Counted from the first letter of the stretch, positions 1 to 64,000 are shown. The stretch is 64,000 bases of DNA from Ruditapes philippinarum (GCF_026571515.1 NW_026858341.1:558001-622000), one strand, 5' to 3'. Translations and numbers: made by a program. Notes: generated by a model not told the origin, from the letters alone.

Positions 1-2139
1 CCTCACCTAAGATATATATAGTTAGTTATTTTTACTTATATTTCCTGATTTCCTAATAACAACCCTGTTACCATATATGAACACATCTGGAGATGCTTAT
101 ACAATTCAAAATTTTTAACAGATTTACTATTAAATCTATTAATTTGCTTTACAATAATTTTTATATTGCAACTCTACTATTCACCATTTCATGTTGGCAA
201 GGGAATGAGGACGGTATCTTGCACTTTCGAACAGACTCAATATAACCGTGCCTGCAAAATTTTCATTTTTGTTGTTTATGGACGTTCTTTATGGATTCTT
301 TATTTCTCTCTATTTGATAAACAAATTTAAAGAAAACGGCGTACTTGTTTTCATTATTACATGTAGTTTACTAACAAATATATTGCATTGACTTTTTTGA
401 CATCGAGGTAAGAATGCTTTTCCTTTTATGTGATGACGATATAAAATTTGCCGAAAGAAATAACCACAGACTGCAGATTTTGATACAATATCGTAATACA
501 ATCTATATGTAAGAAAATCTTGCCCACATGAAATAGTAACTAAACAAGGATTTTTATAAGATAGTGATATTATATACATACTCCATACTGTTCTAATTAC
601 CTGGCCATTGTTAAACTCGTTTTTAATATGGCTGTGCTTAACTAGCCAAGTAAAACGGTTTTAAAAGGAAGGCAATCGGACAAAAAATAAACAAAAATGT
701 ATATCTGAAGGGCAAAACTATTTTAAATTGATAAACAATATTTTGTATGTGACCAAAGTTATTTTCTGCTATAATATTCAATATTTCTTCAGCATGATCG
801 TGCCTTTGTTATTATTTGATTTTGTTATTATTTCATTTCGGTATTTAAATGATGTTAGATTCTACTAAAATTGTTTTAACACAAAAAATCAAGAATATTC
901 GACAATAAATTTAATTGTGATAAAATTGAGTAAACCTATTATAATTTATTTTTACATGATATGAGCAAATTATTCTAATTAACTTTAGAACTTTTTAAAA
1001 CATTATGTGTTAAAACGGGGCGAGTGCTAAATTATGATTTTTACCAGGATCAGTCAAATGACCAAAAGCTTTTATTACTCATTGTTGATGAAAACACGCG
1101 GCTCCATTATAAACCGGGTATCTTGAGATCTTAAGTCATGCAATATAACAACGCCTTCAATGCTAAATATCTAAAATTGAGTTATCAATCTCTCAAACTT
1201 GGAAAACGCATTATTTAAATTTATCAATTGGGTGCGGAACAATGCAAACGGCGGTCAAATATCATCGGTAGCATGGACTGAAGCATTTGCCGCCTGCAGC
1301 ATAACCATGATAGTGTCAAATATAATTGAAATTGTATATTATTACAAGATGAAGACAAACCATGCTGTGTATATTAATAAGTTATTTCATAATTATGTGA
1401 TTTGGGAACAGTCGAACTGTTGGCCCGAGGTGGAGGGGGTAGTGTTTTGAACTGGTGCCTAAGGCCGTAGGTAATAAAATTAAACAAGACATATGTAAGG
1501 TAACACCATGAGTTGATAGCAGTTTATTCTGATTATTATAATCCGAGTCTTGTACACATATGACTCATTATTTGCCGCAAAATTACACGTTTAATTTAGC
1601 GAGTTAAACAATGACTCCTACTAATCAACTATCTCAAAAAACGAAAGTGTCTTGTTAAGTGCTTAAATTTTCATTTTGCTTTGATTATTTTAGCCCAGTC
1701 TTGTACACATGTGATGCATTATTTACCGCGAATTGACCCGCTTTGTTTTGCGAGTCCCCAATAAAAGTTGAAAAATACTTAAAACATTCATATACATTAT
1801 GTTACACTTCTGGATCATATTTTAATGTACTGTTTTGTTGCAAAATATTTTTATTCATATTTTGTTGAATGGAAAGACGATATATATCCGTATACAAATT
1901 TTTGACTCGCAACTAATGCCTTTTTCTTACATAAAACGTTCTAAACTCAATAATGCAATACCAGACGGGTAGTTTATTAAGTAGAAGTGCAGCCAGGATA
2001 CATCATACATTATACATGTAAAAAACAATTTAATAGATAAGATCATGGCTCGAGATCTAAACGTCAACATTTGAATATGTTTCTAAATTCAATACAAATA
2101 CAACAGATTAAATTTGAGCTTAATGCATCTACTTGGTTT

Positions 2140-2520
2140 GAAATACATAGAGGATATGGAGTGAGTGTAGGTTTAATACTAAATTTATTGAATGAGTTGA
2201 ATAAAATCATATTATGCGAGCCTCTGGCAAGCAAATTATTGTTTTACTCAACGAGTTCAATAAATTAAGTTTTGAATCTACACGGACATAATATTCTATT
2301 GATCTCAAATATAAAAAGAATGGTAAACTGTTAACAAGAGTCATGTTTATTTGACGCACTGATAGTGTAACGCTCACATTGATTAGCGCACTTTAACGCT
2401 ATGTTTATAGCGCAAATGAAGTCACGTCTGTGTAATTACACGTGTGTTATATCGTCTAGTGTAATATCGTTTTTATTAAATGGCTCTATTACACTCCCGC
2501 GCCGCGGTTTATGTGATAAT
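2140..2520. mobile_element. Palindromic non-autonomous (MITE-like) repeat
   Basis: Imperfect inverted repeat AATTTATTGAATGAGTTGAATAAAA (about 2182-2206) / TTTTACTCAACGAGTTCAATAAATT (about 2242-2266) around a central GCGAGCCTCTGGC. No coding capacity. Boundaries approximate. Confidence 0.5.
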
Positions 2521-3258
2521 ACTTAATACTCATGTTATGATGGTTGTTTACCGAGATTAAATATCGTTGAACCAGGCTCAAATTTAATACAATGTATTTT
2601 CATATAAAGGGACACTGTATTGCATTGGACAAAATGCATTGTGAAGTTTGTATATCTATTCATATAGCAGAAAACAAGTTTGTTTTGAAGATATCTGGAG
2701 TTTTTTTTTCTTTCGCAATGATTTGGATAGTACTGTGCTGACGTAGTTCTGGTTTAAAAAAATAGCCGCCTCTTAATGATTGTTGATAAATCATTTATAG
2801 AATTAGACCCGTAACCAAATCTTGACTAAAAAACAACGTATAACCTCGCATAACTTCACAAATCAAACAGCGTGTATATTATTTAATGAATAAGGATCAA
2901 CTTTAACGTCGTTATTTACCATTCGAATTATTTAACAGTAACATAATAAACTTCTTTGCATTACATCATTTAAAACGACTTTTGGCCACAAGAATCATTC
3001 GCGAGATGTCGCTTACTACAGTGAAAATTCACATTTAAACATTTATTTTCTATCATCGTGTTTCTTCTTTACTGAAGTAGAAAATGAAACAAAATAAACC
3101 TACATTTTTATAATTTCAAAGATATTATTTCTTTTTATAATTCAAGATAAAAAATCACATACCGTCTGCGCTCGTTAACTGCTGCGACAAGGTCAATTTC
3201 GTTTCGTTATAACAAGTTTGTCAAGAAGGCGATAGAGTGTGAACTTTCAGAACTGTCT

Positions 3259-3425
3259 TTATATAAATATAATATGACTCGTAGTGTCAGTCACGTGCTA
3301 CATTTATCTGTTAAATTTCCGTACGGAATTGACTTAAGCGTACTTGTCCCGACACAATATATAACGAGTACAAGTACAAGAACGACATAATGGATTTTTG
3401 CTATAATTTGCGAAAATCTTATCAG
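3259..3425 (+). promoter_or_regulatory. Candidate TATA + initiator and first exon of secreted mosaic gene 1
   Basis: TATATAAA at about 3260, TCAGTC initiator-like motif at 3287, ATG at 3390, donor CAG|GTATTC at 3425/3426. As written the exon ends in phase 0 but the next exon needs phase 1. Confidence 0.35.
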
Positions 3426-5748
3426 GTATTCGTCAAGGTTGCATTTTGTTCGGCCCTTCTCAAGTAATTGCTGTGCATAGCTGGGGTGTGAAACCATTCA
3501 ACCGCAGCCATTGTACGTTTACTTTACACCACATTTGTCGTACATTAGACGGGATGGAATATTTAAACTTCATGAATTTGTCAATTCAGAATATCAATTT
3601 AATGTATTCGCGATACGAACATACTGATTTCAAAATTTCAATGTAACGAATTCCAGATTTCATCTTCATACATTCAAATTTTGAAGTGTTTTGTAGTGTG
3701 TACGTGAACACACAATGCTTTTGAAAAAAAATGTTAAAGCATTTATTTTTCAACACATACAAATTCAAACCTTTTACATACTAAACCGATCATATTTTTT
3801 ATAGCAGATACATGATAAAGATAACATATAAGAATAAAACGTTGTGTTAATAAAACGTTGTATTGTCAACTTCTAATCGTATTATATTACTTGAAAATGT
3901 TTATGCATTAATTGTGTCTTGCCAGTTTAATATATTTCAACTGCTTTCCAACATTTTTTAAATTCATAACTCGCCTTATAGAACAGCTTTTGAAACAAAA
4001 TTGTCTTGTGACACGAGATAAGTGTCCTTATTTACCGCGTATATGTTCAACTCACCAACTAGTCTTATCTCACTTACTATGCATAAAACTTGTTATCATT
4101 TTCATTAGTTGAGAGATTTTTATTTTTGATTCCAATATGCTGTTTGGTAAGATTTTCACTTTATTTCTTTATTCCTTGGCTTCATGAATATTGTAATAGT
4201 GTGTGAACCACGATTTTGGAATTTATTGCGTATTGTAACCATTTTGTTTATTTACCGAATCATTTCAAAGCAGATGTTTTGCCTTGTTATATCATCAGCA
4301 AATAATTTGCCTAAAACAAATACAAAATGGCATGGAAGCAATGTATGTTTGACAAATTCTATTTAAAGGAATAAATTAATATAATAATCAATCAGTAAAC
4401 GTGAACCGGTGCGGATCTTCGGTGTTAAGGTTCTTCCATCTAAGATGTATGAACGATAAACAACAAGGAAGAACATGTCATTTTATCATCTATGTATTTA
4501 GACAAGTACGTTTTATAATAAAAGGAAGAATAGTTGCATATAAGGTAAAATAGAATCCCTATAATATCAATATATTCACCATATATCTTATGTATGACTT
4601 ATTTCAATTATTTTTTTTATACACGTTGGTGAATAAATGCCGAATGAATAAATGAATGGAAACGTGGTTAATATTTGAGACAATCTCCGTACAAGAGGCA
4701 CTTATATTGAAGTTAATACGCTTGTTTATTACACAACATGTAATATATGTGTAATTTCAACATTTCCCCACTCCGTTATTTTTGTGTCGATACCCGTCTA
4801 CCTTCTGGCTCGACTCGACAACGGTGCTGATGCCAAGCAACGGTGCCGACATTACCTGATACAATGAAACAGTGCAGGCCACACATTAGGCAAATGTGCA
4901 TACACCTGTTATAAAAAAGTATACGGTTTAAATACACACAATTATTTTTACAGTTGTATCATTAAGTTTTCAGAATTGATACAAAATACAAAAGTATAAA
5001 TCATACGTAACATGCATGGTGCACATTGATCTTATGGTGAATTTACTTTGACGTCATACGCAATTATTCTCCTGTTACTATAACATGCATGTGTATAGAT
5101 ACATAGATAATAAAATGACTTTTGTCGACGTGTTGTTTATCGTTCTTCCATATTTGACGGAAGCACCGTAACACGGAAAACCCGCACCGTTTCACGTACC
5201 AGACACTGTATATATTGACATAAATGCTTGTTTGATACATCATTCTTTTAAAAAGAATTTGCCACACATGCATAGCTTCCATGTCATTGTTTATTTGGGT
5301 TTAGGGCAAATTGTTCACGCTAAGATTATTACTGACGAATTAACAATACAAAACATATGCATGACAATAGGAATTCAAAAACATTACATTGTTTGTATTA
5401 TGTCTTTATAAGAAGAATCAAAGATCACTATGATGCTGTGACATGTATACATGTTAATATATACATACTATATACATAAATTGAAAATTTAATTTTGATA
5501 TATAAAAAAATTGTAATCCCGATTCGAAGACATAAAAACAAGCGTTTAAATACTTCAGTTAACTGAACATAAATTGTTAAATAAATAAAAAATTGATATG
5601 TATTAATCAAAATTGAATGTCATGCCAATATAAGTTTAAATTGTGTGCATGTGCGTGTGCTTGCGTGCGTGTGTGTGTTTGTTTGTTGCTTTTGGTTTTG
5701 TTTTTGTTGTTCTTTCGTTGTTGTTGTTGTTTTTGTATTTTTCTTTAG

Positions 5749-8700
5749 GACCATTGTTGTTACTTTTCGTGCCTTTTACTGTTTTTGGAGAAAGACTGTC
5801 TCAAGAGGAATGTTCAGACATTGACCATAACGCCTGTGTTGTGATGGCTAGTCAAAATGCCAAAATGTGTTCAGATCCTGTTCTTGCAGCTACTGCGTGC
5901 CCAGTCTATTGTAACAAATGCCGTAAGAAATAATTATTTTACGTGAAATTATTACGAAAATGGCAATGACTTTTATTTTACTGTTATAGTCACCGATTCG
6001 GAAGGTTGAGAAATAGATAATCTATAAAAAAAATTAAATGGCAGTTGAATGAATAGCTTTTTAAATATTAAATAATTTGAAAACATTAAGCATAACAGGG
6101 ATTTAGCAGAGAATGTAAGTGCTTATCCAAGTGTACCAACTCAGAAAATGTCGTGATACAAGGATTTTTATCATAATAACTATTGTTGTATTTCAGCAAC
6201 AAGATTAACGTGTTATAATTGCTCATTTTCAAATCCGAATGCCAACACTTGTAAAACAGTATCGTGTCAAACAGACGAGGTAAGTAAATGCCTTACTTGA
6301 AAAAAAAGAAGTTGAACTGGAAAGTAACAAGTTTTTGATATATCTAAATTTTTCTTACGAGAACTTCTTTAATCTTTTAAAAGTGGCGATCTTTTATCAC
6401 CCCTAGAAATCGACCTATTAACTATAACCAATGGAGTGTACCAGAGCATATAAGCACATAACAAAACCTAGACTGTACTTAAATAAATATCGATTTTATG
6501 TTGACAAAACCAGTTGCTACATACTGGGTGCTTATCCTAGAACTGTCCCTTAACTCTGAGCGAAAATTAATTTAACAAACGTACAACTCTCTCCATAGTC
6601 GTTGGCGGGTCCGGATCCAAAGCGTCAAGAGGCAAGTGGTTAAACCTGACAACCTTAATCTTCGCCACCCTCCAGAACAATTATCACACCTACTTCTTAT
6701 TTTTTACCTTAAGTATTGATTACCTAATTAGAAATATCAATCAAACATCTAGATTTGGTAAATGCACAACTAATTTTGCTTCGTTACAGGTGTGTATGGT
6801 TAGGGAAATAAAGCCTACATTTAACGGATCGACAACTTATAACGTTGGTTGTGAAAAGAAATTGGTCAGTCTTTCAAATTATTTGAAATCGGAAATAGAT
6901 CTTGAAAAAAGATTAACACTGAATCACAGCTAATTTTTGTGATTATTATAGAAATATATATTTTGAAATTGGTCAGAAAAATATATGACTTTATTTAATT
7001 TTATCCATGACAAATCGTGCTATATAGGCTAAATATATATTTGTGAGAAACAAAAGTGAAAAATAAATTTGAAAGTTGGCGGAGCAAAAACCTACATCGA
7101 TTTTTGAGACTTAAGGGACCGATCCGACTCATAAATATATATTTTAAATTTTATCATGGTTCGTGAAAATAAATTCCATATTTCACTCAAACGAAAACTT
7201 TTTCACACGAAAAATCCTCTTAACCCATAACTGCATGAGTATTTTGTAAAAAGAAATAGCTATTTTCATCGAAAAGTCTCCCGTTACAAGTTCAGATTCA
7301 TGTAAAATTCAATATTAATCAATCTTTGGACAAATGTTGACTGGACCATTGCCTTTGTAACAACATGCTCAGTCTAATTTCCTGGTAACATGGCAACGAG
7401 GGGAAATCTCAAAATTGCACTTTTTGTGCGTTGATTTTTTTCCATCAACATAGCTGCAATGATTACCTTACCTTATGGTCGACCTGAGGTCATTTTTAGC
7501 CTCTAACAAGTCCAAAATATCTTGGCGATTTTTCATCATTTAAAACAACAAAAAGGCGTGAAAAGGCGTGTTTATCTGGTAATGGGTTAATCAATTGCAC
7601 AAAATGTATCAGGTAAAATAAAATGGCCTTAAATTCTATATCAATTATACATTTTAAAATTTACAAACTTGTGGTCTTTGCTACTGTAATGCAGAACTTA
7701 AATTGTACACTGTAAAATGCGGTACCTAGATTACATATTATTCTCCAGGTTTGCGATGGTCAGAAAAAGCGGTCTATTCATTCCCGATCTGTTTACATTG
7801 ACTGTTGTTTGACTGATTTATGCAATCTTCCATCATCATCTATACCGACCACGACGTCACGCTTATCTACATTAAAAACCACTTCTACAACTGGTACAGA
7901 CCATCTTTTTAATTGACTTATACATTTAAGTAAAGCATGTGTTTATTCAATGATATACAATATCATTTATGAGTAAAGTTAACATTCCTTGTTTGCGTCA
8001 TATTAGTACAAAAATGTACCTTTTTAATATTTTGACCTAGATTAAACGAACAGATCGAAGATTGAAACACAATTGATAGATAATATTTAGAATTTTAAAA
8101 GAAAAATTATATTATGTGTATCAACCTGACCATTTTATATTATAGATCGTGGTCATTGGTCAGAGTGGAGTAATTGGGGATTTTGTACTTCAAGTTCGAG
8201 TGGTGGGTATAAGGAAAGAAGAAGAACTTGCAACATTACACACACTTTTGATCTATCGGCATCGACATGTATCAATGGATCAACCGAATACTACAGAGCA
8301 CCCTGTAGCAATCCCTGTTCACGTTAGTATTCCTGTTCATTTTTGTATTTTTTAAGCTTCCATATTGATTTAAAGAAACACGTTAATTTTATGTCCGAAG
8401 ACCTTTGACTATTTTCTTTTTATTTTCTTATGATACCTTAACAATTATAGCATAATATGTGTTCTAAACATTTTTCGCATCATATCTGTTTCTTTTAAGT
8501 AAATTATGTTTAAATGTTTCTGTTCCTTTTGCTTACATGTTTTTTTATGTTATTTCGTTCTATGTCGAGGCATTTATATGAATAATGTCATTTTGAATTT
8601 AGTTGTACAATAATTGGTATTTGCCCAGTTAAATTAAGTAGATTCATTCCCTGTTCGTTCAATAAAAGTTTAATCTTGGTTGGAAATACCATTCTAAGTG

Positions 8701-10407
8701 TTACACAATTCATTGCCTCGGCACAAAACAGCTCCCTTCGTTAAGGATATTTTGATTGTAGTAAAGTTAACATGCATATTTCACATTGATTGTATAAAAG
8801 GAACTGACGCCAACAATAACACTTAAGAACAGACATCAAGATTCTTAACATTGATAAATAAATTATTAAAGAGTATTAAATGGACAATTGGGAAAAGATA
8901 AAAAGGAAATATACTCTGAGTAAAATTGATTTGTTTTTAGATGCTTGTCTAAGTCAAATTAATACGTTTTTCATTTTTGGATCTATTTGCACAATAATAT
9001 TGAATATACGGAAAATAAAAGGTTGCAGAAAAACCTGACAATTTGCACAAAGAATACTGTTTAGACCTCGGCAAATGGTTCACCAATTTCAACTAAAAAT
9101 ATTTCCACTACCTTCATGCCAAAATGTCTGATTTGAATCCCTTTAACGTCAAAAATAGATCACTTTTTGATCGAATAATTATTATGTATAACTAAATTTG
9201 TGTAAAATATGTATAAAACATATTTATTGTTTGAAATTTACCACCTATTACTTATATACTGCTTAATAAGGCACCAGTAAATTTGTTGTACCACCGGGAT
9301 TGTTGCAATCTTCACTGCTATTTAGAAATCGCTTTATAAAAATGAAATTTTATGATAGTATAAACTTAAGCGAAACTATAGAAAAAAAAACCTGCATATT
9401 TACAAATTTTAGCACCACAAATTGTAAATCTAACCTTGAGTGGCTCTTGGACAGTGGGAGGTATGGTTATCCTACATTGTGAGGTATCAGGGGATCCTAA
9501 ACCATCTATTAGCTGGATGGCACGGGTAACTTTTCATGTTAATTGGTCTACAACGAAAGGTCTGTAATACACTAAATGCGTATGTTTTTCGTAAGTATCA
9601 AGACAAAACAACAAACCACAAATGAATTATATATTATTGTTGTTGGAAAGTATGAGATAAGATCCGATATTACATGTATTCATATGGTAGTTATTAATAT
9701 ATTGCAGATAAAAAATTGTTCTCGAACAGAATAATTATCACCATTCTTCATATTAAATTGTTCATACTGAATCATTTAGAACTATTATAACAATTTCTTT
9801 CAAGAAGTTTGATATTAAAATATACGTACCTTCATTTCCTTTTGTTTCGTCAATATTTATTACTTACAGAAAATATGTCCCTTGTAGACCAATCCACTTC
9901 GTCTAGAATGTACGGTTTTATTACTAAAGTTTTATCTAGGTCAATTCTAATCCATGAATTTGTTTTGTTGGTTGACATAAGGTGCCTTTTCTGCAGATTA
10001 AACTACTTAAATTATATTTGAAAGATATTTTTTTTCTTAAACTTCACAGACAGTTGTTAAAAGTCACTATGCTTTGTCATTATTCCATTGAATTATTTTT
10101 TTATTGAATAATTTAACATACTGTACATTTTCGAGCACAAAATAAAAATACAGAAGTATAGAGAGCAACAATCAAAAGTTATCGTAGTAACATATATTTA
10201 TCTATGTTCTATCTTCTTATTACATGTAACAGAGCTCCAATGTGCTTACAAACGGCAATAAATGGAAATAATAATGAGTTCCTGATCATTGGACCAATTA
10301 CCGAGTTACATCCTGATCTGTTCAAATGTGAAGCAATAAACAGATGTGGGAGATCTGAATCTCGTGAATACTCCGCTCCGACATCAGCCCCACCTATTAT
10401 TGGCTAA
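5749..10407 (+). CDS. Secreted mosaic protein 1: signal peptide, ShKT domain, LU (Ly6/uPAR three-finger) domain, Ser/Thr linker, thrombospondin type-1 repeat, Ig-like domain
   Basis: GT-AG exons with compatible phases: 5749-5922 (GPLLLLFVPFTVFG...CSDIDHNACVVMASQNAKMCSDPVLAATACPVYCNKC, ShKT Cys spacing); 6197-6279 (LTCYNC...CKTVSCQTDE); 6790-6864 (VCMVRE...VGCEKKL); 7749-7893 (VCDG...CCLTDLCN + S/T-rich); 8146-8322 (WSEWSNWGFC...ERRRTC, TSP1); 9413-9525 (VILHCEVSGDPKPSISW); 10233-10407 (FKCEAINRCG...PPIIG*). The last exon has one extra base at about 10242-10245 relative to paralog 2. Start exon not securely identified. Confidence 0.85.
6490..6670 (-). mobile_element. Degenerate tRNA-derived SINE in an intron of gene 1
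   Basis: Reverse complement GGTGGCGAAGATTAAGGTTGTC...ACCACTTGCCTCTTGACGCTTTGGATCCGGACCC aligns to the head of the SINE at 13418. Confidence 0.5.
7224..7586. mobile_element. piggyBac-type non-autonomous element
   Basis: TTAA-CCCATAAC (7220-7231) ... GTAATGGG-TTAA (7579-7590): TTAA duplication flanking CCC/GGG termini with a short imperfect TIR. Confidence 0.55.
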
Positions 10408-10815
10408 TTGGAAATATTGTTTAAAAATACAAAAAAAAAACACATAAATTTTACGCAATAATTGTCTTGGTCTTGTTGTCTTTGTCTTCCTTGGCAAGCT
10501 CAATTTACCCTTAGACAAGTTTTCAAGCTGTGGTTGCGATTTAAACAACCGATTAGATAATTATGATTTCAAATTTCAAAAACAGAAGGTCAATCGTTTT
10601 AGAATTGCCGAACTTATTTCCGATGATTTGTGAAAATGTGAAATATTTTACTTCTTGTACAGGATCGATAATTTTATACTTTATCTATTACAAAAAATAA
10701 TGAAGACGGAGTTGTACAGTGTCTATGGTAAGAAATTTTCTTGACATATTTGCAATGGTCAGATATCAAATATCATTTAGATTTTACAATTTTAATCCCC
10801 AAATAAAATTACAAT

Positions 10816-10817
<2 letters not shown>

Positions 10818-10865
<48 letters not shown>
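10818..10865. repeat. (AAT)n microsatellite
   Basis: About 15 perfect AAT units. Confidence 0.95.
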
Positions 10866-12807
10866 TAATATGGTCATATTAACATTTATTTCAATCTCGA
10901 CGGTAAATACATGTCACAACATGAATTTATTACAAAATGATTATGCATATGTACTTACAGCAAGGAAACATTAACCTATGGGTCAACTATGTTTATGTCT
11001 ATATTTTAATATTAAACCAAAGTTAAACATCAATATACCTTTAAAAAATTTGACATTTGATTTAACCAAATATAAAATGACGAGAGGAATATCGCCAAAT
11101 AATTCCAATGGTTAACATATGTTCAGTAACGACATATTTCAGTAAATCACTTTAAAAGCTTTCAGTATACAAAGCGAGTGGTGTGTGCTAAACTACCCCA
11201 CAATCTGTCCAAGGTATTGAACATTTAAAGCAAGCCATAGAAACCGCTGTTTAAAGTGAGATTTTTTTATTTTGTGTGAACCAAAAATGATTCATTTGTG
11301 GAAGAATGGCTGTTAATCACGTCATTTAACTTAGATAAATGTGTAGGAGTTTGTATGAAATGTAAGACATTTTCCTACATTTGTACGACATATATAAGCA
11401 ATTATCGTATAAATAATCTGAAAGGCATTCTATGGAACACCTTTACTGTCTCATGTTATTACTTAGTGTGACATTTAGCGATCCTTTTGATGTCATTTTA
11501 AACAATGAAAAAGATTATTCCAGAAAAGCAGGGTCAATGATAGTCTGAAAACTTGCTCATTCAAAGGTTCATCAAATGGTTAACAAATCTTGATAAAAAA
11601 AATTTCCACTCCCGATTTGTCAGTAAAAAACAACTCTCAATCCAGGAATACCTTTAACAGACATCACTTTTTTTCGGATTTCGTTCATTCCTCTATAAGT
11701 TGACATTGGAACTCAATTTGCCCAAAACTTTAAAATTTGTTAGTAGTGTGGAAGTTAAAGCAATACTTAATCTCGTCTCAAATCGAGCAATTATATATAA
11801 TTCATGTATGGAAAAAACACGATATACTGAATGCTTATTAGTATGCCCTTCAATTTTTTATTCCTAATCTGTTTACTGCAAATTGGCAAAAAATGAAACA
11901 ATTATATAAACACTAAGATGATATAAGATGATATAAAATAAATTAAAACAAATACTACTTATTCACAACAATGACGTTCATTGAATGTCGCCCTTCCTTG
12001 TTGAATTATTTTCATATTTTACAAATGGGAAAGAGCAATATTATAACAGTTCCTGTATAAAATTAAAAACACCCATACATAATATGTATAATGTATCGTT
12101 TTAAGTTATAAGTAAATATCAATGTGTAATGCATTAAGGTCGTGTCATATAATATTTAATGTATGGATATAGCTACCATTTCTCAAGTTTAAAGGATATA
12201 AAAAGAAACAAGATACTACGTGTGGTATTTTGATGATGGATACTTGAAGCATGTTGTTTTGTGACTCAAACACACCGAATATTCCCGTTAAAGTGAACTA
12301 CGTTTTTTCTTTGTACCATAATGTAACAACCCAGAGTACATTCAAATACTTAAATAAAAAAAGTGGCTTTGGGGGTATTTTTGTTATGAACTAAGAGCAT
12401 TTACAAATTATTTAAACGATTCATCAAAATTTTACGTGGTAATTTCTTATAGTGATCTATTTTGTTTTAAAGCGGCATTGCTTATTACATTTTGCCAGTA
12501 GCTTGTGATAGCAAATTTGAACGTGTAAGTTAATCAAAGGATGTTAACAGTAGTGCCTTAGTCCAATTTCTTTTTAAACAATCCTCGTATATGTACTTTT
12601 ACTTCACCGGGAATTAAGAACTTTATTGTGATAAATCATGTTTTATTTAAATCATACATTAGTAATGTAACAAAACTATGAATTAAGTTTTAAGCAATCT
12701 TTATATATTACATAAAAGACATGTCATATGAATAATGTAAAATTGCGGGTCTGGAGCAAAAAAAAAAATAAATAGAGATAGATAGGTTGGTCACCATAAG
12801 ACTTTGT

Positions 12808-13070
12808 TACTTAGGGACCAAAGGGAGCTTTTCATGGAATGACAAGACCATGCCACCATGAAGGTTCCACAATAACCGCCATATGAACATATCTGCTGAT
12901 GTTTCTAGATAAAAAATAAAATAACCATTTTGATGTTTAAATGCTGAATTCTGCTTAAACCCGTGTATGAGCATAAACGGTACCTTGCACTTTCCAGAAC
13001 TGTCCGCGGACAGACTCAATCAAAACGAGTCTGCAACATTGTACATTTTAACCGTTTTTGCGTTCTTTGT
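12808..13070 (+). mobile_element. Dispersed about 260-bp repeat family (MITE-like), copy 1
   Basis: Homologous along its length to the reverse complement of 52365-52630 and partly to 55185-55340. Internal hairpin CAGACTC...GAGTCTG. Confidence 0.75.
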
Positions 13071-13417
13071 GTTTTTTGTTTTTCTCTATTTTAATTATCA
13101 TCTTAATTTTTATGTCTCCATTTGTCTAAATTATACATTTATTTGTTAAAGATTATATCTTTGTCTGGACACCATTCTGAACACCTATAAATTAATTTAA
13201 CTTCTTTAGAATATTTGGACATATATAACGGCAAAAAAACTTTTAAAACATGATCAGTACATGTATTAGGTTTTTGTTAGAGTGATCATTAAAGTAACTA
13301 TTCACGCTATCATGTGTTTAACGTAAGACGTGCATTTAAAAGGTGATGTCATCAGTGGTGAAAATAAATTAGAATAAATTATTGAGTTTGAAAAAAAAGT
13401 ATTCTTCCTATTTAGAT

Positions 13418-13615
13418 CCCGTGGCTGATTGGTAAAGGTCGTTAACTTCAAATCACTTGCCCCTTACCGCTGTGGGTTCGAATCCTGACTGGATCTTTGG
13501 TTTATTTCATGTGAGGAAGCTAAATAATGCATGGAAGGGCACCTGAGGTCGTCCTCCTCCGGTAAAGCTGGAAGTCGCCAAATGACCTATACTTTGCCGG
13601 TGTGACGTTAACCTT
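13418..13615 (+). mobile_element. tRNA-derived SINE
   Basis: Pol III A-box TGGCTGATTGG (13422-13432) and B-box GGTTCGAATCC (13475-13485), followed by a non-tRNA body (CATGTGAGGAAGC...AAGCTGGAAGTCGCC...GGTGTGACGTTAA). Related copies at about 6.6 kb and 52.2 kb. Confidence 0.8.
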
Positions 13616-14458
13616 ATCAATCTTTTTAGATCCTCTTGATAAAATATTTACCATGCTATAATATATAAGTTTATTTTGTAAGATCCTTAAAATTGTGTCC
13701 AGGTTTTGATAAATCACAGACTGCCAAAAAATGTAAACAATCTTACAATTTTAAAATGTGTAAAAGTTGTAGACAAACTAGGTCTTCAACACGTATTTCC
13801 AAAGATTTTTTTGTGCGCTAATGTCCATATGATTTATTTTGGTTTTTACCGTGTACGTTTGACAAATGTTACACTGTGCTCCTCTTAGTTCGCGGTACTA
13901 AATCCTTTCAAACAAGAAAGAAAACAACAAATGAAACTTAGGGTACAAAAATGGTCATTAGCGGTCACATATAGGGATTTTCTGCTGTATGACACAAGTA
14001 AATAATAATATATATACAGTCAAAATCAATTTAAATGGGCCAGACGTAGACTATATGTCGGCCATTTTGAAAACAGTATGTCATCATTTAAATCGCGGTA
14101 AGTGGATTTACACTATAGTTTTCCATGTTTAAGTGAACATTTCTAAATGATATATTGCTTAATTATAAACATTAAAACTATCTTAACTTTGTAACTAAAA
14201 ACATGATTTTTAACAAACAAGAACAATCAGAAAATACCGATTTCAGACGTATGAGCAAATTGTATGGACTTAAAATGTTGTTCTGCTTTTCATAAAAAAA
14301 TCTAGAGATTTTAAAGTATTTTGCACAATTTTTTATTGTTTAAGTGTTATAATAACGTTTGTCAATTCTGACCAATTTAACGCTGGTCACATGAAAATAT
14401 TCCGTTACCGTGAAATAAGTGATGACGCGGAATTAGTGATTTTGAGTATATGCTGCAA

Positions 14459-15420
14459 ATTGACAAATCTTGTATCTTTCTTTTCTGTACATTAGATTTA
14501 ATAATCCGTGACAAATCTTGTGACTTTCTTATCTGTGAAGTTGATAATCAGATCAGTGAAAAATCTTTTATCGCTCTTGTCTATGCATTAGTGATAACAA
14601 TTCGTGAAAAAATCTTATCTCTCTTTTCTATGCCGTGACAAATCTTTTATCTTTTTTTTCTATGCATTACATTTAAAAACTCGTGACAAATCTCTATTTT
14701 TATGCATTATATTTAATAATCCGTGACAAATCTTGTGACTTTCTTATCTGTGAAGTTGATAATCAGTGAAAAATCTTTTATCGCTCTTGTCTATGCATTA
14801 GTGATAACAATTCGTGAAAAAATCTTATCTCTCTTCTCTATGCATTAGATATAAAAATCCGTGACAAATCTTTTATCTTTCTTTTTTATGCATTATATTT
14901 AACAATTCGTGACAAACCTCTATTTTCTTTGCATTAGATTTTACACTCCGTGACAAATCTTAAATCTCTTTTTTCTATGCATTAGATTTAACAATTCGTT
15001 ACAAATCTCTATTTTCGATGCATAAGATTTAACAATTCGGGGCAAATCTTATCCCTCTTTCCTATGCATTGGATATAAAAATCCGTGACAAATCGTTTAT
15101 CTCTCTTTTCTATGCATTAGATTTAACAATTCGTTACACATCTCATATCTCTTTTCTATGCATTAGATATAACTATCCGTGACAAATCTTATCTTTTTAT
15201 ATGCATTAAATATAATTATCCATGACAAATATTATCATTAAATTTTGTTCTATGCATTAGATATAACAATTCTTGTCAAATCTTATCTTTCATTTCTATG
15301 CATTGGATATAACAATCCGTGACAAATCGTTTATCTCTCTTTTCTATGCGTGCGCATTAGATTAAACACGTGTTTACAGATCTTGTGTCTTTCTTTTCTG
15401 TGCATTATATATAACAGCCC
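14459..15420. repeat. Minisatellite, about 40-45-bp unit, roughly 20 copies
   Basis: Recurring TATGCATTAGATATAACAATCCGTGACAAATCTTATCTCTTTTC with variants. Confidence 0.9.
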
Positions 15421-16178
15421 GTGTATCATTTTATTTAATATGAAAAGTCCTTTCATTCGGATATGAAATGGTGTATTTGTGTTCTATGTACGAGGTCTCT
15501 TGTCCGGCGTTTACAGAAGTACCAATGTTTTACAACTGATTCTAGCAGATATCTGCCAAGACCCAATGTACGAGATTAACAACCGACATAAATTGGAAGG
15601 AGAACACTACGGCAAAAAAGCATGAAACTTACACCAAAACATTCCATTCCAGCAGTTAAAGTCATATTTGACTTGCATTTAAGAAACTTGAGTTAGAGTT
15701 TACTTGATTCATAAGATTAACATAGTTTTATATGTTTATTTATGTGATACGATATAGATGTGAATGTTATAACAACAAATGCCTAACAAATAGTATGCCT
15801 CATTATGTTATGTTTACTTATTGTTTATCATCAGCTAAAAATGCTTTGCTATGTTAAGTCACTTTTATGCAATAACCTACAGATACATTTTGCTGATTAA
15901 AATCATTTGATAATCGGTACGTCAATATTTCAATCAATTCCTATTAAAATGTTTTAATTAATAAGTAAATTATAATTATATTATATTTTGTTTAATGAAC
16001 TTGAACCAAACCGTCTAAACCGTCTAAACTACAATCAGTTCACTAACACTTGTATTGAAACTTAGAGAGCAAATGTTTTGCTAATTGTTAATTTACCGAC
16101 TATCACTTATCAGACTTTGATAAAACCATGTTCCAGTTTTCTAACTTTTAACCTAGTTTATTTTATCTCAATTTTAAT

Positions 16179-18352
16179 ATGCTGTGTCGTAAGTAAGTCT
16201 CCTATTAAGCAAATTATGAAGTATATGTTTAATGCTTTTATTTGCATACATTAATCGTCATCAGGATGGCAAGATTACAATGCAAGTGTTTGCTTTGTAT
16301 ATTTCATTAATATTTGTTAAAACTTTCGATTAAATATATAACAAACGAGTTTTACGTTTACTTTTGCGAGTACATAAACTGTATTTTAGGGATTGAAACT
16401 AAGTATAAACCACACCATTCATAAATTCGGAAACTTTTCATAAAAAAAGCGTAAACATTTAATAACTGTTATATATATTATTTATAAAAATGACAATCAA
16501 CTCCTGTAGGCATTACCCTGATTGTTATTATATTGTTTTCTACGGCTGTACATGGTGAAACGCAATCTGGTCATGAATGTCAGAACTTTGACCATACTGC
16601 ATGTGTTGCAATGGCTAAACAACATGTAAATGTGTGTTCAGATCCAGTACTTTCAGCTACTGCATGCCCTGTATTTTGCAATAGATGCCGTAAGTAAGAT
16701 TTATAATTTCCTAGAGGTCGAAGAAAATACTTGTCAAGCAATCAGAATGCTGCTTAAACAATTAACACATTTTAACAAACGACAATTATCAGTTAGAATA
16801 TTTTCATTTAAAATAATCGTGAAACAGTTTATAGTTCTGAAAAATGAATATGTCGACCATGTATTCTAAGCATTATGAATACATCATGCAAAGTCACCAA
16901 AACATGTGCGGTGCAGTGTCCATATTTGCATAATTATACTTGTTTCTGTTTACATATGAACTTCAAAATGAACGACCAAGTTACAATATTAAATGACAAT
17001 TTCAACTTAGTATCAAATTGTATTTGTAAAACATATTTTATAAACTAATATAAGAACAAGTAACTGTTGAAAAATATTATTGGAGAGTTCATTATATTAA
17101 GTAACCATTTGGGGGATATTTCATTAGATATTGGACATTGGTCCGAATGGAGCAGTTGGGGCTCCTGTTCAAACGGTGGAATTAAGAAAAGGTCAAGAAC
17201 TTGCAGTATTACGGACAACAGCCAAGGGAATATGTCTTTATGTATGAATGAATCAATAGAATATGACAGATCCTACTGTAACAATCCTTCCTGCATGCGT
17301 AAGTATTTTTTCATCATGGTATTTACTATTTCATCCGTTACATTTTTAAGACCAGTTTTATAATAATATAACATATTTAGATGTTGTCTTTGAATTTCTT
17401 AAATGTCTTATCTTGACTTAAATTGTTTTTTTTATATATATTTAGAATTAGCATTTTATTATTAAAGCATTTATTTTCATTTTACGAATGTTGGTATTAC
17501 ATATAGAGTTTGTGGCTTAACGCTCATAAAAACTCTTTGCTGTTGTTCTCTAATAAACTCCTTGATGTCACAGTTTCAGTTTTGTACCTTTTTACATATT
17601 CTTAGCACCAAAAATAGTCAATCTAACTATGACTGGATCATTGGAGATTGGACAAATCGCCATGCTACATTGTGAAGTATTTGGGAATCCTATACCGTTG
17701 ATAGATTGGCAGATATTGGTAAGAATTTAATGGGTATATATGTTTCTGGGTTTGACAAAACTTTTGGTCCGCTAGTCTTCATTAACTCAGCCCTAAATCT
17801 TTTCATTTGTAACTGTATAACAATAATATTATCATTAAATGAAACATACCCATATTTTTTTTGTTTGCTGATTCAATCATAAATTGTTATCTGCTCTGAA
17901 TATTATATTATAACTCAAATTACATATACTATGATTTTATTAATTATTTTCCAATTCAATTTGTGAAGAACATTTAATTCAATAAATGCAATGAAAATTA
18001 GCAGTTAATTTCCGGCTTCACTATTACAATAATTACAGTTCTGCTCAAACCAGGATGAACGCCGTTAAGATGATGTATTATGTGTCTTATTAAAATTACT
18101 TTGTATTTCCTGTACATTCATTTATATGTTATCACAGAATACCATGGTATTAAGACATTTTCTTTTTCACTTGTGACAGAATACCAGTGGAATTCACACA
18201 GAAATACATGGAGATTATCATGAGGTGCTGAAAATAGGACCACATGCTCAGTTTCAGTCAAACGTCTTCAAATGTAGAGCAATAAACAGGTGCGGAAGCA
18301 CAGAGTCTAGTGTGTTTTCGCCCAGACGGCATCAACACCTATAATAGGTTGA
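16179..18352 (+). CDS. Secreted mosaic protein 2: signal peptide, ShKT, TSP1, Ig-like (paralog of gene 1 lacking the LU cassette)
   Basis: Exons: tentative 16179-16188 (ATGCTGTGTC|GTAAGT, giving MLCRITLIVIILFSTAVHG); 16510-16689 (CQNFDHTACVAMAKQHVNVCSDPVLSATACPVFCNRC); 17128-17298 (WSEWSSWGSC...KRSRTC); 17606-17718 (AMLHCEVFGNPIPLIDW); 18180-18344 (FKCRAINRCG...). As written it stops at 18344. A one-base shift near 18321 restores TASTPIIG* ending at 18352. AATAAA at 18379. Confidence 0.85.
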
Positions 18353-18649
18353 TTCATCGCAATAATGTTTGAAAAATGAATAAATTTATATCCTTTACTT
18401 TCAGCATTTGTCTTTGTGTTACTTCCAATCATGAATTTGTTGTAATATTTTATCAGATACATGTTGTCTAGCGTACTGAATATTCAAAATATGTCAGTTT
18501 GAGAAACCTCAGTAAGTGCAATACTACACAGTTGTGATGCACCGACGAAATGAGATTTTTTCAACTTTATTATAATTTCAGTTATAAATGCCTGGGAATA
18601 AATCATTCAATAGCATCTAGGTTTTAATATATTATGAAATTATTATACA

Positions 18650-18752
18650 ATTATTAACTAATGAGCCATTGAATATGGTGTGATAACCGAGGTCAATATG
18701 ACATTTTGCAGGTAAACATCACATCATATTCAATAGTGCATTAGTCAATAGT
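18650..18752. mobile_element. Palindromic MITE-like element
   Basis: TAATGAGCCATTGAATATGGTGTGAT ... ATCACATCATATTCAATAGTGCATTA imperfect inverted repeat. Confidence 0.5.
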
Positions 18753-21700
18753 TGCTTTATTAAATGATCAGCCTATAATTAATGAGAACTCAAGAAGTTA
18801 TTAAGCCTTATATCAAAAATATATCAAGTTACTTATCAATGGGGTATAATTTTAACTTTTATTTTTAGTAAATAAATTTTAATCGGAAAATATGCCACGA
18901 AAGACAAAATACAGCATTTTTAATCGTTTATGCTGTATGGGCATTTGATATTCATGAGTCTGATTCTAGTTTAGAAATGGCAAATCTAATTCAGCCAGTG
19001 AATATGATACTTTACCCAGTGAATATGATTAACGCACACACAGTGGATAGTATTTGCTGTGTGGTTTTTTAATATGAGCCTTTTTTTCTAATTATAGGTT
19101 GTGAATTCAGCTAGTGAATATGATTTTATAATTTGACGTTCTGTTGACCACTGTTTGAACCAATATAATTGCAACTATCTTTAGATCATATATACAAATT
19201 GAATGCTAAATTCTATAAGATGAGTACACAGCTCTTAAACCTGTATCAAACGAGGCGTTATTCGAGCCGGATTTAAGATTTTCCGTTGTGTAATAGGAGG
19301 TTGTGGTAATGACGATGAGCTGGCTAGTAGTTTTATTGTTTTCAATCATAATTTTACAAAAGTCAAACGATTATATTTTTGACTGTCAAATTGAGCGGGC
19401 GTGTCTGTCACGCAAGAGCAATGTCATTTATACGATGGAATATATCACACATATATATACAATCTGTGAAACGTATACCACTGAACAAAACGTTTCCATA
19501 AAATAAAACATATTCATAATAGATTATGATTATACCTCTAAGACTTAAGTTCAAACCATGTTTTTATGTTACCCCTCAAACACTATTTCAACTAAGCTAA
19601 GAATAGTAGGTGTTTCTTGTCATTTAAAGTTCAATATATGTATTATATGTACCTTCCTACAAATGTTCGGTTGTGTATCAGCTGAATATTCTTGTTTGAT
19701 TGTTGACATTGCAAGTTCTAAACACATTGGAATTATTTTCCCGCCTTTTATTTGACCAACAGGCAGTACATGTAACTTCACTACGCATAATGAACACCAC
19801 TATGAGATAGAAAAGTCATGTATTTATGAAATATTTAGCTGACCCTTGGCAAATTGAAAATAATTGACAAAATGTGATAATAAAAAAATCTAACAAATGA
19901 TTTATTTGAAATATCTACCCTTTAAATGTGTAAAGAAAATTATTGTAAAAGCACTTAGTCTAATATTATAAATATAGCTGACATACATATGCTAGAATTG
20001 TAAGAGAACTTTATCTTATCTTAGGAATATGATACATATATAATAAGAATGACCAAAAATAAACAACAGCCAAGAGGGGAGGGAGATGGGTGGGGTAATG
20101 TTAATTATTTGCAAAAAGCGCCTAAAGTTTATTATCTATTATTAAACCACAAGTATGTAAGCCAGTACAAAATCTTTGTTTGCACTTAGATATTTACTTC
20201 ATATTTTGGGCGTACATTAAAAAGGAATGAGATATGTATTTACAAAATGATAGATATAATTGTGTTAATAGCAAAATCAAAATGCGCGATTTACCAGATC
20301 TTCAGTTATCATTGAGACATCATTATTCATTATAAAAAGTGGGGAAAAACATATGTAAATTAAAAGTCTCTCCCACACATTCACTATGCTTAAACTTGAA
20401 GATAAGGTTTCTAGTTAATAATTAGTTTTAAGTGCATTGATAAATATATTCTTTAGAACCATTGATAGAAAATAACCATGTTTATCGTAACAAATTGTTA
20501 ACATATTTGATATTATCTGAAGGCAGTGATATATATTTCAATATAAACCGATGTAAGATAGCAGTTTATATCATGTTTCTAAAAAGTATTTTAATCAGCT
20601 TATAGATAAATATGCAAATCACATACTAAATAATTAATCACTGATTTGACGTAGATAATATTAATAAATATGATGTCGTTTAATTATAATATGATTTATA
20701 TACGCGAGGAATGCAATGAAAGAAAGGCAGAGTTCATTTGCATTATTAAATTCTATTAACTTTAGTATCAGTTACAAAAGAAGCCATAATATGCATACTA
20801 CTAATTTGCAATGTACAACCGTTGATATATGAGTCTACCAGAAGTTGTAAAACTTCCAAAAATTAACGGCTAAAGTCGACAATTTGTTTTTAACAGATGG
20901 ATTGGAATTCGGAATATACTAGTATACAATTTTATTTATTTATTTATTTATTTATTTATTGTTTTTTATTTTATTTTTATTTTATAGTATTTTATTTTTA
21001 AATTAGTTTTGTCATTTTATTTGTTTCCCATAAGCCATTAACCAATCCATCATATCATAGGTTAGGCAGGATAAAAAAAAAATAATTAATTAAAAGATAG
21101 ACATACATTGAAAATTCTGAACCACATATAGTAACTGACAAACCTTACCTCTAGTAATGTTTTTTGATCCTACCAAAGATCAAAGATCTTCAGTATGATA
21201 ACAAAGAATGTGTAATAATTAACCTGGTACTCAATTTCTATTATACAGACATCAAAACACCGTATAACGAAAGCATCTACTGACATTCTTAAGATTCACA
21301 AAAAAACCTCAATACATGTAACACGTATACAAGAAATGATAAATTTTCATTAACTTAAAACTGCATGCTTTATATTGCAGTACAACCTGTTAAATACCAT
21401 GGATCTGATTATTAACGGTGTGCTAAATCATATAAACGCCATACAATGAAACCCTTTACCGAAGCGTAGCATATTATGTCAATGTTAAACTTTTTGAATT
21501 ATTGTAAATCTATTTGTATTGCATACAAAAAGTATGTTGTTGTTGTTGTTCATTCTTCCTCTCAGTGGTCATTTAACTCAACGCAAAAATAATATATGCA
21601 GTACTTCTGCAGTATTTAAAGTTGAGAACGTTTAAATGTTTTACCATATATCAAATACTTTATTACTTTATTTATATTCCAGATTAAATTTATATTTGAA

Positions 21701-21811
21701 AGAAATTACAAAATCTCTATACAAGTCATTAGTACCCAAAAAATATGCAAGGTTATCTTGACACTAACTTATACATTTTTCTAGTTTTATCATTTAATTT
21801 ATTTTTTTTTA

Positions 21812-21887
21812 ATTATTATTATTATCATTATTATTATTATTATCATTATTATACCATTATTATTATCATTATTATTATCATTATTAT
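21812..21887. repeat. (TTA/TCA)n imperfect microsatellite
   Basis: ATT/ATC trinucleotide run. Confidence 0.85.
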
Positions 21888-22882
21888 GTTTTCTATTTAT
21901 ATCTTTTTGTAGATTGACATTGACTATTTAAATTGTGTTAAAGTAAGTTATAAATCCTTCAGCTACACAGAGCCATGTGCAGTTTATAGTGTGAGTAATT
22001 GGTTTGCAACACAGCTGTTGATGATATGACTAATTCATATGTTCTGTTCATGTAATCTCTTCGTCCGTACTATCTGTAAAGTTTAGTCATAAATAGCCAC
22101 ATATAGTAGTACGTCATGACTAAAAACACGTTGCAAAATAGAAATAAAAAACATAAATCAGAACGCATAATTTCTAATATACAATAATTATTCACATGGT
22201 CTCTATCAAAAGAAAAATATATTATATCTCATAGAAAGGGTAATTAACTACTTGGTATAGTAATTCTAAAATTTTAAAAACATACAAATTTAAAATATAA
22301 AAAGAAATAAAACAGCATTTCATTAGTATAATAGTATTCAATAAATTATCTTTAAAAATTTATTTTTTTCAATTAAGTCGAAACATATATTGTTTATTTT
22401 TAGTGAAACAATTTTACGTTATTAACAATATTAGAATCAACATAATTATAAATCATTACTCAATTTTAGATGCAAGTTTTTTGTTGTTGTTTCTTTCTCT
22501 TTTTTGTTGTTGTTTTTTCGCTTTTAAAGACTAATCTTGATAAATTATACTTTTACAGTAGATTTATGTAACCTAATCAAAAGCAAATTACTAGTACCCT
22601 TGACATTTCACGAGAACTATATCACATGTTCACATACAAAATATATTATACACATAAAAGATCCAGTATTGAATCATTTCGACTCTTGCAGGTATTCATA
22701 ATCACTAAAACATACCTACAGGTAATTTCCACCAGCTAATTTCTCTTTACAATCCGTCTTTTAATTAGGCGAAGAGTTTCCTCTCAGTTTTAAACTCATT
22801 CCCCTGTTATTAACGTTTCCCATATTTTGGCAGAGCTTGCAGAATTGTCTGTGGGAAAGTTCCTATATTTATATTTTCAAAC

Positions 22883-25800
22883 ATGAGCGCAGAGGGTGAA
22901 TTAAGTTTTTGGCTGAAGAGACAATTGACAGCTTTTGAAGAAAAGTTCTGCGAGGCAGATAAAGATAAAAATGGAAGTTTGTCGTTTGCTGAAATAAGTG
23001 AAGTGTTACGAAATTCGGGATTTAAAGGCACGGAAGAAGACGTAAAAGTGAGTTGTTTACTATCTTCGTGTTTTGTAAATTTCATTGCCATGAGATGCTA
23101 TGCCAAAAAAAAAATATGTATATATAAATGGATGTAGTTTTTGCATTTGCTTTCATTTAATTGTGTCTAGATTTTTTAATGCAGCTTGATGGCATTTTTA
23201 TATAACAAAGGATCTTAAAAACTTTAAGGAATAAGTAGGTTTTTCCTTGATTTTAGACAATTTTCTCATTTTGTTAAAAAAATTAGTTTTAGATATGGTA
23301 AACCGCTTTTATGTAAAATTAAGTATTTTTAATACGAAATGTAGTCACTACTAAGTTAAGAGATTCTGTATAGTTTTTTATTGTTCTTTATATATTTACA
23401 AAATATTACATGTTTTATGTTTGTTTAAACATAATAAATCATCAGAAGCGTTGGCATTGTGCCAATCTACAATCACCCCCATTCCTGCATTTTTAACATG
23501 TAGATATTAGCAAATGAACACTGTTAGGATAAAGATTGATTTTACGGTCATTTGGATAACACGTCATTATATTCTTTTTTCAAAGCCGTAAAGGATTGTT
23601 TTCATAAAGAAATGCAAAGAAAATAATTTATATTGAATAAACATTTTATGGATACAACAACTTATCAGTTTATGACTGCGATAAGCAGATTCTCAAATGA
23701 CTAGCGGAATGGTATCTAATGAGTTTTTATCAAACCGTTTTTAACTCCTGCCACGAATGATAATACTTTTCTTAACCATATATTCAATAATATATAAATA
23801 TAAGACGCTTGGTAGGCCATTATATGAATAAATTACAAACAGCTACTTATGAAAAGTGATTTAATAATCATACTGATATCCTGTTTGTGGCGTTCCTCTG
23901 AAACTTTCGTTTCTAAGCAACCGTTAATTCAGGAATTTTATCAAAACTTTGAAAATGAGTCATACTTCAGTGAGGCTAAACATGTGATAACAGGATCATA
24001 TGTTTGGTTTTACATGTAATCAGTGTGTAATCAGATTGCATAAATATTGAAAGAATATCTTGTTGATGAAGGCATACACTTGTTATGTGGTAAAGGAATG
24101 AAGCTGCCCTGAAGTACAAGGTAATTAACAATCATTGTAATAATGAACGCAAACGAAATAAGTTTACAGTCTATTTTTGTATTTAATGTTTCGAGCGTCT
24201 GCTTCAACTTATCTAGAAAGATATATCTTCTATGTTCCAGTGTATGTAACTAGGTGAAAAACATATCACCAAACAAGAAAAAACCGTTCATACATAACTT
24301 TTGTACTTTTCAGTTCAAGGTAAAAATATATATGAGACATGCGTTTTATTCAAATTCGAAGTAGGAAAGGTTTACAACTGGGTGGCTTAAAGTATATTTA
24401 TAAAGCCATACATCTGCTGCATTTTTATTTATTTAATTGTGTTTTGTTTTATTTTTTTATTTTTTTTATTATCAAGTTTTTTACTTATTTATTTTTTATT
24501 TTGAACAAGAAAACTTTGTACTATATATGAAAGAAATTGTGTTTGTTTATTTCCTCGAGAGGGAATGACAAATTCACAAAAATATTGATAATGGATAAAA
24601 CCCTAAAATAGCAGCATATTATTTTGTTCTGGAACATTTTATTCGGTTTGCGTACAATATCAATGTGTGTAAATAACAGAGATGATCTATGTTATAATTC
24701 GTTTGAGCTTCTACCACAATATTATGAGACTAACAAACCTTCACTTTTTAATAGTTTATAAAAAAAGGATTCATAAGATACAGTTTTATACCCTTTAATT
24801 ACTGTTATTTCTGAAAGCGGGTTGAATATATGTAGTTACTGTTATGTTTCGAAAGCATGTACAAGGCAGACTACATTTCTTTCATTGATATATGATCCAA
24901 TTCAATTTGATCGATATAGGAATATTGTAGATATACTGTTATTAAAACGTGTTAACTTTATTGCAGGCAATATTCAAATTTGCTGACTCCAATAAAGATG
25001 CTAAAATTTCAAGAAATGAATATATGGTTGCAGTGAAGAAAGCCCCGAAAACAAGTTTAAAGTAAGTAAATGGTATGTTTAGATATATATTTTTATTTAG
25101 GTGAACATGCTTACCTAGATAAGACTTAAACGTTATTTTGTTATTATAAGTTTAATGTCTTTTTTTAATTGAAGAGACTTATTAACAAATTTATAATACT
25201 AAAATACGTGAAAAAAACTAGCTTTTTTACTGAATGCATACTATGCTACTATAACTGAATACCGCATTTTATATAACATTCAGGTAAATACAGTGTTATT
25301 CTATCATATTGTTTAAAACTGTTTTATACATATTTTTGGTTACACTTTTTTCACAATAATTATCCAATATTACACATTCCAAGGGAAATAGTGCTTCGAA
25401 GAGCTTTCAAGAAGTATGACAAAGATGGGAGTGGTTTTCTGTCACGTGATGAAGTCATTTCAGCAGTAGGATCAGAAGAGGCGGGGTTAAACCTTCCCGC
25501 CGAAAAAGTATCCGAAATGCTCATCAGTCTCGTACATGAAAAGGGCAAAGGTGATCAACAGGTATGCAACTAGAGCATATTTCTGATACTGAACTACTGT
25601 TTTAAAAGCCAGACAAATGGCGCATATGTTACGAAACATAATCTACACAACCACAATTCCTTCTGCAATTAACATTATAAAGATATTCTATGCTCAAATT
25701 AAAGTTTAGAAAATATTGATAATTTCCACACAGTCTCTTTGTAAATATAAAATAAACATGTTTTGACTTTACACAAAGTAGATATGTTATGTTTACAAAT

Positions 25801-26475
25801 CTACATAATATAGGCGGATACAATAGGAAAATATTATAGTGTCGTTAAATAACTTGCAGTATTTTAAGGAAGTACCAACTTCACTTCTCTCAAAATAGCG
25901 AACGCAGCTCCCGATACACAGTTGTCTCTATTTTGTATTCTAGTAAGGCATATTCAGTAATAATCATAAAGATTCCAATAAATTTCTGTGATTAAAATAT
26001 TTCACTCAATGATTAGCTTATTATATAGTTTAACTTTAATTAACAGTATGAGCAGCTCATTCCTTTAAACTCACTTTAGGGAGTAAGTTATCATTTAGTA
26101 ATGTACATTTTCTCAATAGATATACTTGGTAATACAACTGCTGAAAATGCGATAGCGTTCCTTATCTGAATTGTTTGTCAAACTGTAGAACTGTTCCTCG
26201 TTTCTGTTCTTCAGGTCAGTTACGAAGAATTTCTTCAAGTTTTTCACTACAACCAGACTGCAACATTACTTCGGGAACTCTTTAACAACATTGATAAAGA
26301 CAAGAGTGGATTTCTGACCAAGAAAGAGATAATAGACGCCATCAAAGCAGACGAAGAATTGTCTTTCAAAGCGGCAAATTTGTCTCAGTTACTCATCACG
26401 TTCAGCAAGGATAAGATGGATAAAATAAACTATGAGGAATTCGCGAAAATTGTTGCAAATCAAGCTAAAAAGTGA
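22883..26475 (+). CDS. Six-EF-hand calcium-binding protein (calmodulin-like superfamily), 232 aa
   Basis: Coding exons 22883-23047, 24967-25061, 25384-25561 and 26215-26475 splice in frame with GT-AG. Loops: DKDKNGSLSFAE, DSNKDAKISRNE, DKDGSGFLSRDE, degenerate EKGKGDQQVSYEE, DKDKSGFLTKKE, degenerate SKDKMDKINYEE. AATAAA at about 26498. Possible non-coding exon ending at 22721. Confidence 0.92.
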
Positions 26476-28769
26476 ATATCGCTATATATGATATCTAAAT
26501 AAACAAACTAAATGTTGTCAAGGGACGTAATTTATACGCTTCACTTCTTTTTCCCCATCTTGTTCATTTGCAAGGGAATGGGAGATGACTGTAATAACTA
26601 TACAAACTTTAATGATAGTGCCGACTTGCTTAATTCTCTTTCCAATGAATGGAATTTAATATGAAACCAAATTGATTGTGTCCACATACAGAACAAAAAC
26701 ATACAAACAAAAGCTTCGAAAACTGTAGATTCAAACTAATATTAATTACAAAACAACTGTACTTAACTGTGTATAAAAATCGTAACCAAGATTGCTTATA
26801 TTGATGTTATAAAAAAAATCATGTTGTTATGTATCTATTTTAATTAAATCCTCTTCTTTGTGATAACTCTAAGTTTTGTTATTCAAAAATACTTATTTTA
26901 TATTCTCGGGAGAAATACCTAAGTATACTTATATCACAGGTGCTAAAACATGCTATCGAATAAAAACGAAGTTAAACTTCACAATACATACGATATCTTT
27001 GTTAAAGTTTCCTGCCAAATTTGGTGACTTCCACGCAGGACCGTGATAACAGTTTTTGCAAGATTATTTGAGCGTCTCTTTTGATTCAAGCATGTCTATT
27101 TTGAATATGCCTTTAAATATCTAATAAGTGGCAATGTATGTGTAAAGTGTTAAGATGAAAAATGGAGAAATGTTGTCAGCAATTATAAATGATACATTTG
27201 TATTTCAGAAAGGGCATAACATGTGAACAGCGATAAAGATAATATGTAACAGTGAAACATATTAATGAGAATGCTCTCTTGTAATGTATTAAAACAGACT
27301 TATCAAACTAATTCTTTTCACTAACATGAAATCATAACTATAATCATATCCATGTGACCATCAGTCAGCATCAACCGACAGTTTTTTCTTCCCAAGATCC
27401 TTGCTACAGTTGATACTGGTCATTTCCGGTTCTGCCGTCTTGGAACAGTTTGTGAAAGAGTAAACACATTTTGGTTATTTAATATATATATTTTATTTAT
27501 TGATTTGTAACGGAGACAAATCTACCCGAACACCTTGATAGGCTACTTTCTTCTGAGAGGATGATAAATCATGAAACATTTTTACACGATAAGCGAATAC
27601 CTTGCAGTCAATCATATACAAATAATTCGTCACTGCAGTTATTTGTTGGAAGGTAAACTACTCTTTTTTGTGCAACAAAACAATTTAACTATGTTCATTT
27701 AATCACGCGAATAACTGTAAGAAATCATTCAGTTATACATGCTATTTGATTCACATATACTTAGCAATGATTTGAGCATATTAGCAATGTTTTGAACTTC
27801 ACCGCTCATTGTAGCGACGAAACTAAAGGCAATGCTAACGATGACTTTCCCTAATGTATACACTTTTAATACGTTTACATCATTAAACTTTAAAACAAAT
27901 CTCCAAACAACAACTTTATGACTAAGGCAATTAATCTTTTGTTCTTTAAGAACATAATTTGATTGGTTTGACAAACACATCTTTTATATATTAAAAATAA
28001 TTTAATTTCATACAATTTTCAATAAAACAATATAAAAAGTAGTGTCAGGTACAACACAATTCAAATCATCAGATATTGCATTAAATGTAGTTTACTATAA
28101 AATCCCAGAATTTAGTTATACAAACACAACAAGTATAGGTATAAAAGAGAACAAACTCATATTGGAAATATTGTTTTTTTTTATTTAAGAAAACGTTGTT
28201 ATTTACATTGTTACTACATTGTGGGGCTTTTCAACATTACTATACATGACCACAATAAAAATATGATCCACCAAAACAGAGAATAATGTCAGTTGAAAGT
28301 TTTGTTGTGTCCAGTCCTATACCAATGCGTCTGTGTCGTCCTGCAGCGTTCCGATGAAGACACTTTATCAACTGTATCCTTAACTATGGCAACGGTAAGA
28401 CATACTCTAAGAACTACTTTATGCAAACGACTGAAAGGTTTACGCATTGTTATCTAGTGCAGGTGATGATGTAGTTGATCATTTTCTTATCTAACTATCA
28501 AATAACACAACCACTGGCCATAGAATTAGCAATTTTTTAATGGAAAAATGATTTTTTACTAATTATAGCTGCAACAGTTCGGTTTTGCCGTTTCGCGCGT
28601 TCTTCAGATCTTTAGAAAAAAAATTTCTGTCTCTGGATTTATTTTGTACATGTTAACTGAATGTCGTCTCTCAATTAGTAATATAGTTAGATGTTGTTTA
28701 AATGACACATCACGTTTATAATATTTCCATTCAGAAATTCAGTACATCTTAGAATCGTTCAATAAACGC

Positions 28770-28920
28770 TACGTAACAAAAGGGTGGATTTTGTCTAATT
28801 ATGTTCCAAATTTGTTTCTGTACAACTATGAAAAAAGGTCTTCTATGCACAAAATGAAGACCAAAACCCTAAACCAAGCAATATGTCCGAGCAATTCCCA
28901 CATGGCTTGGTCGTTTTGGG
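28770..28920 (-). repeat. Inverted diverged monomer of the adjacent satellite
   Basis: Reverse complement reads ACGACCAAGCCATGTGGGAATTGCTCGGACATATTGCTTGGTTTAGGG...TGTGCATAGAAGACC...GTTGTACAGAAACAAATTTG, matching the array monomer. Confidence 0.75.
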
Positions 28921-29029
28921 ACCGTTAATTTGCTGTTTTCGATACAAATGGAAAATCATGGAGACAAAACCCTCTTGAAATTGTGTTTACAGAGCAAAAA
29001 AAGGAAATGATAGCAAGAGGCACGCAAAA

Positions 29030-31220
29030 AAAAAGCCACCCGGAAATCTCCTGGACATATTACTTGGGGTAGGGCTTTAGGCATTTTCTTGTCCAAAGAA
29101 GACACTCTCAAGTTGGACAAAATTGAATTTGCATTGGAAAAGGTCAAATGGCTTATGAACGGTAGGCTGGTAAAATTGATGATTTTTTCCGAAATTTATA
29201 TACAGAAAAAGCAAATCGCTGGAAAATGACCTAGCCATGCGGAAATCTTATGGACATGTTCCTTGGGTTAGGGCTTTAAGCCTTATCATGTGCAAAGAAG
29301 ACCCTCTCAAATTGTAAAAAGTCAAATTTGCAACGGAATTGATCAAAAGGTTGTTGAATGGTAGGCTCGTGAATATGATGTTTTTCCCTAAATTTACATT
29401 GAGAAAGAACAATTCGCCGGTGCAAAAAATGACCAAGCCACGCAGAAATCTCCTGACATATTACTTGGGTTAGGGCTTTAGACCTTTTCATGTGCAAAGA
29501 AAACTCTCTCAAGTTGGATAAAATCGAAATTGCATTGGAATTGGTCAAATGACTTTTGAACGGTAGGCTCGTAAAATTTATGTTTTTTTCCGAAATTTAT
29601 ATACAGAGAAAGCAAATCGCTGAAAAATGACCTAGCCATGCGGAAATCTCATGGACATGTTCCTTGGGTTAGGGCTTTAAGCCTTATCGTGTGCAAAGAA
29701 GACCCTCTCAAGATGTACAAAATTAAATTTGCAACGGAATTGATCAAATGGTTTTTGAATGGTAGGCTCGTAATATGATGTTTTTCCCGAAAGTTACATA
29801 GAGAAAGAACAAATAGCCGGTGCAAAAAATGACCAAGCCACGCGGAAACCTCCTGGACATATTACTTGTGTTAGGGATTTAGGCCTTTTCATGTGCAAAG
29901 AAGACTGTATCAAGTTGGACAAAATTGAATTTGCATTGGAATTGGTCAAATGACTTTTGAACGGTAGGCTCGTGAAATTGATGTTTTTTCCGAAATTTAT
30001 ATACAGAGAAAGCAAATCGCTGAAAAATGACCTAGACATGCGGAAATCTCATGGACATGTTCCTTGGGTTAGGGCTTTAAGCCTTATCGTGTGCAAAGAA
30101 AACCCTCTCAAGATGTACAAAATTAAATTTGCAACGGAATTGATCAAATGGTTTTTGAATGGTAGGCTCGTAATATGATGTTTTTCCCGAAAGTTACATA
30201 GAGAAAGAACAAATAGCCGGTGCAAAAAATGACCAAGCCACGCGGAAACCTCCTGGACATATTACTTGTGTTAGGGCTTTAGGCCTTTTCATGTGCAAAG
30301 AAGACTCTATCAAGTTGGACAAAATTGAATTTGCATTGGAATTGGTCAAATGACCTTTGAACGGTAGGCTCGTAAAATTGATGTTTTTTTCCGATATTTA
30401 TATACAGAAAAAGCAAATCGCTGAAAAATGACCTAGCCATGCGGAAATGTCATAGACATGTTCCTTGGGTTAGGGCTTTAAACCTTATCATGTGCAAAGA
30501 AGATCCTCACAAGTTGTACAAAATCAAATTTGCAACGGAATTGATCTAACGGTTTTTGCATGGTAGGCTCGTGAATATGATGTTTATTCCGAAATTTACA
30601 TAGAGAAAGAACAAATAACCGTTTTCAAAAAATGACCAAGCCACGCGGAAATCTCCTGGACATATTGCTTAGGTTAGGGCTTTAGGCCTTTTCATGTGCA
30701 AAGAAGACACTCTCAATTTGTACGAAATCAAATTTGCATTGGAATTGGTCAAATGGCATTTGAACGGTAGACTCGTAAAATTGATGGTATTTTTTTCCGA
30801 AATTTATATACAGAAAAAGCAAATCGCTTGAAAGTGACCTAGCCATGCGGAAATCTCCTGGACATGTTCCTTGGGTTAGGGCTTTAAGCCCTATCGTGTG
30901 CAAAGGAGATCCTCTCAAGTAGAACGGAATTAAATTTGAAACGGAATTGATCAAATAGTTTTTAATGGTAGGCTCGTCAAAATGATGTTTTTCCCGAACT
31001 TTACATAGAGAAAGAACAAATCGCCGGTGCAAAAAATGACCAAGCCACGCGGAAATATCCTGGACGTATTACTTGGGTCAGGGCTTTAGGCCTTTTGATG
31101 TGCAAATAAGATGCTCTCAAGTTGTACAAAATCGAATTTGCATTGAAATTGGTCAAATGGCTTTAGAATGGTAGACTCTTAAACTTGATTGGGTTTTTTC
31201 CCCGAAATTTATATACAATT
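29030..31220 (+). repeat. Satellite array: about 200-bp monomers alternating as A/B in an about 400-bp higher-order unit, about 11 monomers
   Basis: CGGAAATCTC-like anchor recurs at about 29041, 29240, 29441, 29641, 29842, 30041, 30241, 30442, 30645, 30847 and 31049. Alternate monomers carry GGACATATTACTT vs GGACATGTTCCTT. Confidence 0.95.
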
Positions 31221-33226
31221 TGTTGTATATTTAATTTATTTTAATTGATTAAAAGCGTAAATTTATTTATATTAATTTATTCAAAGCGTTAATTTTGCAT
31301 AAAATTTATATACATAAGTGATTTTATAAATCCATACAAAAATGAAGGAATTGTTTTTTATTTCATTTAAAGGCGTGTGATCCATAAAACAAGTGATTAA
31401 TGTAATACCAGGCTGTACTATAAAACAATTGAACGTTATTTTAATATTTGTTTTCAGATAAAGGATCTTAAATGTGAAGAAGCCGATGTAATAGAAGAAT
31501 TCAATGTTCAAGATATCACATCATACCTAGATTTCATCAAGTGCTGCTTATGTATTTTTGTTATTTTATTTTAAGCAAGTAGCAGACATATCTTGGACAA
31601 TAGATTCAACATGAATCATACTAAAAAATAAATAATATATAAGTGACGACAGAATTATTTTCATTTGTTTTTATTTAAATACGATAGATATAGAAAAAGA
31701 TGATTCATAGGTGATGCTATAAATACAGTAATTCTAGTATGAATATAGATATTTCACGACGAGTGAAATATCAAAACTTTCATGCCACAATGTGCAAATT
31801 AATCCTGTATAGAAAAAACATTTTCAGTTTATTATATACATTTTCTCCTGTTCGACTTTTTAGAATTTGAAGGACTTCTTCTATAATGTTGTGAAGTGGC
31901 TGACTTTAGAAAAATGTGGTCCGGCAAGAAACTAGTGATAATACGTAAATATGTTTCACTGCAGTGAAAGATAAATTCTAAAAGTTCAAAAACGGAAACA
32001 ATAATCTTCCCATTTTAGGTATGCATTATTAAGGATATTTAAGAATATAATCAAGGTTTTTTTTCCCTACTTTTAACTTGATTTATATTATCGAGTGGTA
32101 TGAAAAAAAGATAATAATGAAAACAAATACCGTAAGTATAGAAAATAATAATTTTCTGTTTAATATATTTTTTCTCTGTTTTAAAATGATTACAGCTTTA
32201 ACAGCCCTCTTTTTATTTATTTATTATATGTATATTGACGAAAGTAGTTACGACACTAGTGAAATGCGGAAAAATATGTTACACTGCTGTAAAAGAAAGC
32301 TGATACATACAAAAGTATACGCATTTCAATTCGACAATATTTCTGAATGTTTTATTCATACATGTAAAATAATTTAAAATATACTTTACACCACATGTTT
32401 AGGATAGTATAAACATTAAAATTAAGATCAACATGCTTATCGACTTTTTATAAGATTTACCTAAAGAATCAAACATGTACGGTCATTGATAAACATATTT
32501 CTGTTCTTAACAATAAGAGGAAATATTTAACAGATAAATGTAATCATTTAGGCCTGGCGCCTGGGATAGTGGTAGGAGTTGGGAGGTACATGGTATTCAA
32601 GCTAAAGGTGTCTCATAAATCAGAAATGGCTGGCCCTTTCAGTAGAGGTGACACTATAATAAACAAGACCTTTACGTTTACCTTTTGTAATCGTATTCTA
32701 TATAGCCCATTATTATATTATTAATTTTATGTAAATTAATATTGGATGAATTTTGTTTCTCTACTATATATTCTCAAACAAAGTATGAAAACATGTACCG
32801 AACAAATATCAGATATTTGCGTTAGTTTTTAACCCTGCTATTTCATATTTTTGAAAAAAGTATTAATCGTCTAAAATTTATTAAAAGGCATTTGTAATGT
32901 GAATTAATGGCTGTTATATTGACCCGTTTTAAAGTAAGAGAAATATTTTTTTATGACTTATCATCAAATAACACTGAACAACGGTTTCCAACATTATCCT
33001 TAAAAAATAAACTCATATAAAACGATAGTAGAATATTATCCACAGAACGGACAGGTACAATGCGTTTCGTCTGAGGTTTAAAAGATAGGGGAGTTTTTCC
33101 CCTATGTCAGCCAACACTCTCTCTATCTCTCTCCCTGCATGTAAATTTGTTGCTGAAAAAGTGCCTATAGGTCGACCCCCCGGAAAAAAGGACATCTTGA
33201 ATTTCCTTTATTATTCAGGAACGCAT

Positions 33227-36101
33227 TATATGTATGTCTAAAAATTGGAAACAGATTTTAAAGTTTTCAGGACATACACTCGTATAATTACGTTTTTTAG
33301 TCATATGCCTAATAATATAACCACGATACTAACCTTTGTGAGGATATCATGTAAAATGAGCAAAGGCTCATCTAAATGTACATATTCTCTTGTTTATATG
33401 AAAGATATATGAGGAATCATATTAGAGATCTAAAAGATCATATACATGGACATACTCTATAGGATTTATAGAAGATGTTTGAGAGGATAATGTACCCTGC
33501 TCATCCGTTAGTTGTTATGGAACAGAAATGAGGGGTCAACCTAGATGACAAGGACGTCTTTTAGATGTATAAACTTACTTATTCTTATAAAACATATATA
33601 AGGGGATTAGGTATGATGACTAGGGGATCATCATCTAGATGTAAGTTAATATTTTATTATGGTAAAATTATGAGGGGGTCACGGCAAATGAGCAGGGGAT
33701 CATCTAGATAAACATTTAGATGATTTTGATGTACACATACTATATCTATTTGTAAATTATATAAGGTGATCTCGTAAGATGACCAGGGGTATTTAAGATG
33801 TTAATAGTTTCTAGTTATCTGAAACACGAATGAGGGGATCACACAATGCTTATATTATCGTCTGTACGTAGAAATTTTCTGGTTCTCAAAGGAAAATGTT
33901 AGAAGATCACTTAAAATGACAAAGAGATCATAAAAACTTCCTTTGCTTTTGTTCTGATATATATATATGAAGGGATCATCAAAGCTGACTATCAGGTCAT
34001 CTTATCTATCTAAATGTACTTGTACTGTAGATATTAAAGAACATAATATGTGATCCTAAATAATTTCCAAGATTTTATTTAAATACATACATTAGTTCTT
34101 ATGGAACATACATGAGGGTATCACATATATGTACATATAGTCATTATGGACCATGTACGAGGATATCATTTGAGATGACCGAAGATTATCTACATGTACA
34201 TATGCTCGTAAAGCGACCATAGGATCATGAACAATTACCATATTTGTATGAAGTATGTATGAAGGGATCACGTTAGGCGACCAGGGTATAAAACATAGGT
34301 ACATATACTCTATTCATTATGAACCATGTATGAGGTTATCATGTGAGATGACCAGGAAATTATCTTTATGTACATATACTCGTTAAGCGACCAGGGGATC
34401 ATTTAGATGAAGATATACTCTATTCATTATGGAACATGTATGAGGGAACCGTGTAAGATGACCAGGGTATCATTTAGTTTAGATGTACATATACTTTGTT
34501 TATTATCGAAAATATATCAGGAGATCACGTAAGACAAGGGGATCGTGTTGATGACAAATTCTATGTTTATTATTGAACATGTATTGTTTGATTACGTAAG
34601 ATGACCATTAAGATATACATATAAACTCTTTTTTTATCACGGAACTGATGTGTGGGATCAAGGTTAAATGACAGGCTATCTAGATGAAACATATGCCCTA
34701 TTTGTTATGGAAATTGTATGAGGGGATTACGTAAGACGACCAGGTGATGATATAGATGTTCATTTTCTCTGAAGTTTGTAAGAGGATCTCGTAACACAAT
34801 CATGTCGATGTCGATGACTGGTGATCATGTCGATGTACATTTACTCTATTCATATGTATGAGTGGATTACACAAGACTATCAGAGGGCCATTAGATGTAC
34901 ATAGACTTTTTAATGGAAAAGGATATTTCGGGATCAGTTTAAATAATCAAGGAATCTATATGTATATATAACCTATTTATTATGTGGGGATCACGTAAGA
35001 GGACTAGGGCTCCTCTAGATATAAATATATTCTATTTATTATGGAACATGCATAAGGCCATCATGTAAGATGGCCAGGAGATGATCTAGATGTACATGTA
35101 CTGTTTTTTCTTTCTTTGAACAGATATGAAGAGATCACGTAAGATGCAGCTAGTAAGATGACCGGGGATCCTTCTAGATATACATAAACTCTAATTATTA
35201 TGGAATATGTATGAGGGAATCACTTAAAATGACCAAATGGTTATAAAAATGTTTCAATACTCTAGTCTTATAAAAAGAAATTATGGGGGAATCACATAAG
35301 CTGATCAGGGATCCTTAAATGTACATATACTTTAGTTCTGTTCAAACATGTATGAGATTTCTAGCGGATCATTTAAATGTACAAATACTCAAAAATTAGA
35401 TAGCATGTATAAGGGAATCAGTAAGATGACCAGGTTGTTACCTAGATGTACATGTTCTTTTCATTTTAGAATTATGTATGAGGGGTTCATGGAAGACCCC
35501 AATGTTGTTCATATACTTTGTTTCATATTGAACTTATTAAGTGACGTTAGATGAGCAGAGGATCATTTTCTGTTTTTCCAGAATATGTATGAATGGTTCG
35601 TGCAAGATGATATAGTTTGACAAAGCTGTTCGTAACTTTAGTTCTTAAGCAACATAGTAAATCTAGTAGAATATATTTTTCAAAGTGATTAACCAAATTC
35701 CACTACCTTATCTCCTCATCACACCTAATCACCTCATATATGTTAAAAAAGAACTAGTCTAAAAAGAGTGTTTTTACATCTCAAAGACCTCCTGGTCATC
35801 TGAGGTGACCCCTCATACATGTTTCATAACAAATTATGTATATGTACATCTAGATGATCCCTTGCTCATCTTACATTATCCCCTCATACATCTTTTATAA
35901 AAAAAAATCTTGATATAATTTTCTCATATATCTTTCATATAAAAGTATATGGACATTAAGATGATCCTTTAGTCATCAAACATGAAAACCTCACATAGGT
36001 TCATATCGTTGTTAAATTATTAGGCATGTGAAACACCATTATTATAAGATTGTACGTCCTAAAGACTTTAAATTATATTTCCATTTTTAGACATACATAT
36101 A
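33227..36101. mobile_element. Foldback-like element: long inverted termini with internal degenerate about 60-70-bp tandem repeats
   Basis: 33227-33410 matches the reverse complement of about 35920-36101. Unit GATCACGTAAGATGACCAGGGGATCATCTAGATGTACATATACTCTATTTATTATGGAACATGTATGAGG repeats forward to about 35610 and inverted from about 35700. Confidence 0.8.
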
Positions 36102-37964
36102 TATTTATACAGAGGATTGAGCATATGCAATATTTACAAGTGACATTCAGAGGGACACTGATCAAGTCCACTATACTATTGTCTAGTTAATTCAGGATGA
36201 TAATGCTTTATCATAAATTTGTGCTTAATCTGTAGGCGGGGATTAATTTGCCAAGTGTTAGAAAATTGTGATTCTATCCCATGATTCAAATTATCGAATA
36301 AATAAATTTCAGTATACAATAAATATTTTTCATTATACAATATATATTTTCTAATATAGAACATACATATAGAAAATTATAATACACAAATACCTTTATG
36401 ATGAACAACTTTTAAGTAGGATAGAATAAATATTATGGTAAAGAATATAAAAATTAGCGTAATACAGTATAAAATATTGGATAAAGACCAAAAATAGATT
36501 GATTGAATTTTGCAACGTTTAACATGCCATTCCCGTTAAAAGAATTGACTGTATGCATTCAATCTACCACAAAAAAGATTGTTCAATACACCGATTTCTC
36601 GTATACGTGACCGGTATCTTTAAAGTATAATTGATCTTTACAGTTTACGTGACTGTGAGATAAATTGATTATGTATGCGTTGATCTATTTTAGGAATAGT
36701 GTTTGATAACTGTTCAAAAGTCTCCGCTGTTATTAAAAAAAGAATAGTTTGACTTTTAAATTGGATTCGCCCAAAATGGTCACATTTTCCATGAGTATTT
36801 TAAATATTGATAAAAAAAATAGTTAGTTCATTCTTTTGTTCTTTCTTGAAAAGAAAATGTTGATAGATTTATATCCACTGAATATGAATATTAATATATT
36901 GAATAATACTATAATTGTTCTACAACGATTTATTATCTGCTACATGCATATATAGATATATAATATCGAATCATGTTTCTTCTTACATTTCTCAACGACG
37001 TTTATATAATGATAATGTTTTCTTAGTGTGTTTGCATATATTATACTTAACACTATCATAAAATTATTTATGGCATTAGTGTCGTTAAAGATGTTTGCAG
37101 AATGTTTCATTACTCGATTATGTAAACGTATGTAAATGTTAACTTACGGTTTATGTAAATAATAGGGGATTGTAGTTCTTGATTGGTGTGTATCAAACGT
37201 ATATTTTACAGAACAAGTAAGTTATATTACAATAACGTTTGAATATTTAGTATTTCCTATAAACAAAATAATTTTACCAAACATGACATCTGTAAGAGCC
37301 CAATTAAACGACACTGGCATATTTCTATCGTACATCTGTCTCTTATAATAACAGATATCTTTAAAATTACTATATAAATGTCCTTTACATATATTTCTGA
37401 CAACAGTTTTATTTTGATTGAATGATTTAATTGTTTTTTTTAAATATCATTCTTCTGTATTTACAACGTTCCTGAATTATCTAAAGAAATGCGTTAAAGC
37501 GCTTTATTTGTCGTTATAAAACAAACAAAAAAATATTTGTTTTTTTTTCAAAACCAACACGAATATGATTATTACGGTTTCTCCGATGAACAACGTAAAT
37601 TAATTACTATCATTGAATATAAATATTTTATGCAAAGCATGTATATTTCTTATAAAGGTCGTATGACTTTAAAAAATTAAAGAATAAAAGAGGAAGAAAT
37701 GGAAATGCACACTTTTAGATATATATACAATTTCCTGTTCAACTATAAATGAAACGGAATATCCGCTTTGTCAGACTAATTCCTGACGTATTAAATGTCA
37801 AGGAACGGTACCCAATAGCTTATGGCATTTTAGTAAGTACATGTATTTCTAATCTATCGTTAACTCATGATAAAACTTTCTAATGCACTGTAACAAAATT
37901 TTCAAATCCAGTCGAAGTCCTGTTCAGCTTGTCTAGTTATTCCTACTATTTCAAGAACCGAATA

Positions 37965-40900
37965 TCAGTTTTGTATTTTTGAAAGCTGACAATGAGGACA
38001 TCGGATGTGACATCGTAGCTTTTCCTTTGCTAATTGGACAACAAACAGTCCATTTCTCGATGAGATATTTTTCATGACCTTTACTTCTGGTATCGATATC
38101 TTTGTCCATCTTAAATCTTTGGGGAATGTGCTCGCCAGAAGTTCTTCATGTCGAATATAGCTAATATCTTGATCAAATAAGTACCAACTGTTGTAAAATC
38201 TGATCCAATAGCCGTTACAGAAAAGATAGTCCATCATTTGGCCATTCGATTCAAGCTCAAGTAGCTTTATCTGGTAACTTTGAGATGTGAGTGACCAGTA
38301 GGTACGCGTCAAACAATAGCAACGATCGTTGTTATATATGACAAACCCATTATTTGTCGAAGACAATGTATATCCTGTATCCTGCTCTAAACAAAATGTT
38401 TCCATTTTGTAATTTACAAAATCAAACAGTAAAACAGAATTGTTCTCTTTTGAGAGCAATGCTACTGTAGAACATGTACTATTTAAGCATGCTTGTGAAA
38501 TTTCAATGTTCCTCAAAGACAATATTGGTACAATTTCTACATCTCCAATATTGACGTTTCCAATGTAAACCGTGGTATAAATCGTATCTTTGACAGTCAA
38601 ATTCTGATCCTCGCTACGAAATAGTGCTGAGTATGGTTCTTCATTATCAGAAATAATCTTTATTCTGGCTCGTGATGATTCAATACCAATGTTACTTGAT
38701 GAAGGTCCGGGACACTCTGCATCAATATGTATATAATCAGCAAGTGTTTCTATAATTTGAACATTTTTCCTGGTGAGAACAAGCAAAGTGTTATCTGCTA
38801 GGCATACATTTGTAATTGTTTTGTCACATATGTCCTCATCTTTCAGGGCAAACTTGTACTGGTGTATGTTGTGAGTTTCTAAATTCAAGGTCGTAAATAT
38901 GGGCATCAAGTGACATTCGGCATTAAAATATACAATGTCACTTTTGGTAAAATATACCTCAGGTGTTGTGTTCCTAATGCCAGAAATATTTCTATGAAGG
39001 ATATCGTAGCTGTTTTCCGGAATCAATTTACACCAAGTGTCGCTTTGAAGATCAAGGCCCAAAAGAGAACCTTTCTCGCCAGACATAATCAGTACATCAC
39101 GTTTGCATTCACTTCCATGAGGCGTTATTACAACATCTTTTGACAGTAAAATTTCGTTTACCAGTTTAACAGAAGATGCTTCCCTCAACACAGAATCTGT
39201 TACATCTTGTATGTCAATTGTTTCAAATAGTTCAATAATATTTGTTTTTATCTCATCGGAGTTTTCTCTGATCCATTTTATTAGAAACGATAACCTTTCG
39301 TCCATTGTTACATAGGAAAGCCTTTCATCCGTAAAAAATCTTTTGATTAATTCCTTTGAAAATTGCAATGCCTCCTGTTTTTGCAAAACTTCGGGCAAAT
39401 GGCTTTCTATATAAGCCATACAGTTTGGAACTTCAAAATTGTATACCGAGGATAGTTGATAGACGAACATGTGTGTTTCTTCTGTAATTTCAGAGGAACA
39501 CAGCCAATTAATGCAGTAAGTTTTAAGACCTGCAATCATAAAGTATTCTGCTTGTTGAAGGAGAAGCTCTACATTGTCTACGTTTATATCTGGCACCACG
39601 CCATATAGATACATGATGGCCATTTCAACTGAATTGGACGTACCAACACTCACTTCCACCACACCTGCAATAAAATTCATTTTAAGATATAGTTATAAAA
39701 CTCCTCCATTATCGTCTATAATTTGCAAAGATTTTGTGCAAGACAAAAGCTATCATTTCTTACGCATCTTCATCATCATGTTTAACATTGTACACTGTAA
39801 CAAACAATAAAACAGGCAAACGCAAAAATAAAGACGATAAATGATATCCACTTAATGATATAGCTGGCTTGAAACATATCAATAAATATATTCTATTTCG
39901 ATAGACGATGATAACGTCAACATCGTTTCCGTCATATCGAAAGATAAAACAAAGCACGAAAGAAACAAATTCTATTGTAAACAAATGATAGACATTGTAA
40001 TTCTGGCAATCTCGATACGGATATTTTGTAGAATAGAAAACCATATCGGAAGGGAGGATCACACATTCCAGGACCACCATCCGTCTTCTCAAGACAAGGA
40101 CTATACTTACACTGACTGATCGGTGCTGTATCGTACTAACTTATATGTCGTTTAACATGAATTCCTTTAATTCAATAATTAAATCTATTAAATGCTTTTA
40201 TATTTAGAAATTTGACTTTCATTCTTGAGCCAAAATTGTCAGGATCAAAGTGGGAAATGCGGAGAGACCACCAAGCCCCCGTCAATATTCCCGTGCTCCC
40301 CAAAGGGTAGATCCTGTAATTTAACTACCTCTATTCCAAAATAAAAAAAAACTGTAATTATTTATGGAAAATATATATAATAATTTTTTTATTAAACTTA
40401 GTTAAACGCCCGCTAAATGTTATTTCCGTTCTTGGGGACACAAATGCACACTTTCAAACGCAGTTAAATGAAATCGGAAATATTAAAAACAGTTAACGAA
40501 AATCGCAAAAAAACTTTGCAAACTGAAAGAAACACTTTTATGAAACAGAATTTGAACGATGCACACAGGCATAAATTTGCCAAAACAGACACGGACTACA
40601 GATTGTTACTTAAAAAAGAGAAAGAAAAATACCTAACTGACAAGCACATTATTTTGATTGTATATCCTTCGTCTTGACTTTCAGTAAATCTACACCTAAA
40701 GTCATGCAATCATCAACAGATAACACTTTTTATTTCTAATCAATAAATAGAATTATATTATAGTTTAAATTAATTCATATATTAGTGACATATTAAGTTT
40801 GTAGACATTAATGAAGGTGAAAAGAATGTTATACACTCTTTGAGTATACTTAAACCTATTTACCATTTTGCTTTTCCATAAAGTTTGCTCTTATTGCTCT

Positions 40901-41235
40901 GTCAAAATAAGGACTAGTGACCAGCACGCATCGGTGAAATCGTTTTGTCTGAAAAGGTAAAACAAATTTTACCTGCTTATATAAAGATAAAGTGAGTGCC
41001 TTCTATAGATATATCAATATATCAAAGTAATTGGTAAACATGTAAAAATGAATATCTTTCAGAATGATTTGACATAAACTAATTCATAGCAAAGTTTCAA
41101 ACAATTAATCATTTCTTGTTATAAAAAATTTACCCATAATCCAACGTTCACTGTGAAGTCACACAGCATTGATTGTTCCTCAACTTGTTGAACAAGGTAT
41201 CTGAATTTGGATTTTGGTTTAAAATGTTTCTCCAT
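37965..41235 (-). CDS. BTB-BACK protein A (Kelch-like family N-terminus, divergent beta-rich C-terminus), about 628 aa
   Basis: Exons 41235-41134 (MEKHFKP...MLCDFTVNVGLW), 40948-40864 (TKRFHRCVLVTSPYFDRAIRANFMEKQN), 39664-37965 (VEMAIMYLYG...NVELLLQQAEYFMIAGLKTYC; BACK ...RLSFLIKWIR...; ends KLRCHIRCPHCQLSKIQN). Phases 0/1, GT-AG. Confidence 0.9.
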
Positions 41236-41974
41236 TTTTTCAAGCCATCTAAACCTGACTGGAATGAGAATTAATCCTTCTTTATGATACGCAGTTTCCT
41301 ATTAAAATATTTAAGCACCATTAATACATTATTCACATATTAATACGCCATGCACAAGTAATATGCTCGGATTACATATAAATATATTGCAGAAAACTAC
41401 ATATAAGAATTTATTTAAAGTATCTTAGAATATGATAACAGTAAACCATGGTAAACCGTATGGGACCTGTCCTCCTATCCATGATTTTGAGTTATTTGCC
41501 TGCTCTTAAATTTTATGATTTATTATATTTTTTAATTTAAGAGCAGATAAATTATAAGTTTAAAAAACCATATTCTATCTATTGGTTTACTATTAGCTTT
41601 TCATTATACGTATCAGTGGAAACAATGCTAAAGTTCCCTTCAAACAGTTTAAGTAATAAATAGGAAAACCAGCATCAACAAATAAGGGTGGCATTCAATT
41701 AATGCAGACTTAATCAAACGACTAATAACTATCCTTGATATTTTAGTAAATCACTCAATTAAAATTAATGTCAGATGAATAAAATGCAGAAAAAATGCTT
41801 ACTTTGTGAGATATATACCCTTGAATTAATGCAAAATTTTCAAATTTAAGTTCAGATAAAACTCGAACGAGTTTGTATTCCTATTTTAAGAAAAAACATA
41901 ATTATTTTTATTTTGTAGTAACATATGCCTTTTTAAAGTTAAAATATCATAAATTACAACCTGGAACTAGTCCG

Positions 41975-42545
41975 GATTTTTGTCACCCGCATTGAAATCC
42001 CGCCAACAGTTTGGCCGGTAAAAGCCGGACATTATTTTTGCTATTTTAAACTCTGGCGACCATTTAGTGCAGTGAACCGGAACGTGCCGGCGATATGCAC
42101 GCTAAAGACAGGTAGTGATCAATCTTGTGAAATATTTTTCGAAAGTTCACAAGCAGTTTGACATTTGACAGCCGGACAAGATTTTTCTATTTAAATCTCT
42201 AGTTGCAATTTTTTTGCAGAAAAGCTAAACGTGGCAAAGGTATGCACAGCAAAGGTTTGTAATGATCACTCCCATCAAGTTACATCGAAATCCTGCCAGA
42301 AGTTTGTCCGGTGAAAGACAATATTTTTTCTATTTGAAGCTCTGGTGGCCGACTTTTGCAGCAATGCTGAACGTGCTGGCGTTTTGCAAGTCTAAGGTAG
42401 GTACCTTTCACTTATGTGAAGTTTCGTTGAAATTCCACTTGCAGTATGACCATGACTTTCCTATTTATAACTACTTTGGCGGCAAATGTGTGCAGCAAAG
42501 CGGAACGTGCCCACAATATGCACAACGGAGACATAATTACGTGTA
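41975..42545. repeat. Degenerate about 130-146-bp tandem repeat, about 4 units, in the A-B intergenic spacer
   Basis: CTATTTxAAxTCTGG...GCAG...GAACGTG anchor at about 42041, 42187, 42330 and 42461. Confidence 0.65.
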
Positions 42546-43471
42546 ACATTATTTATAAGGATATAGAATTGTTAACAATTCGTATTAGTTAGGAATTTTT
42601 ATGACTAAAAATGAAATTATATCAAAGCAATTTTACAGGACTATGTTATACTTTAGTTTTTTATTAAATAAATCATAAAGAACATTTACCTGATGAAAAT
42701 CCGTACGTTCAAAGAACTAAAATTTCAATTAATGTATTATGTTAACCTCCCCATATCTATTCACCTTTTTAACTCTGGCACAATCACTAATCAATAGTCA
42801 TTACGTACACTTGTTTCATGTATGTGTTGGGTCTATTTTTAGAAGACATTATTTAAATATATATACTCTACAGATAAGATATGTGCAATTTTTAATAACC
42901 ACCGAGAAGTTGTTTTCAATCAATCAATTATTGTTGGGTCGTAAGTTTTAATTTTAATATTGAAGTTTTAATATTGTAATTTAGGTTCGCAAACGATTGA
43001 TTGGTTGATCAGTGATTTAGATTGATAAAAGGGCATACTTCCTTTCGTGGAAATTGAAGTTATATTTGGACATTACGTAGTTTCATGTGACCTAAAATAT
43101 ACATTTAGGTCCTAATCTTCACGTGAAGTACGGAATTAAAAAAGAATTTATAAATAAATATTACTTGACTATGTAAGTAAACCATAATGGTATTCTTTAC
43201 AGAAAACTTACAGAAGATAATTTAATGTCATTAGATAATTTGCTTTGCTCAAATAACAATATAGGTTATAATTATGTACTATAATTTTAAGCTTTCTATA
43301 CATGTCTTCTATTCATCATGTTCGATTATTTAAATTGTTTGTCATTTACGCATGCATATGCGTGTTCATAGGCGAACTATTACGCATGCGCATGTGTGAA
43401 ATGTAATAAAGTGGACTGAAAAACGAAATTACTGATAATTACTAGACTTTTATTTATATATTATCAAGAAA

Positions 43472-45983
43472 ATGGAGGTTGAAAAGACACATGATCCGGA
43501 GTCAAATTTCGAGTTCCTCGTTCTCCAGGTTGATGAACAATCCGAATTTTGTGACGTCACAGTCATTAGTGGAGATTGGGTTAGTTTATAAAATGTTGTT
43601 CTTTTTATAAATTGAATGTACTTTAATATCATAATTTAAAAAATATTCTTTTTATAATATGAATTAAATATATAACCACGATAAACATGTCTGAAAATTG
43701 TTGTTTATTTCACACTTTTTATCAAGATAAATACATATGCTATTTACAATTTTATATTATTACTAATTTGCAAAACAAATGGAAAGATGGAAGGCAAATG
43801 TGATTTGTGAACCTACATAGACGACAATGGAGATGGCCCAGTGAAACACACACTCACTCATAATCTTTAAGTCTGCATTCTAAATTTTTTGTTTTTGTGA
43901 AATGATATTGTCAGAAAATACCAAATATTTAAAATGGTATAGAAGTGTTTAGTGTTAATGCTAAATTCTTTAACTGATTTAAAATTTCAGAAGAAGAGAT
44001 TTCATAGATGTGTGCTTACAGCAAGTCTACTGTTTCAGACCATAGTAGACATACAAATTGGCAACGCCAAGACAGGTAACACTATACATTAGAATAATAT
44101 TTACAGTGACTTGAATCTAGGCAAAAAAAACCTTATTTGAAACATTCTTTTTTGTCTATCAAAAGTATGATAATTTTAATAAGATGTATTTTTAATTTCT
44201 AGGCAATGTTCTTGAGAAACATGGCAGAATACAGGATACCAAACTTGAGATAATGATTGACACGTCCCCTGATGTTGTGGAGATGGCAATTATGTTCTTG
44301 TACGGAAAAGTCCCTGCGTTTACTATCAGTAATATAGGGGACCTTCTGGAATTAGCAGAATACCTAATAATACCAAGCCTAAAACATGCCTGCATAGATT
44401 GGCTGGAACAAATAGATTATTCTAAAGTAAATTGTATGCATGTCATCAAATTGTCTACAAAGTTTGATTTTGATATAAAGACTTGCAAAAAATACATAGA
44501 AAGTCATATACCAGAGACGTTTCTCCTTGATGAGGCAGTTGACCTTTCCTTTGAAACAGTGGAGTACTTTTTCAGGGATAAAAGATTTTCGTACGTAGAC
44601 ATGGACGTAAAGTTGGGATTTCTTATAAAATGGGCGAATAAGCATCCTAAAGAGTCGATGAAAATAAGTGTCAGTCAAGTAATAGACACAATTGATCTAA
44701 AGGAAGTATCCATTAATGTTTTGGAAAAGGCAAAGAATAATGCTACTTTTAATAGTCTGATCGATTTAGAAAACAGAGTTTGTCAATCGAAGCAAGATTA
44801 TTTCAGAAAACGTGTGCTGATAATGGCATCTGGGGAATCTTATTTTGCCTGCTTAGATCTTCAGGAAAGCCGTTGGTATAGATTACATTCTAGATATTTC
44901 GACAGATACCGATATCGTGAGGAAATTATCGGTGTAAGAAATGATAACCCTGAAGTGTGTATGGAGGAAGTTTATTCTAGTAAAGATATTATGACAACTG
45001 TTGACTTAGAATCTGATGAGATACGTACATATAGGCTTCAACTAGAACTTGACTATTTTACAGATAAAGATGAAGATATTGTCGATGTAGAGATCGCTCA
45101 TGTTAACTTAAGCAACGATATTGTAGTTGCAGTAGTACAAATAACTGTACAAATCTTTGTTCATTGTGATATTCACCAAGATGTACGGGATAACTTTTCT
45201 TCCGGTGACGAAAGGGAATGTCAAGATATTATAAATGCCGTCTTGCAGACACAAGTCTGTCGCGAAATCAGTTCAAACGAGAATGGGGACTATGCCTTAT
45301 GCGTCGTACATTTACCAGGAACAAAAGATATTGTAGAACCAAGTGCAGGATCATCATCATCCAGTTACACAAGAAATGTCACAAGCTTATTCATTGGAAA
45401 CACTTCGGAAGAAGATGTAGAAACGCAACCAGTGTTTTCTTTTCGGAATGAAATTGTAACTCAAATGTGTATGAATAATCGTTCTGTTTTGGCTATGCTA
45501 ACAAAATCAGACAATTTCGTTCATGTGATACTGTATGACGTATTGAATTATAAGATGGACCGCTTATTAACGTTGCAGAAAAAAGAGTACGAAATTTGTC
45601 CGTCTGACAATGGCTTTATTATCTACAATGATACTAACTGTTTCTGTCTGACAAAACTATCAATACCATTCTTCTCTAAGACTTATAAGATTGAAACATT
45701 AAGACTGGAAAATGGAGTAGGTTGGTTTATCAAGTATCGCTATCAATGTGGACTGTGGATAAGAATATTACGCAGAAGCTTGAACGATGATCTTGAACTC
45801 CAATGTGTATCGCATGAAGAACTGGCTATGAGTCATTCTTCACAGGATGTAAATTGGAAAAATATGCCTATTCCTGAAGACAACACACTTTTTGAGAATC
45901 GCAGTGATCTAGAAAATGCTTTTGTAGTTCCTTTATCAAAAAGAAAGCTACGATGTGATATTGCATGCCCACATTGCAAATAA
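43472..45983 (+). CDS. BTB-BACK protein B, about 657 aa
   Basis: Exons 43472-43579 (MEVEKTHDPE...EFCDVTVISGDW), 43991-44075 (KKRFHRCVLTASLLFQT), 44203-45983 (VVEMAIMFLYG...LLELAEYLIIPSLKHAC...KRKLRCDIACPHCK*). Same intron positions and 85-nt exon 2 as gene A. The stop codon overlaps AATAAA. Confidence 0.92.
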
Positions 45984-46719
45984 ATAAACGTGTCTTAATA
46001 TTATCCATAACTTAGTTTGTTGAAATCATATAACATGTTTATTAATCATCTGACGATACAAAAATGAATGCAACTAGGCCAATCTCTCGCGTTTAACCAC
46101 GTTTTGCACGAACTCATATGTGATATGATTGTGTAAGCTTTAATTGATACAATACATGTGTAAATCAGTTCAGTCGAGTTTTGACAATTGGTTGATTAAC
46201 ACTATCTATTCGTGTATACTAAAGCTTAAATGGTTGGGAAAAGGTCTCCTTTCACTGACCAATAACTGTCCTATTTTAATTTTACGGACGGTGTCGACTA
46301 ACGGACAGTCAATAGAGGAGGACTAAAATGGGGACAATATCTGAAATCAAAGTGTTTGTATTCATATTAAGGACATCAAACTAAAATTAAACTTTCATGC
46401 CATGTATGTTTTGATTAAACCCTGTGTACTGTACGGTAGAATACAGACACTATTAGATTTATATGGTATACGGCAATTTATGTATCAATAATATATTCCT
46501 TCATACACACCGTCACCAAAGAGTAAAGGGTTTCAATGTTTAAACTTCATTATGATTAAGATTTGCTCTCTTAAGCAATGCTTGGCTTCAGGATCATTTC
46601 GAATTTTCACTCAGCTAATCAATAACTAGCATTCACATTTTTGCATTTCATTAGTTTCATTTTTTTTACTGATGGGTGACGAAATATTAACGCGTGTGTT
46701 TTTGTATGCTCAAATAATG

Positions 46720-47450
46720 TTATGCGCCAGGTAATCTGTTCGCCCATCTGTTAATAGTTTTCGTGTCCGGTCTGTATCTTCAGAATAGGTGGACGGAAAT
46801 GGAAACTACAGCAATATTTATCATGATGAGTAATGTGCAGAGCGCAAGTTTGACCAATTTTTCTGTATCCATTCCAAATTCTGTGTCCGCACTATATCTG
46901 TTGAACCGATAGAAATAACTTAAAACATTTTGGGAGAAATATTACTCATAATGAGACGGTGTACAGAACACAGGTTCAGGGTTCCCGCGAAACAAACTTG
47001 CTACACTCAGTGGATTACTTTATTATATAGACTTATATATGAAGACACATTTCAGTTCCACTGTGTGAAACTACAATGTATAGATCCTTAGATATTTGCA
47101 TGTAGCATTGCCTGGTTGACCTTTACAAAACTGATATGAATCATGTCCCTTGGTTCAATATTGCCTCCTACCCAGGGACTTATATATAAAAATTATAACT
47201 GATACTTATTATGTGAAACTACGATGACAAATGATTCGGTAATTGGCATTTAACATCACATTGTGAACCACAACATAACTGGTATTAATCATGTCTTAGG
47301 TCAATATTTGCCTCGTCAAGAATTTAGGTATTTGGCATGTAGCATCAATCTGTAGATGTCTACAACTGCAAAGTTATATCGGTCATGACCATCAGGTCAA
47401 AATTGGTCCTGCCCTGTGAGTCGCTTGTTTTAACTAGACTAAGGTGTAAA
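46720..47450. repeat. Degenerate interspersed repeat with internal tandem subunits
   Basis: Two to three diverged copies of TGTGAAACTAC...TTGGCATGTAGCAT...AATCATGTCCC...GGTCAA(T/A)ATTG(G)C. Boundaries approximate. Confidence 0.45.
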
Positions 47451-48454
47451 AAAACACCTCTTTTCTTCATGTGGATAAAGTATTATGAATTTAGTCATAT
47501 CATATAAACCGTATTAGCTCTTAAGATTTGACATTACTGGAAATAGTAGACGTGTGTCCCTTTTAAATGTCAGATGAGGTCAAAGAGTCATGCACATTTT
47601 ATAAAATTTAAAAAAAGAACTTTTTTTTCAACTTACATGAAGTTTATTCATTTATTTAAATGACATCACAAGTAAAGCGATGAAAAAATACATATCAGCA
47701 TACTTCAAATAAAGAATGTTTCAACGTCTTTTTTGGGGAGGTCGTGGGGGGGGGGTGGGTTGGGGTTGTGGAAATGTTGGTGATAAATTGTTAGCACCAT
47801 CAAAAATGAAAAGAAATCTAGCACCATCATTGCTTTTATTGACAGAGATGTTCGGTAAATACCAATGCCAGTGGCATTAACATCTATGCTTGTATGCCTA
47901 GGTTTTGATTTATGTCAGGTAAATGACAGTGTTTTTCTAATTGTGTGTCGAGTAGTTTTGTATACATTTTCATTATTTTGTATAGTCTAGGTTTCTGTTG
48001 TACGAATGTAACAACGTGTTATTTCTAACGTTAATCATACTTTTTCAATCATAACTGGGGTAAATTATTGATACAATATGGGTTCTAGTGATTTCGATAG
48101 TATCTCCCCGACGACAAAGGCACGGTATTCTATGCTTATTTATTGTATTGACATTGTGTATAAATACGTAACTACTGTGTCAAGTTGCCTTATGTAGATA
48201 GTTTTTACACTAGTGTAATATCTAGCTGTTTTAAATGGGTTTATCTAACGCTATCTATATGATAACATGTTATTTATAATGTTAAGCATGCTGTTCTTCC
48301 TGTGGTTTCGGAATGGATGAAATGCCCGCTTCTTTAGTTTCCTGTCTTACCACAGACACGATAAGACACTTATTAAATAAGGCTTTGATATAATCTTCTT
48401 GATTCAATAATTTAATTGTACAACAGTACAATCTTATGTTTACTCTTTCATCAT

Positions 48455-48461
48455 CATTATA

Positions 48462-48517
<56 letters not shown>
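48455..48517. repeat. (TAT)n microsatellite
   Basis: About 18 TAT units; explains the poly-Tyr ORF 48416-48673. Confidence 0.95.
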
Positions 48518-49154
48518 GTGATAAAGTGCATGCTTACAGTATACTATATATTGTTCCTCCGTCGGTCAGCGTATATTCACTGCCATTACCTTATTATTAT
48601 TATTTTAATTTCTCTTACACTAATTAATCAATACAATTTGATGACATACCTCATTTTTCCGCTCGTAATTTAACCACCACACATGCTCACAGCAGATACG
48701 TATTAGACGTTTACTTGCAAACATGAGATAACCCTCTGACAGTCCCTTTTGTTTTCAGTTTAAGCTTGATATAATCTATTAATTTCTTGCATATGTAATA
48801 AGATTACCAATTGTTTACACAGGTGCTAGGAAACCCTGTTTTACACCCCCTTTAAAAGACAAGTCTCGTACTTTAAATAACGTAATTTCCACGCGCCTTT
48901 TTATGATTGAATTACTTTATTAAGATTACGTCATTTTGCCGTTATGAATCAAGTTGTAAATTCAAACAATACTATTAAATAAAATTGCAAAATAAAAATT
49001 ATGCTTTTTCGATATTTCATTTCAAAATATCTTTAATATAATATGTGCAAAAGAAAAAATCAATCACCGGTTGTTGTCAGAGACAGGAATATCTAGCTCT
49101 CGGGGAAACTTGGCAAATCCTTTTTACCGCCGTAAACAATTGCCCGTTGAGCTA

Positions 49155-49470
49155 GATATTCCGGTCGGTATCGACAGCCGAGGTAAGATCCTTATAGTAT
49201 TCTTTAAAACATAACATTTACAGCTACTGTATTAATAAAAGTTTTCAACAACAAAAAAAGATTTTTGTCTTAGACAAACATTTCATGTAAAGAGAACGAT
49301 GTGATTCCACTGGGATATTCCGGTCGGTATCGACAGCCGGGGTAAGATCCTTATAGTATTCTTTAAAACATAACATTTACAGCTACTAAATTAATAAAAG
49401 TTTAAAAAAAAAAAAAACGATTTTGTCTTAGACGAACATTTCATGTTAAGGGAAAGATGTGATTCCACTG
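49155..49470. repeat. Direct tandem duplication, 2 x about 158 bp
   Basis: GATATTCCGGTCGGTATCGACAGCCG...GATGTGATTCCACTG at 49155-49312 and 49314-49470. It overlaps the right arm of a palindromic MITE (GGAATATCTAGCTC...GAGCTAGATATTCC, about 49060-49195). Confidence 0.9.
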
Positions 49471-52187
49471 TGGCATTTTTACTGTCTTACGATAACATTC
49501 TTTTATCAAAATAGATGATGTCCCTGTATTTTCCTAATGAAGTATTGATTAGAAATGAAACTAATGATTTACATGAAGAAAACTATTAAATCCCAATCCC
49601 ATTGTTAGGCATGTGACCAGCTTGTATTATTTCTGAATAAAGCATTTTTCTAGAAGGGAGGGGGTGGGGCGGTTACGTCGAACCAGCACAGTATATGTGA
49701 TTTTCAAGCTTAATTGGTGGAAGAAAATCTCAGTAAATTATTTTGTTTAAAGTCAACGACAATAACCACTCGTCCCGGACACCTTTGCGGTATGCTGTGA
49801 CATACTGAAATTTATGTTAAAATGTTTAAAATCGTACTGTATTTTTGGTTCAAAATTATGATTTTACAAAAGATGTATCTGTGCAGTATGTATTTATAAA
49901 ACACAACATAAAACTGAGACATGTTGTCAAATTGATCTAAAACAATCTAAATGAGGTATTACTTTCGTTGGAATGTTTTTTCTAACTTCTAGTTCACTTT
50001 TTTGTCTTCAAACTCGTTCGGCTTTTTCGACTTAAGACATAATTTTAGTTACATTATGAGTAATAGCTTGATTTTTTTAACAGGCGCCTATTTACATAAT
50101 GATGTATTATTTATCATCGTATCAAGCATTAGTCTATGTGTAATTACATACATTTTTGTATTTATTTTTTATTTTAGAAAACTGCAATAAGAAATGTCTT
50201 ATACATCGCATGTCCTCATTGCACTAGTTTATTAATATGATAATACGTTTGACTTAAAGAAGGAAAACATATCACAGGGTTTTAGTAGCCGGCGTGGCAT
50301 GAGTCTAAATTGAATCATTTTCATTAGTTGAATCGATAATTTTACAATTCATAAAATGCATTTTCATTAGATAAATTGATATATTTTTTGATAAAGACTG
50401 CATTAGTAAACTATTGAAAGTTTTTTATAGTGGTTCTTGTTTTAATCATAATATAAACAAAACGATGCAGGCAGTCAGATAATATGATTAAAGTTTAAGC
50501 TAACGGCGACCTTGCCGCATTTGTAAGTTATAGTTTTTATGTGTATGTTAATACCTGTTTGTTGTTGTATTTATAAATATAGAACCTATAATAAAACAGA
50601 AATTGTACTTTGTGCGTTGTGTTATATAAATAGCAAACTCGTGGTTAATAAAACATTGGATTGAATAAACAATACAAAATGATATAGAATGGAAGTTGTA
50701 GTTCAATATTATCATATCAAATAGCTAGATTCTACATTTACGAAAGACAAAATTACGGCACAAAAAACACCTGTTTTTCAGAAATAATTCAGAGATGAAC
50801 CCAATACTACCTCAACCCTACCTCTTCAACACAAATAAGGAATAAACGACGTATAGCTGTGAATGGATCATGGGTAGGCTGCAATCCAATATAAACCACT
50901 CGGTGGAATTTTTGGGTCGCTTCTTACTACATTTAAATAAAGATAGAGATTAGATTTCACAAGACAACATTCAGATTGTTTACCAACTGGACAGATTAAG
51001 TCTTCTAGAAATAATGATGACTTCACATAGCCGTATTGACCATGAAAAAGTTCAATGCTGTATTATAGGAACACCTTATATAAACACTTAAAGCCACTCT
51101 CAAGAAGATAACGGAAAATTTAGTGTCGTGATTCAAAATATCTCTTCAAACAAACCAACAACTTAAAAGTTATCAAAATTTCGCTTGTTACCGTTCAAGC
51201 AGTGCTTCCGAAAAAGTCTTCTTTTCCGCTATTTTGAAATGCCATCTTTAATTTCACTACAAATTTTCTTTCATCCGCGTTATTTCCAGTATTCACCTTA
51301 TGTTTCACATGAACTGAGACACATGACAAGGATTGCTTTGATTTTCATATTTGACGTAATTTGTATAAAAAGAATAGTCAAATTGGTTAATTTCATCAAA
51401 TATATAGTGACCAATATATATGAAAATATCAACTTAAACTTAAGTTGAAATAGGATTAGAGCCATTCCAGCTTACACATTAACTAATGTTGAAATACGGT
51501 CCGTAGCGTGGGGCTGTGACAAAATTAAACATTAATTTGATAATTCGGGCGAAAAAAACATTCTGGTCAACTTATGTGCTAAAATTTACGAGAACAACTA
51601 GTAGTTAAAAAAAGACCTTCTGTCGACTAACATCACTGTTATGAATGGATACCTAAGTTAACCAGACAATAAACAAGCTTCATTTATACTTCATTTCAGT
51701 GCTGTTATAATTTTCTGGTTCTTTCAGGATAATTGATTCCACCCCTTTTAAGTGTTAAAAATTGTGTACCGCTCAAGCTGCTGCTAGGGGCGTGAGACAT
51801 GTTGCATTTTCCCCCTAGCCTTCATGTACAGACTCACTGAAACCGAGTCTGTAATTCTCATGTAATTTTGTTGTGATAAATTCTTCCGAGTGATCAACTT
51901 TTTCAGATTTATATCAAGATATAGACCAGGGTGTAATTTTTTGTAAAAGATGTTCTTGCCATCTGTTTTGTGTAATCTATACAAACATAGAATAATTATC
52001 AAAATGGTCAGTAAAATTGATTTTTGCTTCCAATGTTGAGCTGATTAAAGATCGTTACGTTTTTATATTGTCAATTTGACAACCTAACACTTTATTAAGT
52101 ATTTTATTTGCCTTCTCTAATTTATAAAAAGCAAAGGGGGATTCTCTAAATTAATTACGAACAAACATCTTTAAATATACAATACTA

Positions 52188-52350
52188 GGTGCCTCCATGA
52201 CTGAGTGGTTAAAGTCACCGGCTTCAAATCATTTGTCCTATATAGGTGTACATTCGAATACTGGTACCGTCAGACGATCGTGAGAACACCTGAAGTCTAC
52301 TAAACAGGTAAGCTAGATAGTCACCTTAATAGACTTTAAAACCAACAAAT
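52188..52350 (+). mobile_element. Degenerate tRNA-derived SINE
   Basis: GCCTCCATGACTGAGTGGTTAAAGTC...CTTCAAATCATTTG...TTCGAATAC...CACCTGAAGTC aligns with the 13418 copy. Confidence 0.6.
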
Positions 52351-52364
52351 AGATAAATACAGAA

Positions 52365-52630
52365 TCCCTAAAGAAAGCCCAACACGGCAAAATTGAAAAT
52401 GTTGCAGGCTCGGTTTGATTGAGCCTGTTCATGGACGGTACTGGAAAGTGCAAGTTACCGTCCACCGCCCCCTAGCACCGGCTTAAGCAGAATTAAACAT
52501 TTAAACATGAAATAGTAAAATTTTGAATTTAGAAACATCCGCAGATGTGTTCATACGGCGGTTATCATGGAACCTTCAATGTGACACTACCGTGCCATTC
52601 CATGAAAAGCGGCGTATGGTCCCCAAGTAA
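52365..52630 (-). mobile_element. Dispersed about 260-bp repeat family, copy 2
   Basis: Reverse-complement match to 12808-13070. Confidence 0.75.
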
Positions 52631-53029
52631 TAAAAAGCGTGTGCCCTAAACGAGAAAACAATGGGCGGAACTAAATAAAATGGAATTTTGAAAGGGGAAA
52701 AAACAAACTTAATCTTCCTGAAAACAGGATAATGTTTAATCGTTAAAATGATTGTTAAAAATATCAATATGAGTCCTGACATCTATTTTGAGTGGTCCGT
52801 AAATTTTCAACAGAAGCTTATCCACCAAGAAGTAATATAATACATGTTCAGATATGTGTTTGTTTTAGTTTAGCCATGTGGTAAAAGTGTTCAATAGACG
52901 GAGCTTTCATAGAATTTTATACTTAAAGTTTGCCGACAAGAGCATTCTGCATAGCTGCTGTTGAAATCAAGTTCAAGTCTGGTCGCCCGGGTCAATATAT
53001 CTAACATATTCCAAAGCCGTACATAAGCT

Positions 53030-56000
53030 TTATCGCTCAGAATATTTACAATGTGGACAGTGGATATGACAGCGAAGCTTGTTCTTTGATAATTGCACTG
53101 CAAATATTTCATTGTCTACTAAAAGTTTATGCATCATCTTGCTGTCCGGTATAGATATTTTTGTCCATTTTAATTTTCTGGGGCATCCACTAGTCAGAAG
53201 TTCTTCATGACGAATAAAGCTCATTTCTAAATTCGGATCAATATAACATAATGTTTTGTAAAGTTTGATCCAAAAACCGTTGCAAAAAAGATATTCTGTC
53301 CTTTGGTCATCGGATTCAAGCTCAAAGAGCTCAATCAGGTACCTTTTAGATGAAAGTGGCCAATATATATTCGTCAAACAATAACAACGCTTGTTGTTAT
53401 ATATAACAAATCCTTTGTTTGTCGTAGATATTTTATAATCAGTTGCTTGCTCTAAACAAAATGTTTCCATTTTGTAACTTATAAGATCAAACAGTATCAC
53501 AGACCTTTGGTCTTTTGGAAGTAAAGCGACTGTAGAAAGTGTGCCATTAATACATGCCCGTGAAATGTCAATGTTACGCAAATAAAATATCGGTAAAATT
53601 TCTACATCTTGACTTGTAACATTGGCAACATGAAAAGCGGTATTAACCGAGTCCTTCACAGTTATACTCTGGTCCCCGCTTCTAAAATATCCTGGGAATA
53701 ATCTTTCATCATCACAAATGATCCGTACTCTGATTCTTTTTTGTGATGATTCTAAACCTGTGTTACTTGATGAAATCCCAGGGCAATCAGCATCAATATT
53801 TCTATATTCCGTTTGATTACCAGCAAGTGTTTCTATAATTTGAACATGTTTTCTTGTGAGAACGAGCAACGTGTTATCTGCTAGGCATACATTTGTTATT
53901 GTCTCCTTAGATATGTCCTCATCTTTCAGGTAAAATCTGTATGAGTTTATTTCGTTATTTTCTATATTCAAGGTCGTAAACATAGGCATCAAGTGACCTT
54001 CTCCTTTAGTAAAATATAACTCAGGTTTTGTGTTCCTTATGCCAGAAATATTTCTATAAAGAATGTCGTTGCTGTTTTCAGGAATCAGTCTATACCACGT
54101 GTCGTTTTGAGGATTAAAGCATAAGAGGGAACCTTTCTCACCGGTCATGATCAAAACATCACATTTACATTCGCCTCCATGTAACGTGCTTCCCACATCG
54201 CTTGAAAAAATAATCTCATTCAATATGTCAATACAAGAAGCTTCACGCAAAAGAGAGTCGGTAATATCTTGTAAATCAATTGTGTCAAATAGTTCCTTAA
54301 CATTTGCCTTTGTCTCATCCGAGTTATTTCTTACCCAGTGCATTAGAAACGATAAACGTTCGTCCATTGATACATAAGAGAGTCGTTCGTCAGTAAATAG
54401 CTTTTGGATTAATTCCCTTGAAAAGTACAGTGCCTCTTCGGTTTTGAAAACTTCGTGCAGATGGCTTTCTATGTAAGCCATACCATTTGGAACTTCGAAA
54501 TTATACACCGAAGCGAGTTTCAGTACGTATATGTAAGTTTTTTCCGTAATTTCAAAATCACGAAGCCAATTGATGCAAGTAGTTTTAAGACCTTCAATCA
54601 TGAAGTATTCGGCTTGTTGAAGAAGTATCTCTACATTGTCTATGTTTATATCTGCACAACGCCATATAGGTACATGATTGCCATCTCAACTGAATCTGGG
54701 GTACCAACACTTACATCGACCAGTTCTACAATAAATGTACAAAATGCACTCGACATGTGTGATGAGCAACATGTCTTATACCCCTTTCATGATAACAACA
54801 ATAAAACAATTGTATTACACTAAACTCAGAAAATGCACTTTGTGCACTTTGTATACTTAATTTCGTTTGATTTACTTAAAATTTAAGTATGTAAAACTCA
54901 TTTCTATTATTCAGGTAACCTTATTTTATCTTATGTTTCAATTTTAAATAGATCTGCGATATTAAAGAATACATTGGTTTCTAAAATCAAGACGAAATGA
55001 CTGTTATACACAATACGAATAAGAGTTGTTTACCTGTTCGCTTTTCTGTAAAATTTGCACTCATCGCTCTATCAAAAAAAGGACATGAGACAAGCACGCA
55101 TCGATGAAATCGTTTTGCCTGAAGAATATATTAAAGACATTATGGGCTATAATAAAGCCAAACAAAGAAAAAAATAACGGAATTCCTTAGGAACGGCCAA
55201 AACAGCGAAATCAAAAACGCTAAGGTTCCGTTTGGTTAAGCCTGTTTATGGGCGGTACTTAACAGGGCAAGTTACCGTCAAGTCTGCCTAGCACATTGTT
55301 AAAGTAAGAATTCCCAACATGAAACCGGTTTTGATATTTAGAGGTTTAAAATACTTGGGTTTTTTCGCCCATTATGAGATAGTGGACCCCGAAGATGTGC
55401 GAAAATTGGTCTGAGGGCCGCAGGCCCGACCGGAAAAATTATGGACTCAAAGGGCCTCATCCGCAAAAATTGGCCGAGCAACAACCAAGTATTAACGTCT
55501 TTAATACCTATGTCCAAAGAAAATACGGCATTTAGACATTCGCCGCCTGATCTCTTTAGTTGTCGCCACTTTCTAAGAAAACGAACAGTGGTCCAATGTA
55601 AAACAATTATCTTCATTCAGTTTAACCTTCATTTACTACTTTGAAAACATGACAAAAAAACAGAAATATGAGACAAATATTGTTTTATTGTTGTTTATCA
55701 AAAAATTTACTTTTAATATAGTTTTGTAAAATAACTTTTGTCCCCATTTTTTTTATGAATTTTTTGGCCTTCAAGGAAGGGTTTTTCCGAACGATTCTAG
55801 CTCTTTTTTGCCATCATCCCCACCCTTTTTTTTCCCCCTAAAAATAAAAATCGTTTTTGGAAATTCGGGGGGGTTTCATTTTTTATTTTGAGTAGAGTTA
55901 TTGTATTTTTTTCCCTGATTTTTTAAAAAACCCTTAAATGCCCTAAGTTTGTGTTGATAGAGACGGGATTACGTCTTTTAAACTTAACATTTTGTTTTCA

Positions 56001-56800
56001 AGTGACTACAGTTCATTCAACTTTTAAAACGACAGAAAGCCCACCCTTAAAATCACTGATAGTTGTTTAAACCTTTCTTTTTCACGTGCGCTCATTCACT
56101 CGCCCATTATGGAAAAATAATGCCGAGTATCAAGGCGGCCGAAATTGCAAAATGACCTAGATCTTGCCATAATGACCCTGAAATACCCTTAATTTTGTTA
56201 CTATATATAGTAACATAGGTATTAATGTGAATTAAGAAACATCTAAACTTTTGCCTAGAACAATTAAATGTTCTCATGTGTACTAGCCTACATTGGAGTA
56301 TGTTTAATTTAACATCAGGCTTCACTGTAAATCGTTCTTTGTAATAAGGTAACTGGGATTTGTTTTGAACAACAAACACAAATTACATAATGGAGGCTGA
56401 TTTCCCTCCTACATCTAAGTATTAAAATTAATTTAATTAATAAGCATACGTCTAGTGGAGTGCCAGAAGCCAATGACCAGTATTCGTGATGGCTTTACAA
56501 CTTGTTTTTCATGTTTTAAGAATATTTCACTTAATGGGTTTTTTTTCACTTATTTTAAAAGGGGCATAGGTTTAAAACAAAAATTTTAAAATTTAAGTAA
56601 AGGTAAAACCTGAAAACCTCAAGACTTACAATTCCCTCAAAAACTGATTAAATTTAAAATGTTTAAATAATTTTGATTTTAACGAATAACTTTTTTTCCC
56701 CAAAAATCCAACTTTAACTGAAAAGTCACACAAGGGGTTTTGGATCACCAATTGTTCAACAGTATTTTAAATTTTTGGAGCTATCTTAAACCGCTATATT
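53030..56800 (-). CDS. BTB-BACK protein C (paralog of A); frameshifted and corrupted as written
   Basis: Exon 3 54725-53030 (one base missing at about 54654: GTG CA GAT vs GTG CCA GAT in A; ends KLRCHIHCPHCKYSER). Exon 2 55118-55034 (AKRFHRCVLVSCPFFDRAMSANFTEKRT, 85 nt). Exon 1 remnant about 56800-56700 (LCDFSVKVG) lies in a homopolymer-corrupted patch. The 523-aa ORF is otherwise clean. Confidence 0.8.
55185..55340 (-). mobile_element. Dispersed about 260-bp repeat family, partial copy 3, in intron 1 of gene C
   Basis: GTTTGGTTAAGCCTGTTTATGGGCGGTAC...GCAAGTTACCGTC...CCTAGCAC matches 52410-52480. Confidence 0.65.
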
Positions 56801-58995
56801 TTTCCCTAAAATTTAAAAGGTTGTCCAAACATGGCTAAAATTTATAAGATATTACAATATTTATTAATTTTTTGTTTTTGTGTTGGCGGTTTGTTTTGGG
56901 TTTTTGAAATATTTATGCATTTTAAGACTTTTAAAAAAAAAATTTGATTATTAAAAAAGTTGTAAAAATTTTTTCCCAAAACCCATTTTTTAATTGCCCT
57001 AAATTAAACCTTTTCTACACATTTTTAAAAATTTTGGTCTCTTTTTCGTTGGGAAAATTTCTTTTAATTTTAAGATTAATGTTTTTATAATAGTAATCGA
57101 ACTTTAAAAAATACACACATCAAATTTTTGATAACTAGTAATTAATTATTCAAAAAGAAAACTACAATATTTTACCTTCCGAACTTGTAAAAATCTAGGC
57201 CACCGTGTGCGAGATACAAAGCTTAATCACAAAGATAACGCATAGTGTAAATTTTAAATGACTTATGTTTCATGTATGTGTTGGAGCTATGTTAAGACTA
57301 GATGTCACATTGATATCGTTCGTTTTATCATTAAAGTGTAAAGTTTAAACTGTTATATAACATTTGTTGTATATTTGTATATTTGATTACTGAAATTAAA
57401 AGATTTTACCTTATTCACATGAAATCGAGTCGTTCAAACAATTTACACTATTTAAGCTAGAAATAACTATTCTTGTATCTCCATATTCCAGCGAGTTGTT
57501 ATTTCATTTTTATTGACTGAAACATGTTCAATACGTAGAAAAAAGATAACCAAATAATTTATGCCTTCAGTGACATGTGATTTATGTATGTGTTGGATCT
57601 ATTTTTAGAATAAATTTTGTTTAGATATTTAAAAATTTACAATGTATGAGATCACCGCCGGTTATTATCTAGATTTGACGTAGCTAGGACATATCATAAA
57701 CATAAAACTTTATTTCGTGGAATTTCGAGAAATTGTGAAGCTATTTTGGATGCAACGTAATTTAGTTAAAATCAGCCAATATTCGTTCGTTAGAAATATA
57801 AAAAGGTAAGATTTTATTGGTTATATCTTTAATATAATTACAAATCATGCATTGATCTTTTTCTGTCCTTTTAATCACATGTTATATGCTAAGATAGATT
57901 TGATCTATGAGGAAATAATTTCTAATAAAATCAAAAGAAATCGAAAGAAAATTATAATATATCCAAAACCCCTAAAGAAAAAAATTTTTTAAACGAAAAT
58001 TGGGGTAAACCCCCAAAGGGGTGTATTCTTTTGGAAAAAAAAGTAAAAAATATTATTGTTAAGGGTTTTTCCCCAAAAAAAGGGAAAACAATAAACATTG
58101 AGGGGGCTTTAGTGGATTTTTTCTCCCCTTGATAGAAAAAAAGGTTAAACCAAAAAGTAAAAAGGTTTCCCAAAAATTTGGAATCATTTTTATTTTTTTC
58201 GTTGGGTTTTTTTTTAAGGGCAGGTTGATAAAGTCTTAATCCCAAATTTTTTCCCCATGCTTTAAACCCAAAAATTTAAAAACCCTTTAAATAAAAAAAA
58301 GTTTTATTTTTGTCAACAGATTCCCCCACTTTTTCGCAAAAATTTTAAACTGAATTTTTACAAATGAAACATAAATTGCCCTAATTAATTTAGTTTTCTT
58401 CAAAGAAATTTGGCGATAAAGTCCGAGTAATCCAATAGCTTAGGACCTACCTATTTATATGGAGTACTCAGGGGAGGTTATTCACTAAAGTCCCTCATTG
58501 CAAGGCGTCAAACAATTTCATACACGGCATGGAAATTTGACGTCATTTATTATTATGACAATATTTATAAATTACTCTATAACTATTGATGATAATGAGT
58601 GAAGAGAACTATCGATTTATACACTTAGATAATGAACTTGACATCATTTAAATGTGTGTAAACGTTTTTACAGTAATTGATAGACTATATTAGAATATTA
58701 AAATCTTGTGATATAACTTCATGCTAGTTTTACTCTGAAACAAATACTGTTTAATCATGTCCATATGTGTAATGAATGATAATGCTTGAATCAAAATATT
58801 TTAATGTATTTTGTAATGTAAAATAATGACACAATCCCCCACGTTTCCCTGAAAACACGTTTTTAAAAAAAAAATACGATCTGGTAAAATAACGGGGGAA
58901 ATTTTTCGTTTTGTAAAATTTTGGGTGCTTTAAAATTGTGTGGGTTTTATTTTTTTTTTCATAAAAAATTTGTAAAATTTGGTTGGGGCAGAGGA

Positions 58996-61900
58996 ATGGA
59001 GGGTTTAAAAAATTTCAAACACGACCCTGAGTTTAAAATTTTAGGTCTTGTTCATTTAGGGGGGCGGGGAAAAAGCCAATTTTTTTGGGCGTTTACAGTT
59101 TATAAAGGGTGATTGGGGAAGTACCTATCTTCTTAAGTATATTATTTTTGTTTTCAAGAAAATTATGAAGAAACACTAAAATATTCTTTATTTGTCAATG
59201 TATTAAATATCAAACTATGTTAAACATACAGATAAGTCTCTTTTATATACGGTGATGAGTTTATATACTTTTTCTTCAATAAAACATTTTCTTATCAAAA
59301 CAGATAATAGCCTGCATGTGATATGGCATTCCTGAAAGAATAATTATGCTCATAACTAATTTGCATAAAGTATATAAGGTACAAACGACAATATTCGAAA
59401 ACACTATATAGTTTTGTAAGATTTCAAGTCGACACATTTTAAAATTTCACTTGAGTTGTTTTACTTTAGGAGGTTTAACATCATGACATAATATATCGTC
59501 CTTGGCGAAACCACAGGTTCCCGTTTGTGAAACTAATTTAACAACATAAACGTCCTATTTCATAAAAAATAAATATATTTTGCATTATGTTGATTCGAAA
59601 TGTATATCGAATAGCGTTAACGCCTCATTTACCATTGTATGTTTATCAAAAAATTGACCTTAATTTTCAGAGAAAGAGATTTCATAGATGTGTGCTTACA
59701 GCAAGTCTGCTATTTCGTTCCATTATAGATACACAGATTGCGAACCCAAAGACAGGTAATTTTATACCTAATACGTCCATAATGTCCCAGATATTTTTTT
59801 TTTATAATTTTTATTTCTATAAAGCTTTTTCATTTTTGATGTTTTGTTATAGTTTCCAATTAGTAAGTTATTGGCCATATTGCTGAATAATATTTTGCAG
59901 TTAAGTGATTTAGTTTCTTGTTTAGAAGGCAACATACCAATTTGTTTACATTTTTCTTCTTTGGTGACTAATTATTTCACATTTATACATGCGATAGGCT
60001 TCTAGGATGATCTCTAAAACCATTATTTTAATGTTTAAAATTCATATTTACGTGGGGAAAATTGTAATTGAGGCATGTTTTCATTTTTAAATGTTACCTT
60101 GCTTGAAATTGAATTGTTGATAAATACGTGCAATACCGTCAATGCGTCAATGTAAATTTTGTGACTTGAATAAATCAAACAATTTCGCTTAGTATGCCAT
60201 AATCATAAGTGCCTTTTCACGAAATATGTATTAATTTTAGACAGTGATGATGGGAAAACTGACAGAATACAGGATAGGGAACTTGAGATAAAAATAGACA
60301 CTTCCCCTGATATTGTTGAGATGGCAATCATGTTCATGTACGGAAGAGTCCCTGCATTCACTATCACCAATATAGGTGATCTTCTAGAACTTGCAAAATA
60401 CCTCAAAATGAAAGAGCTAAGGCATGCCTGTGTAGATTGGTTTAACTCCGTAGATTATTCGGAAATAAATATTATCTATGTTCTGAAATTATCGAAAAAG
60501 TATGATTTTGAAATTCCTGCATGTATCCAATTTTATCGAAAAATTTATTTTTCCAGGGAAAAGTTTCTACATCAGAGGGGCCCCCCGATCTTCCCTTTAA
60601 AAACTTTTGTCCCGTCTTTTTTCACTGATGGGGAGGTTTTCAAAAGGGACCCAAAAAGACGAAAAATTAAAAATTCCTGGGAATTTGTTTTGAATTTGGT
60701 ATACAACTGATTCGGCGAAAGATTTTGTTATCAAATTGTTTAAAACTCTTGACTTATCCGAAGTAACGCAATTATTGTGGGAGAACGCTAAAAAAGATGC
60801 AAAGTTTAATATGATCTTCCATTTAGAAAATAAAGTTAGACATACTTACCAAGAAAGTTCTAGAAAATGTGTGATGATAATGTCTGATGAAACTAAGTTT
60901 GTTTGTTTAGATCTATATGATAATCGGTGGTACAGACTAACTTCTAGCTTCTACGAACGATATCCATCCGACGAATTCCAGGCAGAAATTGCTGGTGTAA
61001 GAAATAATAACCCCGAAGTGTATTTCAAAGGACATGAAGATGTTTTTTATCGGGACAATGAAGAACATTTAATTACCGTAGACCTCGATTCTGATGAGAT
61101 ACATGGAAAACACCCCAAATTCCCCTTGAAAAATGATGATGTTTTCCCGATGCCAAAATTGATGACATTTTAACCCCCAAAAACACCCTAGAAATTTTTC
61201 AATTTAAGATAAGGGAGTCGCAATATTGAAAAGACTATTCAAATGTATGAAGATTTTAGTAGTTCCGAGAGTGAATCTGAATGTGTCGGCTCAAACCACC
61301 AGAATCAAAATCAGAATGAAATAAATTGTATCAGACAGCCGCAACATTCTCCTGGACTTATTCCAGATGCGAGCACAAGTACAATACATACAACAGGATC
61401 ATCTATTGATTGTTCTATGTTTAAAAAAGGCCGAAACGATAGAATCACTTTTACCAGCGTTTATGTCGGAGAGACTTCACACCACGACATTGAAATGAGT
61501 TCGTTGTTTTCTTTTCGAAAAGAAAACGTAACTCAAATAAGTATGAATAATGGTTCTGTCTTGGCTCTGCTTACCGAATCAGGAAATGATATGCATATAA
61601 TTCTTTATGACCTGGAGGAGTGTAAGATGGAACGGGTGTTGACCGTGCAGGAAGGACAATATGAAATATGTCCGATGGAAAATGGATTTCTTTTGCATAA
61701 CCATACACAGTGTTACTGTATTACGAAGGATACTGTACCAAGCGTCTCAAAAAGTTATAGGGTCCAGAAAATCATGCTGGAAAATAGGGAAGACTGGTTT
61801 GTAAAGTATCGTTTTCAAAATGGTGTTTGGATTAGAGTTTTGCGCCGAAGTATGGACAGTGATGTGAAGCTTCAATATATTTTTCATGACGAACTAGCAG

Positions 61901-62079
61901 CAAACCACTCCTCTTGTGATATAGATTGGAGGTCTGTGTCAATGCCTAAAGACGAATCTTTATTCCAGAATGTCAAGAATTTGAATAATGTGTTCATAGT
62001 TCCCCTTTCAAAAAGAAAACTGAGGTGTAATATTGAATGTCCACATTGCCGGTTTTCGGACGAAGCTGAATTTTTCTAA
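58996..62079 (+). CDS. BTB-BACK protein D (paralog of B); interrupted by corrupted patches
   Basis: Exon 1 remnant about 58996-59117 (MEG...HDPE...GDW-like). Exon 2 59671-59755 (RKRFHRCVLTASLLFRS, 85 nt). Exon 3 60241-62079 covers ORFs 60321, 60736 and 61243, collinear with B, ending KRKLRCNIECPHCRFSDEAEFF. Frame breaks are confined to about 60530-60735 and 61105-61240. Confidence 0.8.
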
Positions 62080-62163
62080 TCATGGAATATCATGAGCTCA
62101 TATATTAGTTTAAGATAAACAAATTAATATTTGCAAATATGGAGGCGGTGTCCGCTTAATATT

Positions 62164-63361
62164 CGAGGTATGATCAAACAATTCTTGGCCCGATATACTT
62201 CTAGCCACTACACTGACATTTACACACGATACGTCGACACCGATATCTAAATGAAGATTTATATTACTGACCGAGTTTCACGCGGTTTTACACAGATAAA
62301 GTAACATAAAACACACTTTGATCAGTAGAGGGATGTTTCATTTAGACCAAATGGAAAGTTGAAATCAGAGCCTTCATTAAGTACCTCTGTAAGAAAGGGA
62401 TGTCCAAGGAAATCCATGAATACTTCATGGATACACCATGAATACTTCATGGATACACTTGAGAAGGAGTCCCCTTCTTATAGCACTGTGAAAAACTGAG
62501 TTGCTAAATTTAAGAGGGGCAGGGAGCATTGGAGATGATGAGCAGCCTGGGCGGCCAAAAGAGGCCACCAGCGATTAAACTGCCGAAGCTGTTCACGATC
62601 TGGCCATGTGCGACAGGAGGCGAGACATGTGAAGCATTGCTAGGGAAGTGGGTATAAGCTTTTGGTTCAGTTCGTGCAATTCTGACTGATGTCTATGGCA
62701 TGATTTTATCTACCGGATCGTACCTCAGGATGAAACATGAGTCCATCACTCCGATCCAGAATTTAAAAAACAGAGCATGCAGTGGAAGCACAATGGCTCA
62801 CCCCTTCCGAAGAAATTCAAGAGGGTGCCATCAGCAGGGAAGATCATGGCTTCAGTTTTTTTTTGAATAGTCAGAGGTTTATCATGATTGACTTTCTTGA
62901 GCAAGGTCGTACCATAAACGGTGCGTACTATGCAAAATTTTTTACGTCTGCGTCAAGAATCGGAGGGGCAAACTGACTCAAGGTGTTCTGCTTTTACACG
63001 ACAATGCACCAGCTCACACATCCCAAGTTGCGATGGCTGTTGCAGATGATTGCGGCTTTGAAATTCTTCCCCATCCCTTATATTCTCGGTCTTGCCCCCC
63101 CTCTGACTTCTACCTGTCTCTGAAACTGAAAATCAAGCTTCGTAGTAAACGTTTTGGAAGCAATGAATGAGTCATGAAGGCGGTCAATGAGTTCTTTGAG
63201 GACCAAAAAGAAAGTTCTATTTTGAAGGGTTAAACAAGTTGGAGCGCAGGTGGGCAAAGTGCATTGATGTAGAGGGCGAATGTGTTGAAAAGTAAGACCA
63301 TTAGTTTGGTTCTCTGACTACCGGAAGTACATCGAGGCGAGAACTTTTTGATCAATCCTCG
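62164..63361 (+). mobile_element. Decayed mariner (DD34D) transposon, irritans-like
   Basis: About 40-bp imperfect TIRs CGAGGTATGATCAAACAATTCT... / ...AGAACTTTTTGATCAATCCTCG-TA. Transposase remnants IRAFIKYLCKKG, FKRGR, GRPK, GDET(W)VHH, SMQWKH, SAGKIMAS, LLLHDNAPAHTS, LPHPLYS...PSDFYL, RWAKCIDVEGECVEK*. Stops, frameshifts, an internal deletion and a 22-bp duplication at about 62414-62457. Confidence 0.92.
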
Positions 63362-64000
63362 TATATTTAAAATCAGTAAATCAAACAGTTAAAAGAATTA
63401 TACGCTCCAATTTGATGTATTAATATTGCCTTAGTCTAGGATGACAGTTTAAGGTAGAATGATTGAGTGGGCAAAATACTTTACGCTTTGGATCTGCCTA
63501 GGCATTTTTGAAATATGTTCATGTTTTTTTAGATATAACGTAGTATTATCTTTACATACTTAATGAGTTTTCGAATTTTTCTGGTATTTAATATTCGGAA
63601 AATAGTGCTGTCCTTTCTTAATTAACATTTGCAAATGATTCATTTGTCATGCTATCAGTCATTGATTGTATTTATTAGCATTTGAAACACAGCAAACGTC
63701 AATTATTCCACTGTTGTTGATTATGTTTAATTTTATTTACGTTTTTATTTTTATACTGTGATACGAGGAAATATATTATCCGCCATTTTGTATGTAAGCA
63801 TTATTGCATTCAATTCATGACGTCATCATCAAGATTCCACAGAAAAGATATGTATTCACTAACATAGTTTGTAGTTCTACAACATTATCATCGCTTCCCT
63901 ATTATGTTATGTTAAATAAAATGTGTATAAATGAAATGTGTATGTTTTTTTAAATCTTCTTTAAGTGTTGCATGTGTTTGATACAAAACAAACTCTTCTC

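Follow-up and report, generated by a model that had tools for sequence, protein, structure and literature searches.

A duplicated head-to-head pair of divergent BTB-BACK genes in Ruditapes philippinarum: a putative Cullin-3 adaptor and a partner with a remodelled Cullin-3-facing loop

Known BTB-BACK adaptors are mostly homodimers. The documented BTB-BACK heterodimer, KBTBD6/KBTBD7, joins near-identical paralogues encoded by neighbouring genes, and we know of no head-to-head cassette for SPOP and SPOPL. CRL3 substrate receptors are described as being defined by a φ-X-E motif plus a 3-box (PMC13061254), the motif being used by Cul3 adaptors in the α3-β4 loop (PMC3597819, PMC13061254), and the loss of its glutamate in KLHL3 E85A is reported to severely disrupt Cul3 binding (PMC3616122). 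BTB-BACK proteins are presented as often assembling co-translationally as homodimers, and BTB heterodimers as being removed by SCF-FBXL17 (10.1101/2025.08.25.672138). According to PMC8121430, KBTBD6 interacts with KBTBD7, both bind CUL3, and a KBTBD7 mutant blind to CUL3 acts as a dominant negative. The SPOP/SPOPL rheostat is outlined in PMC12159753 as a system where a paralogue tunes the Cul3 adaptor through mixed oligomers. Paired plant NLRs such as CHS3-CSA1 and Fom-1-Prv are described as head-to-head genes with a proposed division of labour (PMC11298796, PMC10883720).

The window analysed here, 64,000 nucleotides of Ruditapes philippinarum DNA, contains four paralogues, A to D, with a common three-exon structure and the arrangement A<- ->B, C<- ->D (Table 1). 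The spliced products of A (628 aa, without an internal stop) and B (657 aa, in an open frame) agree in length and exons with P0001 (RefSeq LOC132752895) and P0003 (RefSeq LOC132752896), respectively, and the first exons of C and D are garbled yet recognisable. GT..AG borders were found in all six introns checked (both introns of A and of B, and intron 2 of C and of D), and the intron phases are 0, then 1. A 23-letter exon-2 pattern occurs at exactly four sites in the window, those of the four genes, compared with a maximum of zero in 100 shuffles. Splicing and the pattern search confirm the initial annotation of four paralogues with one exon structure, phase 0/1 introns and an 85-nt exon 2. 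It had also placed A nearer to C and B nearer to D than A to B, and this holds: A and C share 77% of nucleotides in exon 3 and ∼64% of amino acids, B and D 66% of nucleotides and 53% of amino acids (418 clean codons), and A and B 38.5% of amino acids in a global alignment. The two types face away from each other in both pairs, as described earlier, with ∼2.2 kb between them; the start codons lie 2,237 bp (A-B) and ∼2,165 bp (C-D) apart.

Table 1. Coordinates of the exons, the A-B spacer and the shared spacer motif, counted from the first letter of the window
Feature	Coordinates	Strand	Remarks
Gene A exon 3	37965..39664	-	remaining BTB, BACK, predicted propeller, CxxxCPHC end
Gene A exon 2	40864..40948	-	85 nt; BTB helices 2-3 and F-M-E φ-X-E motif
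Gene A exon 1	41134..41235	-	102 nt, start codon at 41235; matches P0001 residues 1-34
A-B spacer	41236..43471	.	2,236 bp; high-copy array of ∼145-bp units at 42036-42523
Shared non-coding motif, A-B spacer copy	42812..42863	+	660 bp upstream of B's start
Gene B exon 1	43472..43579	+	108 nt; matches P0003 residues 1-36
Gene B exon 2	43991..44075	+	85 nt; I-G-N at site of A's F-M-E
Gene B exon 3	44203..45983	+	∼12 extra residues at start, in Cul3-facing loop
Gene C exon 3	53030..54725	-	A-type; 1-nt frameshift near 54653, absent from most reads
Gene C exon 2	55034..55118	-	85 nt; F-T-E motif retained
Gene C exon 1	56698..56832	-	approximate; garbled patch, likely assembly error
Shared spacer motif, C-D copy	57578..57631	+	second copy of core at 57266
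Gene D exon 1	58997..59120	+	approximate; garbled patch
Gene D exon 2	59671..59755	+	85 nt; I-A-N, without glutamate
Gene D exon 3	60241..62079	+	B-type; garbled ∼60535-60705 and 61100-61225

The clam proteins resemble the KLHL/KBTBD adaptors (KBTBD2, KLHL11, KLHL3) in the order of BTB, BACK and C-terminal propeller, in their best structural matches and, for the A-types, in the φ-X-E motif. They differ in that none of 34 family members has a Pfam Kelch match at E ≤ 0.01, the propeller regions of A and B contain no GG, the propeller has a long low-confidence insertion, the end is a conserved CxxxCPHC, the Cul3 loop of the B-types is remodelled and named members come from imparidentian bivalves only. 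Analogous to the KBTBD6/KBTBD7 CRL3 (PMC8121430, PMC8201781), two paralogous BTB-BACK-propeller adaptors would enter one complex, if the A:B dimer considered below is real; KBTBD6 and KBTBD7, however, are ∼90% identical and both are described as binding CUL3, whereas A and B are far less alike and differ at the Cul3 face. SPOP/SPOPL is comparable in that mixed oligomers with a paralogue tune a Cul3 adaptor, but has MATH in place of the propeller and works by oligomer state, not by an altered Cul3 loop. The likeness to paired plant NLRs lies in the head-to-head genes and the proposed division of labour; the proteins are unrelated to A-D, and the clam pairs are known from sequence.

A profile of the C-terminal parts retrieved 38 representatives among 1.84 billion proteins. 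The species-named members (30 were looked up; the rest are JGI, ENA and Logan records) belong to Ruditapes, Mercenaria, Mactra, Dreissena and Mya, all imparidentian bivalves, and one Mya member is labelled KLHL7-like. Pfam recognises BACK in 25 and BTB in 23 of the 34 members, with BTB on B at E 1.9e-9, BACK on A (8e-7) and C (3e-8), and a precomputed PF00651 match on A. B falls below the Pfam BACK cut, yet aligns to the KLHL11 BTB-BACK structure (Z 18.5, rmsd 6.8, 250 residues), as does the A model (Z 20.0, rmsd 5.3, 248 aligned). Together, these Pfam and fold matches bear out the earlier description of the encoded proteins as BTB-BACK. The models of A (pLDDT 84.3, pTM 0.77) and B (pLDDT 84.7) predict BTB-BACK and, after it, a propeller containing a single long insertion of low confidence; six blades and a closing C-terminal strand are a reading of the strand list for the propeller predicted within the full-length models. 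The best Foldseek match of the A model is KBTBD2 (E 2e-15). Residues 265-652 of B match propellers, for example the KBTBD12 Kelch domain (Z 14.9, rmsd 4.5, 274 aligned), and here Kelch domains (Z 14.9, 14.4) rank level with propellers of other kinds, Sevenless among them (Z 15.1). As in KLHL/KBTBD proteins, the propeller is predicted to be the substrate-binding end.

In a protein atlas, whole A lies nearest BTB/BACK and Kelch-like clusters (0.96); the C-terminal part of B reaches only 0.76, and no family is named. In 51 of 64 sequences (fragments and near-duplicates counted), a CxxxCxxC-type motif, mostly CxxxCPHC, lies close to the C-terminus, and many members are extended by an acidic D/Y/S tail, which A-D do not have. 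None of 213 pattern matches in metagenome scans was a relative, and two exact metagenome matches to the exon-2 pattern were set aside as GC-rich chance. The literature, searched by title and start of abstract, did not turn up an account of this family; the genes may be listed in the clam genome papers (PMC6831834, PMC11592408). Because the Kelch signature is absent, A-D are not filed as KLHL/KBTBD members, though they would work much as KLHL/KBTBD adaptors do. Judged by sequence, they are a variant of the KLHL/KBTBD kind, in a BTB-BACK family that is clam-restricted by its named members.

The frameshift in C, the garbling of both first exons and the two garbled stretches in exon 3 of D could suggest that C/D is a pseudogene copy in decay, or a second haplotype of A/B that was mis-assembled. 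This is highly improbable. Runs X23 and X24 (labelled RNA, raw reads), X1 and X5 were aligned to 40801-60800. A G is inserted at 54653 in 7 of 9 reads of X23, in 6 of 7 reads of X24 and in contigs of X1 and X5, and the frameshift of C is thus missing from most reads. Against the window, the X1 contig over C exon 1 shows 42 gaps and 32 letter differences, compared with one letter for the neighbouring contig, and so contradicts the garbled patch by many indels. The garbled patches of C/D are homopolymer-rich; together with the C frameshift they are most likely assembly errors. For the first exon-3 patch of D, at the end of the aligned stretch, no read repair was listed, and the second patch lies outside that stretch.

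Synonymous divergence is high in both comparisons (dS 0.61 for A-C and 0.97 for the clean parts of B-D), and the lengths of intron 2 are 1199 versus 308 in A and C and 127 versus 485 in B and D. These values, several-fold apart in intron 2 length, and the unalignable introns exclude C/D as a haplotig of A/B. The earlier caveat that 53-62 kb might be a mis-assembled haplotype therefore fails. With dN/dS of 0.35 (A-C) and 0.34 (B-D), indicating purifying selection on both types, C/D is neither an alternative haplotype nor a copy that died long ago: both genes are real paralogues within a poorly polished stretch. RefSeq has incomplete models for C (truncated, 523 aa) and for the A-type gene on a 22-kb contig (206 aa), in the case of C likely due to assembly error. 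Relative to a baseline of nine chosen bins, read depth is 2.4-8.4x over C exon 3 and 2.3-3.9x over D exon 3, which points to further C-like and D-like copies, with the restriction that depth is no copy number and that the fast divergence of the B-types prevents a comparison.

A tree of 34 rows separates the A-types (A, C, P0002 and P0062, hereafter E) from the B-types (B, D and P0004, hereafter F) as two clades, each with support of 100/100, and places Mercenaria LOC128545887 as the sister of the B clade (100/99). A 17-row test rejects a single Ruditapes-only origin of both types (p-AU 0.0003). These trees indicate that the A/B split is older than the Ruditapes-Mercenaria split and that the pair was copied later. 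A clade of A and B is rejected (p-AU 5e-10), as is one of C and D (1e-46), and the clades of the two types, (A,(E,(C,P0002))) and (B,(D,F)), each with 100/100, are mirror images. By chance, two three-tip trees would agree in one case out of three. E, an A-type with a truncated model, and F each lie on a 21,947-bp contig, most likely the same one, which would make them a third A/B pair. No B-type partner of P0002, on a 54-kb contig, was found among the matches. The tally is two pairs seen, one inferred and one A-type without a found partner. The rejected clades, the E/F contig and the mirrored clades uphold the first reading of the locus, an old inverted duplication that gave two types and a later copying of the pair as a block, and the expected tree of two clades with matched pairing was recovered. 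Pairing of the two types across the family, which the first reading proposed to check, is not visible: other members occur in same-clade clusters, such as the Mercenaria sisters on a 91-Mb chromosome (consecutive accessions) and a Dreissena cluster on a 107-Mb chromosome. For Mercenaria, incomplete searches, without orientation, yielded a single B-sister as well as three further close members on one chromosome.

The explanation that we tentatively prefer, at somewhat less than even probability, is that the head-to-head pairs are kept. The A-type (A, C) would be a putative Cullin-3 substrate adaptor, and the B-type (B, D), with its remodelled Cul3-facing loop, would likely be a co-expressed, Cul3-poor partner that tunes or widens the range of A-type substrates sent for degradation; A:B mixed dimers would be optional, not obligate. 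Co-duplication, the mirrored clades and the location of E and F argue for kept pairs. Against them, the 2.2-kb proximity alone would have the genes copied jointly without any functional cause, the mirrored three-tip trees could match by chance, P0002 has no found B-type partner, dS is unequal between the pairs (0.61 versus 0.97), and the incomplete Mercenaria searches gave a single B-sister beside the three close members. Nearly as likely is that the linkage is neutral, A and B being independent homodimers that were co-copied owing to their proximity; following the old inverted duplication, A would have been the Cul3 adaptor and B a drifted or Cul3-independent scaffold. The same-clade clusters in Mercenaria and Dreissena favour this, whereas the retention of the arrangement in two pairs (likely in three), together with purifying selection on each partner, speaks against it.

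The Cul3-facing loop separates the two types. The φ-X-E motif was counted ungapped from a fixed anchor in 26 rows, with five rows lacking the anchor. F-x-E is present in all four A-type rows, and the glutamate is absent from both B-types that have the region (I-G-N in B and I-A-N in D, then ∼12 extra residues). Among the other non-Dreissena rows it occurs in nine of ten, the tenth being shifted by two residues. It is found in none of the five Dreissena rows, and glutamate loss is therefore possible without known pairing. Between types, the Cul3 loop is the least conserved part of the BTB domain, at 6/22, compared with 11-13/22 when A is set against three other paralogues. Helix 3 of the B model extends to residue 64 and is followed by disorder at 66-70. 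MAFFT places V-L-E from the low-confidence insertion of B against F-M-E of A, so the motif loss in B is alignment-dependent; D has no φ-X-E substitute nearby under either alignment. That A-types keep φ-X-E while the B/D loop is remodelled is new here, being absent from the first reading.

We infer that A may bind Cul3, that B and D would bind it weakly, and that the partners may share a promoter and form A:B dimers. The loop, together with the KLHL3 E85A precedent and the fold matches to KBTBD2 and KLHL11, argues for a kept pair of adaptor and Cul3-poor partner, although the alignment-dependence in B and the glutamate loss in Dreissena count against it. The Dreissena loss fits neutral linkage as well, but there the Cul3-face change following the B lineage is a difficulty. 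From these sequences, A and B may divide labour between a Cul3 recruiter and a partner with an altered site.

Complex prediction was run with two A BTB-BACK copies and one B, and alignments were not used. The A/A/B complex scored 0.48 versus 0.27 for the best control, with contact agreement of at least 52% between runs and partner pLDDT of at least 74; at scores of 0.60 or below lie 5 of 78 solved complexes that passed the mark and all four of the mismatches that did so. The prediction lends weak support to A:B binding, and likeness alone may explain the score because BTB dimers are solved. At the dimer face, A and B are identical at 25/41 positions, within the range of 21-28/41 for A with non-partner paralogues, and pair-specific co-evolution of the faces was not found by this measure. 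The complex score, along with KBTBD6/KBTBD7 and SPOP/SPOPL as described in PMC8121430 and PMC12159753, is consistent with optional mixed dimers in a tuned pair. The dimer faces without pair-specific likeness, and homodimer assembly with heterodimer removal as presented in 10.1101/2025.08.25.672138, count against such dimers and suit independent homodimers.

The initial annotation had gone further, to a possibly obligate heterodimeric CRL3 receptor under diversification, for example in intracellular immunity. In its obligate form, B would bind the target, possibly pathogen-derived, A would bring Cul3, and neither would work alone. The cassette copied as a unit, the asymmetric Cul3 motif and a complex score obtained with a competing second A copy agree with it, but the A-types retain all canonical BTB parts and on paper need no partner, one A-type has no found partner and most family members are not known as paired. 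With that score and the unspecific dimer faces, the obligate heterodimer is not supported so far and seems quite unlikely. Pairwise dN/dS is 0.19-0.65 by region, below 0.7 in every region tested. Between pairs, B-type divergence is ∼1.8-1.9x that of the A-type (A-C 0.47, B-D 0.85; C-E 0.27, D-F 0.52), in a branch-path comparison where E has just 197 residues and D is partly masked. The faster B-type would suit an obligate receptor; the low pairwise dN/dS and the absence of any link of A-D to immunity do not. Diversification for immunity is likewise not supported so far, at pairwise dN/dS of 0.34-0.35.

Also rather unlikely is a two-part ubiquitin ligase receptor in which target choice falls to a fast-evolving, Cul3-blind subunit and Cul3 recruitment to a conserved one. 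If true, it would be an NLR-like sensor/recruiter design in a head-to-head cassette that was copied whole, built from BTB proteins 38% alike and predating the Ruditapes-Mercenaria split, and it would have to evade BTB dimer quality control. A linked pair of 38% identity with one altered Cul3 face would offer a natural test of how mixed BTB dimers arise and withstand quality control, and would also test whether animals diversify ubiquitin-ligase targets via paired-gene cassettes. Even under neutral pairing, an unnamed bivalve family is defined, its propeller lacking the Kelch signature and its CxxxCPHC end conserved.

Both spacers contain high-copy repeat stretches. Aligned globally, the A-B and C-D spacers score no better than a shuffle and are unalignable apart from a 52-bp non-coding motif common to both (50.9 bits versus at most 39.2 in 100 shuffles). 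Because of the repeats and the failed global alignment, the equal ∼2.2-kb spacing is perhaps partly coincidence and is weak evidence. The motif is a candidate regulatory site. Its conservation in both spacers, like the purifying selection on both types, argues for kept, co-expressed pairs and against neutral linkage, to which the mostly unalignable spacers would in turn conform. Gene pairs with bidirectional promoters are described as having transcription starts <1 kb apart (PMC2670823); the 2,237 bp between A and B separate start codons, not transcription starts. A contig joint that skips 736 bp of the C-D spacer, with a 23-letter side and two reads per raw-read run, was discarded as unreliable. 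It would set the motif 683 bp from the start of D, compared with 660 bp for B.

The depth of X23 and X24 tracked repeats and DNA contigs with strands equal, and none of the 15 joints listed, when these runs were laid with X1 and X5 on 40801-60800, was a splice junction. As the RNA-labelled runs behaved like DNA, they have no bearing on expression either way. Runs X15-X18, guessed to be RNA, contain 0.24-0.27 of the words of 37900-46100, an observation that serves as a lead only.

The glutamate of the phi-X-E motif, through which Cul3 is likely recruited, is absent from all five of the Dreissena family members that cover this part of the protein (P0025, P0035, P0046, P0047 and P0058). Canonical Cul3 binding is thus possibly dispensable in parts of the family. 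At the C termini of the family a CxxxCPHC motif is conserved, which by inference is a candidate metal site. In many members it is followed by a long acidic tail of D, Y and S residues, which is nearly lost in the paired subclade.

The spacer between A and B contains a GCATGC-rich palindrome, similar to an NRF1 site; no such palindrome was seen in the spacer between C and D. Garbled patches in the region of C and D are likely to be unpolished long-read sequence. The annotated C protein (P0045) is cut to 523 aa, and no record for D was found. The decayed element next to D is taken to be of mariner type from its motifs.

Features of the window outside the coding regions of the two gene pairs, and patches of poor sequence around C and D
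Feature	Position	Strand	Location	Details
Tandem array	14460-15423			~100-bp units
EF-hand (calmodulin-like) gene	22883-26475	+		multi-exon; Pfam EF-hand matches, first and last exon frames
Tandem array	29033-31217			~200-bp units, alternating, 400-bp higher order
Array	42036-42523		within A-B spacer	~145-bp units; high depth in all four runs
GCATGC-rich palindrome	43346-43398		75-125 bp upstream of B start	two copies
Very high-copy short elements	51822-51896, 52347-52698		between the two pairs	read depth thousands of times baseline
Garbled patches	55500-59150, 60535-60705, 61100-61225			rich in homopolymers
Decayed mariner-type element	62164-63361		directly downstream of D	broken transposase-like frames, inverted ends

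Copies related to the very high-copy short elements occur elsewhere in the window, at 209-316, 12803-13091 and 55153-55279. Two of the sequencing runs, the raw-read sets X23 and X24, are labeled RNA-Seq and behave like genomic DNA over the mapped stretch (40801-60800).
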